Translations under genes and position numbers: made by a program | In this document: positions 1 through 64,000 of the stretch, piece after piece | How positions within the stretch are numbered: position 1 is the first letter of the stretch | Layout of the letters: the number at the start of each line of letters is the position of its first letter | IMG/VR virus record: IMGVR_UViG_3300009093_000034 | Span: 30,632-94,631 of that record | Source of the DNA: a virus | Reading direction: 5' to 3' (one strand) | DNA: 64,000 bases | The notes under the pieces: model-generated | Seen by the model: only the letters and a program-made list of their open reading frames with translations | Databases searched by the model: none | Told to the model about the DNA's origin: nothing

Positions 1-1
1 G

Positions 2-802
2 AACATCAGAAAGGACATTGTTTCTTACTACAGAGACCACCCTGGAAAAAGTTTGGCCTACGACTTGACCAACCTTAACCAGAACAACAACCCAGTTACC
101 AACGCTATCGCTGATAACTTCAGGGGACAGTGGTTGAACAACATCGAGAACGACAACAACGATCCATGGTCTGCTATGTCTGGTGTTGGTATCATCTCTG
201 ACTTGAGTGTTAACTGTTCTGCAGCCGGAAGAACAAGAAGCTTTGACGAAGAGTACAAGCTTCATGCTGTTCCAGAGCTTGCTAAGAAAGCTGTTGCAAG
301 GATTCTTGATCAAGATCCTACTCTTGCATCAGAAGGTAGATTAGATCACATCATTGGTTGGAGCTTCTTGAAGCCAGCCAAACCTGAGTATGTAGTTGAA
401 GACTTCACTCTTAAGAACTTAAGAGAAAAGTTTGTAAAGTATGGAACCCTGGACACTCTAGCAAGTTATGAGTTCTTGGTTCCACAATATATCGATCAAG
501 ATCAAGACTTGGTCGGAGTCAGAACGGTCTCAAACCGAGGTCTCAGAGAGGCTAGAGTTCATCAGATCGTTATCGTTTCTGGATTTAATTTGGTAGATCA
601 GTTTAAAGCTGTCGACGCACACCTCTACGCATACAACAACTTTGAAACTGACATCGCGACGATCAAAGATCATTATGACTTTGATATCTTCATGGAACAG
701 ATCTTCAGTTTCATCATCGCGGTTGTTTTCTTCATCTGTTTTGGTGCAGTTTACTCTTTGGAAGGTACGCTAGAAGACAAGCTTCGCTCATCTGACGAAT
801 AA
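2..802 (+). CDS. hypothetical protein, 5'-partial at window edge; C-terminal hydrophobic (TM) segment
   Basis: Open frame runs from position 2 with no upstream stop. The ORF track start at 53 is a TTG. The C-terminus IFSFIIAVVFFICFGAVY is hydrophobic. Confidence 0.45.
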   Translation, partial: NIRKDIVSYYRDHPGKSLAYDLTNLNQNNNPVTNAIADNFRGQWLNNIENDNNDPWSAMSGVGIISDLSVNCSAAGRTRSFDEEYKLHAVPELAKKAVARILDQDPTLASEGRLDHIIGWSFLKPAKPEYVVEDFTLKNLREKFVKYGTLDTLASYEFLVPQYIDQDQDLVGVRTVSNRGLREARVHQIVIVSGFNLVDQFKAVDAHLYAYNNFETDIATIKDHYDFDIFMEQIFSFIIAVVFFICFGAVYSLEGTLEDKLRSSDE

Positions 803-809
803 CTAATTT

Positions 810-1163
810 TTGCTTGAGGTGAGCAGTATGATAAATCTTGATAGTTTCCTACAGAGTTTTTTGTGCGTTATGTTCACCTTGGCTGGAATTGTCATTCGAG
901 ACTTTTTTCTAAAGTCTAGCAGAAAGAAACACTGGCGCCACAAGATGGTTCTTAGTTTTGTTCTAGGCCTTCTTCTTTTTTTCGGAAAGAGCTTGATGTT
1001 CCCTCAAGTTAAGGATGAGTTTGCCATAGCTTTTGTTGCTGTGCTCGTAGGTCTAATTGGAGATATGCTCTTCTTAACCTTCCTTAACAAACCTTTCAAG
1101 TTCTTTGAGTTGATGAAAGGGATGAAGGAGCTCTCGAAAGACGAAGATGAAAAGAAGAAATGA
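810..1163 (+). CDS. small membrane protein
   Basis: 117 aa with multiple hydrophobic helices. The alternative ATG at 828 follows a GAGGTGAG RBS-like element. Confidence 0.4.
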   Translation: MLEVSSMINLDSFLQSFLCVMFTLAGIVIRDFFLKSSRKKHWRHKMVLSFVLGLLLFFGKSLMFPQVKDEFAIAFVAVLVGLIGDMLFLTFLNKPFKFFELMKGMKELSKDEDEKKK

Positions 1164-1915
1164 CCCTTTTAGAAATAACAGAACCTGTCGTCACAGCAGC
1201 CACCACAACCAACACCGACGTTAACTCGGCTCTCACCTCTATCTGGAATGGGTTCAGTGCCCTTTACAATTCTAGTCCAGCCTTTCAAACCATCATTCTC
1301 GCGAGTTTTTGGGGTATAGTTCTACTCATCTTGTTAGGTGTTATCTCGAAAAAAGACAAGGATAAGAAAACAGCTTCTGGTCCAACAGATCCTAAGAACA
1401 TCTACTGGAAGAACAAGAAAGACCTATACGACAAGCTAAGAAAGACCACAAGAGATTTTGGAAACTCTTATAGTACTTTGTTGAACTCTGAGTTTTACAG
1501 ACGAGCTCTTGAGGTTGGGGTTCCATCCAAGTATCTCTTCTCGTGGGAAGAAGCAAAAGACTGGAACTCCTTTTTCTCTGCTCTTGGAACAAGGGTCTTG
1601 ACCCAACTCTTTGATGATATCGAGAACAATGGCTTCGAGACCATAGCTGATGAAGAGGTTGAAAGTTTCCTGTCGCATAAGGTAGCTCTTCAACGAGGAA
1701 AGATCTACCAAGCTGTGACCGAAGAGTTTCAACAGGAGATCTTTCACAGAGGGCCTCAAGGCGACTTCTACTCAAGAACAAGGATCATGACTTACGGAGA
1801 GATCTCATTGATCATAGAGAAAGCCATGTCTTTTCTTGAACTTGAGGTCAGAAAGATCTATAAGACAGCCATCGACGAGGCCAAAAAGGTCCAAAGACTG
1901 ATCGAAGAAGACTAA
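1160..1915 (+). CDS. hypothetical protein with N-terminal TM helix
   Basis: 251 aa ORF with ATGA start/stop overlap to the upstream gene. It has a hydrophobic stretch ILASFWGIVLLILLGVI. Confidence 0.45.
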   Translation: MTLLEITEPVVTAATTTNTDVNSALTSIWNGFSALYNSSPAFQTIILASFWGIVLLILLGVISKKDKDKKTASGPTDPKNIYWKNKKDLYDKLRKTTRDFGNSYSTLLNSEFYRRALEVGVPSKYLFSWEEAKDWNSFFSALGTRVLTQLFDDIENNGFETIADEEVESFLSHKVALQRGKIYQAVTEEFQQEIFHRGPQGDFYSRTRIMTYGEISLIIEKAMSFLELEVRKIYKTAIDEAKKVQRLIEED

Positions 1916-2151
1916 GCACTTTTTGATCATTTGACACTAATTGAACATCTTAAGGTAAGCGCTTTAGTCCTTAAGAAATCTTGGAAAATATGCCGAATAT
2001 GCCAAACCTAAATGAAGAGGCCAATGGTGCTGGCCAAACGTCTCGACCCTTATATGTTGAGCAAAAACCAAGCAACTCCGTATGGTGTTGCATACACTTT
2101 CATCGTCCTCTAATCTTATAAGCGCAAAAGATCAAGACACAAGGGAAACTA

Positions 2152-3402
2152 ATGAGTTTCAACGTAAAAGAATTTAAGGAGCGCGCAAAGGCCGCTGCTC
2201 TTAAGGAAGCTGCTGCCGCTGGCAGAGCTCCAGCACAGGCTCCTGCTCCTGCAGCAAAGCCTACTAACGACAAGATCGCTTCTCTCAAAGAAAAGATCCA
2301 GACCAAGCTCGCTGAGAAGAAGGCTGCTCAAGCCGCTGCACCAGCAGGAGATGCTGATCGACAAGCTAGACTCAAGGCTTTCAAGGAAAACTTGATTACT
2401 AAGAGGAGAGCCGCTAAGCTCCAAGAGAATCGTGTTGCAAGAAACACCGCAGCCAAGGAAACCGGACGCAACCTCAAGGAAGAGACTCTTCTTCTTAAGA
2501 AGAGAGTTCAGAACTTGAAGAACTGGTTCAAGGAGAACGAAGGAGTTCTCGGAGCCGGTGTAGATCCTTACGCAGCAGGAACCATCCCAGGTCAAGCTGT
2601 TCCAGGTCTAGAACCTTCCATGGATCCTAACGCTCCAGCTCAACCTCCTGTTCAGCTTCCTCCAGAAGTCGTTGCAGAGATTCAGAGCATCGCAACCGCA
2701 GCAGAGTCTTTGGCTCAGCTCGCCGGTATCGAACCTGCTACCAACCTCGGTGCAGAACCTGGTTCTGATGTTCCAGCAACCACTGCAGATGGAGAAGGCG
2801 GAGCTCTTCCTCAGGCACAACCTGGTGTAAACCCTGTTCTTGAGTCCATCAGGAAGAGAAAGATCGACTCTATCAAGGAGAAGCTTGCTGCTCGTAAGGC
2901 AGAGAGCCTCGCTGAGAAGAAGACCACTGAAGATGACGAGATCGCCGCTCTTCAGGAAAAGGCTGCAAAGCGCAGAGCTGCTCTTCAAGAGCTTCGTGCT
3001 AAGGTCATGGCAGAGTCTTTCAATGATCAAGAAGCAACTGATGACCTCGTTCAGGCTCTTGAGATCAACCCTTCTTACCCTTACCCTACCGCTCCAAAGT
3101 ACACCGACCGCTCTGAAGTTCTTCCAACCGCAGGAACTAAGAGAGGCAACGAGACAGGTTCCTTTACCCCCGGTAAGAACACTCTCAAGCCTGGTCATGT
3201 CTGGAAGCCTGGCACCTTGAAGGTCTCTGGTTCTACCAAGGAACTTCAGATCCACAACCAATCCGCAGACGCTCCTGAGGGAACCGCTCTTCGTGAAGAT
3301 GGTCAGTTGGATCCTGAGAACTGGGCAGATCGCCACGTTCTTAAGATGACTGAGAGCAAGGTTGACTTCCAAGCTCTTCTTAAGAAGGGACTTCTCGGTT
3401 AA
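2152..3402 (+). CDS. Ala/Lys-rich coiled-coil protein, scaffold/core-like (head module)
   Basis: 416 aa of low complexity, Ala/Lys/Glu rich. A strong terminator hairpin lies downstream at 3425-3458. It sits upstream of the capsid gene cluster. Confidence 0.5.
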   Translation: MSFNVKEFKERAKAAALKEAAAAGRAPAQAPAPAAKPTNDKIASLKEKIQTKLAEKKAAQAAAPAGDADRQARLKAFKENLITKRRAAKLQENRVARNTAAKETGRNLKEETLLLKKRVQNLKNWFKENEGVLGAGVDPYAAGTIPGQAVPGLEPSMDPNAPAQPPVQLPPEVVAEIQSIATAAESLAQLAGIEPATNLGAEPGSDVPATTADGEGGALPQAQPGVNPVLESIRKRKIDSIKEKLAARKAESLAEKKTTEDDEIAALQEKAAKRRAALQELRAKVMAESFNDQEATDDLVQALEINPSYPYPTAPKYTDRSEVLPTAGTKRGNETGSFTPGKNTLKPGHVWKPGTLKVSGSTKELQIHNQSADAPEGTALREDGQLDPENWADRHVLKMTESKVDFQALLKKGLLG

Positions 3403-3424
3403 TCAATCGTTAGTCTGATGTTAA

Positions 3425-3458
3425 AACCTCCACCCTAGGGTGGAGGTTTTCTTTTTTC
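3425..3458 (+). terminator. rho-independent terminator
   Basis: CCTCCACCC-TA-GGGTGGAGG hairpin followed by TTTTCTTTTTT. Confidence 0.75.
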
Positions 3459-3487
3459 AAAGCACTAACTAAGAATAAGGAATCATT

Positions 3488-5479
3488 ATGGGACAACTTC
3501 AGAGATTTAGAGAATCCTTCACCATGCAACAAGGTCAATTCGAAAGAATTCCTTTGACCGAAGCTCTCCAAGAAAAGTATCACATTCCTGAGACCGTCAA
3601 GAGACTTACTGAATCTACCAAATATCAAGAGGCTACGACTAGACTTGTTGAAAAGGCTTTCAAAGACCTTGAGGAATCAGGTACTTCAGTAGAACTTATC
3701 TCTAGATTACGAGAAGCTCTAAAAGTAACACTTCCTGAAAACAGGAACCTTTACAAGTTTCCAGTCTCAAAGTACGACAACCTAAACATCAACAAGCGCC
3801 GATACCCAAAGAAACTTTGGGAAAGAGTTATTCATGATCAAGAAGATCGTTGGAAAGGACTCTCAGGTCTTGCTGACCACCCATCTGACGATTCTGATGG
3901 AGAGTTCAAGAACTCATCTATCGTTTGGTTGGACATGGAGATCGACCCAAAAACTAACCTAGTTTGGGGTGTGGGTGTTTTTGTTGGTCCTTACGGAAGA
4001 CTTGCACAAGAGATCATTGACGTTGGTGGACGTGTTGGATTCAGCTCTTCAGGTTTTGGAGAGCTTGGTTATGACGGTGAGACCGTTGATCCAGAGTCCT
4101 ACATCATCGAGCGTGTTGCAGACCTAGTTCTAAACCCTTCTCAAGGTGTTTATGGTGCTTCTGACAACAACTTGAATGTAGAGTACTCGTCTCAGAAACC
4201 TGTTAAAGAAAATTCTACTAATTCTCTAGAAACCCTTTCTCGGGTGGAGGAAAAACACCGAATGTCTGAACAAACTAAACCTGCTATTAGCAAGATCGAG
4301 GAGAAGAAGTTCCGAAGAGACGTTGAGTCTCTCTTGAACGACGCTTCTAAGTTAGCCGACCCTCAGGTTCGTCTTGTAGAACTCACAGAGATCCTCGACG
4401 CCTTTGAGGAAGGAATTGCTCCTGATCTTAGAGAAAAGGTTGAGACCGAGATCTTAGCTGAGAAGCTCAAGATCGAGACCATGCTTCGTGAAACAAGCGA
4501 GACCCTTTCCGCTTTTGGAGCTACTAGCCCTGATGCTATCAAGGCCGGAGTTGCTCTTCTTGCCGAAGAGGTTAACCTAGTCGCTGCTGAGGCAAAAGAC
4601 TGGGAGAAGATCGCTATTGCCCTAAGAGACAGCAACAAGTCTCTTAAGGAAGAGAACCAGAAGCTCTCTGCAGAGCTTTCTATCCGTCCTTCTGTTGATG
4701 CTTTCGGAAAACTCACTGAGAAGGTCAAGGTTCTTGAAGAACAAAAGCACAAGTTCGCTACTAAGTATCTTCAGGAAGCTGAAGAAGAGAACGAAACATC
4801 AGAAGAGATGGAAAAGAAGATGGAGTCTCTTAACAATGAGATCTCTGGTCTTAAGTCCAAGATTCTTGAGTTCGTCTCCCAAGAGAAGAAGTTCGCTTCT
4901 GCTCATGCTGCCGAGATCACCGAGTCCAAGAAAGAAGTTGAGTCAGCTAAGAAGTTGGCCGAGGAATCTAAGCTTGCTCTAGAAGAAGCCGAGACCACCA
5001 TCGACCTTCAGGAACAACAGATCACCAGACTTCAGAACAGTCTCAAGGAAACTAGAGTCGCTGCTCAGAAGCTTGAGGAAGAATACGTAAACTTCCAGAA
5101 TCAAGTTAAGCTTGAGAGTGCACCTCCTAAGATCGTTCCTCGCTTTGAGGAGAGAGTCAATGGACTCTTGAACTTCAGAGAGAACAACGGTGTTGAAGTT
5201 GAAGCTCTTTGGCAGACCTTGACCGATCGTCACGGTTCTGCTATTAAGCCTTTTGAGAAGAACATCAGAGGAGCCAAGACCATCAGAGAGGCTACCTCAG
5301 CTTACTACCGAGCACTTCCTGAGTTTGAAGAGAACAACATCGCTCTTCACGAAGCTGAACTTCCAGATTCTACCTCTGTTACCAGACAAGAAAGAGTTGA
5401 GATGTTCGAGCGCCAAGGTGTTAAGTTTGGTGGAAAGACCTTGATCGACAGAGTCCTTGAGAGAAAGGGCTACCAGTAA
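3488..5479 (+). CDS. coiled-coil scaffold-like protein (possible prohead protease-scaffold fusion)
   Basis: 663 aa. The C-terminal ~400 aa are heptad-rich and Glu/Lys-rich, resembling phage scaffolding proteins. A globular N-terminal domain carries the GFSSSGFG motif. The gene is positioned just before the capsid gene. Confidence 0.5.
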   Translation: MGQLQRFRESFTMQQGQFERIPLTEALQEKYHIPETVKRLTESTKYQEATTRLVEKAFKDLEESGTSVELISRLREALKVTLPENRNLYKFPVSKYDNLNINKRRYPKKLWERVIHDQEDRWKGLSGLADHPSDDSDGEFKNSSIVWLDMEIDPKTNLVWGVGVFVGPYGRLAQEIIDVGGRVGFSSSGFGELGYDGETVDPESYIIERVADLVLNPSQGVYGASDNNLNVEYSSQKPVKENSTNSLETLSRVEEKHRMSEQTKPAISKIEEKKFRRDVESLLNDASKLADPQVRLVELTEILDAFEEGIAPDLREKVETEILAEKLKIETMLRETSETLSAFGATSPDAIKAGVALLAEEVNLVAAEAKDWEKIAIALRDSNKSLKEENQKLSAELSIRPSVDAFGKLTEKVKVLEEQKHKFATKYLQEAEEENETSEEMEKKMESLNNEISGLKSKILEFVSQEKKFASAHAAEITESKKEVESAKKLAEESKLALEEAETTIDLQEQQITRLQNSLKETRVAAQKLEEEYVNFQNQVKLESAPPKIVPRFEERVNGLLNFRENNGVEVEALWQTLTDRHGSAIKPFEKNIRGAKTIREATSAYYRALPEFEENNIALHEAELPDSTSVTRQERVEMFERQGVKFGGKTLIDRVLERKGYQ

Positions 5480-5510
5480 TAGATAAAAGAGACAGCGCCC
5501 AAGTCGTCTC

Positions 5511-5541
5511 GAGCCTTCTCGTAAGAGAAGGCTTTTTTTTT
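5511..5541 (+). terminator. rho-independent terminator
   Basis: GCCTTCTC-GTAA-GAGAAGGC hairpin followed by a T9 run. Confidence 0.75.
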
Positions 5542-5568
5542 GCTCTTAACTAATTACCTAAAGGAACA

Positions 5569-7083
5569 ATGATGCAAAAGAAAGCTTCATCATTCGATGA
5601 ACTCTGGGACAGGGTTTACTCACAGTACCAAGAAGACGCTGCCATAGAGCTCGGACACAACCCTCAAGCAAAACCTGGGGATGAAGAAGCTACCGCTTGG
5701 TTCAGAAACACGAAGAACGGGCAGTATGACATCCCAAGCTCTGAGAACTACATCAAGACCGTTGCCAATCAATTGAAGATGGGTCCAACCCCTTTGCCAC
5801 AAGACTTTGTGGCCTTTCTTAACTCTGCTGTCAAGCAATTTGGTCCTCAGATGCCTGATGTCATTGTTTATGACCAGTTAGACCAAAAGACCATCAACAA
5901 CATCAACTCAAGATTCCCTAATTTCTTCATCACAAGTGTCGTTCAGATCAAGGACCATAACACAGGAAAACCTGTTGGTGTTTGGGGAGTCTTCAAACCT
6001 TCTAGCAACGCTACCGCAGCTTATGACAACACTAGAGTCATGAAAAGACTTGACACCATGAAAGAAGCCGGAGGCCCTTTGAGCATTGGAAACAGCTTCT
6101 TAGGTTCACTCTATGGTGCAGCAGGAAACATGATCACCAAAGGTGTTGGAAAGCTCTTCAATAAAGACGCAAGCAAGCCAACCACTCCAGTCAGTCCTCA
6201 ACCTCAACAAGTCTCTACTGCTCAACAAACCGACAACCCAGCTTCTCCTAACAGACCTGGTATCTCCGTCCAAGGTGTGACCGCTGGTCCTGAAGAGTAC
6301 CAGAAGGTTGATCAACTTGTTCAAGCTTTGATCAAGACCTTTGGTTCTCAACCAAAGAAAGAAGACTTGTCCTCTGAAGCCAGAGAGTTCATCAAGGCTT
6401 ATGGTCTTGAAAAGATGTTTGAAGCAGACCTTCGTTCTGGTCTTCAAAGTGTCCAGACCTTCTTAAGAACCCTTCAGGGAAAAGGAAGCTCTCAAAAGTG
6501 GGGACTTCAAGATTTCCAGAACCTCTCCACTCTTCTTGATGATCCAGATGTTCAAGCTCTTCTAAAACAAAAGAAGATCGTCTCAAACTTGAACAAAGCT
6601 GACTTCCAGATCTTGATTCAAACTGTTGAACAAAAGACCGGTAAAGATCAAGGCAACAAACAGAACCAAGCCATCAAAACAAGCTCAGACCCTAGAGTTG
6701 TGGCAGCTGGATACACGGATCTCTTCAAGAAACTCGCTATGGATCCAAAAGCCAAAGGTGAAGCCGTCAATCTTTGGAGAGCTAACCACCAATCTACAGA
6801 TTTAACCACTTGGTCTGTTAATGACCTCAAGACAATCGACAACTTAGCTGCAACCTTCTTAGGTCCTAACATGGTGATCAACGCTAATCTAGTTAAGAAC
6901 TCTGAGAACCCATCTTTGACTCTTGGTGGAAAACAAGTTCAATCAGCACCTGTTCCACAAGCAACTCCAGGAGCAAATAAAGCTACAGTTGATGCCATTA
7001 CTAAATACATGAATACACATAAGATGATAGCTGCAGACAAAGAAGCCTTTTCTAGAGTTCTTAGATTGTTGAAATCTAATTAA
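5569..7083 (+). CDS. hypothetical head-module protein
   Basis: 504 aa ORF between the scaffold-like and capsid genes. It has a Pro/Gln-rich linker and no recognisable catalytic motifs. Confidence 0.45.
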   Translation: MMQKKASSFDELWDRVYSQYQEDAAIELGHNPQAKPGDEEATAWFRNTKNGQYDIPSSENYIKTVANQLKMGPTPLPQDFVAFLNSAVKQFGPQMPDVIVYDQLDQKTINNINSRFPNFFITSVVQIKDHNTGKPVGVWGVFKPSSNATAAYDNTRVMKRLDTMKEAGGPLSIGNSFLGSLYGAAGNMITKGVGKLFNKDASKPTTPVSPQPQQVSTAQQTDNPASPNRPGISVQGVTAGPEEYQKVDQLVQALIKTFGSQPKKEDLSSEAREFIKAYGLEKMFEADLRSGLQSVQTFLRTLQGKGSSQKWGLQDFQNLSTLLDDPDVQALLKQKKIVSNLNKADFQILIQTVEQKTGKDQGNKQNQAIKTSSDPRVVAAGYTDLFKKLAMDPKAKGEAVNLWRANHQSTDLTTWSVNDLKTIDNLAATFLGPNMVINANLVKNSENPSLTLGGKQVQSAPVPQATPGANKATVDAITKYMNTHKMIAADKEAFSRVLRLLKSN

Positions 7084-7315
7084 AATAGAAGAGTTTTTAT
7101 CTTTTTCGAAAGCTGCTACTAACTTATCAGGATTAGCGATACTAACTAAATCGTAAGCTAATAATTCGGCTTTATATGCCGAGAATTGATAATGGGATAC
7201 CTTAAACTGCCCAACAACGGATCTGTCAACAACATATGGACAACGAGAATTGCCGGATGTGCTTCGAGTCACTTTTACTCAGACGTTTTTACAATACACG
7301 CAAAAGGAAAACATT

Positions 7316-9094
7316 ATGTCAGGTGGAATCACCGGAAGAATGAACAGCGAATTGCGCGAAGCTATCACTGATAAGCTTTACCGCGATGAGCGCTCCTACC
7401 GCGACGACAAGCTCGTTGAAAAGTGGAACAGAATTCCCGAGGTAGGAAAGAATATTAAGAAGCTCGACGAAGGAACCGCAAGGCTCTTGGCTCGTCACTT
7501 GGAAAACCAAGCTCGCTTCATGGGTCGCTTGACTGAGGCCCAACTCTCTAGCGGATTCCAGGGTTTCTCCCCTGAGAACATGCTTCGTTTGGTTCGTTTG
7601 GCATACCCAAACACCATCAGAAACAAGCTCTTCACCGAGTTCGCAATGGAATCCGCAAAGGACTCCATCAAGTATATCCGCCCTGTCTACACCACCACCG
7701 CTAACGGTCAGAACTTGAACGATCGTACCTTCGGTGTTCCTGGTTGGTCAAACGCTGGCGATGCCTACGATCCTGCCGATCCTTGGAACCTTAACGGTTC
7801 GAACGACATCAACAACAGCGACTACCGCAGAGCAATGTACGAAACCAACGAAGATCGTTACACCAACCCAATGGCTAACGCTCTTGTTGCAACTTTCGAC
7901 GGAACTCACACTTGGACCGTTTACGACTCTGTTAAGGCAGTTCAGACGTTCTCTGCCGTTACCGACACATCAGCTGTTGCTAACGTTGGTGGAACCACTC
8001 TAACCCTTAACACCACCGGAACTTGGGTCATCTATGGTACTCTTACCATCGGTACCACCCACGCCGCAGTCGGTTCTTCTGCCTTCTCTCTCGGCTACGT
8101 CGATGGATACGCTTCTCTCTTCACTGCAGCAGACAGCTATCCTCCTTCCGCCGGAACTGGTTGGCACCTTCAGGAGCAGAACGTCATCGCTACTCAGAAC
8201 AAGACTGGCGCTGCTCTCTCCGTTAACGGATCTTGGATGATCAAGTCTGGATCCACTCTCACCATCACCGCAACCTCCCTCGTTGGTGTGTTCGCTCTCG
8301 GTGGTGCAGATGCCGCAAACGTCCGCGGTGGTTATGGCCGTTTTAACCCAGAAGGTGACTTCCAGGGTAACTTCCTTGGTGAAGTTGAGTTGATCATGAC
8401 CGACTACTGGTTCAGACCACAGCCAACTACCATTGGTGTTACGTGGAGCCAGTTGACCGAGCTTGTTCTCGACACCTCCTTCGGAGTTGCCGCTGAGGAG
8501 CTCTTGGTTGACTACGCTGGCCAGGAAATCAAGAGATCTCTCGACGTTCGCGCCGTAAAGATCGCTTACCAAGCCGCCAAGATGAACCCAAGCTACTACA
8601 CGATCACCTTTGATGCATCCTCTGGAAATAGCACGGACGACTCTTACCTCTCTACCGCTCAGACCTTCACTCAGGCTATCGCCCGTGTTGCAGACGTTCA
8701 ATTGAACGATATCAACCGTGGTGGAGTTAGCCGAATGGTTGGTGGACCTGCAGCAATGACTTACCTCCGCATGGTCGGTGGTTTCTCTGCTAAGGGCCAG
8801 ATGACCCCAGTCGGTGGTCACCAGATTGGAGAGCTTCAGGGCATTCCATTGTTCAAGGTTCCTTCTAACGTCATCCCTGATGACGAGATCCTTTGTGTTT
8901 GGAAGAACGACGAGAACGAGGCAGACGTTGCAGTTGCCTTCGGTACCTTGGTTCCTTTCTTCAGCACTGGTATCATCCAGAGGAAGAACTTCTACAAGGA
9001 AGCAGGTCTTTCGACCTACGGTGACTGGAACGTTCTAAACAGACGTTACCTTGGTCTTATCAAGATCACCGGTCTCCGCCAGCTCCAGAACTAA
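7316..9094 (+). CDS. major capsid protein, T4 gp23-like
   Basis: 593 aa. An ATG with an AAAAGGAAAA RBS lies inside the longer tracked ORF. The N-terminal region LVRLAYPNTIRNKLFTEF parallels T4 gp23 MVRRAIPNLIAFDI. ENQ and K..L.A.Y blocks are also shared with gp23. A strong terminator follows the gene. Confidence 0.7.
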   Translation: MSGGITGRMNSELREAITDKLYRDERSYRDDKLVEKWNRIPEVGKNIKKLDEGTARLLARHLENQARFMGRLTEAQLSSGFQGFSPENMLRLVRLAYPNTIRNKLFTEFAMESAKDSIKYIRPVYTTTANGQNLNDRTFGVPGWSNAGDAYDPADPWNLNGSNDINNSDYRRAMYETNEDRYTNPMANALVATFDGTHTWTVYDSVKAVQTFSAVTDTSAVANVGGTTLTLNTTGTWVIYGTLTIGTTHAAVGSSAFSLGYVDGYASLFTAADSYPPSAGTGWHLQEQNVIATQNKTGAALSVNGSWMIKSGSTLTITATSLVGVFALGGADAANVRGGYGRFNPEGDFQGNFLGEVELIMTDYWFRPQPTTIGVTWSQLTELVLDTSFGVAAEELLVDYAGQEIKRSLDVRAVKIAYQAAKMNPSYYTITFDASSGNSTDDSYLSTAQTFTQAIARVADVQLNDINRGGVSRMVGGPAAMTYLRMVGGFSAKGQMTPVGGHQIGELQGIPLFKVPSNVIPDDEILCVWKNDENEADVAVAFGTLVPFFSTGIIQRKNFYKEAGLSTYGDWNVLNRRYLGLIKITGLRQLQN

Positions 9095-9120
9095 TCTAGA
9101 CTAGATTCTTAAGTCAAGAA

Positions 9121-9150
9121 AAACCCTCTCGAAAGAGAGGGTTTTTTATT
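9121..9150 (+). terminator. rho-independent terminator after capsid gene
   Basis: ACCCTCTC-GAAA-GAGAGGGT hairpin followed by TTTTTTATTTT. Confidence 0.8.
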
Positions 9151-9176
9151 TTATACTTAGACATAAGGAAAACTAT

Positions 9177-9707
9177 ATGACACACTACTTCAGCACAGAA
9201 GATCTAGAACGACTCATGATGAATCAGATCCAATACCAAAAGGATCTAGATGAAGAATTTAAGGTTCCTCTTCTTGACATTGGTTCAACTCTTGAACGTC
9301 ACCTTCGAAGCATTGAGATCCCATCGGATAGAGTCAAGATCTTGGTGATGAACACCTCTGTTGAGAAGTTCACCATCAACAACACTGAGGTGATCATCCA
9401 TGCAAAGCCGATCCCAACTCTGGAGTCAAAGGATCTCGAGTTCTTTCCAGAGCAAAAGAGATACATTGAAGAAAACATTCAAGACGTGTTTGATACTCTG
9501 ACAGAGTTCGACTTCTTGGTCTTCGGTCTTTTCATCCCATATGTGTTGAATGGAACCATGACTTGGAACACTGACATCAATGAACAACCTAACGCTCTTA
9601 AGACCTCAGCCTTCTTGGGAGGTTACATGGTCTTAACCACAAAGACATCTCCTTACTCGTTGGATGCTTACTCCAAGGAATGGAGAAAGATGCTTGACAA
9701 TAGTTAG
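9177..9707 (+). CDS. short capsid-termini-like paralog 1
   Basis: 176 aa. The N-terminus NQIQYQKDLDE and the C-terminal LVFGLFIPYVLNG motif echo the MCP termini. It has an RBS AAGGAAAA. Confidence 0.5.
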   Translation: MTHYFSTEDLERLMMNQIQYQKDLDEEFKVPLLDIGSTLERHLRSIEIPSDRVKILVMNTSVEKFTINNTEVIIHAKPIPTLESKDLEFFPEQKRYIEENIQDVFDTLTEFDFLVFGLFIPYVLNGTMTWNTDINEQPNALKTSAFLGGYMVLTTKTSPYSLDAYSKEWRKMLDNS

Positions 9708-9736
9708 GTTTATACTATGTTGATTAGGAGATCCTT

Positions 9737-10279
9737 ATGATCGAAGTTCCAGAAACAGAACTCTATGGAATGTTTCAAAACCAACTTAAGTTCCAAGAAA
9801 GACTTCCTGAGACTAACACTTTTCTAAAGTTCCTTCCTCCGATCGATGTGGGAACTAAGATTAGAAAGGTCTTTGGAACTCTAAATGTTCCTGAGAATAC
9901 TAAAATCATCTCTTTGGATACAGCCAAAGCTGCCTATTCTTACAAAAAAGATGCTCTAGATAAAGCTCTTTTCTTTCCAGAAGAAGGAGATTCTGTCTAC
10001 TACTTCAGAGTTAGACCAATCTCCTTACTAGGTGAAGTTTACACCCATCCTTCAGATCAAGAAAGAGACTTTTTCTTAGATTTCAAGAACAATCTAGAAA
10101 ACTTCATTAACGAGATCTCAAACAAAACAAATGATCCTTCTAAAAAGATAGTTCTAGGAATTCTAGTTCCATTCTTCCTTACTGGAGCTATTCAAAGAGA
10201 GAACTTCTTCAAGGACTCTCAATTGGCTCTGTATGGGGATTGGACCACTATTGATGTTCAGGTAAAATCAGATGATTGA
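9737..10279 (+). CDS. short capsid-termini-like paralog 2
   Basis: 180 aa. The C-terminus LGILVPFFLTGAIQRENFFKDSQLALYGDW is nearly identical in pattern to the MCP C-terminus FGTLVPFFSTGIIQRKNFYKEAGLSTYGDW. Confidence 0.55.
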   Translation: MIEVPETELYGMFQNQLKFQERLPETNTFLKFLPPIDVGTKIRKVFGTLNVPENTKIISLDTAKAAYSYKKDALDKALFFPEEGDSVYYFRVRPISLLGEVYTHPSDQERDFFLDFKNNLENFINEISNKTNDPSKKIVLGILVPFFLTGAIQRENFFKDSQLALYGDWTTIDVQVKSDD

Positions 10280-10778
10280 AGAGACTTTGATAAAGGTGAT
10301 CTCCCAATCTCAGCTTGATCAACTTTACGAGAACCAAAAAAACTATTACTACACCCTAAACGACCATCATCCTTTGGTAGATGCTCTCCCTCTCTATAAG
10401 GTCAAAGAAGCCTTGGAACAAGTCTTTCAAGGTCTCAATGTTCCAAATAATGTTGATTTTCATGTTGTAAGTAACCCAAACGGATTGAATGATCCAGGAG
10501 ATTGGTACAACTATGATAGGTTTACCGATGAAGGAGAGAAGGTCTCAGTTCAATATTGGTTTAGACTTTATCCTGGAAAGGTCATAGTAGAGTTGACTCC
10601 ATCGTTCTTAGATGATTACAAGAAAGAGTTTCAGAACTACATCAACAAGAACTTAGCAGAGATTAAGAGATGGCATCCTAGAAAAAAGATGGTCATGACG
10701 ATTGCCATTTGGATTCCTTTCTGGTTTAACACTTCAAGTAGAAATGTGAACTTGTTCGGCGACCATCTCATTCATTAA
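10272..10778 (+). CDS. short capsid-termini-like paralog 3
   Basis: 168 aa. It carries an N-terminal ENQ motif and a C-terminal IWIPFWFNTSSRNVNLFGD motif. Confidence 0.5.
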   Translation: MIEETLIKVISQSQLDQLYENQKNYYYTLNDHHPLVDALPLYKVKEALEQVFQGLNVPNNVDFHVVSNPNGLNDPGDWYNYDRFTDEGEKVSVQYWFRLYPGKVIVELTPSFLDDYKKEFQNYINKNLAEIKRWHPRKKMVMTIAIWIPFWFNTSSRNVNLFGDHLIH

Positions 10779-10787
10779 GGAAAAAGT

Positions 10788-11741
10788 ATGAAACTATCTT
10801 ATGAACAAAAGATTCAAATCTTAATTGATAATCAACTAAAGTACATGAAAACTCTTAAAGACGAAGACAAGAAACGTTTTCCCTTTAAAGAAGAACATGT
10901 AGAAAAGATGGTAAGAACCATCTTCAAAGAAGATGGTGTGATCAATCAAATGTTTGATTGGACAACTTCTCCTGTAGGAGAACCATTAACCACAGATTAC
11001 CTGGTAACATCTATGTCTGGTCCAGAAGATGGGATTCCAGAAGTTACTCTTGATATAAAAACCCATACGTTCACAAAGGGTCATCATTCTTATCTAGTAA
11101 CATCGTCATCTAAACTTGACGAGATTAAAGAAAGTATGAAAATATGGGGAGAAGAAGTTCTTATTCAGATTGTAGCTGAAGCACTACGAAACAGTTTAGG
11201 GTCTCGTTTCATCAAAGAGATTCAAAAAATCATTGAGTTGAATCCTTATTACAAAAGCCTATTTGATATACCTTTCTCTATAGAAGAGACAGAGGGAAGA
11301 TCGTTTGTTAAATCGGTAGACGTTTCATTCGTTCAAAATTATGTTCATGCTGAAGCAAGTATGTACAGACAACTCACTAGAGGTGGAGTTACTCATATTT
11401 TATCAGGTGTTTTAATGGATTCTTATTGGAGAGTCCACCAGCAATTTGATTGGAGATCTGCTACTCAACCAGTTTTTATTCATAGAACGGGATCTATCCA
11501 AGGAATCCAGATGTGGAGAGGCCCAAAACATCTTATTGAAGAAAGTTCTGGTTATTTTCTTTGGAAAAATCCAGATATAGAAGAAGATAAGCTAATGACT
11601 CTCGCTATTCAAACCCCTTTTATTTTAAGTAACAGATCAAACGATTTCTCTTCTAACGAGTTCTTCTTTGACGGAGACTTAGTAGTCTTTCAACCAGGAT
11701 ACGTAAGAGAGATTAAACTCTTAGGTTTGCCATCCATCTAA
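10788..11741 (+). CDS. capsid-termini-like paralog 4 (longer)
   Basis: 317 aa. The N-terminus has IDNQLKYMKTL and the C-terminus has LAIQTPFILSNRSNDFSSNEFFFDGD. Confidence 0.5.
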   Translation: MKLSYEQKIQILIDNQLKYMKTLKDEDKKRFPFKEEHVEKMVRTIFKEDGVINQMFDWTTSPVGEPLTTDYLVTSMSGPEDGIPEVTLDIKTHTFTKGHHSYLVTSSSKLDEIKESMKIWGEEVLIQIVAEALRNSLGSRFIKEIQKIIELNPYYKSLFDIPFSIEETEGRSFVKSVDVSFVQNYVHAEASMYRQLTRGGVTHILSGVLMDSYWRVHQQFDWRSATQPVFIHRTGSIQGIQMWRGPKHLIEESSGYFLWKNPDIEEDKLMTLAIQTPFILSNRSNDFSSNEFFFDGDLVVFQPGYVREIKLLGLPSI

Positions 11742-11758
11742 CTATTAACTAATTTAAC

Positions 11759-12010
11759 ATGCCACTAAAACCTCGAATCGGTGTCCACTACGAAAGCATC
11801 AGGCCACAAGAAACCGCTGAGATGGCCATTCAACGACTTAAGATCAGACCTAAGGATTGGGTCATTCTTCCTATCATCAAACTTTCTGGATCTCAAAAGA
11901 TCCTTCCACTTAAGTTCTCAGGTATCTCAGACTCGATGACTAAGATCGAAGGACCTGGTTTTATCATTGAAAAAATGTACGATCTTTTGACTAAATCCCA
12001 AATCTCTTAA
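11759..12010 (+). CDS. hypothetical protein
   Basis: 83 aa ORF in the + strand array. Confidence 0.4.
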   Translation: MPLKPRIGVHYESIRPQETAEMAIQRLKIRPKDWVILPIIKLSGSQKILPLKFSGISDSMTKIEGPGFIIEKMYDLLTKSQIS

Positions 12011-12021
12011 GATATTGTAAG
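12008..12021 (+). promoter_or_regulatory. conserved promoter-like motif TAAGATATTGTAAG (copy 1)
   Basis: Member of the 8-copy GATATTGTA motif family. It lies 10-15 nt upstream of an RBS GAGAGG and the start of a membrane-protein gene. Confidence 0.55.
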
Positions 12022-12028
12022 ACGAGAG

Positions 12029-12331
12029 GTGAACATGATCGGAAAACTGATTGGTGGTGTGGTCCTCGTGATCATCGCTGCTATTCTGTTCTGGCTGATT
12101 TGGGGTCTTCTGACCCCCTGGATCGTCAATTCCATCCCCGCTGGGGAGTGGAAAGCTTTCATGGGTGTGGTGGTCACCATCGTCGTGGGTTGGTTTGGAG
12201 GAATCGTTCTTCCTCTGGTCCCCCTGATTGCTGGTATCGTCTTCATCTTCAAGTTCTTCGGTCAGGCTTTTGCCTTGGCCACCGGTTCGAACATCGGTAA
12301 GTATCGTTACCGTGGTCGTCCCTACCAGTAA
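12029..12331 (+). CDS. GC-rich membrane protein (promoter-gene-terminator cassette)
   Basis: 100 aa with three hydrophobic helices. Codon usage is markedly GC-richer than the neighbours. The likely ATG is at 12035. Confidence 0.5.
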   Translation: MNMIGKLIGGVVLVIIAAILFWLIWGLLTPWIVNSIPAGEWKAFMGVVVTIVVGWFGGIVLPLVPLIAGIVFIFKFFGQAFALATGSNIGKYRYRGRPYQ

Positions 12332-12350
12332 GAACTTTCAGTTTTGTTAA

Positions 12351-12380
12351 AGATCCTCCCGAAAGGGAGGATTTTTTATT
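12351..12380 (+). terminator. rho-independent terminator
   Basis: ATCCTCCC-GAAA-GGGAGGAT hairpin followed by TTTTTTATT. Confidence 0.8.
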
Positions 12381-12398
12381 GTCTTCTAGATATACTAC

Positions 12399-12413
12399 TG
12401 AGATATTGTAGCC
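12399..12413 (+). promoter_or_regulatory. conserved promoter-like motif TGAGATATTGTAGCC (copy 2)
   Basis: The motif ends 6 nt before the ATG at 12417, implying a leaderless or near-leaderless transcript. Confidence 0.55.
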
Positions 12414-12416
12414 ATC

Positions 12417-12641
12417 ATGGATGAACTTACTTGGGAACAGGTGAAAGACGGTAAGCACGAAGAGTGGAACGCCGTCCAGAAAGATCACGTTCAGGCTTAC
12501 ATCAAGAGACTCTCTGCTTTTCGTCTCGATGTGAAGTTTCGGAACCCGACCATTGAGGACTTTGAGTTCCTCGGTTCTTTGGGAGAAGCTAAGTCTTTGA
12601 CCCGAGAAGAACTGGCTAAGGTCGAACCCATCTCAAAGTAG
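12417..12641 (+). CDS. hypothetical protein (GC-rich cassette)
   Basis: 74 aa, with codon usage resembling the other motif-driven genes. Confidence 0.45.
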   Translation: MDELTWEQVKDGKHEEWNAVQKDHVQAYIKRLSAFRLDVKFRNPTIEDFEFLGSLGEAKSLTREELAKVEPISK

Positions 12642-12648
12642 GAATAAC

Positions 12649-12861
12649 ATGGCCGAAGTTCACGCCGAGATTGAATATATCCATCCCACCGAAGGACACT
12701 CTGTCCACAGTGACATCTGTCCTCCTGATTGTGACTCTGAAGGACTTTCTGATCTTGAGTATCGGAAGTTTCTTCATGATTGTCTTGACGAGTGGTTGGA
12801 CAAGTCCAAAGGCACTGGCATCTTCTACATCAAGAATGTCGATGCTAAGATTGATTTTTAA
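12649..12861 (+). CDS. hypothetical Cys/His-containing small protein
   Basis: 70 aa. It is preferred over the overlapping alternative frame 12671..12868 on codon usage and RBS spacing. Confidence 0.4.
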   Translation: MAEVHAEIEYIHPTEGHSVHSDICPPDCDSEGLSDLEYRKFLHDCLDEWLDKSKGTGIFYIKNVDAKIDF

Positions 12862-12881
12862 CCTGTAAAGGAACTAGAAGA

Positions 12882-13130
12882 ATGAGTCAGTATGTCAACG
12901 AAAACGTTGCCATTGAGTTTGCCCAGACGGGTACCTTGATTGGCAAGACCGAGCCTTCCAGGGAAACCAAGTGGACCTGGTGGGAAGTTTATACCAAGGA
13001 CGACAGAATCGTCGCTTGTGTTGTCGATGAAGAGAACGGAATCATCTGCGGAGAAGAGATCTCCAGGCAGGAACTCCCTGGATACGTTGACGATATCGAG
13101 AATGCCCTAGAGACCCTCGTGGAGGCCTAA
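12882..13130 (+). CDS. hypothetical protein
   Basis: 82 aa with an RBS GGAACTAGAAGAATG. Confidence 0.45.
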   Translation: MSQYVNENVAIEFAQTGTLIGKTEPSRETKWTWWEVYTKDDRIVACVVDEENGIICGEEISRQELPGYVDDIENALETLVEA

Positions 13131-13131
13131 C

Positions 13132-13413
13132 ATGCCCGCAGTTCGATTTGAGTCCAATCTGGACGTCCTGAAAGGAAAGATAGGTGGAACCTTTGATCAT
13201 TGGGAAGGAGAACTTCCTAAGGTTGGAGATCAACTAAGGATCACCACTCAGAAAGGAGAACTCAGATTCGAGATCTTGTCAAAGACATGGTTTCTTGGAT
13301 CCTCTCCTACTTGTGTCTTTTACGTGAGTGTTCCTACCGATCTCTACAAGGAAGAAGGAACTTCTAAGATGAAGACTCTTCCTAAAGAATGGACTGACGT
13401 CTACTACAAGTAA
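13132..13413 (+). CDS. hypothetical protein
   Basis: 93 aa ORF immediately following the previous stop. Confidence 0.45.
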   Translation: MPAVRFESNLDVLKGKIGGTFDHWEGELPKVGDQLRITTQKGELRFEILSKTWFLGSSPTCVFYVSVPTDLYKEEGTSKMKTLPKEWTDVYYK

Positions 13414-13422
13414 GGAGATTCT

Positions 13423-13623
13423 ATGGACTTCGGAAAGTACTTTCAGAGCATGTTGGACATCAATGCACAACGATGGAAGTTGGCTCTTACTCCTGAAGGG
13501 ATCGTAATAGACATTGCCGCAATCCTTTTGATCGTAGGAATCACACTTTGGATCAAGTGGGATGACGTTCGAGATGTCTTCAGTACTCTTAAGAAGATGA
13601 GAGATCTTAAAAAGAAAAAGTAA
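13423..13623 (+). CDS. small TM protein
   Basis: 66 aa with a hydrophobic IVIDIAAILLIVGITLWI segment. Confidence 0.4.
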   Translation: MDFGKYFQSMLDINAQRWKLALTPEGIVIDIAAILLIVGITLWIKWDDVRDVFSTLKKMRDLKKKK

Positions 13624-13630
13624 CAACATC

Positions 13631-14122
13631 ATGAAAAAATTTATCTTCCTCGATATTGACGGAGTTCTCGCAACCACTTGGCACAAACGCCTTGAGGATG
13701 GAGAGCTCTGTTTCAATGAGGCACCAGTCAGAAACTTTAACGATCTTTGTACGGCGGTACCTGATGCAAAGATCATCATCACCTCAACATGGCGTCTTGG
13801 TAGAACTGTTGATGAGTTGAGAGCTATCTTCAAGTTTAGAGGTTTTCTTTATCCTGAGAGGATCATCGATAAAACTCTCAGATTCTTCTACAACTACGAC
13901 CTCAGCGATGGAACCTCTGCATCTAAAGGAGTTCCTAGAGGTGTTGAGATCGCTCATTGGATGGATCATCATCTCATTGATGAGGATGAGATCTCCTACT
14001 TGATTCTTGATGACGACTCAGACATGATGCTCCGTCAAGGCAACCATTTCCTTCGAACCAATAGTTCTAGAGGTTTGACTTCGACAAACGTCAAAAGAGC
14101 GATTAAGATCCTAAATGGCTAG
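13631..14122 (+). CDS. HAD-like hydrolase (phosphatase/nucleotidase family)
   Basis: The N-terminal FIFLDIDGVLAT matches HAD motif I DxDG(T/V). Confidence 0.5.
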   Translation: MKKFIFLDIDGVLATTWHKRLEDGELCFNEAPVRNFNDLCTAVPDAKIIITSTWRLGRTVDELRAIFKFRGFLYPERIIDKTLRFFYNYDLSDGTSASKGVPRGVEIAHWMDHHLIDEDEISYLILDDDSDMMLRQGNHFLRTNSSRGLTSTNVKRAIKILNG

Positions 14123-14309
14123 AACGATCCTCATCACCGGAAATTTTCCTATCTACAAAAACGGTCACAAGACTGGAAAGACTGAGTTCGTTGTCTCTCA
14201 TGGAGTCAACGAAGAGACAGGAAGGAACGTGATTCTTCCCTGTGAACACCCTGCCATGCTCGGTGCAAAGTTCGACTCACAACTTCAAGAGTGGGTGTTG
14301 GAGAATTAA
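14115..14309 (+). CDS. hypothetical protein
   Basis: 64 aa. Confidence 0.35.
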   Translation: MARTILITGNFPIYKNGHKTGKTEFVVSHGVNEETGRNVILPCEHPAMLGAKFDSQLQEWVLEN

Positions 14310-14310
14310 T

Positions 14311-14505
14311 ATGCAAAGTCTCTACGATTGGTTTGATCCCAGTCTTATTACTCATCTTCGTGCTTTACGGTATGCAGATGAACATGGCCATTTTCCTGAA
14401 GATTTCATCGTAAATGGTGTTGAGGTCGGGCCTACTGACATCATTGGTATCTACGCTAAGGTAGCTCAAGCTCACCTTACCGAGAAGCTTGGACCAAGGA
14501 AATAA
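14311..14505 (+). CDS. hypothetical protein
   Basis: ATG at 14311, directly after the upstream stop. It shares the frame of the longer tracked ORF 14242..14505. Confidence 0.4.
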   Translation: MQSLYDWFDPSLITHLRALRYADEHGHFPEDFIVNGVEVGPTDIIGIYAKVAQAHLTEKLGPRK

Positions 14506-14507
14506 CC

Positions 14508-14954
14508 ATGTTCAGATTTTCAAAACCAAAAGAAGCTCCTACTCGTCACGAAGTAGAAGAAGCCCAAGAACTTTACGACAAAGATCCTGAAGGTTTGGTC
14601 TTTTTCCGTAAACTCCAGTCCATGGAGCCACCCTACACTCTTAAGAGACACTTTGGATTTTTCTTCGGCGGAAACTCTTCCATCATGTACCAAGATACCC
14701 GAATTCATACTATGCAGGACTTGAGTGCTAAGGCAACAGTTCTCATAGCCAATGGTGCTTACAGAGAAGGTATGCTCCATCAATGGAATGAGACTCGAAC
14801 CAAGGTTGATGAACTCATCTCTACTTTGAAGAAGACAGCTAAGAATCTCAAAGATGATACTTTGGTCTCAATGGCCGAAGGAATGGCCAACGAGATAATT
14901 GCCAAGACCATTGAAGAAGTGATCATTCAAGAGATCAAGAAACTTCGATCATGA
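14508..14954 (+). CDS. hypothetical protein
   Basis: 148 aa. Confidence 0.45.
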   Translation: MFRFSKPKEAPTRHEVEEAQELYDKDPEGLVFFRKLQSMEPPYTLKRHFGFFFGGNSSIMYQDTRIHTMQDLSAKATVLIANGAYREGMLHQWNETRTKVDELISTLKKTAKNLKDDTLVSMAEGMANEIIAKTIEEVIIQEIKKLRS

Positions 14955-15331
14955 TGGCTCCTGTGTTTCCTTTTTTTATGTTCGCTGGACTCTTTTCTAA
15001 AAAGAAAGAAGAGACTAAGGTACCAGAGGTTCAAACTTATCCTGATCGATTCTTCGCTTTAGATCAATCAGAGACTGAAAGACTCATGAAGGATCATGAA
15101 AATGGAGATCCTCATATCTCTTTCCGGGTCTACAAGAATCTTCAATACTACCGAAAGTTGGTAGCTAATTACAACGAAAAGTACCAGATGTCAGTAGTCA
15201 TTTCTCCTAACGAGATGAAGTTATTCAAGAAAGAAAGAGACGATGATCTAGAAGTACTCAGGGAGTACTCTCGTCAGATCATTGCTCATTTACGGGAAGA
15301 AGCTTTTACAGGATTTTATTGGAAAAAATGA
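14951..15331 (+). CDS. hypothetical protein
   Basis: 126 aa with an ATGA overlap to the upstream gene. Confidence 0.45.
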   Translation: MMAPVFPFFMFAGLFSKKKEETKVPEVQTYPDRFFALDQSETERLMKDHENGDPHISFRVYKNLQYYRKLVANYNEKYQMSVVISPNEMKLFKKERDDDLEVLREYSRQIIAHLREEAFTGFYWKK

Positions 15332-15472
15332 TGTCTAAAATTAAAACGTGTGATGAAAAAATTGTCTTTTGAACGATTTTTGCTCTTGTAGCAAGATCCA
15401 AATCTCTCCTCTTTATCTAGTTGTCATAGCAATCGGATTAGCTATAGGAATTGCTTTGATCAAGGTTTTTAT

Positions 15473-15901
15473 ATGAGATTCACTCAAGAATGGTTTAGAA
15501 ACTCACCACAAGAAGAAGTCAAGCTATTGAATGGTGAGGAAGTTTGGGTCTGCGATTACAGATTCACCTCATTAGGCAACAAGCCTATTCGAGTCATTGT
15601 TCCGACTCTTTGTATCATCCACGTCAGTTTTTACGTGGACAAGTACTATCCTAGAGGAAACCCGATTCCTGTTGTAGAACTCAAGATCAAGAAGAACGGA
15701 AAAGATCTTAAGGTAGAAGACAACACAACGGCCTACAACAACTGGCTGAAGATCTTTAACGATGAACAAGAGTGCAGAGCTTTCTTCAGAGAACAAATGA
15801 CCGAAAACCTTGATGACCTAGACGAGTGGGAAAAAGGTCAGATAGAAAGAGCTGCAGAACTCAGAGCTACAATGCACAAGCTCCTAAAGGAACACGGATG
15901 A
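15473..15901 (+). CDS. hypothetical protein
   Basis: 142 aa. A 140-nt noncoding region containing inverted repeats lies upstream. Confidence 0.45.
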   Translation: MRFTQEWFRNSPQEEVKLLNGEEVWVCDYRFTSLGNKPIRVIVPTLCIIHVSFYVDKYYPRGNPIPVVELKIKKNGKDLKVEDNTTAYNNWLKIFNDEQECRAFFREQMTENLDDLDEWEKGQIERAAELRATMHKLLKEHG

Positions 15902-16698
15902 GCAACAAATTTAAGAACGATTCACTTGGAACAAGGATGAAGGAGAACTATGAGAACAGATCAAAGATCTTTCTCCCTCGTAGAACCTACATCATCCTTC
16001 GTGTGGATGGCAAAGCTTTTCACACATACACGCGTGGTCTATTAAGGCCTTTCGACCAGGGTTTGGTCGAAGACATGGACGCTACGGCAATCTACCTTTG
16101 CAAGAACATCATGGGTGCTCAGTTCGCCTATGTACAGTCTGACGAGATCTCTATTCTTCTCACAGACTTTGACACCAACGAGACCCAATCTTGGTTTGAC
16201 AACAATGTCCAGAAGCTTGCCTCAGTCTCTGCTTCTATGGCAACCTCAGCTTTCAACAAGGCCAGGATTTCAAGGTTCATGGCTACTACGACAGCAGTTC
16301 CTCTCGAGGATGCTGTGGACAAATTGACTTGGGCAGAGTTTGACTCTCGTGCCTTCCAGATCCCTCAGAAAGTTGAAGTAGAGAACTACTTCATCTGGCG
16401 TCAGCAGGATGCTACAAGAAACGCCATCTCCAGTGCTGCTCAATCTGTCTACTCCCACAAAGAACTTGAGGGAAAGTCTGGAGATGAGAAGCAAGAGATG
16501 ATGTTTCAGAGAGGCATCAACTTCAACGACTATGATCCTAAGTACAAAAGAGGTCGTTTGATCGTTACAGAAACTTTTCCAAGTATCTCAGTTACATCAG
16601 GTGACATGGCAATTAGAACAAAATGGGTCTCCACGGCCGCTCCTATCTTCACTCAAGATAGAGATGATCTCTCTGATAGAATTCCAGAAAGTAGGTAA
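15898..16698 (+). CDS. Thg1-like protein (tRNA-His guanylyltransferase family, 3'-5' nucleotidyltransferase)
   Basis: YIILRVDGKAFHTYT and YVQSDEISILL match the Thg1 hallmark blocks RIDGRxFHRF and QSDEYSF. The ATG at 15898 overlaps the upstream stop. Confidence 0.7.
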   Translation: MSNKFKNDSLGTRMKENYENRSKIFLPRRTYIILRVDGKAFHTYTRGLLRPFDQGLVEDMDATAIYLCKNIMGAQFAYVQSDEISILLTDFDTNETQSWFDNNVQKLASVSASMATSAFNKARISRFMATTTAVPLEDAVDKLTWAEFDSRAFQIPQKVEVENYFIWRQQDATRNAISSAAQSVYSHKELEGKSGDEKQEMMFQRGINFNDYDPKYKRGRLIVTETFPSISVTSGDMAIRTKWVSTAAPIFTQDRDDLSDRIPESR

Positions 16699-16701
16699 GA
16701 C

Positions 16702-17031
16702 ATGGAACGAGACACAGGTCCATTTAGGATCGAAGACGAAGAAGAACCAGACCTCGGACCAACCTCTGAGATTGAAGTAGTTGAAGGAGCTAGTTCTTCT
16801 GCTGAAGATAGCGAAGATTACTCCCCAAATGTCAAGATCTTCATTGACAAGGACTACTCTGGAGCCCTTTGGGTTCCTGAGAGAGATCTTCTTGAGAACA
16901 TGAGTGTGGACCAGTTGGTTCTTTATTGGAGTGATCCTTATGCTCCTATCGAAGTTCCTGCTCATGTGGTAGCTCAGCTTAAAGCCAAGGCTCACAGCCA
17001 GCTAGGATACTTGAACAAGAAACGAAGGTAA
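16702..17031 (+). CDS. hypothetical acidic protein
   Basis: 109 aa. Confidence 0.4.
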   Translation: MERDTGPFRIEDEEEPDLGPTSEIEVVEGASSSAEDSEDYSPNVKIFIDKDYSGALWVPERDLLENMSVDQLVLYWSDPYAPIEVPAHVVAQLKAKAHSQLGYLNKKRR

Positions 17032-17035
17032 GAAC

Positions 17036-17269
17036 ATGAGCTGTTTAGTTTGTGGCCAAAATGCGTTTGATAGGATTGACATCACTATCCCTGGAGTTCC
17101 CAGAGTATATTTGAAATCCTCTAGAGGAGAAGTTGATCTTTCATTTTGCACGATCTGCGGAACTGTCAAAGCTGACGTGCCCTTCCCATCTACAACTAGA
17201 GCTGCTTTGTTAGAAGATAGATATAAAAAGATCTTAGAAAGAAACAGTGGTTTGTCCACAGATCCTTGA
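17036..17269 (+). CDS. zinc-ribbon protein
   Basis: CLVCGQ...CTICG Cys pairs. Confidence 0.4.
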   Translation: MSCLVCGQNAFDRIDITIPGVPRVYLKSSRGEVDLSFCTICGTVKADVPFPSTTRAALLEDRYKKILERNSGLSTDP

Positions 17270-17281
17270 GATATTGTAGTC
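17267..17281 (+). promoter_or_regulatory. conserved promoter-like motif TGAGATATTGTAGTC (copy 3)
   Basis: It lies 20 nt upstream of the ATG at 17301, with an AGGAGG RBS between. Confidence 0.55.
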
Positions 17282-17300
17282 AACTCAAGGAGGTTTCATC

Positions 17301-17531
17301 ATGCCCGCTATTTCGGATATGGTCGAGAAGTACAAGGAACGAGTGATCGTTCTGGAACGGAAGATCTCGAACGCTGGTTACGGTGGATCCTCTGACTACA
17401 CGTCGGAGACTGAACGTGAGACCTTGATTGAGGTCATCAATGATCTCGAGGCCATGTCTGGTCTCGAAAGAACCATCTTCCCTGAACCCTTCAAGGAAGG
17501 TTGGCACGGAATGATTGGAGGTCCGAACTAA
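17301..17531 (+). CDS. hypothetical protein (GC-rich cassette)
   Basis: 76 aa with a strong RBS. Confidence 0.45.
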   Translation: MPAISDMVEKYKERVIVLERKISNAGYGGSSDYTSETERETLIEVINDLEAMSGLERTIFPEPFKEGWHGMIGGPN

Positions 17532-17915
17532 ATGGACGACACTGCTAAGGCATTTTCAGGACTTGCGATTCTTCTTCTGCTCATCTTGTGGTGTTGTGGA
17601 AGTTGCATCGGGACGGTCAGCAATCAGGCTGACATGACCGCTACTGTTATCAAAGCAGAACGGATTAACAATAGGTCCAACAACGGATCTCGTTACTTGG
17701 TCTTTACCAAGGACGTGAAGAGTCTGAGCGGAGACAGCTCTGCAACTGAAGAGGTCTTCGAAGACACCGATGAGTGGGTCTTCGGAAAGTTCAACTCTTC
17801 GGATCTGTACGGAAGCCTGACTCCCGGTACTCGTTATCAGTTCCACGTGTCTGGTGTTCGTAACCAGATGTTCTCGTGGTATCGCAACATCATCAAAGCT
17901 GAAGAGGTGAAGTAA
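17532..17915 (+). CDS. secreted/lipoprotein-like protein
   Basis: N-terminal signal-like LAILLLLILWCCGSC. Confidence 0.45.
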   Translation: MDDTAKAFSGLAILLLLILWCCGSCIGTVSNQADMTATVIKAERINNRSNNGSRYLVFTKDVKSLSGDSSATEEVFEDTDEWVFGKFNSSDLYGSLTPGTRYQFHVSGVRNQMFSWYRNIIKAEEVK

Positions 17916-17916
17916 C

Positions 17917-18375
17917 ATGTCCAAGACTCCTGCTGAACAACTTTCCATTGCGATCTCGATCGCTTCGAAGGGCCATGAAGGGGTCTTGGATAAGGGCGGC
18001 TCGCCCTACATCCTTCATCCTCTTCACGTGATGAACGCTGTTGCCCATCTTGGCTATCTGTGCATGGCTGCTGGTGTTCTTCATGACACTATTGAAGACA
18101 CTGACACCACTGCTCAGAATCTGCGTGACGCTGGTCTCGAAGAGAACGTGGTCATGACTGTCTTGGCCGTCTCTCGCCCTAATGGAGTTCTCTATGATGA
18201 CTTCATCAAGGCGATTGGAGCTACCCCCGGTATCGTAGGAACTTGGGCTCGGGCCATCAAGTTGGCTGACATCGAACACAACTCTACCGTCACTCGCCTC
18301 AAGGGTGTGGCTAAGAAGGACTTCGATCGTCTTCAGAAGTATGTCTATGCATACCAGTATCTGAAGGAAGTGTAA
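17917..18375 (+). CDS. small alarmone hydrolase (RelA/SpoT-type HD domain, (p)ppGpp hydrolase-like)
   Basis: KGHEGVLDKGGSPYILHPLHV...AAGVLHDTIEDT matches the SpoT HD-domain signature H..R.SGEPYI.HP...LLHDV.EDT. Confidence 0.65.
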   Translation: MSKTPAEQLSIAISIASKGHEGVLDKGGSPYILHPLHVMNAVAHLGYLCMAAGVLHDTIEDTDTTAQNLRDAGLEENVVMTVLAVSRPNGVLYDDFIKAIGATPGIVGTWARAIKLADIEHNSTVTRLKGVAKKDFDRLQKYVYAYQYLKEV

Positions 18376-18376
18376 G

Positions 18377-18559
18377 ATGAGTTTCAACTCTGTGGTTACT
18401 GCTGTTACTCCTACCTCTCCTCTCAACAAGAAGAACAAGACCAACTTTGGTTTGGAATTCTGGAAGAAGCTAGCTTCCAAACAGAAGGAAGCAGATCCTG
18501 AACGTCACGAATCCAAAGAATACCTTCAGCAACACACCGAAGGATGGGAGGATCTCTAA
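18377..18559 (+). CDS. hypothetical protein
   Basis: 60 aa. Confidence 0.35.
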   Translation: MSFNSVVTAVTPTSPLNKKNKTNFGLEFWKKLASKQKEADPERHESKEYLQQHTEGWEDL

Positions 18560-18801
18560 TGAGTAAAGGTACTCTTTTCATCCAAGGTAGTGTTGGCCAG
18601 GTCTCTGATGCTGATAAGGCTTGGGACCTCGTGGTCAAGGCTGGCGAAGAGAAGATGGATTTAGCTGATCGTCTTATTGGCTACAAAGAAAAGTCCATCA
18701 TGTATGGCTTTGCTTTGAAAGAGATCCGTAAGCTCATCGCTGGTAAGAAAGATACTACCTCGATGGCCATCCGAAAGATCATCCTAGAAATTCAATCATG
18801 A
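18544..18801 (+). CDS. hypothetical protein
   Basis: 85 aa. Confidence 0.4.
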   Translation: MGGSLMSKGTLFIQGSVGQVSDADKAWDLVVKAGEEKMDLADRLIGYKEKSIMYGFALKEIRKLIAGKKDTTSMAIRKIILEIQS

Positions 18802-19109
18802 GTTCTGCTACTATTGACGTAGATCCTAAAGATTTGAAAGTCATGAACTCTCATGGCTATGACAACGTTTTCTTCTGGGATGAAATTCCTTGTACGTGCG
18901 ACGCCTGTCGACATGTGGTCTCACGTAAGACTCTTGTGAGATCCCAAGAACAAGGGGTCTTTCTTTTGATCCACCCTACGAAGTACAGTGAGTACAGCAC
19001 CATTGTGAACTCCATCTTTCTCAACAGAGTTTTCACTGGAAATGAGATCTGGTTAAGATCTGAGTGCAAACGATATGGGATCAAGATCCTCAAAGAGATT
19101 CGACTATGA
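18798..19109 (+). CDS. hypothetical Cys-rich protein
   Basis: 103 aa with a CTCDAC motif. Confidence 0.4.
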   Translation: MSSATIDVDPKDLKVMNSHGYDNVFFWDEIPCTCDACRHVVSRKTLVRSQEQGVFLLIHPTKYSEYSTIVNSIFLNRVFTGNEIWLRSECKRYGIKILKEIRL

Positions 19110-19438
19110 CAAACAAAAAGAAAAGTATCAAAGATCAAATGAATGATTTGATTTTATCAGACTCTAACACCATTCAAGGAAAGTTCAAGATCATCAAAAG
19201 CATCAATTGGGATAAATTCCAAGATCATCTTCGACTTGGAATCTTTATCTTTTTGGGAGTTTGGTGTGTCTTTTCTTTTGTCTGGTGGTGCTTTCACATT
19301 CATGGTTGGGGACAAGACCGATCCTTCTTTGGGTTTGCTTGGGCCATTACAGTCAGCATGGAAGGCGTAATAGCTGGAATTGGAGCATTCGTTCTTTTTG
19401 TCATGTTTGTTCTGTGGCTATTTAAGGTAAACAAATGA
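19106..19438 (+). CDS. membrane protein
   Basis: The ATG at 19106 overlaps the upstream stop (ATGA). It has two hydrophobic helices. Confidence 0.4.
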   Translation: MTNKKKSIKDQMNDLILSDSNTIQGKFKIIKSINWDKFQDHLRLGIFIFLGVWCVFSFVWWCFHIHGWGQDRSFFGFAWAITVSMEGVIAGIGAFVLFVMFVLWLFKVNK

Positions 19439-19911
19439 AGATTGCAGAAGCCCGTGAAAAAGTCAAAGATCTCATCTGGAACCAAGCTAATGTCTATGGT
19501 GACCAGATCATGAGTCGAGATACTCTCGACGCCATTCGTGCTGTTTTGAAAGACAGCCAGAGAAACGCAAAGAAGACTCCCAAGATTGTCAAGACTCCTA
19601 ATTTCATGGTAGGTCTTCCTAAGTTTGAAGGAAAGATCGGTGAAGAGATTCCTGTAAAGTTTGGAAACAAAGTTTACAAGACTAGAATCGACCACATGGG
19701 AACTCAAAGATTTCTCCCCATCCCCGGCTACGAAAAGTACGCTGAAGACTTCATGATCGATGGTGGACCTAACGAGTGGATAGCCCGTATGTACAAGGGA
19801 GAACTTACTAGTCAGGAAGTTTTCAATCGTAGAATCGGTGGTTATAGTATCAGTGGTTTCTGTGATTGCTACCCTAGCTACCAGTGCATCAATCCTCTTT
19901 GGGAGACCTGA
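19435..19911 (+). CDS. hypothetical protein
   Basis: 158 aa. Confidence 0.45.
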   Translation: MKIAEAREKVKDLIWNQANVYGDQIMSRDTLDAIRAVLKDSQRNAKKTPKIVKTPNFMVGLPKFEGKIGEEIPVKFGNKVYKTRIDHMGTQRFLPIPGYEKYAEDFMIDGGPNEWIARMYKGELTSQEVFNRRIGGYSISGFCDCYPSYQCINPLWET

Positions 19912-19917
19912 AGTTCA

Positions 19918-20160
19918 ATGAGAATCAAACCTCCTGTTCCAGACCCTTACGAACACATTCATGGAAAGTTCGTCCCCTTCTTCTACAGAACTTGTTTAGA
20001 TTGTAAAGACAAGGTTAAGGGAGAACCTGTGTGGCAGGTTATCATCCATGAGTTCCACGGTTTCGAAGATCCTCGTGTACCAAAGACAAAGTACATTTGC
20101 TTTCAATGTGCTCCTGACATTGCCAAAGCTAATAAAATAAGAAAGGAACATAGCAGATGA
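19918..20160 (+). CDS. zinc-finger protein
   Basis: CLDCKD...CFQC. Confidence 0.4.
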   Translation: MRIKPPVPDPYEHIHGKFVPFFYRTCLDCKDKVKGEPVWQVIIHEFHGFEDPRVPKTKYICFQCAPDIAKANKIRKEHSR

Positions 20161-20360
20161 AAGATCTTATCGAAGCTCTCCAGATTTTCCTAAAGTACAG
20201 TGATACAGACTACCCAACTAACTGTACTCATGATTGTCTTTATGTCGATGTGGATCCTGAACTTGTATCAGATGAAGACAAAGTTCATCTTAGCGAACTA
20301 AGCTTTGATCCTGATGAGGATAGTCCAGGATTTTACTCTTATCGTTTTGGGTCTTGCTAA
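20157..20360 (+). CDS. hypothetical protein
   Basis: 67 aa. Confidence 0.35.
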   Translation: MKDLIEALQIFLKYSDTDYPTNCTHDCLYVDVDPELVSDEDKVHLSELSFDPDEDSPGFYSYRFGSC

Positions 20361-20795
20361 ATGACTTTAGTTTGGAAGGACCTAGGTCCCATCGATGATC
20401 GTAAACCTAACGCTGTAGATCGTTGGGATGCTACTAAGGTTTATACTCTTGGTAACATCGTAAACTATCAAGCTCACTTCTACAAAGTAAAGTACTTTAT
20501 GGAAGGAGAGGAAGAACCTCCTGAAGCTACAGTTGTCCAAGTAGGTCTTCCTCCTGGAACTAAGATAGAGAAAGGTCCTCTTCTTGGACTATTAGAGAAG
20601 ATGAGAGCCGAGGCCATGAACTCCTTAACTTCGAGTTCCAAAGTGCTAGAACGTCTCACTTCTACCAATCTCAACTTTCCTAGACTTGGTGCGATCAACG
20701 ACATAATGATTGAACGAAGTAATGTCTTGGAAAGAATCAGAACCATCGATGAGATTGTCATCGAGGCACAATACTTAGGATTGATCAAAATATGA
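20361..20795 (+). CDS. hypothetical protein
   Basis: 144 aa. Confidence 0.45.
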   Translation: MTLVWKDLGPIDDRKPNAVDRWDATKVYTLGNIVNYQAHFYKVKYFMEGEEEPPEATVVQVGLPPGTKIEKGPLLGLLEKMRAEAMNSLTSSSKVLERLTSTNLNFPRLGAINDIMIERSNVLERIRTIDEIVIEAQYLGLIKI

Positions 20796-21091
20796 AAGCA
20801 CTAGATCAAAATTCAGAAGAACTTAATCCTGGAGACAGGATCGCTTGGGCCTCTCAGCATGGTCACACTTGCTATCTCAAGATTGGCAAGATCATCTCTG
20901 TCGAGATGAAGAAGGTTAATGAGTGGTCTGATCGGGTCAAGTGCGTGATCAAGGCCGAGACCACAATGGTTGAACCTTGGACCTGGAATGGTCAAGACCA
21001 ACGTAAGACTTACGTTGGAAGAGTGGAGAGCACTCGACTTATTTCTGACGATAGCTCAGACTATTACTTTGCACAGGCGGTGAAACTATGA
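20792..21091 (+). CDS. hypothetical protein
   Basis: 99 aa. Confidence 0.4.
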   Translation: MKALDQNSEELNPGDRIAWASQHGHTCYLKIGKIISVEMKKVNEWSDRVKCVIKAETTMVEPWTWNGQDQRKTYVGRVESTRLISDDSSDYYFAQAVKL

Positions 21092-21477
21092 AGAAGATTC
21101 TCTTAGCTCTTGCTGTCTTTCTTTTGGTCTCTTTTCAAGCTACGGCTTCTATTGCTCCGCCTGAGAAGTTGACCAATCCAAACCCAGATCCACAAACAGA
21201 AGCTCCTGAACCTCAAGTTCAAGGAGAAGATGATCAACAAGTTCCGGATGACGGAATAGAAGATCTTGTGGTTATCTGGGCAGAGAAGCTTGAAGATCTT
21301 AAGGACATGGTCCATGAGTTCTTCGACAAAGGTTATGTCGCTATCGACACGATAAAAGAAGCCATGATGGCTGAACGAGACGAGAATGGCAATATGACAG
21401 GAAACGTTCTGTACGTGTACATTCAAAAGATGGTGAAGTTCAAGACTCCACCTCAAACCCCTCCTGAGGTAGATTAA
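21088..21477 (+). CDS. secreted acidic protein
   Basis: Signal peptide MKKILLALAVFLLVSFQATA. Confidence 0.45.
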   Translation: MKKILLALAVFLLVSFQATASIAPPEKLTNPNPDPQTEAPEPQVQGEDDQQVPDDGIEDLVVIWAEKLEDLKDMVHEFFDKGYVAIDTIKEAMMAERDENGNMTGNVLYVYIQKMVKFKTPPQTPPEVD

Positions 21478-21478
21478 G

Positions 21479-21817
21479 ATGGATCCTTCTGAAAAGTTCA
21501 TCGATGAGTTCAAGTCTAATGCTCAAGACATCGTAAGGAAGTGGCTTCCTGGCCAGAGCTATGGTTACAACGAAGTTGTCATTGAACTCGAAGAGATCCT
21601 TAGGATCACTATCGACAACATCGCTGGAGTTTGGCGCGTTGAAGATGACACCATCAAGTCAAAGCGTCGTGATATGGTCAAGATTCTTGCTCACTACTCT
21701 CAAAGAGATATGGACGTTGGTTTCTTTAACCAAGGACCACATGAATTGGCTAGAAAGGCCAAAGCTCTTGTAGATGAAGTGTACAAGATCACCGACCAAA
21801 AGTCTAAGCTAACTTAA
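21479..21817 (+). CDS. hypothetical protein
   Basis: 112 aa. Confidence 0.45.
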   Translation: MDPSEKFIDEFKSNAQDIVRKWLPGQSYGYNEVVIELEEILRITIDNIAGVWRVEDDTIKSKRRDMVKILAHYSQRDMDVGFFNQGPHELARKAKALVDEVYKITDQKSKLT

Positions 21818-21846
21818 CTCAGTTTACAAATTCTAACTAAGTTAAG

Positions 21847-22494
21847 ATGAGATTTACTATGAAAAAGCTATTCATCACAGTGATGATCTCTCTTTTCTTG
21901 TGGGGTTGTACGGTAACCAAGACCGTTGAGGTCTCTCCTACACCTACACCAGATCCTATCGCAGTACAACCTCCAACTTTCATTCCTCAAACCATCGAGA
22001 TGCCCTTGGAGTTTCAACTTCCCATGAAGGACCCTATCGTTACAAGCCGTTTTGGATATCGAAATGACTTGAAGAAAGGTCCAATGGGTGGTGGAGACTC
22101 TATTCACATGGGACTCGACATGATCCCGAAGAATAGAAAGTTGATCCATGCTCCTATCTTGGCAGCAGCGGATGGAGAGGTTGTTATTGTTTATCCTCCT
22201 CCGAGCAAGAAGTTCAAAGGTCATGTCGTTTTTGGTGGTTGTATTCAGATCAAGAGTGACTCCGGCTGGAGAACCAAGTCTGGAAAGATCATTTGGGCGT
22301 ACACCTTGTACGGACACATGAGTGATGTTTGGATGACAGAAGGCACCATGGTCAAAGCTGGTCAAGTCATAGGTCTGATGGGAAACACAGGACAAGCTGA
22401 AGGCTATCACCTCCACTTCGAGGTCTCATTTGACCCTGAAGACTTTCTTCCAGAGCTTGATGCTCTTCCTACTCTACGAAAGGCTCAAGACTAA
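21847..22494 (+). CDS. M23 family metallopeptidase (LytM-like), secreted/lipoprotein; candidate lysin
   Basis: HMGLDM (HxxxD) and GNTGQAEGYHLHFE (HxH) are M23 signatures. It has an N-terminal signal peptide with LWGC. Confidence 0.7.
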   Translation: MRFTMKKLFITVMISLFLWGCTVTKTVEVSPTPTPDPIAVQPPTFIPQTIEMPLEFQLPMKDPIVTSRFGYRNDLKKGPMGGGDSIHMGLDMIPKNRKLIHAPILAAADGEVVIVYPPPSKKFKGHVVFGGCIQIKSDSGWRTKSGKIIWAYTLYGHMSDVWMTEGTMVKAGQVIGLMGNTGQAEGYHLHFEVSFDPEDFLPELDALPTLRKAQD

Positions 22495-22495
22495 C

Positions 22496-22990
22496 ATGTC
22501 AGACGAAAAGAAAGTCTACGAAGAAAAGAGAGTTTACATCTACGTCCAAGAACCTGGTCAATATTGCATGAGATGCCCAGAGTGTCATGAAGAACATGAT
22601 CTTCTTTGGTCGGAGTTCAAGAGCTCTATCTGGTGTAACAAGTGCCAGAAGGATCAGTATCTTCCATTGGACTCTACAGATAGTGGAGTCTTCTCTGGTC
22701 CGATCATGCTTCATACCTCTGAGCTCTTAGGCATGCGATTTGATCGTCTCTACATTGAACAAGACAAGATCCTTGTTCAAGAGGTCTACATCGACATGAC
22801 AGACTCAGAGGATGAGATCGTAGAGAAGATCAAGAAGGGAGAGATCGAACTTCTTGATGGACCACAGTACCTTGAGTACTTGGACAAACGAAGAAAACAT
22901 CTTGAGAGCCAAATGTCTACTGGACTGAAGGCTGAGATCAAGGATACTAGGGAACAACAAAATGACACCGATGATTCAAAAGTTGATTGA
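22496..22990 (+). CDS. zinc-binding protein
   Basis: ATG at 22496 just after the M23 stop. It has CMRCPEC...CNKC motifs. Confidence 0.45.
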   Translation: MSDEKKVYEEKRVYIYVQEPGQYCMRCPECHEEHDLLWSEFKSSIWCNKCQKDQYLPLDSTDSGVFSGPIMLHTSELLGMRFDRLYIEQDKILVQEVYIDMTDSEDEIVEKIKKGEIELLDGPQYLEYLDKRRKHLESQMSTGLKAEIKDTREQQNDTDDSKVD

Positions 22991-23273
22991 GAAAAGAGAT
23001 CGTCAACTCCAACAAAAGAAAGACAAAGATAAGAAAGACAAGCAAAAGGGAACCATCAAGGTTATCAAGATGATTGAGAAGATCATCCGAAAAGGACGAT
23101 TTCCACTACCTGATTGGAACCCAAATTACTTGGGTGGGTTCGATCTTTCTAATCTTCCTAAGTTTAGTTTGAAGAAGGTTCAGGAAAAGTTTCCTGATCT
23201 TAATCTTTCATGGAACTCTAATGAGACTAGTAGTGACGAGTATTCTTTAGACATCTATTTGAAGAGAGTCTAA
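22962..23273 (+). CDS. hypothetical basic protein
   Basis: 103 aa, Lys-rich. Confidence 0.4.
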   Translation: MTPMIQKLIEKRDRQLQQKKDKDKKDKQKGTIKVIKMIEKIIRKGRFPLPDWNPNYLGGFDLSNLPKFSLKKVQEKFPDLNLSWNSNETSSDEYSLDIYLKRV

Positions 23274-23451
23274 ATGAAAAAACCAAAAGAACAAAAACCT
23301 AAAGTTGAAGTTGAAGAACATGTAACTGGATCCGTGTTCTCTTTCCAGTTACCAGACTCTTTCTATGAGTCTGAGATCTACAAGAACAACTCTGGTGGTA
23401 CAATGACCACAGAACAGTGTCAAAGAGCCAGAGAGAACTATCGTTGGTAAC

Positions 23452-23781
23452 ATGAAAAAACTTTATCACAGAATCAAAAAAGTCTATGGTGTTTTTCCCA
23501 AGTATGATCTTCACACCTTTCAATTTGAAGGTTCAGAAACTACTATTTTTTTCAGAGTAGTTTCTGATAGTCCTAGAGTCAATGGAATTTTCACTTTCTT
23601 AGATTTTCTCCAAAAGAATGGAGATCTTTTGGTGATTGAAGAGATCACCAAGAAAAAGTTCAAACCTCTTCCTGATCATCTTTGCGATGGTTGTGGGGAA
23701 GAACGAAAATATCACCATGCTGGAACTTTGTGTAGTGATAACAACGGTGGTTTCACTCTTAAAGAAGAAGATATGATATGA
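23452..23781 (+). CDS. hypothetical protein
   Basis: 109 aa. Confidence 0.4.
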   Translation: MKKLYHRIKKVYGVFPKYDLHTFQFEGSETTIFFRVVSDSPRVNGIFTFLDFLQKNGDLLVIEEITKKKFKPLPDHLCDGCGEERKYHHAGTLCSDNNGGFTLKEEDMI

Positions 23782-24044
23782 GTGGTCCAGCTCCAAAGCA
23801 TGGACAACCTACCCACCATGAAGCTGTTCATCACGTTTATCTTACTGTAGAACAGATGGAGAAGATGACAACTCAACGTCTTCTAGCTTACTTCAAGAAA
23901 CACTTGATGCATGATCCATTCTATCCTTCCAGTGAAAAAGAAAAACATGACGAGTGGGAGATGGTTAGAGCTAAAGCTCAAAGTATACTATCAAGTAGAG
24001 AACATGTTCCTTCTAAGAGGGAACTCCAAAAGAGAAAGAAATGA
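23778..24044 (+). CDS. hypothetical protein
   Basis: 88 aa. Confidence 0.4.
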   Translation: MSGPAPKHGQPTHHEAVHHVYLTVEQMEKMTTQRLLAYFKKHLMHDPFYPSSEKEKHDEWEMVRAKAQSILSSREHVPSKRELQKRKK

Positions 24045-24463
24045 CACGATACGTTTTAGGTTTTCTTTTTGATGACGAAAAGAACACGGTCGTCTTGATC
24101 AAGAAAAACAAGCCTGTTTGGCAAAAAGGTCTCTTGAACGGTGTTGGTGGGAAGATCGAAGAAGGTGAACTTCCTATAGTCGCTATGGTAAGAGAGTTTG
24201 AAGAGGAAACGTCTGTGAAAACAGACAACCTTGATTGGAAGCACTTTGCTGGTGTTGAAGGCGAAGGTTACTCCATCGCTTGTTTCTACACCATCAGTTC
24301 TGACTACATGAAAAACGTCAAGACCATGGAAGAAGAAGTGATCGAGATTCGTAGGATTCGAGATCTTCAAGATCTTCCTATAGTCTCCAATCTTCTTTGG
24401 TTGGTTCACCTTGCAAAAGATGAAAACAATGGTAACCATCCTACTGTTCAAGTAAAGTACTAA
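24041..24463 (+). CDS. Nudix hydrolase
   Basis: GGKIEEGELPIVAMVREFEEETSV fits the Nudix box Gx5Ex7REUxEExGU almost perfectly. Confidence 0.65.
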   Translation: MTRYVLGFLFDDEKNTVVLIKKNKPVWQKGLLNGVGGKIEEGELPIVAMVREFEEETSVKTDNLDWKHFAGVEGEGYSIACFYTISSDYMKNVKTMEEEVIEIRRIRDLQDLPIVSNLLWLVHLAKDENNGNHPTVQVKY

Positions 24464-24491
24464 ATGACTGTTATTCTTCTGTGTGTACTAA

Positions 24492-24959
24492 TTGTACATG
24501 AGAAGAACCTATAGAATAGAAAAGTCTTTAGATATTGAGGAGTTCATTAGAATAACTAATGAATCGTTAACCATGAAACAAGCTGCTGTGAAACTTGGTC
24601 TTCATTTTAATAGTTTCAGAAGAATAGCAGTAAAGTATGGAGTTTATCGACCTAATCGTGGAGGCAAAGGAACCCATAAGCATAAAGAAAATGGGACTAC
24701 ACCTCTTACTGAAATTTTGGAAGGAAACCATCCATCATATCAAACGTTTAGATTAAAACTTAGATTAATTTCAGAAGGAATTTTTATTCCAGAATGTTCT
24801 GAATGCAAAAATACTCAATGGAATAAAAAAGAAATTCCTTTAGAGTTAGATCACATAGATGGAAATTCTTCTAACCATCTTTTAGACAACTTACGATTGT
24901 TATGTCCAAATTGTCATGCACAAACTGAGACGTATAGAGGAAAAAACAAAAAGTTTTGA
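24492..24959 (+). CDS. HNH homing endonuclease with N-terminal HTH
   Basis: CSECKN...LDHIDGNSSNHLLDNLRLLCPNCH is an HNH motif. Its AT-rich codon usage is distinct from the flanks. Confidence 0.7.
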   Translation: MYMRRTYRIEKSLDIEEFIRITNESLTMKQAAVKLGLHFNSFRRIAVKYGVYRPNRGGKGTHKHKENGTTPLTEILEGNHPSYQTFRLKLRLISEGIFIPECSECKNTQWNKKEIPLELDHIDGNSSNHLLDNLRLLCPNCHAQTETYRGKNKKF

Positions 24960-24969
24960 GATATTACTC
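24954..24969 (+). promoter_or_regulatory. promoter-like motif variant TTTTGAGATATTACTC (copy 4) upstream of tRNA
   Basis: Variant of the TGAGATATTGTAG family, ending about 10 nt before the tRNA 5' end. Confidence 0.45.
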
Positions 24970-24979
24970 AAGCAAGTGA

Positions 24980-25090
24980 GCGGGAGTGGAGAAATGGTGA
25001 GACTCAGCGGACTTATGAATGCATTCTAACTAGTGCATTGAATAAATCCGCTGCTTAAGAGGCGTGCCGGTTCGAGTCCGGTCTCCCGCA
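24980..25090 (+). tRNA. tRNA-like gene (111 nt) with long variable arm and apparent 28-nt insertion in the anticodon loop; candidate anticodon UAU
   Basis: 7-bp acceptor GCGGGAG/CTCCCGC with discriminator A. U8, A14, GG and A21 are present in the D-arm. The T-arm is GCCGG-TTCGAGT-CCGGT. The anticodon stem GCGGA/UCCGC encloses 35 nt instead of 7. The variable arm is GCTT-AAG-AGGC. Confidence 0.55.
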
Positions 25091-25138
25091 GAAGTTGGAC
25101 CGTAGAGTTCAACGATTTCCCAAAGAGGAGGATAACCA

Positions 25139-25591
25139 ATGAGTTATCTCACTGCTACTACTCAGGACATTCAGGACGTCGCTAAGACCCTGATTTATGC
25201 CACTGACAAGACCACGTCCCGCGACATTCTGGAGAAGATGCGCGCCGACAATTACTGGATCAACCAGACCGAGGTCGCTGCTGCGCTTCGTGATCTTCTG
25301 GCCACGGATCCTTCCTACGTTCGGACCTTTCAGCCCGATGCCTCGGTTCCTACCGGTGGCTACTTCATCTACGGCCTTGCGAGCGTGATCAAGACCACGG
25401 CCTCTGCCCCTGTCTACCCTGCGAAGGTGAAGAAGGTTCAGACTGTTGGTGACTACGAAGCTCGTGACAAGAACGATCCCAACTGGACCCTCGTTCGTTA
25501 CGACAACGTCACCGAGAACCAGGCCAAGCATCTCTTCTCCGAAGAGTACGGCGTCGCCTACACTGACGTTCGCGTCAAGAAGGCTGTCTAA
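25139..25591 (+). CDS. hypothetical protein (GC-rich island)
   Basis: 150 aa with a strong RBS AGAGGAGG. Its GC-rich codon usage differs from the phage backbone. Confidence 0.5.
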   Translation: MSYLTATTQDIQDVAKTLIYATDKTTSRDILEKMRADNYWINQTEVAAALRDLLATDPSYVRTFQPDASVPTGGYFIYGLASVIKTTASAPVYPAKVKKVQTVGDYEARDKNDPNWTLVRYDNVTENQAKHLFSEEYGVAYTDVRVKKAV

Positions 25592-25619
25592 GAAAAAAGT
25601 TTCTCTTGAAAAGAGAGGC

Positions 25620-25634
25620 TGAGATATTGTATAC
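25620..25634 (+). promoter_or_regulatory. conserved promoter-like motif TGAGATATTGTATAC (copy 5)
   Basis: No ORF follows it. A terminator lies 150 nt downstream. Confidence 0.5.
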
Positions 25635-25800
25635 GTAATGACCTAGAGCTTGAGCATAGGTTAAGCCAAACGGTAAAGTAAAGGCCGCCAAATAGCAAAA
25701 GGGAGGGTTTCTATCTTCTAAAGATCTAAACCACTATATTTTGTTTTTTTAATAGATTGTTTTTCGAAAAGGGAACCTGTTGGTTCCCTTTTCCTTTTTG
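25635..25800 (+). ncRNA. candidate small non-coding RNA (promoter-to-terminator unit without ORF)
   Basis: Bounded by motif copy 5 and the strong terminator at 25767-25800. The only ORF inside is ATG-ACC-TAG. Confidence 0.35.
25767..25800 (+). terminator. rho-independent terminator
   Basis: GGGAACC-TGTT-GGTTCCC hairpin followed by TTTTCCTTTTT. Confidence 0.8.
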
Positions 25801-25809
25801 TGAAGAGAA

Positions 25810-25824
25810 TGAGATATTGTAGAC
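25810..25824 (+). promoter_or_regulatory. conserved promoter-like motif TGAGATATTGTAGAC (copy 6) upstream of PARP-like gene
   Basis: 26 nt upstream of the ATG at 25850. Confidence 0.55.
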
Positions 25825-25849
25825 AACTTATAGTTCATGGAGACTACAG

Positions 25850-27061
25850 ATGGCCCGTATTGAAAAGCTGATCATGGTGACCGGTGAAGAGAATCACAAC
25901 AAGGTCTATGAGCTGATCGACAACGAGAACGGTACTTGTACCGCCAAGTGGGGTCGGGTTGGCGCTGCTCTTCAGGAGTGCAACTACCCCATCAGCGAGT
26001 TTGAAAAGAAGCTCAAGGAAAAGGTCAAGAAGGGCTATCGCGTGATCACCGATCTTCTGTCTGTCGAGAAAAGTGATGGTAAGACCACCACTACGGACGA
26101 CGAAGAGGTAAAGATCCAGAACATGTCCCGTGAGGCCATGGAGTTGATCAACTTCCTCCAGAGTTGTGCTAAGGGCATCGTCAAGCAGAACTACACCGTC
26201 AAAGTTGCCGACGTTACTCAGAAGCAGATCGACGCTGCTCAGGCCATCCTGGACGGACTGGTTGCTCTGTCCAACCAGAACTGGTCTCGTGAAGAGGCCA
26301 ACAAGATCCTTTTGGATCTTTACAACACCATCCCCCGGAAGATGAGCAACACCAAGAACTTCCTCATCCAGATCGACAACATCACGAAGAAGCGCCTTCA
26401 GGAGTTGATCTCCAGTGAAGCCGATCTTCTTGACGTTATGCGCGGTCAGGTTCAGACCACGAACGTTGCTCCCAAGTCTTCCACTGGCGAAGTCAAGTTG
26501 GATATTGAGATTCGTCTCGCTACTCCCGATGAGATCGATGAGATCTCCAAGAAGACTGACTTTGATGTTCGTAGTGCTGCAAGGATCTATCGGGTGGAGA
26601 ACACCAAGACCAAGAATCGCTACGAAAGTATCAACAAGCAGAATGAACAGCTTCTCTACCACGGTTCTCGCAGCCAGAACTGGTGGTCGATCATCAACGG
26701 CGGTTTGAAGATTCGTCCGACCAACGCCGTTCACACTGGCTCGATGTTCTCCGATGGTATCTACGCTGCTGACAAAGCTCAGAAGTCTCTCGGTTACACC
26801 GACGGTGGTTATTGGACTGGTAGCAGTGGTTCCTCGAAGAGGTTCCTCGGCATCTACAGTTTCAACCTCGGTCGTCAGTGGGATCTGTTCGCTGGTGGTC
26901 AGCGTCATGCCAGCTGGATGATGCAGCTCAACCTGAAGAAGATCAACGACAAGGGTTTTGACTCTCTGTTCGCTAAGGGTGGAGCAGATCTTCGCAACAA
27001 TGAGATGATCGTGTTCGAAGAGGCTCGCTGCACCATCAAGTATCTGATCGAGATGCGTTAA
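25850..27061 (+). CDS. PARP-like ADP-ribosyltransferase (WGR domain + helical domain + ART catalytic domain)
   Basis: The N-terminal WGRVG is a WGR motif. The C-terminal LYHGSRSQNWWSIINGG, GIYAADKAQKS and NEMIVFEEARCTIKYLIE blocks supply the H-Y-E triad of PARP catalytic domains. Confidence 0.75.
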   Translation: MARIEKLIMVTGEENHNKVYELIDNENGTCTAKWGRVGAALQECNYPISEFEKKLKEKVKKGYRVITDLLSVEKSDGKTTTTDDEEVKIQNMSREAMELINFLQSCAKGIVKQNYTVKVADVTQKQIDAAQAILDGLVALSNQNWSREEANKILLDLYNTIPRKMSNTKNFLIQIDNITKKRLQELISSEADLLDVMRGQVQTTNVAPKSSTGEVKLDIEIRLATPDEIDEISKKTDFDVRSAARIYRVENTKTKNRYESINKQNEQLLYHGSRSQNWWSIINGGLKIRPTNAVHTGSMFSDGIYAADKAQKSLGYTDGGYWTGSSGSSKRFLGIYSFNLGRQWDLFAGGQRHASWMMQLNLKKINDKGFDSLFAKGGADLRNNEMIVFEEARCTIKYLIEMR

Positions 27062-27063
27062 CC

Positions 27064-27300
27064 ATGTCAAAGTTTGAGATCTCCATCGAAGCTGGTCTCC
27101 TTATGAAAGGTCAGGTTAGACGTCTCCTTGAAAAAACCAAGAGAGATCTTCTTTGGAACAATCCTCAAGCTTACGTTGAGATCTACGAAGAATCATACTT
27201 TCTTGAATCTGAATTTACCTTCAGGGTCAAGAACATCAACGAAGTCGAACGTCTTGCTCTTCTGAAGTATTTTCAGAAGATCGACCAGGAGACCTTATGA
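27064..27300 (+). CDS. hypothetical protein
   Basis: 78 aa immediately downstream of the PARP-like gene. Confidence 0.4.
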   Translation: MSKFEISIEAGLLMKGQVRRLLEKTKRDLLWNNPQAYVEIYEESYFLESEFTFRVKNINEVERLALLKYFQKIDQETL

Positions 27301-27408
27301 GAACTTCTTGGCAAAGAGGCTACGATGCCTATTGGGACTATCCTGAGATGGTTCCTGATTTGAGCTCTCCTAGAGAGTTCAGAATGGGCTGGTGGGCAGC
27401 CTACGACG

Positions 27409-27708
27409 ATGATCATGATTGGGGAGTTTGGTATGCCTACTGAAAAGATCTCTCATTTCCTTGTCTTCCACCAAGAAGACGAACACTTCGGTATCTATGG
27501 AGTGTTTAACTCCATGGAAGACATCTTCGTCTCCATCAACAAAGAATCTCCGATGACCAAAGTTCGTTTGATCCACATGGGCCGAATCCATGAGATGGAA
27601 GGTACCGAGATCGTTGATGAGATCTACATCGACGAGGTGAAAGAGTTCATCGATGTTGGTCTTGAAGAACTCACCATTGCTCAAGAGAATGGGATGGAGG
27701 AGATCTGA
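27409..27708 (+). CDS. hypothetical acidic protein
   Basis: 99 aa. Confidence 0.35.
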   Translation: MIMIGEFGMPTEKISHFLVFHQEDEHFGIYGVFNSMEDIFVSINKESPMTKVRLIHMGRIHEMEGTEIVDEIYIDEVKEFIDVGLEELTIAQENGMEEI

Positions 27709-27929
27709 TGATCAAGATTGAGATTGAAGGTTACGAACCTAACTCGGTTGAGTTCCTTCGTAAGGAACATGGTCTCTACCATCATCTGAGAGATCTTTTC
27801 AACAAAGGTGAGCTCACCATTTGGGAGATGAACACGGTCGACAAGATCATGAATGGTCATCTCAGAGACATCAAGAGAGGCCTCATTGAAAGAGGTCTCA
27901 TGACCGAAAAAGAAGTAGAAAAGGTTTAA
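27708..27929 (+). CDS. hypothetical protein
   Basis: 73 aa with an ATGA overlap. Confidence 0.35.
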   Translation: MIKIEIEGYEPNSVEFLRKEHGLYHHLRDLFNKGELTIWEMNTVDKIMNGHLRDIKRGLIERGLMTEKEVEKV

Positions 27930-27931
27930 CC

Positions 27932-28171
27932 ATGCCTCTTGTTTTTGTTTACGTTCCGATCTTTCCTCATCCAATGTATCGAAGTGGAGGTGGAGGCGAT
28001 CCTAGGATCGTATTTGTTTGCCTTGGAGCTATTCTTCTTTCTGTTGTACTTTGTCTTTTGGCCAAATGGGCCTTTGACACGTACGAAAAAATGAAAGACA
28101 ACAGAAAGTTCCGAAGGTTCTCTCCTCCTAAAAGGAACAACAAGAGAGTTCCTAGAAAGTGGTTGAGTTAA
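27932..28171 (+). CDS. small TM protein
   Basis: Hydrophobic LGAILLSVVLCLLAKWAF. Confidence 0.35.
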   Translation: MPLVFVYVPIFPHPMYRSGGGGDPRIVFVCLGAILLSVVLCLLAKWAFDTYEKMKDNRKFRRFSPPKRNNKRVPRKWLS

Positions 28172-28183
28172 GGAAGTTTTGAA

Positions 28184-28516
28184 ATGAGTCTTTTTCTTTC
28201 AGACAGTCGATCATCTTTTGATGAAAATTCTCCTGTCCAAGCCAACACCTACTCTCCCCGCCTTGGAAAGAAACTTAGCGGAAAGGTTCATGTTGGAAAC
28301 CTGGAGATTGACAACAGCGATTTTTGCGAGTTGGTCCTTTACTTTTTGACCAACACAGACCTTGATCCTGAACATGATTCCAGAGAGTCTCTTTTGAAGA
28401 CTCTCAAAGAGTTGAATATCACGGAACACGGCTACAATCAGGGCTATCGAAGGATCATCTGGAACCCAACCAACGATCCTAACGCCGGTAAATGGGTCGA
28501 CAACGAGAACCAGTAG
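28184..28516 (+). CDS. hypothetical protein
   Basis: 110 aa. Confidence 0.4.
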   Translation: MSLFLSDSRSSFDENSPVQANTYSPRLGKKLSGKVHVGNLEIDNSDFCELVLYFLTNTDLDPEHDSRESLLKTLKELNITEHGYNQGYRRIIWNPTNDPNAGKWVDNENQ

Positions 28517-28522
28517 TATACT

Positions 28523-29095
28523 ATGACCATGGAATTTTACGAAGCAAACTACCAAATCCAGATGGACCCAGTGTTCCTAGAGAACATCAAATGGGGAAAG
28601 CCCAGGTCTGGTCACGATGAAGGAACCATTCACGCTCACATCGACGAACTTTGTCGAAACCTTGAGAAAGTAGAGAAGATCTCTGATCTGGAGAAGAACA
28701 AGCTTCTCTTCATGATCCTTGTTCACGACACTTTTAAGAAGGATGCCACTCCGGACTCTGCGATTGAGGATCCTAACTCTCATGCCTCTTTGGCTGTCCA
28801 GTACGCCAAGAAGTTCACAGATGACAAGGATGTTTTGACGATCCTTCAGTACCACGATCTGAACTTCTCTTTGTCCAAGTCTTTCCAGAAGACAGGCTCC
28901 TACAACGTAGGAAGGCTCTACAACCTTATTGGAAAGTTAACAGATGATGGAGTCAAGCTTCTTATCATCTTCACCTACATTGATGGGTGGACCAAAGGTA
29001 AGGACCATAGCAAACTTCCTTGGTTCAAGGATGAGATCCTGAACAAGAGGGCCATTCACTGGTCAGAACAATGGATCGAACAATTTAAGGACTAA
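28523..29095 (+). CDS. possible HD-domain hydrolase
   Basis: The order H...HD...H...HD...D (GHDEGTIHAHIDEL, ILVHDTFK, ILQYHD) suggests an HD domain. The assignment is weak. Confidence 0.4.
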   Translation: MTMEFYEANYQIQMDPVFLENIKWGKPRSGHDEGTIHAHIDELCRNLEKVEKISDLEKNKLLFMILVHDTFKKDATPDSAIEDPNSHASLAVQYAKKFTDDKDVLTILQYHDLNFSLSKSFQKTGSYNVGRLYNLIGKLTDDGVKLLIIFTYIDGWTKGKDHSKLPWFKDEILNKRAIHWSEQWIEQFKD

Positions 29096-29097
29096 CA

Positions 29098-29589
29098 ATG
29101 AAAACTGTAGCAGAATATACGAAGATTCGATTTAAGAACCCAATGGTTCCAGCATACGGAGACGTCATCTCTGTAGTCTTGTCAGATGCTAAGAACATCG
29201 CCATCGCTGACGGTAAACGAGAGGTCAGCAACAACGATCTTCTTGTTGCTGCTAGGAAGTATCTCATTGATCTCTATGAGACTTGCCTCTCTATCTCTGT
29301 TGCCACTGGTCATCACGGAGCTCTTGGTCCTTCTGTTCCTGATGAACTAAAGTCCAAGATCGCAGTTGCCTATCATGTGTTCTTTCCTGACGTGAAGACG
29401 CCTGACGAGACCAACAAACTTGTGGAGTCTTACATGGCCTCCAATGGTCTCTCTTATGAGATCAAGAATCTCAACCAGATCAAGAACGCTTTTGCTCTTG
29501 ATGAAACCCTAGACTGGGTGGCCTTTAGACTTTGGACTAGCGCTAACCTCGCTATCCCTGAAAAGAAAGACAAAAAGAAAAAGGAATAA
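29098..29589 (+). CDS. hypothetical protein
   Basis: 163 aa. Confidence 0.45.
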   Translation: MKTVAEYTKIRFKNPMVPAYGDVISVVLSDAKNIAIADGKREVSNNDLLVAARKYLIDLYETCLSISVATGHHGALGPSVPDELKSKIAVAYHVFFPDVKTPDETNKLVESYMASNGLSYEIKNLNQIKNAFALDETLDWVAFRLWTSANLAIPEKKDKKKKE

Positions 29590-29592
29590 AGT

Positions 29593-29829
29593 ATGGAAGT
29601 TAAGATCAAGCTCCTAGACGGTACAGACGTTACCTACGCTATCCCCGACGAAGGAAAGGGAACCCCAAATTGTCAAGGTATCTGTGTGATCCTCACACCT
29701 GATGACAAGAAGAACATTGAGGCCATGCCTGCCGAATCAAGGAAGTATCTTCTGTTTGACAATGAGAAGATGACCGAAGATGAAGCAAGAACTTTCATCG
29801 GTTCTGCCGGCTTCACAGAACTCGTATGA
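29593..29829 (+). CDS. hypothetical protein
   Basis: 78 aa. Confidence 0.4.
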   Translation: MEVKIKLLDGTDVTYAIPDEGKGTPNCQGICVILTPDDKKNIEAMPAESRKYLLFDNEKMTEDEARTFIGSAGFTELV

Positions 29830-29995
29830 CACATCTTGTCTGCCCAGCATGTGAAGCACTAGTAGAAGAAAAAGATTGGATTAAGGTTGAGATCAAAAAT
29901 GCTCAGTATGAAAATTATAGTGACGTAGGTCCTATAGTTGCATGTCCAATCTGTGGGAGTATCAAACTAAAGTTCCTCCCAGATAGGAAACAGAA

Positions 29996-30925
29996 ATGAG
30001 TGACGCAGTAGAAAAGAAAGAACCCACGTATGATGAGATCGTCAAAAGCGCTAAAGAGTACTTTGAAGAACTCAAAGCCAAGATCAAGGTCTCTAACGAT
30101 GAGCTTCTTGACCAGATCTCCACAAACTCAGCTCAGCTCTTTGCTCAGCTAGAGAGAACTGGACAGATTCAGGCCATGAAGAAACTTGTGGCTCACATTG
30201 CCTTGATTGAAAAGGAACACGAGATCATCAAGTCTGGGATCAACACCTTTGTGACCACAGATGAGATCAAAGAGTTCATTGACAAGGTTGATGGACGTGT
30301 GGTGAATCTCATTGAGCTGCATAAGTATGAGCGTGAGGTTCCTGAGAACGTGATCCAGAAGTACGAGAAGGTCAAACATCTTTTCACCACCTTCTTCGTT
30401 CTTTTCACTGACTACACAAAAGAACACGCCAAAAAGATCGCCAAGGAAAGAGATCCTATTCTCTTTGGTATGCTTCAAGACGCTGGAACCAAGGCCACGA
30501 CTCAGCGTATGTATGTGATCGGTGACTGGGAAGATGAGTATTGTGATCTTACTTTGGACCGACTTGTGTCCGAAGCCGCTGGTCTCTTTGACAGACCGAT
30601 CGCTATTCAGTTCAGAGATCCTTTGTCCCTTGACGAGATGAGAGCTAAGCTCAAGATGTTGGATGGAGAGTCCAAATCTGATAACTCTAGATGGGCAATG
30701 AACAATGTCGTGGTTACCGGAACCACTGCTTCCATGCAAAACATCTACGTTCCTGTAGTTCCATCAGAACAGGATTTTAAAGATAAGAGCATTCCTGATG
30801 AAGTTCAAGAAGTCGCAAAAGACGTTGTTGAAGAGGAAGAAACTCGAAGTCTTCTCACTAAAGATTCTGAGATTGACACCATGATTCTCCAAGAGACCAA
30901 GAAGCCTTGGTGGAAGTTCTGGTAA
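29996..30925 (+). CDS. hypothetical protein
   Basis: 309 aa. Confidence 0.5.
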   Translation: MSDAVEKKEPTYDEIVKSAKEYFEELKAKIKVSNDELLDQISTNSAQLFAQLERTGQIQAMKKLVAHIALIEKEHEIIKSGINTFVTTDEIKEFIDKVDGRVVNLIELHKYEREVPENVIQKYEKVKHLFTTFFVLFTDYTKEHAKKIAKERDPILFGMLQDAGTKATTQRMYVIGDWEDEYCDLTLDRLVSEAAGLFDRPIAIQFRDPLSLDEMRAKLKMLDGESKSDNSRWAMNNVVVTGTTASMQNIYVPVVPSEQDFKDKSIPDEVQEVAKDVVEEEETRSLLTKDSEIDTMILQETKKPWWKFW

Positions 30926-30928
30926 ACT

Positions 30929-31345
30929 ATGCTCTCAGACGTAGACCTGACCAGAGATAGAATCTTAGGTCAAGAACCTACATCAGCAAAGGACAACTTC
31001 ATACAGATCTTAGAAGGGCCTTCTAGACATAGACTTTCAATTGGAAGAAAACATGCCTCAGTCCTTTTTTACGATCTTATTGGAGAAGAGCTCCCTAAAG
31101 AACAAGATCACTTTAGAACTGATGAAAAGTTTGGGGATTGGTGGCAAGGTGGAACTTACAAAGACATCTTGAAAAGACGCGTTGATCCGTTCCATGAACA
31201 GAAAGACGATAGTTGTTACCGATGTGGAACCACGTTACTCCTATGGGAGAAACACTCAGAACTTTGTCCAGAGTGTGAACGGACCATGTCCATTCAACCC
31301 AGAAGTTCTGATGAGACTATTGAAGGGATCTTAGGTTTAAGATAA
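30929..31345 (+). CDS. zinc-ribbon protein
   Basis: CYRCG...CPEC. Confidence 0.45.
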   Translation: MLSDVDLTRDRILGQEPTSAKDNFIQILEGPSRHRLSIGRKHASVLFYDLIGEELPKEQDHFRTDEKFGDWWQGGTYKDILKRRVDPFHEQKDDSCYRCGTTLLLWEKHSELCPECERTMSIQPRSSDETIEGILGLR

Positions 31346-31355
31346 GGAGAAGACT

Positions 31356-31568
31356 ATGTTCTTCAAGATACTTTGTGCAGTGTTTCTTAACATTGCTCTA
31401 GGAATTGCTTTCTATGGCGTGGCTGTTCCGTATGCAGTCAATGAGCTTCCAGGAGGCTCTGGTTTCATCTTGGTCGGAGTAGGAATCATCCTACAGCTCT
31501 GGATCAACTGGACCATTTTCAAGAAGCCTCTCAAGGCTCTTGGTGAAAAGATTAAGGAGGACTTCTAA
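31356..31568 (+). CDS. small membrane protein (possible SPFH partner)
   Basis: 70 aa with two TM helices, directly upstream of the SPFH gene. Confidence 0.4.
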   Translation: MFFKILCAVFLNIALGIAFYGVAVPYAVNELPGGSGFILVGVGIILQLWINWTIFKKPLKALGEKIKEDF

Positions 31569-31571
31569 AAT

Positions 31572-32435
31572 ATGAGAAGTTTCAAGTTCATTTCGTTGCT
31601 GGCAGTTGTTCTGTTGGCACTGGCAAGCTGTTCTCAGCTCCAGGTTAAGGCAGGTCACGTTGGTATCATCGTTGACCAGTACGGATCTGGTTCTGGTGTT
31701 GAACAGCAGGTCGTAGGTGTAGGTTATCACAGTCTTGGCTGGAATCAGCAAGGATATGACTACCCGATCTATAAGATCCAGTACCAGTTCAAGAACAATG
31801 GCAAAGAAGGAGTGGATGAATCGATCCCCTTCCAATCTAAGGAAGGTGTGAAGTGCTCGGCTGATGTGGCCATTCAGGTCCAGGTCGAGAACGATAACAA
31901 GTCGATCATCAACTTGTTCACCAGTTACCGAGAGGACATCGAGACCGTCGTCCATACCCAGGTTCATAATCGACTTCGTGACTACATGGGTCTCTACGCA
32001 TCCAAGATGACCGTAGATGATCTGTATGGAAACAAGCGCTTTGACATGTTGATTGATGTTACCAAGGCCCTAGCGGACGAGTTCTCCAAGCAAGGTCTGA
32101 TCATTGACAACCTTAGCTTCTTGGGTGTTGTTGAGTTCCCTGAGACTATCAAGTCTGCCATTGATGCAAAGATGGCTGCTACTCAAAAGGCTCAGCAGAG
32201 AGACAACGAGATCGCGACTGCTCAGGCAAGTGCTGCTATCCAGGTCACCCAGGCTAAAGGTGAGGCCGATTCTAACCGAATCTTGGCTGCTTCGATCAGT
32301 CCTGAGATCCTGAAGCTCAAGGAGCTCCAGAACCAAGAGAAGTTCATCGAGGCTCTTTCCACAGGAAAGGCTACGATGCCTACCACGTATGTGGCAGGTG
32401 GTTCTAACTCCCAGACCTTCATTCCTTTGAAGTAA
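31572..32435 (+). CDS. SPFH/band-7 domain lipoprotein (HflK/C-stomatin-like)
   Basis: It has a lipobox LASC. The SPFH-like core is followed by an Ala/Gln-rich coiled coil AATQKAQQRDNEIATAQASAAIQVTQAKGEADSNRILAAS typical of HflK/C. Confidence 0.65.
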   Translation: MRSFKFISLLAVVLLALASCSQLQVKAGHVGIIVDQYGSGSGVEQQVVGVGYHSLGWNQQGYDYPIYKIQYQFKNNGKEGVDESIPFQSKEGVKCSADVAIQVQVENDNKSIINLFTSYREDIETVVHTQVHNRLRDYMGLYASKMTVDDLYGNKRFDMLIDVTKALADEFSKQGLIIDNLSFLGVVEFPETIKSAIDAKMAATQKAQQRDNEIATAQASAAIQVTQAKGEADSNRILAASISPEILKLKELQNQEKFIEALSTGKATMPTTYVAGGSNSQTFIPLK

Positions 32436-32454
32436 GTCATTTGATTTACTGATC

Positions 32455-32481
32455 AAGGCCCTCGTAAGAGGGCCTTTTTAT
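32455..32481 (+). terminator. rho-independent terminator
   Basis: AGGCCCTC-GTAA-GAGGGCCT hairpin followed by TTTTTATTT. Confidence 0.75.
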
Positions 32482-32488
32482 TTACTAA

Positions 32489-32833
32489 TTGATCATGCCA
32501 TTCAAGAAATCTTTAGACGTTCCTATCATCATTCGAAGAGCAACCTCGCTTTATCATCAGATCTCTGAGAAATTTCCAAATGAGTCCGGAGTCTACAGCA
32601 CAGCCTTCTTTCAATATGGTCTTCAAGTAGATGTGATGTTTGAGCCAGCTGAAGGTAAAGACTCTCCTGCAATTGAAGCTTGGGGAATTTATACTGTAAA
32701 GAGAAAGAATGGAAAAGGTTACACGTCTGGGACCTTCCCCATCTTCTATCCTGAAGCTTACAAGCTAGGTATAGTTCCAAGAGACGAGGCAGTAAATGTC
32801 CATGAACAGCTCCCTGTGGGAGCACACAGCTAA
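32489..32833 (+). CDS. hypothetical protein
   Basis: 114 aa. Confidence 0.4.
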   Translation: MIMPFKKSLDVPIIIRRATSLYHQISEKFPNESGVYSTAFFQYGLQVDVMFEPAEGKDSPAIEAWGIYTVKRKNGKGYTSGTFPIFYPEAYKLGIVPRDEAVNVHEQLPVGAHS

Positions 32834-32834
32834 A

Positions 32835-33263
32835 ATGAAAAAAGCTGCCGATAAATGGGCAGCTAAACAAAAACCCCAATGGGGTGATGAAAAATGGCAA
32901 AGAGATCTAGACGAGTTTGGTGGTCTTGGTTACGATATCGTTCAAGACATAGTAGATGATCTAGATCGGAAGCACCAAAAGAGTGAAGACAACAAGAAGA
33001 GCATCTTCTACGAGTCTAAGTTGATCCACAAACTTGATGATAGTTTGTTCTGGGCTTTAGATAATAAATTACCTGTTGGATGGGTAGAAGTCTCACCTGA
33101 TGTTTGGGATGGTTTACAACTAAGTCCTAACTTTGTTAGGCTTGATTCAACCATGGCCAATTATAGAGGCTTTGTCATTTACAGAGTGAATGAAGGAAAA
33201 GAGCTTTGTTCTCTTCATCCTGGAGATGAAGCTCCCCCAGGATTTCAATTACAGAAACAGTGA
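32835..33263 (+). CDS. hypothetical protein
   Basis: ATG at 32835 just after the upstream stop. The tracked longer ORF from 32796 overlaps the previous gene. Confidence 0.4.
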   Translation: MKKAADKWAAKQKPQWGDEKWQRDLDEFGGLGYDIVQDIVDDLDRKHQKSEDNKKSIFYESKLIHKLDDSLFWALDNKLPVGWVEVSPDVWDGLQLSPNFVRLDSTMANYRGFVIYRVNEGKELCSLHPGDEAPPGFQLQKQ

Positions 33264-33503
33264 TTACCTACTGAAACTTCTAGCTAGAACATCTACGAAC
33301 CAATCGCAAGCTTGTTCATACTCACGTTCGTTAGAAACTTTATCTAGTCTCATTCTTAGTTGAGGAACTATGTTAGAGTCGATAGCGTAGACAGTATCTA
33401 AAATAACTCTGATGACTTCTTCATTGACCTCGTTTGAATCAAATCCTTCGAGTTGATCAAGGTCTTCTTCTAATTTCTTCAAAGTCTGAATGGGATCTTT
33501 CAT
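33264..33503 (-). CDS. hypothetical acidic protein
   Basis: 79 aa, the last gene of the minus-strand block. Confidence 0.4.
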   Translation of the reverse strand: MKDPIQTLKKLEEDLDQLEGFDSNEVNEEVIRVILDTVYAIDSNIVPQLRMRLDKVSNEREYEQACDWFVDVLARSFSR

Positions 33504-33505
33504 TC

Positions 33506-34897
33506 TTATAATACCTCTAATTGATCAGCAATGGTTCTAAAAAATTGTTTCAAAGTTGATATGTACTTGTCTCTTGGTTCATTTTTAACCGTAAGAACAT
33601 CACTACCCTCATAATGAAGATCAATGAACTCTTCAGCATCTTTGTCGTATTCTTCTTTGAAGAAGTTAAAAAAGGAACCTTGAGGATCATCAGAAGCCTT
33701 TTCTGCGGCAGAAACTAATACCTTTAGAATATTTACACCTGCCCAAACTTCACCATCTCCCATCATGTCTCTAGCATTTTCTAGAGGCAGTAATATAGAA
33801 ACGTTCTCTTCATCAAAAAGTGCTGGAGTATCTCCTTTCTCAGGATCTTCAATGATGTTTCCCTTTGTAGTTGCTTTGGATACATCATAGTCTACTCTAT
33901 TAAGAACTTCATCCAATCTGTTCAGTACGTTAATCATCTTGTTCATTTTGCTTTCCTTTAGGTATGGGTTATCTTTAACCTTTGTAGCCATGTCCTCAAT
34001 CTCTTCATCAGACATCCAGTCTGCCCAAAAGACCTTAGAGTTTACATCTTTGATGATCTCAGGAATAGAAGTTCCTCTTCTGACTTCATCGGCGATGAAC
34101 TTTTGAAGTCTGTCTAGATTTTCAGTAACATCTTTTTTGAAGTCTTCACTCTCAAAATCCATGTAGTCGATAGTCTTTCCTAGGATCTTCTTAAGCTCTG
34201 AGCGAGAAAACTTGTACTTCTTCTCAAGACGATCAAGGATATCTTCTCGTGGAAAACCTTCATCAATCAAACCTTCGAACTCATCTTCAATTTGACCGTT
34301 CGTGATCTCTTTGTTCTTTGGATCACGATCATTTAACCAATCATTGTAAGCTTCCATAGCACTAGACATCTCAGAACCCATGAGATCTTGTAGAGCGATA
34401 AGCATGTCCTCTCTATCGTAACCACCACGCTTCATATCGTCGAGGATCTCGTTTAGTTCGTCTTGATAAGTCATACTTTCCTCCAGTTTAGAGTTCTCTT
34501 TAAGAGAAGAATTCCACGTAGAACTACCTTCTTTCTTCCAAGACCAATCAATTTTTCCAGTGGTCTCGTTTTGAATTCCTCTGTAGATGAAGTCACATAG
34601 ACTGTAGAACTCGATACCTTTGATACTTGGAAGTTTAGTGGTTCTTGGGCTATCAGGAGCCTTATCCATTATATCCCGATAAGGATCATCATTGTTGTAG
34701 TAGTGGATGAAGTTAGGGTGTTCTTCAATACCTGCGCAGTCTCCCCCTGAGATCAACTTATCTGCTTTTTTTGCAGATATATAGTACTTGGTGAGAATCC
34801 TATAAGTAAATTCAGGAAAACCGTCTCCATGAGAATAGATAGATTTATAACTATCCCAATCTTTCAGTTTTAAGAAGATCGCTGCTCTTGTTGCCAT
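33506..34897 (-). CDS. hypothetical acidic protein (structural module?)
   Basis: 463 aa, Asp/Glu-rich. Confidence 0.5.
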   Translation of the reverse strand: MATRAAIFLKLKDWDSYKSIYSHGDGFPEFTYRILTKYYISAKKADKLISGGDCAGIEEHPNFIHYYNNDDPYRDIMDKAPDSPRTTKLPSIKGIEFYSLCDFIYRGIQNETTGKIDWSWKKEGSSTWNSSLKENSKLEESMTYQDELNEILDDMKRGGYDREDMLIALQDLMGSEMSSAMEAYNDWLNDRDPKNKEITNGQIEDEFEGLIDEGFPREDILDRLEKKYKFSRSELKKILGKTIDYMDFESEDFKKDVTENLDRLQKFIADEVRRGTSIPEIIKDVNSKVFWADWMSDEEIEDMATKVKDNPYLKESKMNKMINVLNRLDEVLNRVDYDVSKATTKGNIIEDPEKGDTPALFDEENVSILLPLENARDMMGDGEVWAGVNILKVLVSAAEKASDDPQGSFFNFFKEEYDKDAEEFIDLHYEGSDVLTVKNEPRDKYISTLKQFFRTIADQLEVL

Positions 34898-36372
34898 TAT
34901 TCAGTTCCTTCTGGGTTTTGAATATAGTTCTCAAGAATGTTTCTAGTGTAAGAGTCTCCGCCTATTGTTTCAACGAACTCTTGGTTCTCTTGGAAGGTCT
35001 TAAGATCTTTCTCATAAGAGATGAAAGCTCTTTCCAAAGACTCTTTGTACTCTTTGGACTCCATCTTCTCACCACAATCTGGGCAAACGTAAGTTCCGCC
35101 ACCTTCATTCAAGAAGTCTTGAAGAAGTCCGGCACAACCTGGGCAAGCACCTTCATTCTTGAAAAACTTGGTGTCGTGATTGAAGACCTTATCTTCTGGA
35201 GCAGATGGATAATGTGGATCATCCCAATGAGACTTAGACTTGAGAAGTTTTTCATTCAACTTGCTCTTTTTGGCTTGACTAAGAACTGATTCTGCGAAGG
35301 ACACGTCATCTGCATCCCAAAGTACCAAACTTGGTTCAAACTCTTTGGTGATGAACTCAGAGGCCTTAGTAGCTGGCCAACCAAGACCATTCATAAGAAG
35401 TTGCTTGGCTCTTTCAATCACGATGTCCACATCTTCAGGAGAGACTTTCAAAGCTTCTGTTAAAGAAACAGATTCGTTGATCTCGTTTACTTTTTTAGCA
35501 AGATTCTTGATGACCTTGTTTCTACCTTGAGCAGAAACATATCGTTGAATATAAAAAGGGTTGTATTCTTTCTTCAAAGAATCTTCTAACTTGTTAGCTA
35601 GATCCCCTGTAACTCCAAGTTCATTCAAGATTCCTTGAATGATCTCCTCATATAACTTTTGTGTCTTCTCGTCTGCTTTGATTGTTTCGGTAATAGGACC
35701 ATGAGTTTCTGGATAGTTGATCTCAGCTAATCCTCCTGGAGAGTTCCAGGGATCACTGTTAGTGTCTTCTCTGTCTTGTAATTTTTCTTTAACAGATTCA
35801 ACCCAATCGTTGATCTGATAAACAACATCTTCAAAGGATGCGTTAAAACTTTCTGGGTATCCTTCATTTAAGATGTTATTAATACCGTCGCCTAAGGATC
35901 CTTCAGCAGTATCAAAAGCAAGTGAAGCCCAGAATCCGTTGACCTCAAAAGCAGCAGAAGCAAAATTTTCTAAAGCTTCAACCAATTCAGGAATTCTTTC
36001 TTTATCAAATATGTCAAACGAGGGATTAAAACTAGATTCCTTAAGAGGACTTTTCTTTTTACTTCCCTGGTACTCATCGTACCAAGAGAGAACACCTTCA
36101 AGGATTTTGTAAGGAGACTTCTTAGCCTCTTCGTTCAAGTTCACTCGAACAGGCATCTTGTCGTTGGTGATCCAAGAGCTAACAGCTTCTAAAACCTTAT
36201 CTAGGTCCGTCTCTGTCTTACTAGCTTTCTCAACAACCTTGATTAGAGAAGCAACACCTCTCCAATCCATTCCCCACTCTTTGAACTTTCCTAGATCTTT
36301 ACCTGAGTTCTTAAACTCAAAGGTGAGACCGTTGATCTTGTCTACTAAAATATTTCCGCTATCACTTGGCAT
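34897..36372 (-). CDS. hypothetical protein with C-terminal Cys cluster
   Basis: 491 aa with CPGCAG...CPDCG near the C-terminus. It has an RBS GGAGGAATGAATCCATG. Confidence 0.5.
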   Translation of the reverse strand: MPSDSGNILVDKINGLTFEFKNSGKDLGKFKEWGMDWRGVASLIKVVEKASKTETDLDKVLEAVSSWITNDKMPVRVNLNEEAKKSPYKILEGVLSWYDEYQGSKKKSPLKESSFNPSFDIFDKERIPELVEALENFASAAFEVNGFWASLAFDTAEGSLGDGINNILNEGYPESFNASFEDVVYQINDWVESVKEKLQDREDTNSDPWNSPGGLAEINYPETHGPITETIKADEKTQKLYEEIIQGILNELGVTGDLANKLEDSLKKEYNPFYIQRYVSAQGRNKVIKNLAKKVNEINESVSLTEALKVSPEDVDIVIERAKQLLMNGLGWPATKASEFITKEFEPSLVLWDADDVSFAESVLSQAKKSKLNEKLLKSKSHWDDPHYPSAPEDKVFNHDTKFFKNEGACPGCAGLLQDFLNEGGGTYVCPDCGEKMESKEYKESLERAFISYEKDLKTFQENQEFVETIGGDSYTRNILENYIQNPEGTE

Positions 36373-36436
36373 GGATTCATTCCTCCGAGATTCTTTATCA
36401 ATTAGTGCAAATAACTCGTAAGTTTATAGGAACGCA

Positions 36437-36466
36437 TAAAAAAAGCACCCCGAAGGGTGCTTTTTC
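36437..36466. terminator. bidirectional rho-independent terminator
   Basis: AAAAAAAGCACCCC-GAAG-GGGTGCTTTTT is a symmetric hairpin with T-runs on both strands. It ends the minus-strand fibre operon. Confidence 0.75.
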
Positions 36467-36482
36467 AATCGAAAGAGATTGA

Positions 36483-37013
36483 TTAGATCTCAAGAGCGGT
36501 TGCGGTAACTCCGGTGACGGTAACCGTACCACCCGTAACAGCGAGCTGAGAGAAGTCGAACCAGTAAGAGGTACCTGGAACAACGGTAGCAAAACCGTGA
36601 AGAACGAATCCGACGGTTTGAGCAGCGACGGCCTCGACGAAGGTCTGAGCAATACCAACCAAGGTACCAGCGACTGCGGCACCGTTAGCAGGAGCAGCAC
36701 CAGTTCCAATTCTGGCATCAAGAGTTGCACCATCAGAGATGGTTCCGTTCTTAACAACACCAGTGATGGTGATCTCTACCTGAGTAGAGAAAGCTGGGGT
36801 GATGGATCCTGCAAGTCCACCCATGACTGCGGTAGCAGAGGTAGTTCCGGCTGGTGAAGCTGCGGTTACCTGAGCTGCGACTCTTCCGGAAGCTGGACCA
36901 AAGGCTGGTGACCATCTACCAACCTCGCCACCTTGGTTCTGCAAGAACATACCAATGTGGAGATCACTTGCTGCCTCAACAACTGTTGGGACTAAAGACT
37001 GTACTTGTGACAT
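36483..37013 (-). CDS. GC-rich Ala/Gly/Thr-rich protein (fibre-operon terminal gene)
   Basis: 176 aa with an RBS TAAGGAG. Its codon usage is the GC-richest in the block. Confidence 0.5.
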   Translation of the reverse strand: MSQVQSLVPTVVEAASDLHIGMFLQNQGGEVGRWSPAFGPASGRVAAQVTAASPAGTTSATAVMGGLAGSITPAFSTQVEITITGVVKNGTISDGATLDARIGTGAAPANGAAVAGTLVGIAQTFVEAVAAQTVGFVLHGFATVVPGTSYWFDFSQLAVTGGTVTVTGVTATALEI

Positions 37014-37062
37014 AAAGACTCCTTAGAAAATCTCCATGTTACTCATGGGTTTTCTACCCTAG

Positions 37063-37263
37063 TTAGTGGGAAGGGGTCACTACGGTTCGGTCTAAAAACT
37101 CGCTTCTAGCAGTTTGCATAAGAATATTCACTTCACCTTCGTCATAAAAACGATTCTTCTTGGCATAGGTCTTAACCCAAGAGTAAACCGTCCAATAATA
37201 CACGAAAGGTTGTTGGTGAAATTCTTTGATAAAGAGATCGATCTGATCTTTTGAGACACTCAT
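37063..37263 (-). CDS. hypothetical small protein
   Basis: 66 aa. Confidence 0.4.
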   Translation of the reverse strand: MSVSKDQIDLFIKEFHQQPFVYYWTVYSWVKTYAKKNRFYDEGEVNILMQTARSEFLDRTVVTPSH

Positions 37264-37269
37264 GATAAG

Positions 37270-39267
37270 TTAGTTTCCTAGTCTAGTGATTTGAGCCCAG
37301 TCGTTAGATCCACCACCATTTGTTCCGGTGATGTCCCTAAATTGGATTGCATCTCCTGCTAAGAGCTGGAGTTTTATTGCACTGTGGTAAGTTCCAGTGG
37401 TTGGAGGACTCATCATAACTCTTAAGTTAGATCCATTCTTCACAAGCTCAATAACGTGGTTAGTAGTAGTTCCGTTCACAATGGAACATTCATATAATCC
37501 TGAGACCGGTATGGTAAAAGTACCGGCGCTATACATGTTATGAGTATCTACTACTTTGGTAGTATACAAGATCGGGTTGTTAATCGTTGCAGCAGAAGAC
37601 CCAATGTAGTCTGCATGAACAAGAGCTGGTTGTTCTGCTGTGTTTCCATTAGAGATCTTTCTGATTCTCCAGAGAAAAGTTGAGAAAGTTGACCAATCGT
37701 CTCCTGCTCCACCATAAGCAGCACCAGAAGCAGGTCTTGCATAACGAGCAAAGCCAACTGTGACGTCAGTTCCTGTGATTCCGTTGAACCTAGTTCCAAA
37801 GTCAACCGTGTTTTGTCTCAAGTAATAAAGACCTAAGTTTCCTCTATCAGCACTGACCCAAGTTTTTCCAGAGTCAACAGAGTACTCAAAGGTTAGAATG
37901 TCACTAGGTTGAACATTTCTTTGAAATCTAACCACTTTGCTTCTAGCAACTGTCAATGTTACAGGGAACAAAGATCCTGCTGGACCAGGAACTGATGTAG
38001 AAACTGTTGCGTCAGAGTCAGCAGTAGCTGAGTTAGATGCGTACTCAGTAAAGTCTGTGTAAAGATTTATATTGACTGGCCAAGTAGAGATAGGTATGGT
38101 ACACTCAAGAGAAACTCGAATCACAGTAGTTGATAGCGCAAAGTTTGCACTGTTCCAATAACCAAGACCAACAGCAGACCCGTTTGTGTTAAGATCGGAG
38201 ATCAACAATCTTGTTGAATCAAAAGCGCTAACTGAACCACTTCCGTAAGACGTACCATTGAAGATCTTAACAGCTCCAAGAACTGTACCGTTAAAGTTTA
38301 CACCATCATCCAACACAATGTTTGTGGTGTCTATCGTGTATCCAGAAGGAAGAGAGATGAGATAAACACCTGAACCTGCAGAGCCTGCTGCTGTTTGATT
38401 CAAAGTCCAGAACAATCTCATTTTAGAACCAATTCGACTCCAAGAAGCTTTTTGAGTGTTTGTTCCAAGAGTAGGGTTGCTTGTTACTCCTGTGAGAGTT
38501 GGAGTGTAAGTACTTTCTGATCCAATGGCAGCAGCTTGAATTTGAACGTAAGAGCTAACCTGGATCTTAGCTAAGTTCACTGTATAAGCTAAAGCAGAGG
38601 TTGAGGCCACATGGAAGATAACACGATAACTTAAAGAAGATGATGCAAAGAACGAACAAGAGAACTTAGCTGGTTGAGTAGCTGTGCTAGGTAGAGATGA
38701 CAATGAAAGAGGAATTAAGACTGAGTTTGTGATGTCATATAAAAAGACGGCCATGTCATTGTCAGCATAATTTGAAGAGGTCTTGTAAGACAATGTGAAG
38801 GTAAGTTGTTGACCTCTATCTGAGTTTGAGATTTGGAAGGTCTCAGAGACACCTTGACCTTGACGATTCGCCGCATCTTTAGTAAAGAGAAAATCACTTG
38901 TGAGATCTAGAGGAGTTGTGGTGTTGACAGCCACTGTCACGTTTGGAGAACCACCGGTACCATCAACTGGAGAAGTCGATGCAGCGTCGGCGTAAGTTGA
39001 GACGTTTGTTAAACCTTGACCACCTGAAGGGTTTGAAATGTATCCAGTTGATCCTGATCCACTTGAGACTGTGGTCCAATAAGTTTGAGAGGTATCTAAG
39101 AGAGGGTCTTGTCCTGTGTTTGCTTGAACAGCTTCGAACAAAGATCCGTTTCTGTTGACAATGGCTTGAATTGGATAAGGAACTCCAGCGGACCAGAGAG
39201 CAACTTGAATGTCTGATTGCCTGATAGCAGGAGAAAGGGCAATTGGCCAACCTAAGGATCTTGACAT
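37270..39267 (-). CDS. tail fibre protein with CBM-like module and C1q-like C-terminal domain
   Basis: 665 aa. It shares an N-terminal jelly-roll-like module (FTKDAANRQGQG...) with the 1472-aa fibre. It shares a C-terminal ~110-aa domain (VDTH..G.F..P..GLY...KNGS...GD.I...ITRLG) with the two upstream ORFs. Confidence 0.65.
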   Translation of the reverse strand: MSRSLGWPIALSPAIRQSDIQVALWSAGVPYPIQAIVNRNGSLFEAVQANTGQDPLLDTSQTYWTTVSSGSGSTGYISNPSGGQGLTNVSTYADAASTSPVDGTGGSPNVTVAVNTTTPLDLTSDFLFTKDAANRQGQGVSETFQISNSDRGQQLTFTLSYKTSSNYADNDMAVFLYDITNSVLIPLSLSSLPSTATQPAKFSCSFFASSSLSYRVIFHVASTSALAYTVNLAKIQVSSYVQIQAAAIGSESTYTPTLTGVTSNPTLGTNTQKASWSRIGSKMRLFWTLNQTAAGSAGSGVYLISLPSGYTIDTTNIVLDDGVNFNGTVLGAVKIFNGTSYGSGSVSAFDSTRLLISDLNTNGSAVGLGYWNSANFALSTTVIRVSLECTIPISTWPVNINLYTDFTEYASNSATADSDATVSTSVPGPAGSLFPVTLTVARSKVVRFQRNVQPSDILTFEYSVDSGKTWVSADRGNLGLYYLRQNTVDFGTRFNGITGTDVTVGFARYARPASGAAYGGAGDDWSTFSTFLWRIRKISNGNTAEQPALVHADYIGSSAATINNPILYTTKVVDTHNMYSAGTFTIPVSGLYECSIVNGTTTNHVIELVKNGSNLRVMMSPPTTGTYHSAIKLQLLAGDAIQFRDITGTNGGGSNDWAQITRLGN

Positions 39268-39662
39268 TATGAACCTATCCTAGTGATCTGAATATAGCTG
39301 GCCGTAGGACTGCTTGACGCAGTTCCTGTAGTGTCACGCACATCGATAGTATCATTGACTGCCAGACGAACAGTCGTCACCAATTGTACACGACCTGAAC
39401 TACTACCGTCAGAGCCTTGCTTGAATGCACTACCATTTTTGTAAAGAGTCACAATATGACCTGACGATACTATGCAAAGAGCTGTGATTTGATACACACC
39501 AGCTTTAGGCGCGGTAAACTTCCAGGTACCTGTACCTGTGGTTACACATGAATCTGTATCTTCAACGAGTGTGGACCAGTTGATCGGAGTGTTAATTGTT
39601 GCTGCATCTGAGTTTGAATACTCAGCACGAATGAGGGATGTTTCCATCCATAGTTTAGCCAT
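39267..39662 (-). CDS. stand-alone C1q/TNF-like domain protein (fibre tip paralog)
   Basis: 131 aa. GTWKFTAPKAGVYQI...LYKNGSAF...VNDTIDV...IQITRIGS matches the C-terminal domains of both fibre proteins. Confidence 0.6.
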   Translation of the reverse strand: MAKLWMETSLIRAEYSNSDAATINTPINWSTLVEDTDSCVTTGTGTWKFTAPKAGVYQITALCIVSSGHIVTLYKNGSAFKQGSDGSSSGRVQLVTTVRLAVNDTIDVRDTTGTASSSPTASYIQITRIGS

Positions 39663-42600
39663 TAGCTACCGATCCTTGTGATCTGGATCCACACGTTAAC
39701 GTCTGATGGTTGAGAAGCAGCACTGTCGTTTTGAAGCCAGATCTGATCTCCTACTACCAATCGAAGAGTGATGTTTGAAGAACCAGAGGTTGCTGTTACT
39801 GGAGTGGTACCAAAGTACCTCCATCTAGAACCATTCTTAAAGATCTGACAGTTACCTGCTGTTCCTGTGGTATAGGAGTTGGTTTCTACCAAATAGAGTC
39901 CAGCAACTGGACAAACGAACTTCCAGCTTGCTCCTGTTGTGACAGCACTGTGAGTATCTTCCACTTTCGTTTGAAAGTTAAGAACTACGTTAGTTGCCGT
40001 GGAAGGAACAGAGATGTACTCAGCTCTAACCATGGATGGTTGTTCAGCCATGTTTCCATTGCTGACTTTTCTAACTCGCCACTTAACAGTAGAAAACGCA
40101 CTCCAAGCTGAACCGTTATTGGTTCCATAAGTTGATCCAGGATAAATACCGCTGTTTCCTATTTCTACTAGAGCTCGTTTCTTGTTGGTTGTGTCTCGTC
40201 TTACTTGAACACCATATCTGGCGTTACCTTGAACAGCAAATTCCATAAAAGCATAAAGAGGTCCCCAACCTATTCCGTTATCGTTTATCTCTAGAATAAG
40301 TTGGTCTGTAGATTGAATCTCTCTAGCAAAGTCAACAGCGTACTTTGTGGAGAATCCGTTAGAGAAGTCTGTACTGACAACAGCAACAAAAGCACTTCCA
40401 TCTTGACCAGTTTTTTGTCCTGTGGTAAAGGTGGTGTTGGTAGTTGTTCCTCCAGATCCATCGTTAGATGCATACTCTGTGAAATCGCTTGCTAGGTTTA
40501 CATTTGACGACCATTGAGAGATCTTAGCCTGGAAGTAAACTGTGATGACGTCTGTAGACGCCCATGTGATTGGGGTGGTTGCTGTCCATGCTGTAGCTCC
40601 GTTACCACCAAAGGGGTAACGATACTCCAAGTTAAATCCGATTCCTCCGCCTAGAAGACCAGGAGATAAATCACCACCATAACGTGAAGATGAGTGGGTT
40701 CCTATTGCATATCCAACAGGCCTGAAGGTTGAGGTTAATCCTGAAGGGAAAAGAACGTTGATCTGACCAGTAACTGCTCCAGATAAGGTGATAGCTATGA
40801 CACCTTCCAAAAGATCGCCTTTACGCCAAACGTGAGAGTTTGCTAGGTCGATAGTTCCAGGAACGTTTTGGAAAGACATTTGACCGGCGTACTCTCCACC
40901 AATTGCTGCTCCAAGAACTGGAATGAATGGAGTGATAGTAACTTGATCGATGTTCATGGTCCAAGCAAGAGCGTTTGTTGTGGCAACATGGAAAACCAAA
41001 CGATAACTTGTTGATGTCGAAGCTGGCCAGAAGGTAGCTGAGAAATAGGTTCCAGCTGAAGCAGTTGGAAGAGAGTTTATTGAGATCGGAATGAAGTTCG
41101 AGTTTGTCTTATCATATAGATAGGCTAGAATGTCTCCTGCAGCGTAGTTTGTTGATGTCTTGAAGTAGAAGGACAAACCTAGAGTGGAACCTAGAACAGC
41201 CGGATCCAAGGTAAAGTCATATGAGATTCCTTGACCTTGTCTGTTGGCAGCATCTTTGGTAATTAGACCATCGCCTGTTCCAATGAGAGGTGTTGTTCCA
41301 TTTCTAGCTAGAGTAAGGACAGCTGTTCCACCAGTTCCATCAACTGGCGTTGCTGAAGCTCCATCGTTGTATGTTGCCCAGCCAGAGATATCACTCTCAA
41401 ATGTTCCATTAGAAATGTAGTTCAATCCACTGGACGGGTTGGTGAAGATGACGCTAGGGTTGTTCAACAAAACTGTATCAGGGAAAGCTTGAACTGTCCA
41501 AAAAGAGATCACTGTTCCAGTTGAGTCTTTTACACTTAAAGAGGAAAGATCTGGAATGTTAAAGGTGGTTGAACCATCTCCAACTCCATAAGAAGTTCCC
41601 CACAATGAGAACAACTGAGAATAAAAAGATCTACCAACAGCAGCTCCGTTCAATTGTAAGAGGTTTCCTGGAAGAGATCCAACAGAACCTGTCCAAAGAG
41701 TTGTTCTTCCAAGTCCTACAAGAGCCGTTGTTCCTGTGATGACTTGAACAGGCTCACCAATGGTGATCAAGAGGTCGGTGGCGTTGACAGCGATACCGAT
41801 AGCAACTCTGAAGCTTCCAATGGTGATGGTGTTAGGATCTGTGATGACTTGGCCATTTGTACCAAGATAGTAAAAGGTTCCAGGTGTCATTCCTGATCCG
41901 AAACCAACCATGATCGAGCCAGAGGCTTGCCAAACAATGGTAGCTGCAGAAGCTCCTCCATTGAAAGCTATTCCAATAGCAGTAGCTGTTGTCTCGGTGT
42001 CGTTGCTAGCGTGTTGAAGTGTTCCAGAGGACGTGATGTAGACCACTCTCTTGGTGGTGACTGCGTTTGTTCCTACGGTTCCTGTAGATGAAGCAGAACC
42101 TCCAACAGGAGTCCAGTTTGCGTGGGTTGTGTCTGTTGATGGATCGTGGTTTAGGTTACCGTTGGCGTTAGAAGAATAGGCAACACCTAATCTGTTGATG
42201 ATCGCGTATTGGGTGTAGGTAACGTTTGATTGCCAAAGAGGAAGAGACGAGATTCTAAAAGCTTCTTTGACTGAAGCTTGAGAAGGCGGTTGAGTAGTGG
42301 AGTTTGATGCGAAGGTAGCATCATCTATGGCAGCAAGACCAGACAAAGCTGAACTGAGACCCGTGACATTAGCTATGACTACGTTAGCAAACACTCCTGA
42401 AGCTGATAAAAATTTACCTGCTGCAGTATCACCAGAAGCTGGTGCAGGAACCACACCTTGAGTTCCACCAGATCCTGAATCTCCTATGAAAGTAGGAAGA
42501 TGAACCATAACTGAAGAAGGACTGTTAGCTTGAGGAATAGCAGAACTTCCTGAAAAGTTACTGAGGATAGCATTGTTTGGTATGCTAGCCATCTTAGTAA

Positions 42601-44080
42601 GAGTTACTGCTCCGTTTGAGATCGTTGTAGAAAGAGATCCGGCAGAGTTTGTTACATCTCCAGTTAAGGCAGGAAACTGAGCAGCCTGTAAGGTTCCTGA
42701 TACATCAGAGCTAAGAGAGATAGACAAGAGGGTCTTAACTTGAGAAGGCGTTAATGCGGCTGGAGTGGCTGGAGATCCCGTGTTGTTTCCGATGATAGAG
42801 TTGGCTGCCAGGTTTGCCATCTTGGAAAGACCAACTGCTCCAGCAGAGATGGTAACAGACAATGAGCCTGATGTTGTGGTAGCATCTCCTGTTAAGGCCG
42901 GAAATTGAGCAGCTTGAAGAGTTCCAGAGACATCTGTAGAAAGAGAGATCGCTAGTAAGGTTTTAACTTGAGTTGAGGTCAACTCAGATGGTGCTGCTGA
43001 AGAACCTGAAACGTTGCCTAAGATCGATGAGTTGGAGATGTTAGCCAACATTGACAAGGTGACTTGACTAGCTCCGATTGAGAACTGAGTTCCAGTAAGT
43101 GTTAAACCAGAGCCTGCTGTGTAACTAGGAACAGCGGAGAACTGGACGAAAGTGATGTTTGTGGTTCCTACGGTCAAACCTGAAGTAGGTGTTGTACAAA
43201 CCCATCCTGTTGAAGCATTTATTGTACCAGAAAGAACTAGAGAGAAAGCACCGAAGAACTCCGTAGGAGCATCCATACCAACAGATCTTGTAAGAACTAC
43301 AAAGAGTCCAGCTCCACCGGCGTTGGTGACTGTATAAAGACCATTGTGAGGTTGATTTCCTCCTGTCTCGTTCTTAACTAGAACAACATCGCCTAACGAA
43401 AGAACAACGCCATCTATGGTTAAGGTTCCACTTCCGTTCATGGTGATCGTAGCACCGACTCCTGAGGTTCCGTTGGAGTAGGTGTTGGAAGGAAGAGCCG
43501 TTGTTGTGGCTACTTTAGCAGAAGATTTGACAGACAAGCCTTGAGCTGTCATGTCAACGTAGTTCTTGGTAGCGATGTCTTGAGCAGCAGAAGGATCAAC
43601 GACTTGAGCTCGGCCAGATCCATCTCTTAGAACTGGTTGGTTTACTGTTGCTGAAGAGGTTCCTACTACCACCCAAGTTCCACCAGCTGATAAGAACTTA
43701 TGACTAGAGAAATCTCCAGAGGCTGGAGCTGGAACTAGACCAGCTGTTCCTCCAGAACCTGAGTCTCCAACCAAGATAGAAAGGTAAGCTGTGATGGCTG
43801 AGATCGCTGTAGCGACAGGTATTGCTGGAGACCCTGTGACGTTGGCTAGAACAGTGTGAGACGCTATGTTTCCTAGACCACCTGCTGCTAAAGCATCTTC
43901 TAGGTCTGGGATATCTGAGATCTGAGGATAAGGTTGGTTGTCTCTCTTGATCCCGTTCTCAGGATCAAACTCCATGGACCTACCATTCTGAGAAATGGTG
44001 ATCTTAGCTCCGGCCGTGATCTGTCCGGTTGTTTTGAGAGTACCGGTAAGGATGGATGGAACTAGGAGAGGATTTGCCAT
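39662..44080 (-). CDS. large tail fibre protein (1472 aa) with internal tandem repeats
   Basis: GDSGSGGTxGxVPAPASGD..KFLSAxG(T/V)W occurs twice. About 75-aa repeats (SQVKTLLxISLSxDVSGTLQAAQFPALTGD) occur about 2.5 times. It also has a CBM-like module and a C1q-like C-terminus. Confidence 0.75.
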   Translation of the reverse strand: MANPLLVPSILTGTLKTTGQITAGAKITISQNGRSMEFDPENGIKRDNQPYPQISDIPDLEDALAAGGLGNIASHTVLANVTGSPAIPVATAISAITAYLSILVGDSGSGGTAGLVPAPASGDFSSHKFLSAGGTWVVVGTSSATVNQPVLRDGSGRAQVVDPSAAQDIATKNYVDMTAQGLSVKSSAKVATTTALPSNTYSNGTSGVGATITMNGSGTLTIDGVVLSLGDVVLVKNETGGNQPHNGLYTVTNAGGAGLFVVLTRSVGMDAPTEFFGAFSLVLSGTINASTGWVCTTPTSGLTVGTTNITFVQFSAVPSYTAGSGLTLTGTQFSIGASQVTLSMLANISNSSILGNVSGSSAAPSELTSTQVKTLLAISLSTDVSGTLQAAQFPALTGDATTTSGSLSVTISAGAVGLSKMANLAANSIIGNNTGSPATPAALTPSQVKTLLSISLSSDVSGTLQAAQFPALTGDVTNSAGSLSTTISNGAVTLTKMASIPNNAILSNFSGSSAIPQANSPSSVMVHLPTFIGDSGSGGTQGVVPAPASGDTAAGKFLSASGVFANVVIANVTGLSSALSGLAAIDDATFASNSTTQPPSQASVKEAFRISSLPLWQSNVTYTQYAIINRLGVAYSSNANGNLNHDPSTDTTHANWTPVGGSASSTGTVGTNAVTTKRVVYITSSGTLQHASNDTETTATAIGIAFNGGASAATIVWQASGSIMVGFGSGMTPGTFYYLGTNGQVITDPNTITIGSFRVAIGIAVNATDLLITIGEPVQVITGTTALVGLGRTTLWTGSVGSLPGNLLQLNGAAVGRSFYSQLFSLWGTSYGVGDGSTTFNIPDLSSLSVKDSTGTVISFWTVQAFPDTVLLNNPSVIFTNPSSGLNYISNGTFESDISGWATYNDGASATPVDGTGGTAVLTLARNGTTPLIGTGDGLITKDAANRQGQGISYDFTLDPAVLGSTLGLSFYFKTSTNYAAGDILAYLYDKTNSNFIPISINSLPTASAGTYFSATFWPASTSTSYRLVFHVATTNALAWTMNIDQVTITPFIPVLGAAIGGEYAGQMSFQNVPGTIDLANSHVWRKGDLLEGVIAITLSGAVTGQINVLFPSGLTSTFRPVGYAIGTHSSSRYGGDLSPGLLGGGIGFNLEYRYPFGGNGATAWTATTPITWASTDVITVYFQAKISQWSSNVNLASDFTEYASNDGSGGTTTNTTFTTGQKTGQDGSAFVAVVSTDFSNGFSTKYAVDFAREIQSTDQLILEINDNGIGWGPLYAFMEFAVQGNARYGVQVRRDTTNKKRALVEIGNSGIYPGSTYGTNNGSAWSAFSTVKWRVRKVSNGNMAEQPSMVRAEYISVPSTATNVVLNFQTKVEDTHSAVTTGASWKFVCPVAGLYLVETNSYTTGTAGNCQIFKNGSRWRYFGTTPVTATSGSSNITLRLVVGDQIWLQNDSAASQPSDVNVWIQITRIGS
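42520..43110 (-). repeat. tandem ~225-nt coding repeats within tail fibre gene
   Basis: Protein residues ~325-520 form about 2.5 near-identical units. The repeat is visible at nucleotide level. Confidence 0.6.
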
Positions 44081-44104
44081 AACTTTGATAATTAGTCAAA
44101 TTTT

Positions 44105-44119
44105 TGAGATATTTTAGAC
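44105..44119 (+). promoter_or_regulatory. promoter-like motif TGAGATATTTTAGAC (copy 7)
   Basis: 17 nt upstream of the ATG at 44136, with an AAGAGG RBS between. It lies in the divergent region opposite the fibre operon. Confidence 0.5.
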
Positions 44120-44135
44120 GAAAGAGGTACGCTAA

Positions 44136-44471
44136 ATGATCCGTACTGAGCGCGAGCTCTGCTCATACATCCACAATGAGATGAACTTTAATCTCAATGC
44201 CCAGTTCGGTGACTTCAAGAGAGTCGTCCTTCAGAAGGATCACTCTATTGATGACAACGAGATCAAGATCACGTACTCATCCAATGACTCCAAGACCAAG
44301 AGAACCATCGATACTCTGATCGCCAAGAAGAAACCTTACGGAGAGTACATTCTCCAGATCAAGGATCTTCCGTCGGCGATTTACTTCCTCAGCTGCATCA
44401 ACGAGTTTGATACTCTTGATGAAAAGCATCGGGTGAGCATGATCGACCAGCTCTTTAGGAGCGTTCAATGA
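44136..44471 (+). CDS. hypothetical protein (tandem paralog A)
   Basis: 111 aa. It shares the MI(R/Q)xExxLCxxI N-terminus and the FLxxxN...LF(R/E)SV C-terminus with the next ORF. Confidence 0.45.
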   Translation: MIRTERELCSYIHNEMNFNLNAQFGDFKRVVLQKDHSIDDNEIKITYSSNDSKTKRTIDTLIAKKKPYGEYILQIKDLPSAIYFLSCINEFDTLDEKHRVSMIDQLFRSVQ

Positions 44472-44815
44472 TTCAATCAGAAGCTGACCTTTGCCGGTTT
44501 ATCCGTTTCGGTCAGATGCCTTCTTGGCCTGCTGGACGCTTTCAAACCTATTTTGAAAGCAATAATCTTTTGATCGTAACTTACCATCCTTACCATCCTC
44601 AGGCAAGTTCAGATCTTATTAAAGTACTATCTATCGAGTATTTTCCAAGCGAGTTTGCTTCTGGAATCCTTGGTGGTTGTCGTCTCTCTGTTCATGACAA
44701 AGCCAGTGCTATGATCTTCTTGACTCAAGTGAATTCAATGCAAGAGCCTCTTTACCTGGAAGAAGAAATCAAGCGTCTTAAGGACATCTCTGATCTTTTT
44801 GAGAGTGTAAAATGA
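44468..44815 (+). CDS. hypothetical protein (tandem paralog B)
   Basis: 115 aa, paralogous to 44136..44471. Confidence 0.45.
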   Translation: MIQSEADLCRFIRFGQMPSWPAGRFQTYFESNNLLIVTYHPYHPQASSDLIKVLSIEYFPSEFASGILGGCRLSVHDKASAMIFLTQVNSMQEPLYLEEEIKRLKDISDLFESVK

Positions 44816-45591
44816 GCTCAGAACTTGCTAACCTCGCAGTCTATAACGCTGGCATGAAGAAGTCGATGATGGACAAGATGTTCTTCATCGACAAAGTCGA
44901 TGCCCATGTTTTCATCGACTATGGCTGTGCCGACGGAACTCTCATTCACTTTCTTCGAGGTCTCTTTCCTGAGTTCATCTACTATGGCTTTGACATCTCT
45001 GAAGACATGATCCAGGAAGCCAAGAAGAAGAACCCTGAGATCGCTCACAACTTCACCTCCGACTGGAGTTACATCTCTGACAGAATTCCTTCTCTTAGAG
45101 GAGAGGGAAAGATCTCTGTTCTCTTGTCCTCGATCATCCACGAGGTCTACAGCTACGGAACCGGAAACGATGTTGAGACTTTCTGGGATCGAATCTTCAA
45201 TGATGGTTTTGACTACATCGTTATCAGAGACATGATGCCCAGCACGAGTATGAACCGCCAGGCTGACATCAACGACGTAGCCAAGATCTACCGTAAGGCT
45301 GATAAAGAAAAGCTCTACGAGTTCCAGCAGACTTGGGGTTCTATCGAGAACAACAAGAGCATGATCCACTGGTTCCTCAAGTATCGTTACGACGACAACT
45401 GGGAACGTGAAGTCAAAGAGAACTATCTCCCTTTGAATCGGGAACAGTTCTTGAGCATGCTTCCAGACAACTACGACATCACCTTTCATGAGCACTTCAT
45501 TCTTCCTTACCTCCTCACTCAGGTTCAGAAAGACTTTGGAGTCGTGATCAAGGATAACACTCACTTGAAATTGATCTTAAGGAAAGCATGA
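44812..45591 (+). CDS. class I SAM-dependent methyltransferase
   Basis: VFIDYGCADGT is motif I. An acidic FDISEDM forms motif II. SSIIHEV forms motif IV. Confidence 0.6.
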   Translation: MSSELANLAVYNAGMKKSMMDKMFFIDKVDAHVFIDYGCADGTLIHFLRGLFPEFIYYGFDISEDMIQEAKKKNPEIAHNFTSDWSYISDRIPSLRGEGKISVLLSSIIHEVYSYGTGNDVETFWDRIFNDGFDYIVIRDMMPSTSMNRQADINDVAKIYRKADKEKLYEFQQTWGSIENNKSMIHWFLKYRYDDNWEREVKENYLPLNREQFLSMLPDNYDITFHEHFILPYLLTQVQKDFGVVIKDNTHLKLILRKA

Positions 45592-45893
45592 TGGAAGTAG
45601 GAATTTTCATAGTGATCTTGTCTGCGGCTTTCCTAGTTTGTGTTCTTCTTTGCGTTGTTGCCACGTGCTCAGGTAACATCAAAAAATTTTATGAAAAAGA
45701 AGAAAAAGAACTTAAGGATAAGATTCTACTTTTATTGTCCTCTGGTCTAAAAGAAGAAGCTTTCCAAAAGTTCTGGTGGGATAGTCCGGAATGTATGGTG
45801 TTGAGTCCGGACATTTACAACCCCACTGACAAGATCTCAGAAGATGAAGCTAAAGAACTCTTTTTCCAAAAGTACAATGTGAGATTTTCGTGA
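45588..45893 (+). CDS. small TM protein
   Basis: Hydrophobic N-terminus VGIFIVILSAAFLVCVLLCVVATC. Confidence 0.4.
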   Translation: MMEVGIFIVILSAAFLVCVLLCVVATCSGNIKKFYEKEEKELKDKILLLLSSGLKEEAFQKFWWDSPECMVLSPDIYNPTDKISEDEAKELFFQKYNVRFS

Positions 45894-46141
45894 AGAACAA
45901 TGATGAACTCTTGAGACTTTTGATGTCTGCCAACCAAGGCTTAGGCGGACAAATCTTTGAAAAAGCTATCGTCAACATTCAGGTAGGACTTTGTCCTACT
46001 TGTGGAGAAGCTTACAAAGGTTTTAGAGATCGAGCATCTATTGAAGAGTACAGAATCAGTAGAATGTGTCAGGATTGTCAAGACTCCGTTTTCAAAGAGC
46101 CTGACGATGACGAAATGTTTTACGATCCTCCGGAAAATTAA
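45890..46141 (+). CDS. zinc-ribbon protein
   Basis: CPTCGE...CQDCQ. Confidence 0.4.
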   Translation: MKNNDELLRLLMSANQGLGGQIFEKAIVNIQVGLCPTCGEAYKGFRDRASIEEYRISRMCQDCQDSVFKEPDDDEMFYDPPEN

Positions 46142-46142
46142 G

Positions 46143-46574
46143 ATGGTTACAAGAAAAATTTGGCGTTTTGAAAACGAAAAAGGTGAAGGTCCTTATAACG
46201 GACACCCTAGTCCAAAATTTCTCTTTAAGTCTACTCATGACGGAGAGTCTAAGAAACATCCTCATCCCAAGTATGACTTTAAGAACTCTAAGATCATTAG
46301 ATTCTTAAACAACATGAACACTAAAGATCACTTTAGATGTGGATTTTCTACAAAGAAACAGGCATTTGAGTGGTTTACTGAACGAGAAAGAAAGATCTTG
46401 AAAAATAATGGCTACAATTTAGTCCGTAAAAATGCAGATAGAATCTTTAAAGGAAACAAACAAGTTATCTATATTCGTGAAGGTCATTTAGAAGAACTTG
46501 TTAAAGTTTTTCGTTTTGATCATTCTGTTCCAAAAACATTAACATCAATATATTCAATCAGGAGCTCAACATGA
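46143..46574 (+). CDS. hypothetical basic protein
   Basis: ATG at 46143 just after the upstream stop, in frame with the longer tracked ORF. Confidence 0.4.
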   Translation: MVTRKIWRFENEKGEGPYNGHPSPKFLFKSTHDGESKKHPHPKYDFKNSKIIRFLNNMNTKDHFRCGFSTKKQAFEWFTERERKILKNNGYNLVRKNADRIFKGNKQVIYIREGHLEELVKVFRFDHSVPKTLTSIYSIRSST

Positions 46575-47122
46575 TGCTACAGACCATTGAAGGAAACCTA
46601 ATCACTCTCGCCCTTGAAGGCAAGTTCGACATGATCGCTCATGGTTGTAACTGCTTCCATACCATGGGAGGAGGGATCGCCAAGTCTATTTCTGAGACTT
46701 TTCCTGAAGCTCTTCAAGCCGACAGGGTCTTTGGAGAAAGAGGAAACGTTTGGAAGCTTGGTCAGGCTTCCAAGGCTACGATCTTTCGTGGAGACACTCA
46801 GTTTGTTGTGGTGAACCTCTATACTCAGTTTGAGCCTGGAGCCAACTTTGAATACTTGGCCTTGATCAACTCTTTAGAGCATCTCAAGAAATACTTGGAT
46901 ATTCATCTCTACGATCGAGTGTCCGATAAACCTTACCGTCTTGGTTTTCCCAAGATCGGAGCTGGTATTGGTGGTGGAGATTGGGACCAGATCTACCAGA
47001 TCATTGACCAGTCTCTTGACGAGAAGTATCGTGAGGAACAGGGAGTCGAAATCACGGTTGTCGAGTTCATTCCTCCTAATCCTCTTCAGGAGATCGTTGT
47101 TCGTTCTCTTCAGAAGAAGTAA
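46571..47122 (+). CDS. macrodomain protein (Poa1-like ADP-ribose processing)
   Basis: MIAHGCNCFHTMGGGIAKSI matches the Poa1/macro signature iaHqcNc.g.MGaGIA. Confidence 0.6.
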   Translation: MMLQTIEGNLITLALEGKFDMIAHGCNCFHTMGGGIAKSISETFPEALQADRVFGERGNVWKLGQASKATIFRGDTQFVVVNLYTQFEPGANFEYLALINSLEHLKKYLDIHLYDRVSDKPYRLGFPKIGAGIGGGDWDQIYQIIDQSLDEKYREEQGVEITVVEFIPPNPLQEIVVRSLQKK

Positions 47123-47286
47123 GCCATGGAAACAATAGAAGAACAGATTGAAAATATGCTCATCATGGCCTCGGCTATGAGAGTTTCCAATCTTCCTATC
47201 TCAATCAAGATTGCAGCACTCGAAGTTGAAGTAGCCCTTAGAAAATTAGGGCTAGAGATTCTCAAAGCAAAGGTAGAAGAACCTGT

Positions 47287-47592
47287 ATGAAAAAGATCAT
47301 TACTCTTTTGATCCTCTTGGTAGGACTCACTCTCTCCGTTGGAGCTGAAAAGGCTGATATCAGTGGAACTGTGTCTAGACCTGGATATAGTTCTTACGAC
47401 TATCATCTAGATATTACTCAGGTTCCTCAGGCTCCTGCTGAGTACAAGCTCGTAGAAGCCAAGGATGCTGCTGAGCTCACTCATTTGATCACCGAGATGG
47501 TGAAGATCGGTTGGGTTCCTCTTGGTCAGGCGTTTATGAGCAACACTGGAAACCACTTTTACCAGACCATGGTGAAGTACGGAAGGTACTAA
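47287..47592 (+). CDS. secreted protein
   Basis: Signal peptide MKKIITLLILLVGLTLSVGA. Confidence 0.4.
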   Translation: MKKIITLLILLVGLTLSVGAEKADISGTVSRPGYSSYDYHLDITQVPQAPAEYKLVEAKDAAELTHLITEMVKIGWVPLGQAFMSNTGNHFYQTMVKYGRY

Positions 47593-47593
47593 C

Positions 47594-47887
47594 ATGCCCC
47601 CAGAATTCGATTCAATCAAAAGGTACTCCGAGATCGAAGATGGTATCGTAGATAGAATGGCCGTCTCAGCTTTTGGAGAAGCCACAACTCGAATGGAGAA
47701 AGATGGAGACGATGCCTCAGAGTGGCTCGCTCTTGATCTTTCAGATTCTCTACTCTATCTTCTCAAGTCTGACTCGATCCTCAAGAAACTTAAGAAGGCT
47801 CTCGGGACTCCTTTCAATGAAGAGCTTTATCTTGATCAGTTAGAAGCCATCAGAGACCAGGTGAGACAATTTTACGAGATCATGTAA
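47594..47887 (+). CDS. hypothetical acidic protein
   Basis: 97 aa. Confidence 0.4.
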   Translation: MPPEFDSIKRYSEIEDGIVDRMAVSAFGEATTRMEKDGDDASEWLALDLSDSLLYLLKSDSILKKLKKALGTPFNEELYLDQLEAIRDQVRQFYEIM

Positions 47888-48135
47888 TGTCCACCGAAAA
47901 AGAGTTCTCCGACATCATCAAGAAGACTCAAGAAGACGAAGCGACTTACCAATTTTTGAAGTCAAGAAATAAGGCTCAAAGGATCTACGTTTGGAACTGG
48001 ATCTATCGAGGTTTTTGTTTTCTTCCACTTCAAGCTGTTGCTCCTTTCATGTTTTGGTTTGTCTTTTTATCAAATCATGGAATGTTTCAAAACCCTGAAG
48101 ACATAAATTGGTTCGGGCCGTTCTCATGCTCTTGA
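47887..48135 (+). CDS. hypothetical protein
   Basis: 82 aa with a hydrophobic C-terminal half. Confidence 0.3.
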   Translation: MSTEKEFSDIIKKTQEDEATYQFLKSRNKAQRIYVWNWIYRGFCFLPLQAVAPFMFWFVFLSNHGMFQNPEDINWFGPFSCS

Positions 48136-48647
48136 TGTTAGGTGTTTTAGCTTTCTTTGTCGGATGGATGTGTATCGATGGCCTTCGTAAGATCATGATG
48201 GACTCTTTCTTGGAAAGATTCGATGACGTTGATGACGATGATGATGTCGAGGATGCAGATTTTGTTTGGCCAGACTATAAAGCTCCTGATAGAAAAGTTT
48301 CTTTCTTGGGAAAACAGTTCTCAGCTACAAATGCCATGCTTTGGTTGACAGCTAGACAAGAAAGAATTCCAGCTGAAAAACGTCAAAGACAGATTGAACG
48401 AGATGTCAAGAGAAACCAAAGAAATGCAGAGCTCATGCGAAAGCAGGAGTTGTTGAGTGCTAAACAAAAGGTCCGAAATGAAGAGAAAAGAATCTTCAAA
48501 ACCTCTAGAAAACGAAAAGCTGTTCTTGAGTGGATCAAAGAAGTCGGTGCTATCAACGATCCTGAGATCTACAAGAAAGTTATCAATGATCTAAAGATCG
48601 CTTTGAACGAAGGAAAAGAAAATGTGGGTCAAACAAGTCAGTCCTGA
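48108..48647 (+). CDS. membrane-anchored basic protein
   Basis: N-terminal TM followed by a Lys/Arg/Glu-rich segment. Confidence 0.4.
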   Translation: MVRAVLMLLMLGVLAFFVGWMCIDGLRKIMMDSFLERFDDVDDDDDVEDADFVWPDYKAPDRKVSFLGKQFSATNAMLWLTARQERIPAEKRQRQIERDVKRNQRNAELMRKQELLSAKQKVRNEEKRIFKTSRKRKAVLEWIKEVGAINDPEIYKKVINDLKIALNEGKENVGQTSQS

Positions 48648-48834
48648 TCCGAAACTAGTGTTGTATCACGGAATCTGTGATTACTGCGGTGATCCTAACG
48701 CTCAGGTCTATCGAGCACATGTTTCTGCTGGAGGGCCTTTAAGGTACGACTCATCTAACCACGATGATATCAAAAGATGCCTTCATTATCTCAAGAAAAG
48801 AGTAGAGTCTTTAGAGAAAAATCAAAAAGACTAA
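48622..48834 (+). CDS. hypothetical Cys-containing protein
   Basis: 70 aa with CDYCGD. Confidence 0.35.
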   Translation: MWVKQVSPDPKLVLYHGICDYCGDPNAQVYRAHVSAGGPLRYDSSNHDDIKRCLHYLKKRVESLEKNQKD

Positions 48835-48840
48835 TTCCTT

Positions 48841-49536
48841 ATGCACCAAAATCTTAGCTATCTCAAATGGTGGTTCAAGTACCGTCCGAGCGTCTTCTGG
48901 TTTAGCATCAGGGACGCTTTCAAGTATCCAAAACATACCATAAGAAATCTTATCACCTTCTTCTCAAACGATGGAGTCCGTCACTCAGATTCTTGGAGTC
49001 CATACTCTGCTCTGTCTGAGAAATTCTTGAGGATGACCAAGACTTTTAGACAAAAAGTTCATGGGTACCCTGGAATCGAAGGTGACTCAAACTGTGATAC
49101 TTACGAGCACTGGCAAGACACCATCAAGAAGATCAGACTTGCACACTTTTGGATTTGGTGGCAGGACAACGATCCATCTTGGATGATCGAGTCTTCTGAA
49201 GATCGTAAGAATGTCTATCTCTGGTTAAAGAAAAAGTACCCTTTTGCTGCAGAGTTCATAACTCCAAGGTTCTTGAAAAGATGGCACACCGATGTGCATC
49301 TTGAGTGGAACTTGGAGATCGATTGGAACGAGATAGAAGATCACACGGTTGAAGGCACTTATTATCACTCTGATTTTAAGTTTATCAACAAGAAAACTGG
49401 TGAGATCTTTCCTTGCGTCAATGCTCTAGATGAACCTGATGGTTGGGGAAACAACGAACTTCGTCAAGAGATGGAGAAAAAGTACTTAGAAGGGAGTGAT
49501 CTCTTTCATAAGTACTACAGGAACCTTTGGGACTAA
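48841..49536 (+). CDS. hypothetical Trp-rich protein
   Basis: 231 aa. Confidence 0.45.
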   Translation: MHQNLSYLKWWFKYRPSVFWFSIRDAFKYPKHTIRNLITFFSNDGVRHSDSWSPYSALSEKFLRMTKTFRQKVHGYPGIEGDSNCDTYEHWQDTIKKIRLAHFWIWWQDNDPSWMIESSEDRKNVYLWLKKKYPFAAEFITPRFLKRWHTDVHLEWNLEIDWNEIEDHTVEGTYYHSDFKFINKKTGEIFPCVNALDEPDGWGNNELRQEMEKKYLEGSDLFHKYYRNLWD

Positions 49537-49542
49537 CTTTCA

Positions 49543-50130
49543 ATGGGAAAGACTGCAGTTTTTACATTTGCAAGAATGAATCCTCCAACTTTAGGTCATG
49601 AACTATTGCTCTCAGAACTTGTCATTCAAGCCTTAGAAAAGAAAGCTGATCCATTTCTTTTCCTTTCCCACACAGAAGACTCTAAGAAAAACCCTATTCC
49701 TTACGGGAACAAAGTTAAATTTGTCAAAGAACTTTTCAAAGATAAGTTCCCTGAACTCCATATCTACTCAGGAGAGAGCTGCAAGAACCCTAGAGAAGCT
49801 CTCTCTTTCCTTTACAATCTTGACGATTACTCTGAGGTGATTGGAGTCTTTGGTAGTGATCGAGTGGATGACATGTACGATCTTATGACCAGAGGAAACG
49901 GAAAAGAAGGTCTTTCATCTGGTTTCTATCTCTTCAACAAACTCTCTGTCACATCAGCCGGAGAACGAGACCCAGAACAAGATGGAGTTGAAGGTGTTTC
50001 TGCCACTAAACTCCGTGAGTACGCTCTAGAAAATGACTTTGAGTCCTTCAAAAAAGGTCTTCCAGAGGCTGACGAAACACTAATTAATAACATCTTTCTA
50101 ACGACCCAACGAGGACTTGAACGTGCCTGA
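49543..50130 (+). CDS. nicotinamide/nicotinate mononucleotide adenylyltransferase-like (HxGH nucleotidyltransferase)
   Basis: FARMNPPTLGHELL is the (T/H)xGH motif. VSATKLRE is the ISSTxIR motif of the NadD/NadM family. Confidence 0.6.
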   Translation: MGKTAVFTFARMNPPTLGHELLLSELVIQALEKKADPFLFLSHTEDSKKNPIPYGNKVKFVKELFKDKFPELHIYSGESCKNPREALSFLYNLDDYSEVIGVFGSDRVDDMYDLMTRGNGKEGLSSGFYLFNKLSVTSAGERDPEQDGVEGVSATKLREYALENDFESFKKGLPEADETLINNIFLTTQRGLERA

Positions 50131-52261
50131 AAAAACTATCCCTAACTCTGGAGCGGTCTCTTCTGATCGAATCCTTCAAAAGAACGTTTTTCCAACCATT
50201 GAGGTCTTTGTTGATAAGATCTTGAACTTGGTTCCTCACCAGAAGTATGGCGTGATCGGATCTACTGGAAAGAAACAAGACAACGGAGATATCGACCTAG
50301 GCCTTGAAACCTCTTTGACCTTAGATCAAGTGAGTGCTGTCCTAAACGACCTTGACGTTGATCATGTGGTTCAAAAAGGACTTAATGAGATCAATTGTCG
50401 ATTTCCTCAGTATGAGAACGGAGCTCACAAGTTAGATCTTTGGGTTCAGGTTGACTTGATGTTAGGAAATTTGGATTGGTTGGAGTTCGTGTTCTACGTG
50501 GACAAGGACACCAAGTACAAGCCGATGGCTAGAACTGGTCTTCTCTTCGGTCTACTCAAAGTAGCTGCTATGCCTATCGCTGGCCAAAACACACCTCAAG
50601 GTCCATCTAATGAAGTTTGGTCTTTTGCTCCTACTCGTGGTATGTTCACCAAGGTTGGAACCAAAAGAACTAACAGAAAAGGTGAAGAAGTCATCGATTG
50701 GACCAACTCGTCTTCTTATACCCCTGACCCAAACAAGTTTTGTGAGATCGCCTTTGAACAAGCTAGGCGCGCTGTAAAACCCTCTGAACTAGAAACTTCC
50801 TTTGAAGGTTGTTGGAAGGTTATGACAGACGTTTTCTCTAACAACCCTACTCTCTTAGGTCAACTCGCAGAGTATGTCATGAACTTCTGTAAGGACAAGG
50901 GAGTCTCACCGGTTCCTGAGCTTGAACAATGGACCAAAGCCTTGAAGGTTCAAGAGTCTATTGAACAACTTCTTGAATACGTTGAGTACATCAAGGGTCA
51001 CAAAAACTCCTCTGGAGAATCTGCTCCTTGGGTCATCAAACAACATAACACTGGAAAGATCCTCTCAAGCCACTCCTCTGAGGCCAAGGCTAAGGCTCAC
51101 CTCGGTCAGATGGAGATGCACAAACATCTGGAAGAAAAGTATGACACTAGGGATGACGGAAGTGAGCTCGCTAGTTTCCTTCTTGATCCTCGTGTCATCC
51201 AAGAACTTCGTAGATCATCAGAGCCTTTGAGAACTTTGGTGGTCGACGGACTCAGACAATTTGGTATCTCTGTCAAAGACTCTACTAAGAGTGAAGACTC
51301 CGACTTTATCTACCCAGACGTAGGTATTGAAGGCGGAGTGATGTATCCTAATGGAAAACTTCAGATCATCATTGACGTTGATCAAGTTGAGGAAATTCTT
51401 GCTGGTCTTAGGTTTGATGGTCTAGATCAATACAAGAAGTTCATTAGGTATCTAGCAGCTGTCTACGCTCATGAAAAGATTCATGATGCCCAGTACAAAG
51501 CATCAGGTGAAGAATATACTTTGAGAAAAAAAGATCTCTTATCTCTCACAGGAGACGACAGAGATTATCTCTCGAACGAAAGAGAGATTCATGCTCAGGC
51601 TTCCAGTGCAGTAGATGAATGGATAGCCGAAGGTTATGCTCCAGAACAAATTAGAAAATGGTTAACTAACACAGTTGAGTTGATCCGTCATGCTAAAGAT
51701 GCTCCTGCTATTATGGACTATTGGAAAGGTTTTGGCATCTACAAGAGTGAAGAAAGTCAAAAGGTCTGGCGACAGTTCTTGAAGCAGGTTTATGACTTTA
51801 CTCAACAAAAGATGATCAAAGAATCCACAGATAGTGACAAGATCGCAATGTTCATCAACAGGCCTTCTGAAGCCATCAAAGAAGGAAAGTTCTATTGGCA
51901 AGATCCTACCAACGATGAGATCCACGGTGGAAAGATCATTAGTGTTGATGCTCCTGACTTCATCGTTGAGGTCGAGTGTGAACTCTGTGGAAAGACTTGT
52001 TACACAGACAACTTCAGAGACTCACAAGATAAAGAATGGTGGATCAAAGCTCAAAAGCTCTTAGAAGGTGTTTCTCAAAGTGCTATTCAAGCTTATCAAC
52101 AGCAAAAGAACTCCCCTGAGAAACATAAGGTAGATATTGTCTCAACTGAGATGGCAGCTCCAGAGAACGGGGTGAACTTCTTGGCTGGAGGTGGAAGACC
52201 TCAAGATCTTCAACCTGCCACGGTTAGGTATGACTCAAATGGAAAACTCAGAAACGAATGA
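50117..52261 (+). CDS. Pol-beta-superfamily nucleotidyltransferase domain protein with C-terminal HExxH region (714 aa)
   Basis: YGVIGSTGKKQDNGDIDLGLE is the hG[GS]...D.D NTase signature. YAHEKIHDAQ is an HExxH motif. The start is non-ATG (TTG at 50117 or GTG at 50123). Confidence 0.5.
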   Translation: MNVPEKTIPNSGAVSSDRILQKNVFPTIEVFVDKILNLVPHQKYGVIGSTGKKQDNGDIDLGLETSLTLDQVSAVLNDLDVDHVVQKGLNEINCRFPQYENGAHKLDLWVQVDLMLGNLDWLEFVFYVDKDTKYKPMARTGLLFGLLKVAAMPIAGQNTPQGPSNEVWSFAPTRGMFTKVGTKRTNRKGEEVIDWTNSSSYTPDPNKFCEIAFEQARRAVKPSELETSFEGCWKVMTDVFSNNPTLLGQLAEYVMNFCKDKGVSPVPELEQWTKALKVQESIEQLLEYVEYIKGHKNSSGESAPWVIKQHNTGKILSSHSSEAKAKAHLGQMEMHKHLEEKYDTRDDGSELASFLLDPRVIQELRRSSEPLRTLVVDGLRQFGISVKDSTKSEDSDFIYPDVGIEGGVMYPNGKLQIIIDVDQVEEILAGLRFDGLDQYKKFIRYLAAVYAHEKIHDAQYKASGEEYTLRKKDLLSLTGDDRDYLSNEREIHAQASSAVDEWIAEGYAPEQIRKWLTNTVELIRHAKDAPAIMDYWKGFGIYKSEESQKVWRQFLKQVYDFTQQKMIKESTDSDKIAMFINRPSEAIKEGKFYWQDPTNDEIHGGKIISVDAPDFIVEVECELCGKTCYTDNFRDSQDKEWWIKAQKLLEGVSQSAIQAYQQQKNSPEKHKVDIVSTEMAAPENGVNFLAGGGRPQDLQPATVRYDSNGKLRNE

Positions 52262-52800
52262 GCATGTCCAACTGGTTAAGAGGAAATGCTTTTCAAGAGA
52301 AAGACGAATACTATACGCCTAAAATTTTAGTAGATATAATTGTTCCTTATGTGCCTGCTGGATCAACAGTATGGCTCCCATTTGATACTGAAGACTCCGA
52401 GTTTGTTCATGCGTTTAAGCACACACATGAGGTAGTCTTCTCTCACATCTGGGAAGGAAAAGACTTCTTTGATTTCATTCCAGACAAAGTTGACTACGTC
52501 ATCAGTAATCCTCCCTATTCTAGAAAGATGGATGTTTTGAAGAGACTCTATGACTTAGATTTTCCTTTCGCTATGGTTCTCCCTCTTCCTTGTTTAAACT
52601 ATCAAGAGGTTGGAAAGTTCTTTTTAGATCGAGAACTTCAGCTCTTGATCCCAGACAAGAAAGTCTCTTTTAATGGAAACACAGCGTCTTTCAACAGTAC
52701 CTTCTTTTGTCACAAACTTCTACCTTCCAACTTGATGTTTGCTCACTTAGAACACAACAATACTGGGAAGAACTTTGTTGGAAGTAGAATGATCTCTTAA
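52258..52800 (+). CDS. putative DNA N6-adenine methyltransferase (small phage Dam-like)
   Basis: YYTP and VISNPPYS are (D/N)PPY catalytic motifs. Confidence 0.5.
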   Translation: MSMSNWLRGNAFQEKDEYYTPKILVDIIVPYVPAGSTVWLPFDTEDSEFVHAFKHTHEVVFSHIWEGKDFFDFIPDKVDYVISNPPYSRKMDVLKRLYDLDFPFAMVLPLPCLNYQEVGKFFLDRELQLLIPDKKVSFNGNTASFNSTFFCHKLLPSNLMFAHLEHNNTGKNFVGSRMIS

Positions 52801-52831
52801 ATTTCTAAGATATATTATCAGTAGGTTCAAT

Positions 52832-54043
52832 ATGCCAAACACAGACAAAAATCACTCCACTCACATTGAAGACTCTGTCCTACAAGGTCCGAAGAAGATC
52901 CAAATGGCGATCCTCTTCTTTGAAGGTCTTCTCAACAACTCGTCTAGTCTAACCAAGAGTCTCAAGATCGACGGAGCTCCCGTTGTCTTGGCAGGTTCCA
53001 ACGCTGTTGGGATCACCAGGCCTTTTGTTGCAGCCAAGTCCTTCTTGAACAACGGTAAGGTCGCGACCAACGAGGATGAGATCCAAGAGCTCTTTGGAGA
53101 TCGTCCTGGTCTTGCTTCCAAGATGAAGAAGCTTCTTGAGCTCCTTCCAGAACTTCAGATCCCTGAAGGAGAGATTTGGAGAGGAGACTTGCTCTTCTCT
53201 AAAGACACTCTTCAAAACGAAGGTGGAAACAACTACTTCCACCCTAACACTCTTGTTTATGCTCCAAACTCCCAATCTGAGATTGATGCTGTCAATCAAG
53301 CAGACATCGGAATCATCTGGCACACCTACTACACAGGGGAGACACTTACGTCTCTCACAGCTCATGCCGATCTCGATGTCTACCGATTGAAACCTTCTAC
53401 ATCTGTTTTTACTCTGAGTCCTCTCTTCAAACAAGAAGAGCTCTCCATTGAGGAAACCTTCTTGATCAAGAGTACATTGGCAACAGTCAAGGAAAGATTC
53501 AGAGGTCTGATGGCTGGTTCTGTTGGAGCTACGTACGCCGAAGTTCTTAAGAACAAGGTGTTTCTTGAACACCTCACAACCTACCTCAATCACTTGATCA
53601 GACAAGGAAAAGGAATCTACCAGTTCTCTCCTACGGATCTTGCTTACAGCTGGATCCCTCAACGATATGAGCAAAAGATCGAAGGTCTTAAGACTGAGAA
53701 GTTCAAGACCAAGTGGAAGAACGAACGAGACTCCTACATCGATGCTGCTAGGTTCATTGAACCTGTCCTTGGTCAGATGATCTCCTTGATGAAAGCCCTT
53801 GTTCACGTCAAGGCTTTGTTCATCCAAAACTTCAACTCTTTGAAAGATCTTCCTTTCATGACCTTCTACAAAAAGAAGATCGATGATCGGGCTGTGTTGG
53901 TCAAGACTGCTCATGAAGGCTTTGTCATCACGGACAAGAAAGGAAACTCTTTTAAGCTTGTTGACCGAGAAGAGTTCACGAAGATCAACTTTGGAGTTGA
54001 TACTGTTCGCGGATGGAAGGAAGAGTCGAAACAAGTCCAATGA
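52832..54043 (+). CDS. putative nucleotidyltransferase/ligase-like protein
   Basis: LKIDGAPV is a KxDG motif-I-like block. The C-terminal HEGFVITDKKGNSFKLVD resembles ligase motifs IV/V. The assignment is tentative because the motif spacing is unusually long. Confidence 0.4.
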   Translation: MPNTDKNHSTHIEDSVLQGPKKIQMAILFFEGLLNNSSSLTKSLKIDGAPVVLAGSNAVGITRPFVAAKSFLNNGKVATNEDEIQELFGDRPGLASKMKKLLELLPELQIPEGEIWRGDLLFSKDTLQNEGGNNYFHPNTLVYAPNSQSEIDAVNQADIGIIWHTYYTGETLTSLTAHADLDVYRLKPSTSVFTLSPLFKQEELSIEETFLIKSTLATVKERFRGLMAGSVGATYAEVLKNKVFLEHLTTYLNHLIRQGKGIYQFSPTDLAYSWIPQRYEQKIEGLKTEKFKTKWKNERDSYIDAARFIEPVLGQMISLMKALVHVKALFIQNFNSLKDLPFMTFYKKKIDDRAVLVKTAHEGFVITDKKGNSFKLVDREEFTKINFGVDTVRGWKEESKQVQ

Positions 54044-54053
54044 CTAATTGGGC

Positions 54054-56240
54054 ATGAGCACTAACAGCCTCCAGTTCTTAGGACCATGGGATCCCACCTC
54101 TGGTGCCTTTCCAATCATTCCCAGCAACGCAACGAGTGCTTACTACTTCGTTGACCATGCTGGTACTTTTAACTCTTTCAACTTTGAAGTAGGAGATTGG
54201 CTTCTCTTCATAGAAGATTCTGTTGGAAACGGAACGTGGTACCAAACAACTGGTGGTGTCATCCAGATCGCTCTAAGTCATAGCGATTTCCATGGACACT
54301 CTTACACTCACGGACCTGTTGATCCTGTAGGCCAAACCATAGGCGGAGTTGTTCTTCCTAACCTACAAGTTGAGATCAAGCAAGCTCTTGGAACCTTGTT
54401 CCAAAATCCTTCTGGAAACCCAGTTGTTTTCACGTATGATCCTGTAGCTAACACAGTTGTTGCTACGGTCAAACACGATGACACTCTAGATATAACAAAT
54501 GCAGGACAACTTAGAGTTGTTTCTTCTGGCGGTTCTTCTCAACCTAGTGAGATCACACCTGACGACATCGTTGGTTTTGATGCAGCTGTCATTGCTGCTG
54601 TCGGTGCCAACCAATTTGCTTCTCCCTCCTCTAAAGCAGTTCAGTTCGCTTTTGACCCAAATACTAGTTCGGTCTCTGCTGATGTCAAGATCGACGGCAG
54701 CTCAATCACCAAGAACAATCTTGGACAACTCCAGTCTAATCCTGTAGGAGCTCAACTTGCTGCTCCTCAACAGATCATAGGCCTTCCAACCTCTGGAAAT
54801 TATGACGATGGAGCCGAGAACTTGGCTAACATGAAGATCGTCGATGCTGTTGCTACATTGAACAGATTGATCAAAGTCATGGAAGCTGCACTAGATGTTG
54901 CTGAAGCTGCTCCTTCTTTGAACCTTGGGGACTACACCTTAACCTTTGCAGGAACCACAGTTACCGCTAAAGCAGTTTCTGATGGAACTGACATTCAAGT
55001 TTACACGATAGCTCCTACTGTTCCTCAAGTTGGTCCATTCAAGAGAGTCAATGGAAACCTCAATGTTTTCTTAGACAGTACTCTTGTAGGAACTCTTGTT
55101 ATTGACACAGCTGACTTAACCGGTCAAGTCAATGGGGACTTGACCGTTGTCCATGACACTGACCTTTACGAAGACATTCCTTTCTTCTTCGGAAGATACA
55201 AGGTCTTGGATGCTTTGGTCACCATCCTAGATTCCTTAACTGAAGGGACTCACGAGATCATCCTTCAGAGTACCGGAGATAACCAGTCTGTTTCGAACGT
55301 CTTCAATTTTGCTGATACAAACGTTACAGGTTCCATTGATGAAGAGAGTTCAACTATCATCACCTTCGGTGCTGGTGAACATCTCTCCGGAGTTCCAGTT
55401 CTTTCTACTCCAAACGTTTTGGTCGGGCCTCTTTTCGTAGATAACGTAGCTAAGCAGTTCTATCAAGGAACAGACATTGTTGAGCTGGCAAGCCCATCAC
55501 TTCACTTTGACGTAGCTACTCCTACTTCTGAACCTACAGAGGATAACTTCACCGTTCTTGAGACCAACTCTTTGAGTGGAACTCTTCCTGGTTCCTTCTT
55601 CAGTTCTGTCTCTTTGGACTTCACGATCTTTACAATAGGACACAAGAATGTAGGAACTCAGAATGTCACCATTCCTAAGAGATGGGACGCTTCTATTGTT
55701 CTTGAAACTTCAGGAAATCCAATAGCAAGAATTGATTCAGGAAGCGGAGATTTTGATTTCACTGGTTCAGACTATGATTCTACAGTAAGTCTTGTGGACA
55801 ACACAGAACTTCAGATTGAGAACAGAAAGATCAAGTTCCCTACTCAAGACTATACCACTTTGAGTGGACCAGATTACTCTGGTATCGTCCAAGGTTCTGC
55901 TTTTAGATATTGTACCTTGGTAGAAACTTCAGGGGTCACTAGTGCTACAGGTTTTGACTTGGATCTCAGAGGACTCACCACCATCAATGGATCTAATCCT
56001 CTCAAGGTTCTCATCAAGGTTGGTTCCAACCCAGTTGTAGATGCTACACTTCCGTACAACTCAGGAAACACTTGGCAAGATGGAGTTCCTGGTTGGGACC
56101 AAACTGCCACAGGACTTCCTGCTAATGTTAGAAGAATCACCTTCGGTTCTCACACCTTGACCGGTCCTCTTTACATCAAGGTCGCATACAAGGGAGCAGA
56201 TTACGAGTTAACTGTTCCTACTTCTTGGATCTTTATCTAA
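54054..56240 (+). CDS. structural protein, fibre/baseplate-like
   Basis: 729 aa from the ATG at 54054; the tracked TTG at 54048 would add 2 aa. It is Thr/Ser/Gly/Val-rich and beta-rich, with no enzymatic motifs. Confidence 0.5.
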   Translation: MSTNSLQFLGPWDPTSGAFPIIPSNATSAYYFVDHAGTFNSFNFEVGDWLLFIEDSVGNGTWYQTTGGVIQIALSHSDFHGHSYTHGPVDPVGQTIGGVVLPNLQVEIKQALGTLFQNPSGNPVVFTYDPVANTVVATVKHDDTLDITNAGQLRVVSSGGSSQPSEITPDDIVGFDAAVIAAVGANQFASPSSKAVQFAFDPNTSSVSADVKIDGSSITKNNLGQLQSNPVGAQLAAPQQIIGLPTSGNYDDGAENLANMKIVDAVATLNRLIKVMEAALDVAEAAPSLNLGDYTLTFAGTTVTAKAVSDGTDIQVYTIAPTVPQVGPFKRVNGNLNVFLDSTLVGTLVIDTADLTGQVNGDLTVVHDTDLYEDIPFFFGRYKVLDALVTILDSLTEGTHEIILQSTGDNQSVSNVFNFADTNVTGSIDEESSTIITFGAGEHLSGVPVLSTPNVLVGPLFVDNVAKQFYQGTDIVELASPSLHFDVATPTSEPTEDNFTVLETNSLSGTLPGSFFSSVSLDFTIFTIGHKNVGTQNVTIPKRWDASIVLETSGNPIARIDSGSGDFDFTGSDYDSTVSLVDNTELQIENRKIKFPTQDYTTLSGPDYSGIVQGSAFRYCTLVETSGVTSATGFDLDLRGLTTINGSNPLKVLIKVGSNPVVDATLPYNSGNTWQDGVPGWDQTATGLPANVRRITFGSHTLTGPLYIKVAYKGADYELTVPTSWIFI

Positions 56241-56257
56241 CAATTGTAAAATCTTTT

Positions 56258-56272
56258 GAGATATTGTAGATA
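56258..56272 (+). promoter_or_regulatory. conserved promoter-like motif TGAGATATTGTAGAT (copy 8), part of palindrome TGAGATAT-TGTAG-ATATCTCA
   Basis: 16 nt upstream of the ATG at 56288, with an AGGAGAG RBS. Confidence 0.55.
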
Positions 56273-56287
56273 TCTCAGGAGAGTATC

Positions 56288-56488
56288 ATGATTCAGACCC
56301 TAGCTGGCATCTGGCTGTTTGGTTGGATGCTTGCAGTTGCTACGGTTCTTCTAGACTACCCTAAGAAGGGAGCTCTGAAAGGCTGGCAGGAAACAGTCTC
56401 CATCCTTCTCTACTGTCTGGTTTTGATCCTTCTTTGGCCTCGTCGTGTTTACTGGCTTGGCAAGCAGATCTTGAAAGGTAACCCCTAA
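56288..56488 (+). CDS. small GC-rich membrane protein
   Basis: 66 aa with two TM helices. Confidence 0.4.
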   Translation: MIQTLAGIWLFGWMLAVATVLLDYPKKGALKGWQETVSILLYCLVLILLWPRRVYWLGKQILKGNP

Positions 56489-56489
56489 A

Positions 56490-57587
56490 ATGCAGAACCT
56501 TCTCGTCCTCAAGTTCATTCAGGAACATCCCAACGATTGGGAGCAGATCCTCTCTGCTGAGCCTTACCACATGTCAGTCAAGCACTACGATGGTAAGGAA
56601 CTCATCAACCAGAACTTGGTGATGCTCTCCTACAACCAGATCTTCTCCGACTTCCACAACCCGATCGTTCGTGAGTGCCGAGGTATCATCATCGACAAGG
56701 TCACCATGAAGGCTGTCTGTGTTCCGTTCTTCAAGTTCGGAAACCAGGGAGAGAGCTATGCTGACAAGATCGATTGGTCCACAGCTCATGTTCTCCAGAA
56801 GATCGATGGTTCTCTGATCAAGCTCTATTTCTACAATGGAACCTGGCGAATCGCCACCAATGGAACCATCAACGCTCTCGAGTGTGATCTTCCTTCGGAC
56901 CTTGGTCCTTCGAAGACCTTCGGTGAGTTGTTCTTGAACAACATCCCTGTGGACAGCTTCCTCGACATCGCCGACAAAGACTACACTTACATGTTTGAGA
57001 TCTGCTCTCCTTGGAACCGGGTGGTAACTCCCTGGCAGACCACCGAGATCTTCTTCTTGGGCATGCGTCACAACGAGACCCTTCAGGAAACTCTTCCTGA
57101 TGACCGGTTCATGCCGATCCTTCCTCCGAAGATGTATCCTCTGACCTCTTTGGCTGAGGTCGAAGCTGCTTCCAAAGAGCTTCCCTTCCAGGATGAAGGT
57201 TATGTCGTCGTTGACGCTGACTTCAAGCGTGTCAAGATCAAGGGTCCGGCTTACGTCAAGATCCACCATCTCCGTTCTGAAGGGCCCTTCACCATGAAGC
57301 GTGCCTTCGAGTTGGTTCAGGCCAATGAAGTTGGTGAGTTTCTTTCGTACTATCCCGAGTATACTAACGTTGTAGAAGGTGTTCGTTCCAAATTGGACGT
57401 CATCAAGGAAGCTCTGAAGGAACAGGAAACTCTTGTTTTCTCCCAGAACTTCCTTAGCCGAAAGGACTACGCTCTCTTTGTCAAGGACTTCCAGTACAAG
57501 TCTTACTTCTTCTCGAAGTTGGATGGCAAGGTGTCTGGCATCGACGAGTACGTTTCTAAACTCAAGTTCGATCAGGTTCAACTGTGA
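56490..57587 (+). CDS. RNA ligase 1 (T4 RnlA-like)
   Basis: VLQKIDGSLIKLYF is nucleotidyltransferase motif I KxDG(S/T). Its 365-aa length is comparable to T4 Rnl1. Confidence 0.7.
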   Translation: MQNLLVLKFIQEHPNDWEQILSAEPYHMSVKHYDGKELINQNLVMLSYNQIFSDFHNPIVRECRGIIIDKVTMKAVCVPFFKFGNQGESYADKIDWSTAHVLQKIDGSLIKLYFYNGTWRIATNGTINALECDLPSDLGPSKTFGELFLNNIPVDSFLDIADKDYTYMFEICSPWNRVVTPWQTTEIFFLGMRHNETLQETLPDDRFMPILPPKMYPLTSLAEVEAASKELPFQDEGYVVVDADFKRVKIKGPAYVKIHHLRSEGPFTMKRAFELVQANEVGEFLSYYPEYTNVVEGVRSKLDVIKEALKEQETLVFSQNFLSRKDYALFVKDFQYKSYFFSKLDGKVSGIDEYVSKLKFDQVQL

Positions 57588-57817
57588 AAAAAGAAAAGCC
57601 TTTATATCGAATCCTAGAAAAACACAGTAAGTTCTACCCTCAATGGCGAGGGTGGTTTTTCTGGAATTATTTTGAAGCAGATCCTGACACCGGAGAAGTT
57701 AAAGTTTGGAAAGAAACTTTAACTGCTGCCAAGCAGTACATCAAGTTCCACATTCAAGCTGTAAAAGAAGTTGAAGAAATGTGGAACCCTAAGATCGTGA
57801 TCCATAGTTTTGAATAG
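57584..57817 (+). CDS. hypothetical protein
   Basis: 77 aa. Confidence 0.4.
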   Translation: MKKEKPLYRILEKHSKFYPQWRGWFFWNYFEADPDTGEVKVWKETLTAAKQYIKFHIQAVKEVEEMWNPKIVIHSFE

Positions 57818-57834
57818 GAGTACATCATAAGAGT

Positions 57835-58347
57835 ATGAACAAAATTTTCACAAATGCAAACGTCTCAGCAATGGCCTCGGGCTTATCCTTAGTGGAAAAT
57901 CCTGAGGCTATTTCTATTGTGGTCCAAAAGGATCCGTCATCTTTTCATCGATCTTCTGAGTTCTTGGAGTTTACCAAGAAAGCCTTTCAGATGATGGTTG
58001 ACTCTGAAGTCCCAGTCCTTTCCTCTGTTGAGGTTAGTGAGTTTCCGGTTGAGGGAAATAATGGAGACTGGTTTCTCTGGTGGCACAAGACCCGCCAGCC
58101 TATCGTCTGTCTTAGTCCTACCTTCTACATCACCAAGAGAGTCTCAAGGTCCAACAAGCACATTCGTTGGGATCGCGCTGCCCACAATGCCTTCAGTGGC
58201 ATCAATGGTTACGCTCCTAGCATCAGAGCTGTTTGGTACGAGTTCGATGTTGATGGAAAGTTGGTCAAGTCTTTCAAGGATCTTGTCAAGGATGAAGCAG
58301 CAGACTTCCAAAGAGGAACTCTTCTTCTTAGAGGAAAGCTAAAGTGA
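57835..58347 (+). CDS. hypothetical protein
   Basis: 170 aa. Confidence 0.45.
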   Translation: MNKIFTNANVSAMASGLSLVENPEAISIVVQKDPSSFHRSSEFLEFTKKAFQMMVDSEVPVLSSVEVSEFPVEGNNGDWFLWWHKTRQPIVCLSPTFYITKRVSRSNKHIRWDRAAHNAFSGINGYAPSIRAVWYEFDVDGKLVKSFKDLVKDEAADFQRGTLLLRGKLK

Positions 58348-58553
58348 TCACCACAATCTCTTTCCTTTGGCTGATGGGATTCCTTGGTTGTCTAGTTCAT
58401 TTCACTTTGGAAAAGATCAAGTTCGTTAGGTTCGACGAGTTTGGATGGGAGTGGTTTCACTCTGCTCACTGGCTAGTTTGTTCTGTTGTCTTGTTCTTTA
58501 TCTGGCCAGCTTATGGCTTGATCCCAAAGTTTCGTCTCATCAGTAAAATGTAA
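58344..58553 (+). CDS. small TM protein
   Basis: 69 aa with two hydrophobic helices. Confidence 0.4.
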   Translation: MITTISFLWLMGFLGCLVHFTLEKIKFVRFDEFGWEWFHSAHWLVCSVVLFFIWPAYGLIPKFRLISKM

Positions 58554-58919
58554 ATAAAGGGAACTCTGTTTCAGCGTAACAACCGAAGTTAGCGCCGACA
58601 AAATGAGATGATGCGAAAGGCCTTGGGGAGCACAAGGTACCAACGAGTAGCTACCATCTCACGTACTGTCTCTCATGCCCCTGAGAGAACTTCCGTTTTA
58701 AGAAGCGACCACGAATTGCTTCCCAGGTTGCGGAAGAACAAATAGTTCCCGAGCAAAGTAGTGTAACGGTTTCGCACGACCAGTGTCTACTGGTTAGTTC
58801 TAGGATCATCCCCTAGACTTTGCTATTGCTCTTGAATTCCACGTAAAGGAGGTTAACCATTCACATGAATTCCAAGGACAACTTTCACACTTCACACATC
58901 ATAAGGTCTTCTCACGAAA

Positions 58920-59594
58920 ATGAAAACTATCGAAAGCAGTCCGCTCAACGACCGAGACTTGATCTACGAGATCAAGAACAACCAGGAAACATCTAGTAAA
59001 AACAGGTGGATCCTTTTCAAACGCTATGAGAATCTGATACATAAGCACTGGCATGGACTTAGAAATACTCTAGACAACTCTAGGTATGTCCAAGACGTCA
59101 AAGACGACTTTTACAGTGATGCCTTCATCACCTTCTGTAGCGCGTTGGATGCTATCAATCTCGACAAGGTTCGAGACAACAAGTGGAAGTTCCTAGGGTA
59201 CTTTGGCTGGTACCTTTCAAATCAAAGGAACTCTTCAGCCAGACGAATCATCAAGAAGCACCAGAAAGAAACTGCGATTGAGATTGCAGTTGAGAACCCA
59301 AGATCTTCTAGACCAAAGAACATCTATATCACAGATAGTTTCGATCATCTGTCTTCTCTTTCTACAGAGGAAGAAGTGATCAAGAACGATGAGTCACAGA
59401 GATTTTGGACGGCTTTGAACAGGTGCAAGACCAAGATTTGGTCTTCAGTAGAATCTGAGATCTTCGATCGAAGAGAGAAAGGAGAATCGATCGGAACCAT
59501 CGGACAGTCGATGAAGTTGTCAACTCCCATCATTAGAAAAACGTTATCTTCCATGCTATCAACTCTTAAGGTGGAAGCAGAGAAATCATTCTAA
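58920..59594 (+). CDS. sigma-70 family RNA polymerase sigma factor (phage-encoded)
   Basis: DDFYSDAFITF...KFLGYFGWYLSNQRN resembles sigma region 2 (FSTYATWWIRQ). The C-terminal ESIGTIGQSMKLSTPIIRKTLSS is a region-4-like HTH. Confidence 0.55.
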   Translation: MKTIESSPLNDRDLIYEIKNNQETSSKNRWILFKRYENLIHKHWHGLRNTLDNSRYVQDVKDDFYSDAFITFCSALDAINLDKVRDNKWKFLGYFGWYLSNQRNSSARRIIKKHQKETAIEIAVENPRSSRPKNIYITDSFDHLSSLSTEEEVIKNDESQRFWTALNRCKTKIWSSVESEIFDRREKGESIGTIGQSMKLSTPIIRKTLSSMLSTLKVEAEKSF

Positions 59595-59638
59595 CCAGAA
59601 ACGATCTTGCGTTAAAGCAAGGGATCTGAGTCCCAAAG

Positions 59639-59670
59639 AAAAAGCCCTCTTTCGAGGGCTTTTTTATTTT
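59639..59670. terminator. bidirectional rho-independent terminator
   Basis: AGCCCTC-TTTC-GAGGGCT is flanked by A-run and T-run. It serves the + sigma gene and the - RHH gene. Confidence 0.75.
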
Positions 59671-59879
59671 CTGATGATTTGAACTTGTTTACCATCAGGT
59701 TTTTCAATCAAGATCTTTGATCCTTTTTGTTCTTGTCTGATCAAGTATTGACAGTACTCAAGATCTTTTCTAAAGATCTCAGAGACAGCCAAGTTCACAC
59801 TCTGATTTGATTCTTTAAGTCTTCTCATAAGACTTCGTGGCAAGGTCACGACAACCGTGACCCTATCAGGATCTTCCAT
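59664..59879 (-). CDS. ribbon-helix-helix (Arc/CopG-like) DNA-binding protein
   Basis: RVTVVVTLPRSLMRRLKESNQSVNLAVSEIF fits the RHH beta-strand/helix pattern. It has an RBS AGGAGAG. Confidence 0.5.
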   Translation of the reverse strand: MEDPDRVTVVVTLPRSLMRRLKESNQSVNLAVSEIFRKDLEYCQYLIRQEQKGSKILIEKPDGKQVQIIRK

Positions 59880-59890
59880 TGTTCTCTCCT

Positions 59891-61972
59891 TTATGCAAAA
59901 ACCAACTCATCTTCAGGCTTGAGAGAGTAAGCGGGTTTGACTCCCTTGGTGGTCTTCACAGGATCAAAGGTGTTGAACGTGTAGGTTTTTCCTGTGGTTT
60001 CATCTAACACCTCGTAAAGAACTGGTAGGTCCAACTCTTTTCCTAGAGCGAAGACGTTGAAGGCAGTGAGACTGTGAAGGTCTGCTCCCATCTTTGGGTC
60101 TGTGTAAACTCCATACAAGGTTCTATCTCTACCAGCATTGTTCAAGCTTGTGTCGATAGCTGCAATTCTTGCTTGAAGAGAAGCGTAGTCAACCGTGGCC
60201 AACAGATAGTCTTCTGTGTTTGGAGACGTGATACATCTCTTAACCAGTTCAGCCAAGTCTCCGTGAGCAGGGATGTTTTGAAGGTTTGGGTTACTGCATC
60301 GGCCTCGGCCAGACTCAGTCAACATGACACCGTAGTTAGGATGCATTCTGAAACTGTTGTCTTCAGGATGGTACTTGATGTACTGCTCCCAACCCTTTTC
60401 ACTATCTTCTGAGCTTGAGATAAACGCCTTGAGGATTGTTTTCAACGATCTGAGCTCTTGAAGTTCTTCAGCTCCAGCTCTTCCTTTTTGCTTCCAACGT
60501 TCTAGACAAGCATCGTCCGTGATGTACAGACCAACCTTGGTTCTACCGAGCTCTTCCCAACCCATGGACTCAAAAAGTCGACCTAGAGCATGAGTACTGT
60601 TGAAGTCAAAGTCTCTAGTGATGTTCCAAAGTCCAGCCAACTTGGCCTCTAGTCTTTCAACCTCACCAAGAATTCTTGCTCTTGAACTTTGAAGCTCCGT
60701 CTTATTGACGTAGACACCTCGGTACTCTATCTCAGCGAACACTCGGTAAGCTGGCATCATGATCTCGTTGTAGTAACGTTCCATAGACCATGAAGGATCT
60801 TTCTCGTTTGGATATCTTTCATCCAACTCTCTGAGTTGGGACAATTGAGCAAAGTACACTCTGAATGCCAGGATGGCGTCTTTTGTAGCATAAGGAAAAC
60901 AAATGTGCTTTGGGATCAACGAGTAGTCTTCAACTCCAGTCTTCTCTTTGTAAAGGTCCAACTCTCTGTCATACCCTCCGAATGGGGTGTAGTAGTAAGT
61001 GGAAGGTTTAAGACCATTGTATCTCTGTTCATTGATGACGTGGCCGAGCTCGACAGTATCCCCGTAAACACAAGCAAAGGGAACTCCCTCTTGCCAAAGC
61101 CACTTAACGTCGAACTTGAGGTTAGCACCGATCTGTCTCTTCTTCTTGAGAAGTCTGTTCAGTGTTGGTTTATCAACTAGATGCCAAGGAACATAGTAAC
61201 CAGTCTCTCCGTCAAATGAGAACGTAAAACAAACAATTTTGTTTCCAAAGAAACTAAGACTGTTGGTTTCCAAGTCCCAAGAGAGGAAGGGATATCGATC
61301 ATCGTCTTCATATCTTTCACAGATCTCAATGAACTCTTCCGTAGTTTGAATATCAACTAGCTTCAGTTCAGGAATATCAGGAGGAGAGAGATCATAGTCT
61401 TGAGCCCAACTGAACTGATACTCAGCGAACCTTGTCTTGTACGTATCAACAGGAAACTCAGGATTTGATGGGACATTGTTCTTCCTCATGACTGGAACAA
61501 AGATCTCAAGGAAGGAGTCTAGAGGAAAGACCCACGTGTTAGCATCTGGAGACCAAAAGTAAGTCTTATTGAAAATGATGTCTCTAAAACAATCGATGGT
61601 GATGTCTGCACTTTTGTTGATAGCATAAAGAGCAGAACCTACTGCAAAGATAGCACGAGCACCTTCTGAGTACTTTTTCCAATTGGTTTGATTTGACCTA
61701 TAAAACTTAGCCAAACCTCCAGTGATCTCCTCTTTTTTAACGTCTACGTTCAAACTATACAAAATCTTGAAGCTTCTAATTCCATTCTTGAGAACAAACT
61801 TCTCGATCCTCTTAAGTTTCACAGGGGAGTAAAGTTCATCCAATAGAATGACATAAAAAGGTTCGTCTGGTTGAATATGATCAAGTGCTAATGCATCATG
61901 AACCATGTCAGCAGCAAGAACTTTCTTTGTTGCAGATGTGTTAAGTCCACCAAAACTAAAACTAAAACTCAT
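59891..61972 (-). CDS. family A DNA polymerase, N-terminal portion (3'-5' exonuclease + palm up to motif A); C-terminal motifs B/C not encoded here
   Basis: FLSWDLETNSL is Exo I. CSNPNLQNIPA is the Pol I-type NPNLQNIP block. LLATVDYASLQARIAA is motif A (DYSQIELR). The ORF ends before motif B (RxxxKxxxFGxxYG) and motif C (HDE). Confidence 0.7.
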   Translation of the reverse strand: MSFSFSFGGLNTSATKKVLAADMVHDALALDHIQPDEPFYVILLDELYSPVKLKRIEKFVLKNGIRSFKILYSLNVDVKKEEITGGLAKFYRSNQTNWKKYSEGARAIFAVGSALYAINKSADITIDCFRDIIFNKTYFWSPDANTWVFPLDSFLEIFVPVMRKNNVPSNPEFPVDTYKTRFAEYQFSWAQDYDLSPPDIPELKLVDIQTTEEFIEICERYEDDDRYPFLSWDLETNSLSFFGNKIVCFTFSFDGETGYYVPWHLVDKPTLNRLLKKKRQIGANLKFDVKWLWQEGVPFACVYGDTVELGHVINEQRYNGLKPSTYYYTPFGGYDRELDLYKEKTGVEDYSLIPKHICFPYATKDAILAFRVYFAQLSQLRELDERYPNEKDPSWSMERYYNEIMMPAYRVFAEIEYRGVYVNKTELQSSRARILGEVERLEAKLAGLWNITRDFDFNSTHALGRLFESMGWEELGRTKVGLYITDDACLERWKQKGRAGAEELQELRSLKTILKAFISSSEDSEKGWEQYIKYHPEDNSFRMHPNYGVMLTESGRGRCSNPNLQNIPAHGDLAELVKRCITSPNTEDYLLATVDYASLQARIAAIDTSLNNAGRDRTLYGVYTDPKMGADLHSLTAFNVFALGKELDLPVLYEVLDETTGKTYTFNTFDPVKTTKGVKPAYSLKPEDELVFA

Positions 61973-62210
61973 TATTTTCCTTCTTTATCAAAAGTAATAT
62001 ATAGACTAATGTGCAAATTTACTCACCAATGCAAATAAGAAAAAGTTAATATGGATTCCTAGATTGTTCATTTTGAACAGTGTGTAAAATGAGCAGCATA
62101 TATAAGAATCTAACATAATAAGAATCTTAGTACTTAGGGTCAAACCCGGATCAACAAGAGGTTGATTGGAGTTCATGAAGTTTTTACTGGACCATGTTAT
62201 ACTTGTTTGT

Positions 62211-63854
62211 ATGGCAAAAGAACTCCGATACTCAAACGATTCCAGACAACGCATGTTCAAGGGAGTTGACAAGCTTGCAAAAGCTGTCATGACGACTCTT
62301 GGCCCAAGAGGACGAACAGTCATCATTCAAAAGACCTTCGGGTCTCCTTTGATCACAAAGGACGGTGTGACCGTCGCTAGAGAAATAGAACTTCCAGATC
62401 CTTATGAGAACCTAGGTGCTCAGTTGATCAAGGAAGCTGCGATCAGAACTAATGATCTCGCAGGAGACGGTACCACAACGGCAACAACGTTGGCCTACTC
62501 CTTGATCAATCAAGGTCTTAAGAAGATCTCCGAGGGTTTTGACCCGATTGAGATCAAGAAAGGAATGGAAGAAGCTACTCTTAGAGCTCAGAAACACCTT
62601 CAGTCTTTTAAGATGGATGTTCAGGATACCAAAGACATCAGGCATGTTGCAACCATCTCAGCCAACAACGATGCAGAACTTGGTGGCCTTCTGGCTGAAG
62701 CCTTTGATCACATTGGAAATGACGGAATTGTGACAGTAGAGGATTCTCCAAATCGACAGACCTTTGTCTCATATTCCGAAGGACTCGAGTATGATGAAGG
62801 ATACGCAACTCCGTTCATTATCAACGACCCTAGAGGAATTGTTACTTATCAGAACCCAAGGTTCTTGCTCATTGATAGTGAGCTGAACAGCTTTCACATC
62901 ATAGTCAAGATACTCGAGAAGTGGACGAGAGACGGTTGTAAGTATCCTTTCGTCATTGTTGCTACTGGGTTTTCTAACGAAGTTCTGACGACTATCGGTC
63001 AGAATGTTCAAGGTGGAAAAAGACCTATAGCTTGTTTCAAAGCTCCAGGTTTTGGAGAGAAGAAACAGGTTTACTTGAAGGACTTGGCTGCTGCTTTGGG
63101 AGCATCCATCTTTACACAACAAGAGGTTGGTCTTCAACTAGCTCAGTTCCAAGAAGAACACCTTGGAAAAGCTGGTTCCTTGAAGCTTACCTCAAACAGA
63201 ACAACCATCGTTGATCCTAAGGGAGACGGAGAGGCATTTGAAAAACATGTTCAAGAACTTAGAGAGATGGAAGCAGAGTCTACTTCAGGCTTTGAAAAAG
63301 AACTTCTCCAAGAGCGACTCGCTAAACTCGCTGGTGGAGTTGCTGTGGTTCACGTTGGTGCTTCAACCGAAGTTGAACTCAAGGAAAAGAAACACAGGGT
63401 TGAAGACGCTCTGAATGCAACTAGAGCTGCTCTAGAAGAAGGTATTGTCATCGGTGGAGGAAACACACTCCTTAGAGTGGCAAAGCTTCTTTCTCAAAAC
63501 ATCAAGAACCTTGGATCACCAGGTTTTATGGCTGGTTACAACGCAGTGGTAAGAGGTCTTAGAGAACCATTCTATCAGATCGCTTATAACGCTGGAAAGT
63601 CTCTAGAAGATATCGTCGAAGCCGTTCCAATCATTACCAAGACTGGAAGCACCAACATGGGTTGGAACGCTTTGACTGATACCTTTGGAGACCTATATGA
63701 AGAGGGAGTTATCGACCCCATCAAGGTCACTCGATATGCCTTAGAACACGCAGCTTCTGTTGCTGCTATCTTCATGGTGGTTGAGTGTGCTATCATCGAT
63801 CAAGGAAACATCCGTGTCGTACCTAATGGCTCGGAGTTAATGGGAGAATTCTAA
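62211..63854 (+). CDS. groEL: GroEL/Cpn60 chaperonin homolog
   Basis: From the internal ATG at 62211: MAKELRYSNDSRQRMFKGVDKLAKAVMTTLGPRGRTVII...ITKDGVTVAREIEL...NDLAGDGTTTATTLA matches the GroEL N-terminus and the ATP-binding DGTTTAT block. Confidence 0.85.
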   Translation: MAKELRYSNDSRQRMFKGVDKLAKAVMTTLGPRGRTVIIQKTFGSPLITKDGVTVAREIELPDPYENLGAQLIKEAAIRTNDLAGDGTTTATTLAYSLINQGLKKISEGFDPIEIKKGMEEATLRAQKHLQSFKMDVQDTKDIRHVATISANNDAELGGLLAEAFDHIGNDGIVTVEDSPNRQTFVSYSEGLEYDEGYATPFIINDPRGIVTYQNPRFLLIDSELNSFHIIVKILEKWTRDGCKYPFVIVATGFSNEVLTTIGQNVQGGKRPIACFKAPGFGEKKQVYLKDLAAALGASIFTQQEVGLQLAQFQEEHLGKAGSLKLTSNRTTIVDPKGDGEAFEKHVQELREMEAESTSGFEKELLQERLAKLAGGVAVVHVGASTEVELKEKKHRVEDALNATRAALEEGIVIGGGNTLLRVAKLLSQNIKNLGSPGFMAGYNAVVRGLREPFYQIAYNAGKSLEDIVEAVPIITKTGSTNMGWNALTDTFGDLYEEGVIDPIKVTRYALEHAASVAAIFMVVECAIIDQGNIRVVPNGSELMGEF

Positions 63855-63855
63855 A

Positions 63856-64000
63856 ATGGCAAAAGACGTGATTGAGACTAGAGGTCTCTTTCAAGTAAGA
63901 ATCACACCTACCCTCAAGTGGCCGTTCAAGACCATGCCTATTTTTTATGATTCTAGGCACGTGTTCTTGAACACCAAAGACGCTGAGGCTTATAAGCCCT
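63856..64000 (+). CDS. hypothetical protein, 3'-partial at window edge
   Basis: ATG at 63856 directly after the groEL stop. The frame is open to the window end. Confidence 0.3.
   Translation, partial: MAKDVIETRGLFQVRITPTLKWPFKTMPIFYDSRHVFLNTKDAEAYKP

Follow-up and report, generated by a model that had tools for sequence, protein, structure and literature searches.

A phage gene for a PARP1–3-type ADP-ribosyltransferase with WGR, helical and catalytic domains

Main finding

The window, which is the whole 64-kb stretch of phage DNA analysed, carries a genuine gene for a true PARP1–3-type ADP-ribosyltransferase, and its similarity to this group is far above chance. The best explanation, to which we assign a probability of about 0.7, is that the product is a minimal enzyme of the PARP1–3 ("DNA-dependent") clade, a functional NAD+-dependent ADP-ribosyltransferase with WGR, helical and ART domains, most likely acting at DNA intermediates or ends. 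The enzyme is apparently active. We infer its enzymatic activity, activation by DNA, targets and biological role from the conserved features described below.

25850..27061, + strand: PARP gene from its ATG start to the stop codon, 403 aa; WGR, helical and ART domains

Identification of the PARP gene

The coordinates and the 403-aa length given in the original prediction were exact. The 403-aa gene was also called on the 305,853-bp source contig in the ENA assembly (ERZ27252312, k141_4393686), a phage genome of about 306 kb. Pfam PARP (PF00644) matched the product with 79 bits against a cut-off of 26.7 (E 4.5e-22), and PHROG 23333 matched it over its full length (residues 11–403 against positions 12–383 of a 383-position profile, E 6.9e-49). 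With the single sequence as query, PARP1 chains in the PDB were matched by HMMER at E 5.5e-14, and the alignment spanned the helical domain and the ART. When the family profile was compared with the PDB, PARP1 (1e-30) and PARP2 (5e-30) were aligned in one contiguous stretch from the WGR to the ART. No near-identical phage was found in GenBank by megablast.

Three other interpretations of the locus were rejected. A 408-aa antisense ORF (25844..27070, − strand) was not accepted as a true gene, as the homology lies entirely on the + strand; the antisense frame is a side effect of codon bias, being open because the PARP sense gene has zero TTA, CTA and TCA codons (12.6 expected). A split PARP gene was considered from a 239-aa, 100%-identical protein (P0001), which proved to be an internal-start call from M165; this idea was dropped, and in the ENA assembly the gene is called at its full length of 403 aa. 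Identity as a Tpt1/KptA RNA 2'-phosphotransferase was rejected at 18.7 bits against 26 (Pfam) and 20.2 against 231 (NCBIfam). By these scores, the resemblance to Tpt1/KptA is only the generic similarity of the H-Y-E clade.

Domain architecture and catalytic residues

A phage PARP-like ART with a WGR–helical–ART layout had been predicted, and this layout was borne out by Pfam, PHROG, the PDB profiles and the structure model.

25850..26047, + strand: WGR domain (aa 1–66), four beta strands and a helix; NxNKxY at 15–20, WGRVG at 34–38, KKGY at 60–63
26129..26467, + strand: helical (PARP_reg/HD-like) domain (aa 94–206), five main helices (DSSP on the model)
26504..27058, + strand: ART catalytic domain (aa 219–403); H271 at 26660–26662, Y305 at 26762–26764, E385 at 27002–27004

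The Pfam profiles named in the original prediction were detected in part: PARP was above its cut-off, whereas WGR was under it (17.9 against 22 bits) and PARP_reg was not reported for the product at E up to 1. Because WGR was sub-threshold and PARP_reg undetected in Pfam, the WGR and helical domains were assigned from profile and structure evidence. PARP_reg is likewise often uncalled by Pfam in bacterial PARPs, though the helical domain is present (PMC5966428).

The N-terminal WGRVG motif was located as predicted. The top PDB match of the WGR segment alone was the PARP3 WGR domain 2eoc (E 0.016), and a precomputed WGR match was present in many PARP homologues. The alignment of the family profile with PARP2 started at position 13, that is, through the WGR, and continued to the ART, in agreement with the PARP2/3-like core described originally. 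The WGR residues N15, N17, K18, Y20, G35, R36 and K58 were invariant among 46 homologues. These conserved residues suggest that the enzyme may be activated by DNA breaks.

The helical domain of PARP1 was covered by the HMMER alignments at query positions 96–240. DSSP on the AlphaFold (AF2) model gave five main helices and one 4-residue helix over about 115 aa. The length predicted for the helical segment had been about 150 aa.

In the ART domain, the motifs LLYHGS (H271), GIYAAD (Y305) and NNEMIVF (E385) were found. H271, Y305 and E385 were aligned by HMMER with PARP1 H862, Y896 and E988, which confirmed the predicted C-terminal H-Y-E triad. G272, K312, S313 and Y316 were aligned with G863, K903, S904 and Y907 of the PARP1 NAD+ pocket. 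H271, G272, Y305, K312, S313, Y316 and E385 were all invariant across the 46 homologues. The position equivalent to PARP1 Y986, two residues before the catalytic Glu, was occupied by Asn. The human PARP3 and PARP4 carry H-Y-E yet are mono-transferases, and the triad is thus no guarantee of polymer formation.

The AF2 model of the product had a pLDDT of 87 and a pTM of 0.83. The best Foldseek matches were PARP1 WGR+CAT on a double-strand break (4dqy_C, TMq 0.70) and PARP2/HPF1, and the model superposed on the DNA-bound PARP1 core; a structural alignment to PARP2/3 had been proposed earlier as a check. The best BFVD match was a phage "NAD(+) ADP-ribosyltransferase" (TM 0.84).

Upstream elements

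25811..25821, + strand: promoter-like motif (T)GAGATATTGTA, 28 nt before the PARP ATG; resembles an extended -10
25766..25793, + strand: strong hairpin of 12 bp with a T-run after it, resembling an intrinsic terminator
25621..25802, + strand: candidate small RNA; a second promoter-motif copy, then about 170 nt of non-coding sequence, ending in the terminator

The PARP gene has its own copy of the promoter motif, as had been noticed. The window has five exact copies of the motif GAGATATTGTA, with an expectation of 0.03; every copy is intergenic and on the + strand. A ribosome-binding site, GGAGA, lies before the PARP ATG at 25839–25843. The terminator hairpin isolates PARP from upstream transcription. 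The 170-nt spacer upstream of PARP had a fold z-score of −3.06; no plausible ORF was found in it, and no Rfam family matched it. The PARP gene lies in a block of small non-structural genes.

Distribution of phage PARPs

The PARP family was found in 16 of 50,697 GenBank phage records, in at least 270 IMG/VR viral contigs and among metagenomic proteins (2,483 family members). The gene had been called rare in bacteriophages; this is right for its frequency in GenBank, but the family is well populated. The closest metagenomic relatives were 53–58% identical to the PARP among the matches listed, and the GenBank phage homologues 23–36%. Phage PARPs have already been described (PMC4245714, PMC7824862, PMC9503650, PMC11662467), and this kind of protein is not new, being catalogued in three comparative surveys and in phage annotations. 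The literature searched contained no biochemical test of any phage PARP.

In related phages, NAD synthase or nucleotidyltransferase genes were found near PARP. Among the 53 groups of related phages, 17 had a macrodomain gene directly upstream of PARP and abutting it. These macrodomains belong to the TARG1/DarG type, among whose members is a DNA de-ADP-ribosylase.

Neighbouring genes in the window

25139..25591, + strand: winged-helix protein, 150 aa; family without annotation; codons avoiding A at the third position, like those of PARP
24492..24959: HNH endonuclease; Pfam HNH and the PADLOC homing-endonuclease model (3e-18)
46571..47122, + strand: macrodomain protein, 183 aa, DarG/Poa1p type, 19.5 kb from PARP

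The 150-aa protein was predicted to have a winged-helix fold, and neither Pfam nor any other annotation was found for it. Its family lay within 1.5 kb of PARP, on either side, in 8 of 53 groups. Conversely, PARP was within 10 kb on all 8 long contigs carrying the family, and in 4/4 independent look-ups with the winged-helix family as query. The PARP-abutting macrodomains and the winged-helix proteins were not one divergent family (hhalign probability 0.2%), and membership of PARP or the winged-helix protein in a defence system was rejected, as neither had a PADLOC match. We tentatively suggest that PARP and the adjacent winged-helix protein could make up a two-gene phage module of a kind not described before, in which the latter might direct PARP to DNA, regulate it or serve as its dedicated acceptor. 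This is a possibility that we hold to be rather doubtful. If true, the module would be an alternative to the PARP–macrodomain writer–eraser operon of other phages, and, with phage NAD synthase and ligases, would provide large phages with ADP-ribose signalling of their own at DNA or RNA ends.

The macrodomain of the window was matched weakly by Pfam Macro, and by NCBIfam DarG (8e-6), PADLOC DarG (2.6e-7) and PDB entries 6lfu and 5m31. Its hhalign probability with the PARP-adjacent macrodomains was 94%. It has Gln where the PARP-adjacent macrodomains keep an invariant Lys, which we take to be the position of the TARG1/DarG catalytic Lys. This protein may be an ADP-ribose eraser. It is the sole macrodomain of the window, and no eraser adjoins PARP there; apart from it, a search of the window for a DNA ligase, an RNA ligase or other recurrent PARP neighbours found none.

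The 78-aa gene downstream of PARP (27064..27300) had no homologue at loci L002–L005, and a conserved small gene at this place was rejected. A NUDIX protein was rejected as a specific ADP-ribose pyrophosphatase, having only generic, sub-threshold MutT-like matches.

Proposed function

In the DNA-dependent reading, a promoter-like element of its own would drive PARP transcription within the block of small non-structural genes. The WGR domain would bind a DNA discontinuity, such as a nick or a 5'-phosphorylated end, and this contact would loosen the helical domain that blocks the NAD+ pocket. The H271/Y305/E385 site would then move ADP-ribose from NAD+ to the enzyme itself, to nearby proteins or to DNA ends, as single units or as chains. 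The most likely targets would be intermediates of replication, recombination or repair, or DNA ends during infection, and the adjacent winged-helix protein may cooperate. Besides the sequence and structure matches, the neighbours of PARP in related phages (ATP-dependent DNA ligase, abutting macrodomain, NAD synthase or nucleotidyltransferase genes) and the bacterial homologues with the same layout speak for this reading.

The enzyme could instead serve host takeover, ADP-ribosylating host RNA polymerase or translation factors like T4 Alt, ModA and ModB, possibly with chains, the WGR acting only as a general nucleic-acid tether. Iyer et al. 2021 (PMC7824862) have suggested such a role for the PARPs of jumbo phages, ARTs are common tools of host manipulation in phages (PMC9503650), and a position among small non-structural genes with a promoter copy of its own would fit it. 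However, the complete WGR–HD–ART with conserved DNA-contact residues is a DNA-activated design, unlike the R-S-E enzymes Alt and Mod, and the genes that recur beside PARP encode ligases, NAD synthase and a protein of DNA-binding type, whereas head and packaging genes are not among them. We consider this role unlikely.

Another explanation is the capping of nucleic-acid ends or counter-defence, in which phosphorylated DNA (or RNA) termini would be ADP-ribosylated, a reaction of which PARP2/3 are capable in vitro; the ends of the phage genome or its replication intermediates would so be shielded from host nucleases, or ends would be marked for phage ligases. PARP1–3 are reported to modify DNA ends (PMC5843604, PMC8385414). 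In 13 of the 53 groups an ATP-dependent DNA ligase lay within 10 kb of PARP, at a median distance of 2 kb, and in 10 of 53 an RNA ligase did; the phage also has a set of RNA-repair genes, and the TARG1/DarG type of the PARP-abutting macrodomains in other phages is also in line with end modification. But all of this support is contextual, the ligases are only loosely linked to PARP, the DNA ligase of the PARP-associated family is absent from the 64-kb window, and PADLOC and anti-defence profiles had no match to PARP. End capping is judged quite improbable, and the DNA-dependent clade enzyme remains the preferred reading.

Codon usage and origin of the gene

The GC-rich codons reported for the gene were found. 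Its GC3 of 0.676, compared with a mean of 0.456 (sd 0.10) for the window, was the second highest among 59 genes; four other window genes had a GC3 above 0.63. More precisely, A-ending codons were avoided (A3 5% against 23% elsewhere). This codon style is an exaggeration of the genome's own preferences and is common to about 8–10 scattered window genes. Across 52 phage loci, the GC3 of PARP followed the resident genome (median z +0.49). The HNH gene, correctly noted as lying nearby, had a GC3 of 0.212; because its bias is opposite to that of PARP, it has the look of a separate mobile element and not of part of a PARP cassette.

Recent horizontal acquisition had been proposed from these features, and the proposal is weak, with no support beyond composition. 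No close relative of the source phage for an insertion test was found in IMG/VR. The flanking 309-aa gene had relatives of at most 47% identity, without shared synteny and without PARP. It is very improbable that PARP is a passenger of recent bacterial or eukaryotic origin whose role in the phage is small or nil: the high GC3, the homing HNH endonuclease 1 kb upstream and the absence of flank synteny with the nearest PARP-bearing contigs speak for it, but all 120 homologues listed are about 400 aa long at 39–58% identity, one of them being a truncated call of this very gene, each homologue context examined resembles a large phage, the catalytic residues are all intact, the codon style is shared with other window genes including the linked winged-helix gene, the GC3 tracks the resident genome, and the HNH bias is opposite.

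Significance

PARP signalling is usually seen as a eukaryotic DNA-damage system. The phage copies show that a complete WGR–helical–ART sensor-enzyme circulates widely in large phages, and Iyer et al. 2022 trace one eukaryotic-virus PARP back to a phage copy. The PARP described here is a divergent member whose identity to any entry of the databases searched does not exceed 58%; its catalytic and DNA-contact residues are intact. Two partnerships are indicated, one with the PARP-associated winged-helix family and one with the abutting macrodomain in sister phages. The PARP gene of the window itself leaves existing knowledge unchanged.

Comparison with known systems

DarT and T4 Alt, ModA and ModB are NAD+-dependent ADP-ribosyltransferases in phage–host conflict. 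The T4 enzymes belong to the R-S-E clade, whereas the phage PARP is of the H-Y-E type, and to our knowledge a WGR with a helical regulatory domain occurs in neither DarT nor Alt/Mod. A comparison with DarT-like toxins, suggested originally, spoke against such an assignment: neither DarT nor any other PADLOC model matched PARP, and the DarG-like macrodomain is 19.5 kb distant, so there is no pairing.

The C-terminal core of human PARP2, PARP3 and PARP1 (7aeo, 6x0l, 2eoc, 4dqy) has the same domain order, fold and NAD-pocket residues (H, G, Y, K, S, Y, E). The identity is about 20%, and the phage PARP has no N-terminal tails, zinc fingers or BRCT. Unlike the human PARPs, it carries an insertion particular to its family (TDGGYWTGSSGSSKR) after Y316 and has Asn at the Y986-equivalent position. 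We know of no HPF1-like partner of the phage PARP.

HaPARP from Herpetosiphon aurantiacus and CdPARP from Clostridioides difficile CD160 show the same WGR–helical–PARP_cat layout with H-Y-E (PMC5966428, PMC8120803), and, like the phage PARP, have neither zinc fingers nor BRCT. [quoted passage not shown] The conserved WGR patches of CdPARP, N34–Y39, Y57–G61 and K88–Y93, correspond to N15–Y20, W34–G38 and K58–Y63 of the phage PARP. Most bacterial PARPs carry YGR in place of the WGR of the phage protein. The bacterial genes are chromosomal, whereas the present one is in a phage of about 306 kb.

The same family (PHROG 23333) and length were found in other large phages, namely Cellulophaga phi4:1 and phi17:2, Xanthomonas XacN1 (BBA65562.1) and Xoo-sp13, Klebsiella vB_KpM_FBKp34 and the UniProt entry A0A8D9PE85. 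The annotated phage PARPs have been discussed as viral PARPs or PARTs (PMC4245714, PMC7824862, PMC9503650). They share 23–36% identity with the present PARP and differ from it in context, which here includes the winged-helix neighbour and shows no synteny with theirs.

Reading frame of the PARP gene

The PARP gene was recovered exactly as in the original prediction, at 25850–27061 (+) with an ATG start. The 403-aa product contained the motifs WGRVG, LLYHGS, GIYAAD, and NNEMIVF. A codon-aligned 408-aa ORF at 25844–27070 (−) overlapped the gene completely. The PARP sense strand had no TTA, CTA, or TCA codons, whereas usage across the remainder of the window predicts 12.6 (P ~3e-6), and the antisense ORF was open only because of this. 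Long antisense ORFs were located exactly opposite genes avoiding A-ending codons; they were rejected as genes and attributed to codon bias:

25844–27070, minus strand, antisense ORF
44818–45564, minus strand, antisense ORF
52949–54040, minus strand, antisense ORF
56574–57581, minus strand, antisense ORF

The public protein record P0001 (239 aa, 100% identical) was set aside as an internal-start truncation of PARP beginning at M165. The truncated call was probably caused by the antisense ORFs and the strong internal ATG at M165. On contig k141_4393686 (305,853 bp), from the assembly of this genome in ENA, the full 403-aa gene was called. Since the window carries head- and tail-like genes, family-A DNA polymerase, GroEL, Thg1, and T4 Rnl1-type RNA ligase, it is part of a jumbo-sized tailed-phage genome. 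The RNA-repair and chaperone set was as follows:

15826–16698, Thg1-like tRNA-His guanylyltransferase
52832–54043, DUF6267
56490–57587, T4 Rnl1-type RNA ligase
62166–63854, GroEL-type chaperonin

Sequence and structure of PARP

The Pfam PARP catalytic domain matched at 79 bits (cut-off 26.7, E 4.5e-22) and Pfam WGR at 17.9 bits, under its 22-bit cut-off; PARP_reg was not reported in the Pfam search of the 403-aa protein. PHROG 23333 ("polymerase") matched over the whole length (6.9e-49). A single-sequence search of solved structures gave PARP1 at 5.5e-14, with residues 58–317 aligned across the helical domain and on into the ART fold, and a second, short PARP1 match placed NNEMIVF opposite YNEYIVY. 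A profile built from an alignment of 46 homologues matched PARP1 catalytic fragments at 1e-30 and PARP2 at 5e-30, the latter in one stretch from WGR to ART (profile positions 13–344). The top PDB match of the first 80 residues alone was the PARP3 WGR domain (2eoc), pairing NxNKxY, WGRVG, and FEKK..EK.K.

H271, Y305, and E385 were invariant among the 46 sequences. The same was true of G272, K312, S313, and Y316 (counterparts of PARP1 G863, K903, S904, and Y907) and of the WGR residues N15, N17, K18, Y20, G35, R36, and K58. The AlphaFold2 model from this alignment was confident (pLDDT 87, pTM 0.83) and showed a beta-rich WGR domain (aa 1–66), five main helices (aa 94–206), and an ART domain (aa 219–403). 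The top structural matches were 4dqy_C, a PARP1 WGR+CAT chain on a DNA double-strand break (TMq 0.70), and PARP2 in the PARP2/HPF1/nucleosome complex. Among predicted viral structures, a 415-aa phage "NAD(+) ADP-ribosyltransferase" ranked first (TM 0.84, 33% identity).

The domain order, the fold, and the conservation of the residues are shown directly. With these profile, residue, and structure results, the PARP and WGR matches and the ART NAD pocket on which the prediction depended are present, and the protein is a PARP with a WGR-helical-ART core.

Expression signals and RNA elements

PARP has its own expression signals, and the region upstream of it is arranged as follows:

24041–24463, generic MutT-like NUDIX gene
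24492–24959, plus strand, homing-type HNH endonuclease gene (PADLOC HEase 3e-18)
24980–25090, plus strand, tRNA gene (Rfam RF00005, 42 bits, cut-off 29)
25139–25591, plus strand, winged-helix gene, 150 aa
25621–25802, plus strand, candidate small RNA
25766–25793, plus strand, terminator-like hairpin of 12 bp with T-run
25810–25821, plus strand, promoter-like TGAGATATTGTA, 3' of the hairpin
25839–25843, plus strand, GGAGA ahead of the PARP ATG

The hairpin is predicted to end upstream transcription. The promoter motif claimed for PARP was found at 25810–25821, and the window contains seven occurrences of its core GAGATATT, all of them intergenic and on the plus strand; exact 11-mer copies number five, compared with 0.03 expected. 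The copies of (T)TGAGATATTGTAG are at 12400, 17268, 24958, 25621, 25811, 44106, and 56258, and six of the seven precede a start codon or RNA gene by 6–28 nt. The motif looks like an extended −10 element (TGnGATATT), has no −35, and probably marks a class of extended −10 promoters belonging to the phage itself.

The HNH endonuclease gene expected near PARP is located between the NUDIX gene and the tRNA. In the tRNA gene, 22 nt downstream of a variant motif copy (24958), a 31-nt hairpin is inserted into the anticodon loop, and the variable arm is long. The gene was seen only by the local Rfam scan, being missed by ARAGORN and the filtered whole-window Rfam scan, and may encode a tRNA with a mini-intron, perhaps Leu-UAA, or else a decoy resembling a tRNA. 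ARAGORN also called a "tRNA-???" with a two-base anticodon at 58752–58825 (+), unconfirmed by Rfam at the gathering threshold.

The element at 25621–25802, between the winged-helix gene and PARP, consists of a motif copy and the ~170 nt after it, which end in a strong terminator hairpin (fold z-score −3.06). The ~170 nt contained no plausible ORF and matched no Rfam family, and the element is a candidate phage small RNA.

Gene neighborhood of PARP

All ORFs within 10 kb of PARP were clustered at 85 loci, giving 53 groups after PARPs >90% identical were merged. The family of the winged-helix gene was within 1.5 kb of PARP, on either side, in 8 of 53 groups. Its 39 proteins were all "hypothetical" and had no Pfam domain. 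Independent context look-ups begun from this family found PARP within 10 kb in four of four cases; the gap was 19 nt in one, and the order in another was PARP, a 91-aa gene, the winged-helix gene, and NAD synthase. PARP was within 10 kb, often adjacent, on all eight long contigs examined that had the winged-helix gene, including contigs already counted. Members in PARP-carrying loci (L numbers) of related phages were as follows:

L004, 9236–9673
L010, 9392–9988
L168, 10001–10510
L169, 3890–4375

The proteins are ~150–200 aa, with an N-terminal winged helix, an acidic/disordered linker, and a small conserved C-terminal domain (T..QAR..Y....Y.DVR). The N-terminal 87 residues of the window protein gave a confident winged-helix model, with Foldseek matches to PadR, TFIIE, Pex, and Fur (E 0.0095 or weaker), and the family profile matched the ArgR N-domain at E 0.03. 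The consulted portions of the literature on phage and bacterial PARPs contained no mention of this link.

A macrodomain of ~145 aa was upstream of PARP within 1.5 kb in 17 of 53 groups, in most of them abutting it directly with a gap of 6–49 nt. Three of these are listed, the others being at 14 further dereplicated loci:

L037, 9527–9961
L074, 9554–9988
L079, 9557–9964

Pfam Macro matched 11 of 12 PARP-adjacent members, and the consensus HCISGD..GAGIA ... K ... IGCG.DGLDW was of the TARG1/DarG type. This arrangement implies a putative writer-eraser operon. Phage macrodomain deconjugation outside toxin-antitoxin systems is described as lacking direct evidence in the sections consulted of Iyer et al. 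2022 (PMC9503650).

The only macrodomain of the window (46571–47122, plus strand, 183 aa) is 19.5 kb from PARP. It is homologous to the PARP-adjacent macrodomains (hhalign 94%) and has Gln where they have an invariant Lys. Its top matches were Poa1p and the DarG structures 5m31 and 5m3i; NCBIfam and PADLOC DarG models also matched. It may act in RNA repair, in defence against DarT, or in PARP reversal.

Of the 53 groups, 13 had an ATP-dependent DNA ligase no farther than 10 kb from PARP (median distance 2 kb) and 10 had an RNA ligase in that range; ligases of the PARP-associated kinds were absent from the 64-kb window. NAD synthase or nucleotidyltransferase genes recurred close to PARP in several related phages, a hint of a link between NAD supply and PARP. 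The following loci had NadE or cytidylyltransferase-like (possibly NMNAT) genes a few kb from PARP:

L005, 5054–5884
L168, 1–1003 and 2185–3216
L169, 4418–6121

Proposed mechanism and origin

A three-step mechanism is most likely. By homology to PARP1–3 and HaPARP, WGR would bind a DNA break; the WGR-DNA contact would free the NAD+ site from the block by the helical domain; and the H-Y-E center would move ADP-ribose onto the enzyme itself, neighboring proteins, or DNA termini. For this enzyme, activity itself is inferred, as are dependence on DNA, the length of the chain, and the choice of targets. PARP3 and PARP4 are mono-transferases, so H-Y-E fits mono- as well as poly-transfer. Alternatively, PARP may modify host proteins for takeover (Iyer et al. 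2021) or, as another rival, may cap nucleic-acid ends. The least supported explanation, a recently acquired passenger gene, is opposed by a codon style common to other window genes and by PARP GC3 tracking the local genome.

The GC-rich codons of the original prediction were borne out, PARP GC3 being 0.676 where the window averages 0.456 (sd 0.10); its inference of recent horizontal acquisition drew no support besides composition. The highest GC3 was that of the upstream winged-helix gene (0.689), and three further genes exceeded 0.63. Specifically, A-ending codons are avoided (A3 of 5% in PARP, 2% in the winged-helix gene, and 23% elsewhere), a bias that exaggerates the preferences of the rest of the genome (AAG, ATC, AAC, and ACC). 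This style recurs in about 8–10 scattered genes, among them those for RNA ligase and DUF6267. Across 52 dereplicated phage loci, PARP GC3 ranged from 0.11 to 0.71 and followed the local genome (median z +0.49; window PARP z ~+2). Such a composition seems closer to that of an expression-linked codon class than to that of a foreign island. The HNH gene had the opposite bias, with the lowest GC3 of the window (0.212), and is probably an independently mobile element. IMG/VR contained no close relative of this phage.

Comparison with known PARPs

Homologues were present in 16 of 50,697 GenBank phage records (23–36% identity), including Cellulophaga phages phi4:1 and phi17:2, Xanthomonas phages XacN1 and Xoo-sp13, and Klebsiella phage FBKp34; the majority were annotated "poly(ADP-ribose) polymerase". 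Metagenomes yielded 2,483 proteins at E ≤1e-5, the nearest 53–58% identical, and PARP was carried by no fewer than 270 viral contigs of IMG/VR, many 100–500 kb long. Perina et al. 2014 (PMC4245714) reported PARPs with conserved H-Y-E in two phages, Aeromonas phage Aeh1 and the Cellulophaga phage phi4:1. PARPs in jumbo phages were noted, citing the XacN1 protein, by Iyer et al. 2021 (PMC7824862). In Iyer et al. 2022, PART/PARP ranks with the viral ART families seen most often, and a 2024 gut jumbo-phage study lists PARP among phage NAD-dependent enzymes (PMC11662467). The window PARP is a divergent new member of a family known previously from both phages and bacteria. The remaining interest lies in the winged-helix family tightly linked to PARP, in the macrodomain abutting PARP in sister phages, and in the literature searched, where no phage PARP was found to have been tested biochemically or genetically.

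Compared with PARP1, the window PARP has Asn at the position of Y986. The bacterial HaPARP and CdPARP made poly(ADP-ribose) in vitro, HaPARP activity needs DNA, and the helical domain of bacterial PARPs is often missed by Pfam (PMC5966428, PMC8120803). The window PARP has its layout in common with HaPARP and CdPARP.

Follow-up and report, generated by a model that had tools for sequence, protein, structure and literature searches.

Two paralogous tail fibres and a separately encoded C1q-like head in an uncultured giant phage

The locus described here lies in a 64-kb stretch of DNA (hereafter the window) from an uncultured giant phage with a genome of ~306 kb. By sequence comparison, it encodes two large tail fibres whose distal ~600 residues are paralogous throughout, together with an intact tip-only paralogue (orf131) that has its own ribosome-binding site. 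We propose, with a probability of roughly 70%, that this locus is a host-recognition module in which two paralogous trimeric fibres are accompanied by a separately translated free head serving as an accessory adhesin or tip subunit. The three genes were confirmed on the minus strand exactly where the initial annotation had placed them, and a small ORF follows them:

39662..44080 (-): long tail-fibre gene, 1472 aa, heading the minus-strand operon (ORF, Collar PF07484, LME-1 match, tblastn)
39267..39662 (-): free-standing C1q-like ORF, 131 aa (orf131), the tip domain alone
37270..39267 (-): short tail-fibre gene, 665 aa
37063..37263 (-): 66-aa ORF directly 3' of the short fibre gene, possibly part of the module

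The 66-aa ORF is preceded by AGGA, 12 nt before its ATG, and has no family match in Pfam or PHROGs. A tape-measure-like gene and a capsid-like gene are present in the same window. By megablast, none of 50,697 phage records matched the locus, a search of IMG/VR for relatives of the three C1q-like domains of the window found none, and promoter and terminator scans gave nothing above shuffled expectation. Two further ORFs, orf176 and orf463, have no matches in the PDB.

The proximal part of the long fibre identifies the encoded large proteins as tail fibres, because the tail collar domain passes its Pfam threshold (PF07484, 42 bits versus a cut-off of 24, E 9e-11) and aa 161-378 match aa 236-447 of a tail fibre solved in Legionella phage LME-1 (PDB 9EFK, orf22; E 5.7e-12). 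The LME-1 orf22 fibre is a trimer by cryo-EM (PMC12407071). LME-1 is a T7-like podovirus, and its likeness to the long fibre is one of sequence homology in the shaft region that stops short of the distal receptor-binding half. The same region (aa 160-380) matches by tblastn the annotated tail fibres of many phages, among them Melnitz, Mosig, PSS2 and S-CAM9. The proximal features are as follows:

43676..43876 (-): partial repeat with the first GDSGSGGTAGLVPAPASGD motif, aa 69-135 (motif aa 105-123 = 43712-43768)
43061..43603 (-): conserved shaft domain common to many phage tail fibres, aa 160-340 (phrog_30390, phrog_27782, tblastn, 9EFK)
42593..43048 (-): pair of complete tandem repeats of 76 aa, aa 345-420 and 421-496 (68% identical as protein, E 8e-31)
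42353..42592 (-): degenerate third repeat, aa 497-576, with the second GDSGSGGTQGVVPAPASGD motif (aa 533-551 = 42428-42484)
42074..42238 (-): W...Y...G..Y...DP...W motif region, aa 615-669, also found N-terminally in the short fibre
41540..41698 (-): phage tail collar domain, aa 795-847 (PF07484; phrog_19618 tail collar protein)

The tandem repeats reported in the initial annotation are real and, like the GDSGSGGT copies and the C-terminal similarities given below, far beyond chance, with a unit of 76 aa present as two full copies and a weaker third (31% identity to repeat 1, E 1e-7). The full copies share 64.5% of their nucleotides, with codon differences that are synonymous in 26 cases and non-synonymous in 24, and it is due to this low nucleotide identity that Tandem Repeats Finder did not detect the repeats on DNA. 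Both expected copies of the GDSGSGGT motif were likewise recovered, at aa 105 and aa 533, and the 66 residues around them (aa 69-135 versus 497-562) are 51.5% identical (E 6e-21). The extended motif, GDSGSGGT...VPAPASGD..KFL, bears some resemblance to the Pfam phage tail fibre repeat Phage_fiber_2. A whole-protein Pfam scan gave no such match at E <= 0.1. Further along, long fibre aa 615-669 and short fibre aa 24-77 are 36% identical over 55 aa (blastp, E 1e-6), and short fibre aa 22-69 weakly match the tail fibre family phrog_20878.

Beyond these elements, the two fibres align continuously to their ends, with long fibre aa 871-1472 and short fibre aa 56-665 sharing 34% identity over 645 aa (blastp, E 1e-83). 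The layout is the same in both, comprising a CBM4/22-like domain of lectin type (D1), two beta domains not assigned to a family (D2 and D3) and a C1q-like head (D4):

40910..41422 (-): long fibre D1, CBM4/22-like jelly roll, aa 887-1057 (aligned to short fibre D1)
40043..40909 (-): long fibre beta domains D2, aa 1058-1192, and D3, aa 1193-1346 (domain mapping)
39665..40042 (-): long fibre D4, C1q-like head, aa 1347-1472 (family HMM, 120 bits)
(-): short fibre N-terminus, aa 1-72, low-confidence in the model
38533-39045 (-): short fibre D1, aa 75-245
38074-38532 (-): short fibre D2, aa 246-398
37633-38073 (-): short fibre D3, aa 399-545
37273-37632 (-): short fibre D4, C1q-like, aa 546-665

The similarity that the initial annotation had seen between the large proteins is thus genuine but was understated, as it spans a whole four-domain block of ~600 aa rather than two modules. 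The domain shuffling proposed alongside it is visible across the wider family alone; within the locus, one contiguous ~600-aa block was duplicated. Residual DNA matches between the fibre genes keep a constant offset of 2377 nt at ~72% identity. Recent gene conversion between the paralogues was considered and rejected, the best DNA tracts being merely 49-74 nt long at about 72% identity.

The structure model of the short fibre (pLDDT 83.7) places only a ~70-aa low-confidence N-terminus before the distal block and presents D1 as a CBM beta-jelly roll, a fold that the long fibre D1 probably adopts as well, judging from that model. D1 resembles CBM4, CBM22 and CBM16 without matching Pfam CBM families at the sequence level, as neither large fibre has such a match at E <= 0.1. 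D3 has no match by sequence in the PDB or Pfam, and the idea that it is a cryptic C1q-like domain was rejected at the sequence level (hhalign probability <2%). In the tandem-type homologues described below, the place of D3 is taken by the first C1q domain.

The claim that three genes of the locus share a C-terminal domain was confirmed. By blastp, orf131 is 35% identical to long fibre aa 1347-1472 (E 6e-18) and 34% identical to short fibre aa 546-665 (E 2e-19), and in a three-way alignment of the heads 25 columns are invariant, KNGS and QITR.G among them. Predicted structures show the head as a compact 10-strand jelly roll of ~120-140 aa that can be superposed on C1q-family heads. Pfam C1q (PF00386) scores of 21.1 (long fibre) and 17.5 bits fall under the 23.7 cut-off, and for orf131 Pfam returns no C1q match. 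A profile of the family (53 members) matches collagen X (2.8e-10), C1q-C (1.5e-9) and Caprin-2 (9e-8), phmmer links long fibre D4 to adiponectin and C1q-C, and many homologues carry precomputed PF00386 (C1q) and PF18573 (BclA_C) assignments. A family HMM built without the window sequences scores the long fibre tip at 120 bits, orf131 at 108 and the short fibre tip at 102.

These heads differ from the gC1q family (C1q A/B/C, adiponectin, collagen VIII/X NC1, cerebellin, C1QL, CTRP5 and Caprin-2; PF00386) and from BclA (PF18573) in lacking a collagen-like stalk, in being terminal on a phage fibre or free-standing, and in motifs (DTH.AVTTG..WKFT.P, YKNGS, I.R(I/V)G) that depart from metazoan C1q. 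No G-X-Y run of at least four triplets occurs outside both GDSGSGGT motifs; inside both, far upstream of the heads, a four-triplet G-X-Y coincidence is found. From the C1q family and the trimeric nature of phage fibres, we infer that the heads trimerise. The head fold has precedents among solved phage fibres and spikes with TNF/C1q-like receptor-binding heads: mycobacteriophage TM4 gp23 RBD (9N6A), the cyanophage A4 tail fibre (9K09), the A-1(L) short tail fibre (8KE9), PRD1 P5 (1YQ5), the Sf6 needle knob (3RWN) and Pam3 gp24. All six are structurally less similar than true gC1q heads, have no detectable sequence similarity and differ in proximal architecture.

According to the proposed explanation, the module of this phage would encode a long and a short tail fibre, both presumably trimeric, whose distal ~600 residues would be old paralogues with a common four-domain layout. 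The long fibre would add an N-terminal anchor, the LME-1-homologous shaft domain and the tail-collar domain, with the 76-aa repeats serving to lengthen its shaft. Going by what CBM and C1q/TNF-like domains do in the fibres of other phages, their counterparts here may attach to glycans on the host surface, and the presence of two diverged copies could provide two receptor specificities or a two-step adsorption. Translation of orf131 would proceed separately, by termination-reinitiation at the TAATG overlap with the aid of an AGGA Shine-Dalgarno-like motif. The most tentative step is the last, in which orf131 would most likely assemble into a free trimeric head and act as an accessory adhesin or tip-associated subunit.

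Several properties of orf131 bear on this step. Its structure model is confident (pLDDT 88.6), and its protein is present in two assemblies. TAATG stop/start overlaps occur at both of its junctions, and an AGGA stands 10 nt before its ATG; Shine-Dalgarno-like motifs precede 55% of genes versus 11.6% of random positions. A parallel arrangement exists in the IMG/VR locus L030, an unrelated 84-kb viral contig that pairs a long fibre with a shorter paralogue and a separate C1q-like ORF. The initial annotation had suggested that the ORF may be an alternative tip or an assembly chaperone. As a frameshift fusion to the long fibre, the former is excluded because an in-frame TAG stands two codons upstream of the orf131 ATG; the other frame meets a TAA within five codons.

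A chaperone role akin to that of lambda Tfa, Mu Tfa, T4 gp38 or Pam3 gp25 is unlikely, and we give it very little credence. The position of orf131, translationally coupled and directly 3' of the long fibre, is the usual site of a chaperone gene, as exemplified by Pam3 gp24/gp25 (PMC9608196). However, orf131 matches no chaperone family in Pfam or PHROGs, where its only hits are SdrD_B (sub-threshold) and phrog_15750 (function not assigned), and it is instead a full-scoring member of the tip family. It shares its fold with the tip of the presumed client, unlike the beta-sandwich plus helical-bundle architecture of Pam3 gp25 and Mu Tfa (PMC9608196). Moreover, of the >900 homologous fibres that carry this tip, most lack such an ORF, and the tip therefore evidently folds unaided.

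Unlikely, though deserving more weight, is that orf131 is a functionless evolutionary leftover, either the 3'-terminal remnant of a third fibre gene that lost its shaft or a duplicated tip cassette. The ORF consists of the tip alone: ~10 residues lead up to the first strand, an anchor or attachment segment is lacking, and its Met aligns with the Met in the fibres' conserved ...SNGNMAE linker. Two substitutions, H37D and G103N, set it apart from the family at positions that are 94-96% conserved across the 50 homologue domains of the alignment, and free-standing heads are rare, occurring in 1 of 79 related IMG/VR loci and in none of the contigs of the closest homologues (P0009, P0003). Since it is just 34-35% identical to either neighbour, orf131 must be an old copy, yet its frame is intact, its structure model is confident, and its family score is on a par with those of the fibre tips. 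Nor, in a compact phage operon, would DNA undergoing decay be expected to retain the TAATG overlap and AGGA at 10 nt at both junctions. The scarcity of the free head, absent beside the nearest relatives, does indicate that it may be dispensable.

Alternatively, orf131 could be a distal cap acting in trans, a separate trimer that docks on the terminal head of the fibre as the second half of a split tandem. Two tandem heads occur in 68 of 85 C1q-bearing ORFs among the IMG/VR loci and in most top homologues, where this locus has D3 and a single C1q, and orf131 comes directly after the long fibre head, just where the second domain of a tandem would stand. Against this, the window fibres belong to a subfamily with D3 and a single head, of which P0003, P0006 and P0009 are single-headed without a free ORF. 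Nor is orf131 any nearer to second domains of the tandem type than to single tips, its best matches being C-terminal domains at 41-45% identity, and we consider such a cap improbable. Somewhat speculative is the broader notion of a functional trans-acting module, whether an exchangeable or detachable docking cap or a soluble decoy released at lysis, which would mask receptors on debris or neighbouring cells; we regard it as doubtful. If a trans-acting reading were true, the return of the three-gene arrangement in L030 would mark a conserved three-part recognition system.

A word-indexed protein search with orf131 returned only itself, and a metagenome scan found no orthologue, with all matches being partial stretches at most 56% identical. 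The same scan turned up a family of mini-fibres of 165-190 aa, which are common and bear a ~45-aa N-terminal segment, whereas orf131 is domain-only at 131 aa. Small annotated 'C1q domain-containing proteins' are also found in cyanophages S-CAM4 and SS120-1, and at 135-200 aa in phage proteomes.

C1q-domain receptor-binding proteins of uncultured marine phages have been known since 2014 (Mizuno et al. 2014, PMC3909814), and glacial phages carry them as well (Bellas et al. 2020, PMC7468147). These likewise have a C-terminal C1q-like domain in a putative receptor-binding protein in or beside the tail-fibre locus. Relative to them and to the cyanophage proteins, the present locus holds three paralogues in one operon of a ~306-kb phage and joins its heads to CBM-like, D2 and D3 domains. 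The locus is host-recognition gear of an ordinary type, already recognised in phages, with the free head as a small twist; this tip-only cistron poses a minor question and leaves the understanding of phage host recognition unchanged. What the locus contributes is a further, well-resolved member of a receptor-binding protein family of phages that is very large and almost entirely uncultured. In metagenomes, the C1q-like domain is known from 5273 cluster representatives; tblastn of the distal block matched a single GenBank phage record, and of the short fibre against phages one record; the 'caprin-2 domain protein' of GenBank MW202898 matches long fibre aa 854-1450. Annotation of such fibres could be aided, and points of tip exchange predicted, with this domain map (CBM-like, D2, D3 or C1q, C1q) together with the conserved linker ...RK(V/I)SNGN(M/T)AE. 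The CBM-like domain is present in 120 of 121 homologues, and in some of them D3 is followed by unrelated tips.

The two fibre genes of the locus are paralogues whose distal parts include CBM-like and C1q-like domains; a free C1q-like ORF (orf131) separates them within one uninterrupted run of minus-strand genes. The run continues downstream of the short fibre with ORFs of 66, 176, 491 and 463 aa; the 176-aa protein had no match in Pfam, PHROG or PDB.

Fibre operon features
39662-44080, minus strand, long fibre, 1472-aa ORF in the uninterrupted gene run
39267-39662, minus strand, orf131, 131-aa ORF in the uninterrupted gene run
37270-39267, minus strand, short fibre, 665-aa ORF in the uninterrupted gene run
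36483-37013, minus strand, 176-aa ORF rich in Ala, Gly, Thr and Val, downstream in the same operon
34897-36372, minus strand, acidic 491-aa protein, also downstream in this operon; C-terminal zinc-ribbon with a sub-threshold match of TFIIB type

Both large proteins are tail fibres. The shaft of the long fibre (aa 161-378) shares homology with the Legionella phage LME-1 tail fibre, which cryo-EM resolves as hexameric trimers on the phage tail (PDB 9EFK). This region also resembles annotated tail fibres from pelagiphages, cyanophages and other phages. A tail-collar domain (PF07484, 42 bits against a cut-off of 24) lies upstream of the first distal domain. In the AlphaFold model of the short fibre (pLDDT 83.7), confidence is low for residues 1-72, and four beta domains come after them; the equivalents of these domains were mapped onto the long fibre.

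Distal domains of the two fibres (residues)
D1, CBM4/22-like: short fibre 75-245, long fibre 887-1057
D2, beta domain: short fibre 246-398, long fibre 1058-1192
D3, beta domain: short fibre 399-545, long fibre 1193-1346
D4, C1q-like tip: short fibre 546-665, long fibre 1347-1472

The initial annotation had reported a C-terminal domain common to the three ORFs, with a C1q/TNF signature. The domain is indeed shared, at 34-40% pairwise identity, and its proposed fold is supported by two lines of evidence. A profile built from 53 tip domains finds gC1q domains of PDB entries at sequence level (collagen X, 2.8e-10; C1q-C, 1.5e-9; CTRP5, 3.8e-8; Caprin-2, 9e-8), and the nine-stranded AlphaFold model of orf131 (pLDDT 88.6) superposes with several C1q-family heads.

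The similarity between the fibres extends well past the ~150-aa module and tip originally noted; both are present, but residues 871-1472 of the long fibre align continuously with residues 56-665 of the short fibre over 645 residues (34% identity, E 1e-83). At the DNA level, similarity between the paralogues is confined to patches of 49-74 nt with ~72% identity at a constant 2377-nt offset. Upstream, the long fibre contains the tandem repeats that had been described as 75-aa units; these are significant, with a unit of 76 aa in two full copies (aa 345-420 and 421-496, 68% identity) and one degenerate third copy. The full copies (42593-43048, minus strand) share only 64.5% DNA identity, differ by 26 synonymous and 24 non-synonymous codons in 76, and were not picked up by Tandem Repeats Finder. 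The short DNA patches between the fibres and these codon differences between the repeats indicate that the duplications are old and that selection has maintained the sequences. Both reported GDSGSGGT motifs are also found, at aa 105 and 533, within 66-aa segments that are 51.5% identical.

The locus had been attributed to domain shuffling, a proposal that holds for the wider family and not for the locus itself, whose history is the duplication of one contiguous distal block. Across the family, modularity is real: of the best 121 homologues, 120 have D1, 93 have the C1q-like domain and 16 have D3, and most homologues end with two tandem C1q-like domains. The linker following D3, W(R/K)VRK(V/I)SNGN(M/T/F)AE, is conserved (40043-40066 and 37633-37656, both minus strand). 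Across the homologues P0003, P0007, P0014 and P0080, what lies beyond it is a C1q-like head in some and an unrelated tip in others. The linker looks like a junction where tips are exchanged.

orf131 is a complete, tip-only copy of this head, scoring 108 bits against a family HMM built without sequences from the window, compared with 120 and 102 bits for the fibre tips. It opens with MAK..., aligned on the Met of the fibres' SNGNMAE linker, which suggests that its start codon may derive from a pre-existing linker Met. Each junction flanking orf131 consists of a one-base stop/start overlap, TAATG, with an AGGA 10 nt 5' of the next ATG that is supplied by codons of the conserved TRIG ending. These AGGA motifs are plausible ribosome-binding sites, since an SD-like tetramer stands ahead of 52 of the window's 95 putative genes, as opposed to 11.6% of random positions. 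The sequence marks orf131 as a separate, expressible C1q-like cistron between the two fibre genes. A frameshift fusion to the long fibre was rejected: the orf131 frame has a TAG two codons before its ATG, and the third frame is closed straight away.

That orf131 is instead a non-functional relic is doubtful, and that it is a split-tandem cap is less likely still. Residue 37 is Asp where 47 of 50 homologue domains have His (DTH motif in the family alignment), and residue 103 is Asn in place of the Gly that 48 of 50 share (L.AGD motif); the tips of the two fibres retain the family residue at these 94-96% conserved positions. No orthologue of orf131 was found in the metagenome scan, and P0009 and P0003, the closest homologues, lie on contigs that lack a free head. 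Among the best 150 representatives, the nearest relatives are C-terminal domains of long fibres (41-45% identity) rather than free proteins. Across 79 IMG/VR loci with a C1q-like domain, 68 of 85 domain-bearing ORFs carry two tandem heads. A free full-length C1q-like ORF was present in one of the 79 loci, on an unrelated 84-kb viral contig (IMGVR_UViG_3300037418_001618, positions 931-9711). There, a ~600-aa distal block (40% identity) is common to fibres of 1841 and 739 aa, which are followed by a free 149-aa ORF that also begins MAK, giving the same layout of long fibre, short fibre and free head. The metagenome scan additionally revealed a family of 165-190-aa "mini-fibres" with a ~45-aa N-terminal segment, which orf131 lacks, and one C1q-like domain. 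These mini-fibres (loci L087-L117, freshwater and marine contigs) have N-terminal segments such as MSSVVISGDTSGSITLSAPAVSGTNT..LPAATGTVMVSGNMPAFSAY and a C1q-like domain with YKNGSAFK; L113 and L114 each hold two C1q-bearing ORFs, one of those in L113 being partial at the contig end.

By analogy with what is established for CBMs, for gC1q heads and for TNF-like-headed phage fibres, the fibre proteins would trimerise and bind host surface glycans through their CBM-like and C1q-like domains, and the two diverged fibres could provide two specificities or two adsorption steps. orf131 may, tentatively, form a free trimeric head with the role of an accessory adhesin or a tip-associated subunit. The suggestion that it is an assembly chaperone is unsupported and very improbable: orf131 matches no chaperone family in Pfam or PHROGs, its fold is unlike that of Pam3 gp25 or Mu Tfa, and hundreds of homologous tips exist without such a partner.

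The fibres are of a receptor-binding type that is already known, and very abundant, in phages. In marine pelagiphages (PMC3909814) and likewise in cryoconite phages (PMC7468147), C1q-domain genes beside tail fibres have been described as hypervariable genes for putative receptor-binding proteins. A word-indexed search with the distal block listed more than 924 homologues. Of 1.84 billion cluster representatives, the C1q-like profile matched 5273 at E <= 1e-3 and 1694 at E <= 1e-10. Many viral entries in BFVD bear the name "C1q domain-containing protein", some of them small proteins of cultured cyanophages (163 aa in S-CAM4, 195 aa in SS120-1). Among GenBank phages, only MW202898 (uncultured virus, "caprin-2 domain protein") matched the distal block.

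The window comes from a metagenomic contig of 305,853 bp (ena:ERZ27252312:k141_4393686), and a 24-kb Logan contig (SRR6056503) provides a second assembly with the same genes. No nucleotide-level relatives were found among 50,697 GenBank phage records. The window contains tape-measure-like, capsid-like, DNA polymerase and GroEL-like chaperonin genes, and we treat the source as an uncultured jumbo phage. The chaperonin gene (62166-63854, plus strand; phrog_5725, E 9e-141) adjoins the polymerase gene (59891-61972, minus strand). Precomputed Pfam matches on the parent contig place a Macro-domain protein (46571-47122, plus strand) and a Band_7 (SPFH) protein (31572-32435, plus strand) on the flanks of the fibre operon. 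A tRNA-like gene lies at 58752-58825 (plus strand), its anticodon left undetermined in the ARAGORN output ('tc' at position 35). Two pairs of long antisense ORFs are near-exact mirrors, one at a methyltransferase-like gene (44812-45591, plus, versus 44818-45564, minus) and one at a polymerase-like gene (25850-27061, plus, versus 25844-27070, minus); the mirror ORFs are probably shadow ORFs rather than genes.

Follow-up and report, generated by a model that had tools for sequence, protein, structure and literature searches.

We found that the gap upstream of a sigma-70-family-like gene in this phage encodes a conserved structured RNA. The RNA lies on the + strand at 58559-58825 of the window (the whole 64,000-nucleotide stretch of viral DNA that was analyzed, to which all coordinates refer). 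It is roughly 270 nt long and has two tightly joined modules: a multi-helix 5' domain and, directly 3' of it, a cloverleaf that derives from a phage tRNA-His gene. So far, the element is known only from the window phage and from L001/L002, the sole syntenic relative found. Judged by comparison of these sequences, the non-coding gap is real and functional.

A conserved structured RNA on the + strand

The 5' domain adopted the same architecture in independent MFE folds of the window sequence and of L001 (Table 1). Its loops and junctions are strongly conserved between the two phages, and it matched no Rfam family. P1a is GGGAACU/AGUUCCC in the window and GAGAA/UUCUC in L001, with one compensatory change (G-C to A-U), and the pairing register of P1b differs between the phages. 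In P2, a U.G pair of the window is C-G in L001, a change that preserves pairing on the + strand only. The P3 arm has a conserved asymmetric internal loop, GAAAG / A(C/U)CAACGAGUA, and keeps 15/15 pairs, two by compensatory changes and one by a change from A-U to G-U. Within this arm, GAA (58615-17) opposite AGUA (58646-49) may form a loop-E/sarcin-ricin-type motif. Both sides have changed in four of the seven pairs of P4, and all remain paired. The P5 arm, with an invariant hairpin loop (CCACGAA, 58709-15) and an internal loop UUUAA / CCAGGUU, keeps 13/13 homologous pairs, two of them through compensatory and two through one-sided changes by way of G.U. We also noted a candidate 4-bp tertiary pairing, invariant in both phages, between AACC of the P2 loop (58581-84) and GGUU at 58726-29.

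Table 1. Features of the RNA element and its surroundings (window coordinates).
Feature	Position	Strand	Details
69-aa small hydrophobic ORF, probably a membrane protein	58344-58553	+	stop 5 nt before P1
5' domain, 192 nt	58559-58750	+	closing helix P1 round a multi-helix junction; arms P2, P3/P3a, P4, P5/P5a
P1, 5' strand	58559-58570	+	P1a 58559-65/58744-50; P1b 58567-70/58737-40
P2 hairpin	58574-58595	+	loop AACCGAA (58581-87), identical in both phages
P3 arm	58604-58661	+	P3 58604-10/58655-61; P3mid 58613-14/58650-51; P3a 58620-25/58633-38
P4 hairpin	58669-58688	+	7 bp; loop UGCCCC
P5 arm	58690-58736	+	P5 58690-96/58730-36; P5a 58702-08/58716-22
Linker, P1 to acceptor stem	58751	+	1 nt in both phages; G in window, A in L001
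tRNA-like cloverleaf	58752-58825	+	acceptor 58752-59/58817-24 (8 bp); D arm 58761-77; 'anticodon' stem 58778-84/58789-95 (7 bp), loop GUCU; variable region 58796-99; T arm 58800-16, T loop AUCAUCC; A58825
AUUG after acceptor stem	58825-58828	+	identical in window and L001
Conserved AAAGGAGGTTAA box	58844-58855	+	holds Shine-Dalgarno AGGAGG (58847-52)
Open frame after Shine-Dalgarno	58859-58996	+	AUU 58859, 6 nt after AGGAGG; ATG 58865; stop 58994-96
Sigma-70-family-like protein gene	58920-59594	+	final gene of the + strand unit
Terminator, strong hairpin and T-run	59638-59665	+	12-bp stem, then TTTTTT; closes the unit

Base pairing has been maintained across the whole element. All 68 homologous pairs are canonical in both phages: 47 are unchanged, 17 have compensatory changes, four have one-sided or G.U-type changes, and none is broken. 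All 21 varying pairs are still paired, 17 of them through double changes; there are only two distinct sequences, and this covariation represents one divergence event, though it affects many pairs. In slid controls of the whole structure, only 23-32 of the 68 pairs were canonical. The 35 pairs of the P3-P5 core were 100% paired with eight double changes, compared with 37-51% paired and 0-1 double changes in slid controls. The trimmed RNA (58557-58826, + strand) had a fold z-score of -3.25, and its MFE, centroid and consensus structures were the same; the z-score for the related phage was -2.55.

The strand is fixed by six G.U pairs in each sequence: on the minus strand all six would turn into A.C mismatches, of which the + strand has none. 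An antisense or convergent transcript from the minus strand, which we reject as very improbable, might have been suggested by the fold of the whole 366-nt gap (z = -3.67 on the minus strand and -1.04 on the plus strand) and by weak promoter-like hexamers at 58926-58898 and 58789-58760. However, it is the + strand of the trimmed RNA that gave the z-score and the consensus-like MFE structure described above. Pairing survives the one-sided changes (A-U to G-U, G.U to G-C) on the + strand only, and ARAGORN and the Rfam tRNA model matched the + strand only.

The RNA is conserved beyond its pairs. The window and L001 are identical at 84% of unpaired RNA positions, compared with 36% (sigma and polA genes) and 59% (a neighboring gene for a 170-aa protein) of the third positions of conserved four-fold codons; synonymous sites of these flanking genes are close to saturation. 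The 69-aa ORF that ends just before P1 has a positional ortholog of 66 aa in L001 with 28% protein identity, and its sequence is drifting much faster than the adjoining RNA. This RNA shows that the best-conserved sequence of a jumbo-phage neighborhood can lie in an 'intergenic gap'.

These results bear on a previous sequence-only reading, which had taken the gap for structured RNA and not spacer DNA. Covariation with the one homolog bears this out, and the folding and covariation in a homologous phage that the reading had proposed gave the same fold in L001. It was also correct that neither strand has an ORF of ≥60 aa in the interval from the 69-aa ORF to the sigma-like gene; none of the short ORFs within the gap or the RNA is conserved in L001. 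The complementary segments it had noticed are real helices: GGGAACT (58559-65) with AGTTCCC (58744-50) in P1, TCTCTCA (58669-75) with TGAGAGA (58682-88) in P4, and CTTCCGT (58690-96) with GCGGAAG (58730-36) in P5. One segment that it listed, CAGAGTTCCC, is absent as written, and the P1 arm has 7 bp, not 10. The GC content, which it put well above that of the neighboring genes, is only slightly raised: 0.459 for the gap and 0.491 for the RNA proper, with 0.436 for the window as a whole, 0.456 for the 170-aa gene and 0.494 for an RNA ligase gene. The supposed promoter motif (AAATGAGATGATGCG) is the 5' strand of P3 and does not recur as a motif, with four matches at ≤3 mismatches where 2.5 were expected. 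Only A/T-rich words were enriched in a k-mer analysis of intergenic gaps. The degraded intron that it had considered found no support, as there was no Rfam intron match and the flanks are unrelated complete genes, not halves of one. The Rfam scan it had suggested matched no family in the window.

The gene downstream of the RNA encodes a sigma-70-family-like protein. Its product matched PHROG 1740 (E = 3.7e-5) and had no match in a Pfam search. An AF2 model (pLDDT 73, pTM 0.42) was compared with the PDB using Foldseek, and nearly all of the best 50 matches were sigma factors, with E = 6e-4 to 0.09 and TM ~0.3. In the region 57500-60200, the terminator after this gene is the sole strong one on the + strand, and we found no sigma-70-type promoter-like site on that strand.

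The tRNA-like cloverleaf

The 3' third of the element, which the sequence-only reading had missed, folds into a complete cloverleaf. It has all four arms of a tRNA (acceptor, D, anticodon and T) and the elbow nucleotides, GG of the D loop and UC of the T loop. For the window and L001 alike, ARAGORN reported a tRNA-??? whose anticodon has 2 nt. The L001 cloverleaf scored 38.5 bits against the Rfam tRNA model (RF00005; gathering score 29); the window cloverleaf had no match to that model even at E ≤ 10. ARAGORN found no tmRNA and there was no Rfam tmRNA match.

Several features indicate that the cloverleaf cannot decode: its anticodon loop has 6 nt and not 7, neither copy has a GUG anticodon, and neither encodes a 3' CCA. 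The loop sequence is not conserved (UGUCUA in the window, UUUCGA in L001), and the loop of either copy can tighten to a tetraloop that caps a 7-bp stem.

The conserved parts of the cloverleaf resemble tRNA-His. Scanning IMG/VR with the D-arm and T-loop pattern GTGTAANGGT...GGATCATNCC matched five real tRNA genes, all tRNA-His(GTG), in phage arrays with about 50 other tRNAs; among the ~55 tRNAs of the matched arrays, tRNA-His was the sole kind that the pattern hit. Those of L038 and L041 are identical, leaving four distinct genes among the five, and the other eight pattern-matching loci had no tRNA at the match site. A covariance model (CM) matched tRNA-His at E = 4e-7 and 8e-6. Global alignment also gave the best scores to tRNA-His, a result that is partly circular as the loci had been chosen by the D-arm/T-loop pattern. 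In the alignment, the D arm of the cloverleaf (GUGUAA.GGU..GCAC) and its T loop (AUCAU(U/C/A)C) are those of phage tRNA-His, and both RNAs have a -1:73 pair that extends the acceptor to 8 bp. Unlike phage tRNA-His, the cloverleaf has the short, unconserved anticodon loop without GUG, lacks the CCA, and is fused through 1 nt to a structured domain of 192 nt. From these likenesses, the cloverleaf is derived from a phage tRNA-His gene.

The acceptor stem is AGCAAAGU/ACUUUGCU in the window and GGUGAAGU/ACUUCACC in L001. A G-1:C73 pair is the main identity element for HisRS. Of the two copies, only that of L001 has this pair. Its counterpart in the window is A-1:U73, and histidine identity is therefore not conserved. 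The elbow, formed by the D and T arms, is invariant in sequence, and the acceptor and anticodon stems covary (eight compensatory pairs). The tRNA part is demonstrably domesticated: selection maintains a non-decoding cloverleaf one nucleotide from a new folded domain.

Possible functions of the RNA

We favor a model, to which we give a little less than an even chance, in which the element is a processed stable phage RNA, host RNase P and RNase Z gain access through the tRNA mimic, and processing also frees the sigma mRNA. The element would be transcribed within the + strand unit closed by the terminator downstream of the sigma-like gene, and host tRNA-processing enzymes would recognize the mimic. 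RNase P might cut between 58751 and 58752 and so set free the 5' domain as a ~190-nt stable RNA with its 3' end buried in P1, much as mascRNA serves MALAT1. A cut by RNase Z or RNase E near 58825 would then free the sigma mRNA with a leader that contains the conserved AGGAGG.

Known properties of the enzymes are compatible with this model. RNase P gauges the stack of acceptor and T arm together with the elbow and is known to accept substrates other than tRNA that carry these modules; RNase Z works on precursors without CCA (PMC4919913). The layout of the phage RNA is of the mascRNA type, with a T-arm/acceptor stack and elbow directly 3' of another RNA, and the 1-nt linker and the closure by P1 are conserved. 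The acceptor/T stack is 13 bp long and there is no RCCA, which we counted against processing. Both features are normal for tRNA-His precursors that lack an encoded CCA.

The functional part is likely to be the freed 5' domain, which is probably an RNA that binds protein or RNA. This ornate domain of 190 nt with invariant loops exceeds the needs of a processing or stability signal. The invariance of the T and D arms, with the other stems covarying, could equally mean a specific partner besides RNase P. It is conceivable, if unlikely, that the element is the founding member of a class of 'tRNA-tethered' phage RNAs in which an active five-helix RNA is coupled to a domesticated tRNA-His. If so, the five-helix part would act as a ribozyme or a sponge for proteins, or form an RNA-only assembly, and its tRNA-His partner would bring host tRNA machinery to the RNA: RNase P, the CCA-adding enzyme and, for L001, perhaps HisRS. 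Such an RNA would be a small, tractable analogue of the unexplained association of GOLLD and ROOL with tRNAs.

A second notion, which we regard as rather improbable, is that the element regulates the sigma-like gene in cis, as its leader. In that case the 5' domain would serve as an aptamer or protein-binding site and the tRNA mimic as part of a sensing platform, acting on translation from the conserved AGGAGG box or on mRNA stability. This would fit the position of the element, which is directly upstream of the sigma-like gene and co-oriented with it in both phages, and the presence of the AAAGGAGGTTAA box 3' of the cloverleaf. The box is a 12-nt island of identity amid sequence that is divergent between the window and L001; it begins 19 nt past the end of the cloverleaf (58825), and AGGAGG itself 22 nt past. 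From the box a frame is open across the sigma start in both phages; in the window it is the +1 frame relative to sigma. In L001, AUC replaces AUU, the frame opens at the corresponding position and closes 46 nt inside the sigma-like gene, and its sole ATG is 35 nt downstream of the AGGAGG box. The sequence-only reading had described a uORF here. The AGGAGG and the overlap with sigma stand, as do the conserved box and open frame; the peptide and its ATG are not conserved, and the frame from that ATG has 43 codons (58865-58996), one base off from the earlier placement. However, the Shine-Dalgarno sequence is outside the conserved fold, and sigma orthologs at 41-47% identity do without the RNA. 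The riboswitch or attenuator proposed earlier also found no support. No Rfam riboswitch or leader model matched, and we found no terminator/antiterminator alternative (there are weak T tails only after P4 and the T arm) and no conserved helix that sequesters the Shine-Dalgarno sequence. A helix between P2 and the 3' trailer predicted by RNAalifold (58571-79/58826-35, -4.8 kcal/mol) was equaled by 36% of shuffles.

It is also possible, and in our estimate doubtful, that the RNA acts in trans as a decoy or sponge. The non-decoding tRNA-His mimic, perhaps together with the 5' domain, would sequester or divert a host factor that binds tRNA, such as HisRS, RNase P, the CCA-adding enzyme, a modification enzyme or a tRNA-targeting defense nuclease. 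In favor of this, the elbow is invariant in sequence and the acceptor and anticodon stems covary freely, and G-1:C73 is kept in L001. An Rnl1-type RNA ligase gene lies 1 kb upstream of the RNA, and ornate phage RNAs with a link to tRNAs have been described before without an explanation (PMC12286853). Against this, histidine identity is not conserved, as the window has A-1:U73, and no partner protein is evident among the neighboring genes. Anticodon nucleases would have no target because the anticodon loop is absent. The adjacency of the RNA ligase may be incidental because that protein also matches a tail-fibre-attachment family.

It is very unlikely that the cloverleaf is a working but unusual tRNA, either decoding doublets or causing frameshifts by means of its 6-nt loop, or serving as a histidine donor. 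The completeness of the cloverleaf, its conserved elbow nucleotides and the score of the L001 copy above the Rfam tRNA threshold would fit. In contrast, the loop differs between the phages and can close to a tetraloop, no CCA is encoded, and the -1:73 identity pair also differs.

Finally, a functionless, decaying tRNA-His pseudogene followed by neutral spacer, which the shortened loop, the loss of the anticodon, the CCA and (in the window) G-1:C73, and the failure of the window copy in the Rfam tRNA model might suggest, is already contradicted by the 21/21 varying pairs that are kept and by the 84% identity of unpaired positions, so that we give it next to no chance. The 6-nt anticodon loop is common to both phages and therefore predates their split, and the stem has been maintained since. 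Recent recombination of the segment is disfavored by its 23% nucleotide divergence between the window and L001.

Distribution and relation to known RNAs

The arrangement is so far uncatalogued and known from only two related soil jumbo phages. There was no Rfam match in the window, whether the whole window was searched at the gathering score or the region at E ≤ 10. No match was obtained in GenBank phages when the region, the cloverleaf or the sigma protein served as query (blastn and tblastn). No further homolog was found in DNA-pattern scans of IMG/VR, JGI metagenomes and GTDB genomes for conserved loops of the 5' domain or for the cloverleaf; CM R1 rejected all matches to the 5'-domain patterns, and the cloverleaf patterns matched only genuine tRNA-His genes.

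We also searched for homologs of three anchor proteins (sigma, the 170-aa neighbor and PolA) and inspected the contigs found. In PolA relatives at 52-59% identity, the RNA is absent from the available sequence around polA and sigma. The closest of these (L021, 59%) is uninformative because its contig ends before the syntenic position. The sigma orthologs at 41-47% identity that lack the RNA have an upstream region of ~110-190 nt and a different upstream neighbor.

Four other kinds of RNA were considered and set aside. These were bacterial Y RNA (the element lacks a Ro-type stem, and the neighbors scanned included no TROVE gene), 6S RNA (wrong architecture), phi29-type pRNA, and a dCas12f-sigma guide RNA (no adjacent Cas12f-like ORF).

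Like the phage RNA, GOLLD and ROOL are structured phage RNAs. They are large, occur in phages and prophages, have no known function and often lie beside tRNA islands, and GOLLD sometimes embeds tRNAs covalently (PMC12286853). The phage RNA differs from them in matching neither of their Rfam models by sequence or structure, in size (about 190 nt, compared with about 580-800 nt), in having a non-decoding mimic as its tRNA module, and in having no tRNA island around it within the window. Phage RNAs that lie beside or contain tRNAs (GOLLD, ROOL, and species 1 and 2 of T4) are recurrent and of unknown function, and the present RNA is a compact, cleanly bounded case, about 270 nt, of a tRNA-linked structured RNA. 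A small construct would open processing by RNase P and RNase Z, CCA addition, histidylation and the structure of the 5' domain to direct testing.

MALAT1/MEN-beta with mascRNA, and Arabidopsis GUT15, likewise have a tRNA-like element directly 3' of a structured RNA, and cleavage by RNase P at that element makes the mature 3' end of the upstream RNA (PMC4919913). Those RNAs are eukaryotic and nuclear with a 3' end guarded by a triple helix, whereas in the phage RNA helix P1 would take that place and processing is inferred. The histidine-type TLS of plant RNA viruses is another viral element that mimics tRNA-His (PMC8127992). Such elements lie at the 3' genome ends of +ssRNA viruses and have pseudoknotted acceptor mimics; in contrast, the phage RNA has an internal, true cloverleaf in a DNA phage, with a histidine identity that is not conserved.

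T4 species 1 and 2 (rnaC and rnaD) are also stable phage RNAs of unknown function with tRNA-like T-arm/acceptor features. They are annotated beside tRNA genes, and are single modules of 119-139 nt in a tRNA cluster, unlike the two-module RNA described here. A CM search gave ~7 bits, which is within noise, and we rejected homology to them. In our fold of rnaC, the T-arm-like hairpin is GGGUUCGAAUCCC.

Conservation and fold of an RNA upstream of the sigma-like gene

We found that the gap between a 69-aa ORF (58344-58553) and a 224-aa gene (58920-59594) contains an element that is under selection and is an RNA. As the sequence-only reading had stated, there is no ORF of at least 60 aa on either strand in this gap. 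Shorter ORFs in the gap are not conserved in L001, a locus of a syntenic relative. The gap sequences of the window and L001 were approximately 77% identical overall, and unpaired RNA positions were 84% identical. At conserved codons, third positions of four-fold codons were 36% identical in the sigma-like gene and polA and 59% identical in a 170-aa gene. The small upstream ORF shares only 28% protein identity with its L001 counterpart.

Independent minimum free energy (MFE) folds of the two phage sequences had equal architecture. For the trimmed RNA (58557-58826), the MFE, centroid and consensus structures were the same (z = -3.25; z = -2.55 for the L001 equivalent). We compared 68 homologous base pairs in these two sequences. 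Most (47/68) were unchanged, 4 were altered on one side with pairing retained via G.U, 17 were altered on both sides with pairing retained, and none was broken. When the 3' partners were moved by 1-3 nt across the whole structure, canonical pairs fell to 23-32 of 68. The unambiguously alignable P3-P5 core, counted with a tool, had 35 pairs (100% paired) with 8 double changes, and its slid controls had 0-1. The mutually complementary segments noticed earlier are real, and the structured RNA proposed from them is borne out by the same fold in two phages: L001 keeps the architecture with abundant compensatory changes.

Other parts of the sequence-only reading fared less well. GC content is raised (gap, 0.459; conserved RNA, 0.491; window mean, 0.436), but "well above the neighbours" was an overstatement because the rise is modest and GC in the RNA ligase gene close by is 0.494. 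AAATGAGATGATGCG, taken to be a copy of a promoter motif, is not repeated (4 loose matches versus 2.5 expected); it is one strand of a helix. The proposed Rfam scan gave no family match for the 5' domain. There was also no Rfam match at gathering score for the second-largest stretch of the window without an ORF of at least 70 aa (408 nt, 13834-14241).

GAA and AGUA face each other in the internal loop of P3, next to a covarying C-G/U-A pair. We presume that this fits a loop-E/sarcin-ricin-type motif.

Features of the RNA and pattern-matched tRNA-His genes (five IMG/VR phage loci)
Feature	Coordinates	Strand	Description
5' domain	58559-58750	+	P1-closed junction with four arms
P1	58559-65/58744-50; extension 58567-70/58737-40	+	closes junction
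P2			hairpin; loop AACCGAA invariant
P3/P3a			long arm; conserved 5 x 11 internal loop
P4			hairpin; 4/7 pairs covary
P5/P5a			arm; hairpin loop CCACGAA invariant; internal loop CCAGGUU
Linker	58751	+	one nucleotide, P1 to cloverleaf; same size in both phages
Cloverleaf	58752-58825	+	3' module
tRNA-His, L031	5944-6018
tRNA-His, L035	3658-3733
tRNA-His, L037	361-434
tRNA-His, L038	3022-3095
tRNA-His, L041	1598-1671

An RNA on the minus strand is very improbable. The full 366-nt gap does fold better there (z = -3.67 versus -1.04 on the plus strand). However, this is misleading because G.U pairs, one-sided changes and tRNA models favour the plus strand. On the minus strand, the six G.U pairs per sequence would become A.C mismatches; the plus strand has no mismatches. 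One-sided substitutions (A-U to G-U, G.U to G-C, U.G to C-G) are neutral on the plus strand only, and ARAGORN and the Rfam tRNA model match only that strand.

The 3' module is a non-decoding derivative of tRNA-His

ARAGORN reported "tRNA-???" with a two-base anticodon at the cloverleaf and at the homologous L001 site. The L001 cloverleaf passes the Rfam tRNA model (38.5 bits, threshold 29); the window cloverleaf gave no match to this model. In IMG/VR, the D-arm and T-loop pattern of the cloverleaf matched five real tRNA genes, two of them identical in sequence (L038 and L041). All were tRNA-His(GTG), located in arrays with ~50 other tRNAs, and the covariance model matched two of them (E = 4e-7 and 8e-6). 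The alignment has the D arm GUGUAA.GGU..GCAC and the T loop AUCAU.C in common. The His-specific eighth acceptor pair (-1 with 73) is also present (L001, G:C; window, A:U). Phage tRNA-His genes are thus the ancestor of the 3' module. The T loop of these five tRNA-His genes, which come from several unrelated IMG/VR phage tRNA arrays, is unusual: it reads AUCAU(U/C)C, with A rather than U/T at position 54. Together with their D arm GUGUAA.GGU, this loop is also the signature of the mimic.

Unlike a working tRNA, the cloverleaf has a 6-nt anticodon loop (UGUCUA or UUUCGA), which can close into a tetraloop with a 7-bp stem, and AUUG instead of CCA 3' of the acceptor; that it still decodes is hardly credible. 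The loop shortening predates the phage split because it is common to both phages. Since then, 5/7 anticodon-stem pairs and 3/8 acceptor pairs have undergone compensatory replacement, and the D and T stems are wholly unaltered. The hairpin has therefore been kept as structure and the elbow as sequence, and a pseudogene is correspondingly far-fetched.

Transcription context and possible processing

Every gene in 54048-59594 is on the plus strand. A consensus scan of the plus strand from 57500 to 60200 found no sigma-70-type site (phage-specific promoters may still be present), and the only strong plus-strand terminator (59638-65) is just 3' of the sigma-like gene. It is therefore simplest to place the RNA in a plus-strand unit, after the small ORF and before the last gene. 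A terminator-like hairpin (57634-57655, +; 8-bp stem, then TTTTT) within the start of a 77-aa ORF (57584-57817) is either fortuitous or a site of attenuation within this unit.

The 224-aa protein has no Pfam match but matches a PHROG sigma family. The PDB matches of its AF2 model (pLDDT 73) were nearly all sigma factors, with modest scores. "Sigma-like" is therefore a reasonable label but not proven. Upstream of this gene, conservation drops sharply past 58828, except for AAAGGAGGTTAA (58844-55). The AGGAGG box of the proposed uORF is conserved; the window ATG (58865) and peptide are not, and the L001 ATG is 35 nt 3' of its box. The triplet six nucleotides past AGGAGG is AUU (window) or AUC (L001), and in both phages the frame from this triplet stays open past the sigma start. 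Its translation could be coupled to that weakly SD-preceded start.

Starting at the elbow, RNase P gauges the T-arm/acceptor stack, cutting any RNA that presents such a stack, and RNase Z acts on 3' ends without CCA (PMC4919913). The mimic retains exactly this stack and elbow, one nucleotide from P1, and would be a substrate for both enzymes. With a cut on the 5' side of 58752, the 5' domain would have its 3' end closed off within P1; the sigma mRNA would be detached by a cut near 58825. Likewise, cleavage at the tRNA-like module of the MALAT1 mascRNA element gives a protected upstream 3' end. We tentatively put this processing model at slightly below an even chance. The leading alternatives, each unlikely to a similar degree, are that the RNA works in cis as the sigma gene's leader, as suggested earlier from the sequence, or in trans as a decoy for a factor that binds tRNA.

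The element belongs to no Rfam family. Among the closest known systems are GOLLD and ROOL, ornate phage RNAs near or containing tRNAs (PMC12286853), T4 rnaC and rnaD, to which no homology was found, and mascRNA-type tRNA-like 3'-end processing signals. On the evidence of two sequences, we class the element with structured phage RNAs that are joined to a tRNA-like module.

The RNA ligase gene (56490-57587, +) is Rnl1-type (Pfam RNA_lig_T4_1; PHROG 'RNA ligase and tail fiber protein attachment catalyst'). A 335-aa mirror ORF lies opposite it (56574-57581, -). Such pairs also occur at 25850-27061/25844-27070 and at 52832-54043/52949-54040, and the mirror ORFs are probably artefacts of codon composition, not genes. 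Upstream in the same plus-strand block are a macro-domain protein (PHROG 'phosphatase'; 46571-47122, +), a cytidylyltransferase-like protein (49543-50130, +) and DUF6267 (52832-54043, +), which may be tied to NAD/ADP-ribose or RNA-end chemistry.

Source phage and distribution of the RNA

The 224-aa protein was found on two contigs, one of 305,853 bp (ENA) and one of 27 kb (JGI), that match the window exactly throughout the region. The source is therefore a jumbo phage, so far from metagenomes only; nothing similar was found among GenBank phages. The one syntenic relative (L001/L002; identity of 71% for sigma, 79% for the 170-aa neighbour and 72% for PolA) has a 363-nt gap in the same position. 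More distant relatives have 41-47% (sigma) and 52-59% (PolA) identity. Where their upstream region was assembled, it is only ~110-190 nt long and the sigma gene is behind a divergent 404-410-aa gene. The RNA was absent by nhmmer and covariance model from ~100 kb sampled from these relatives; the contig of the closest, L021 (PolA 59%), stops short of the syntenic position. IMG/VR, JGI metagenomes and GTDB genomes, scanned for patterns and filtered by covariance model, gave no further 5'-domain copy, so the family has two known members.

In the window, a phage GroEL-type chaperonin gene (62166-63854, +; PHROG 5725, E = 9e-141) adjoins the PolA gene (59891-61972, -). Just 3' of polA in L021 is a 178-aa ORF (2512-3048) with a faint NUMOD3 match, likely a free-standing homing endonuclease. 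Two related jumbo phages have one or two response-regulator receiver-domain proteins directly 3' of polA (L022 10030-10437, L023 12119-13004).
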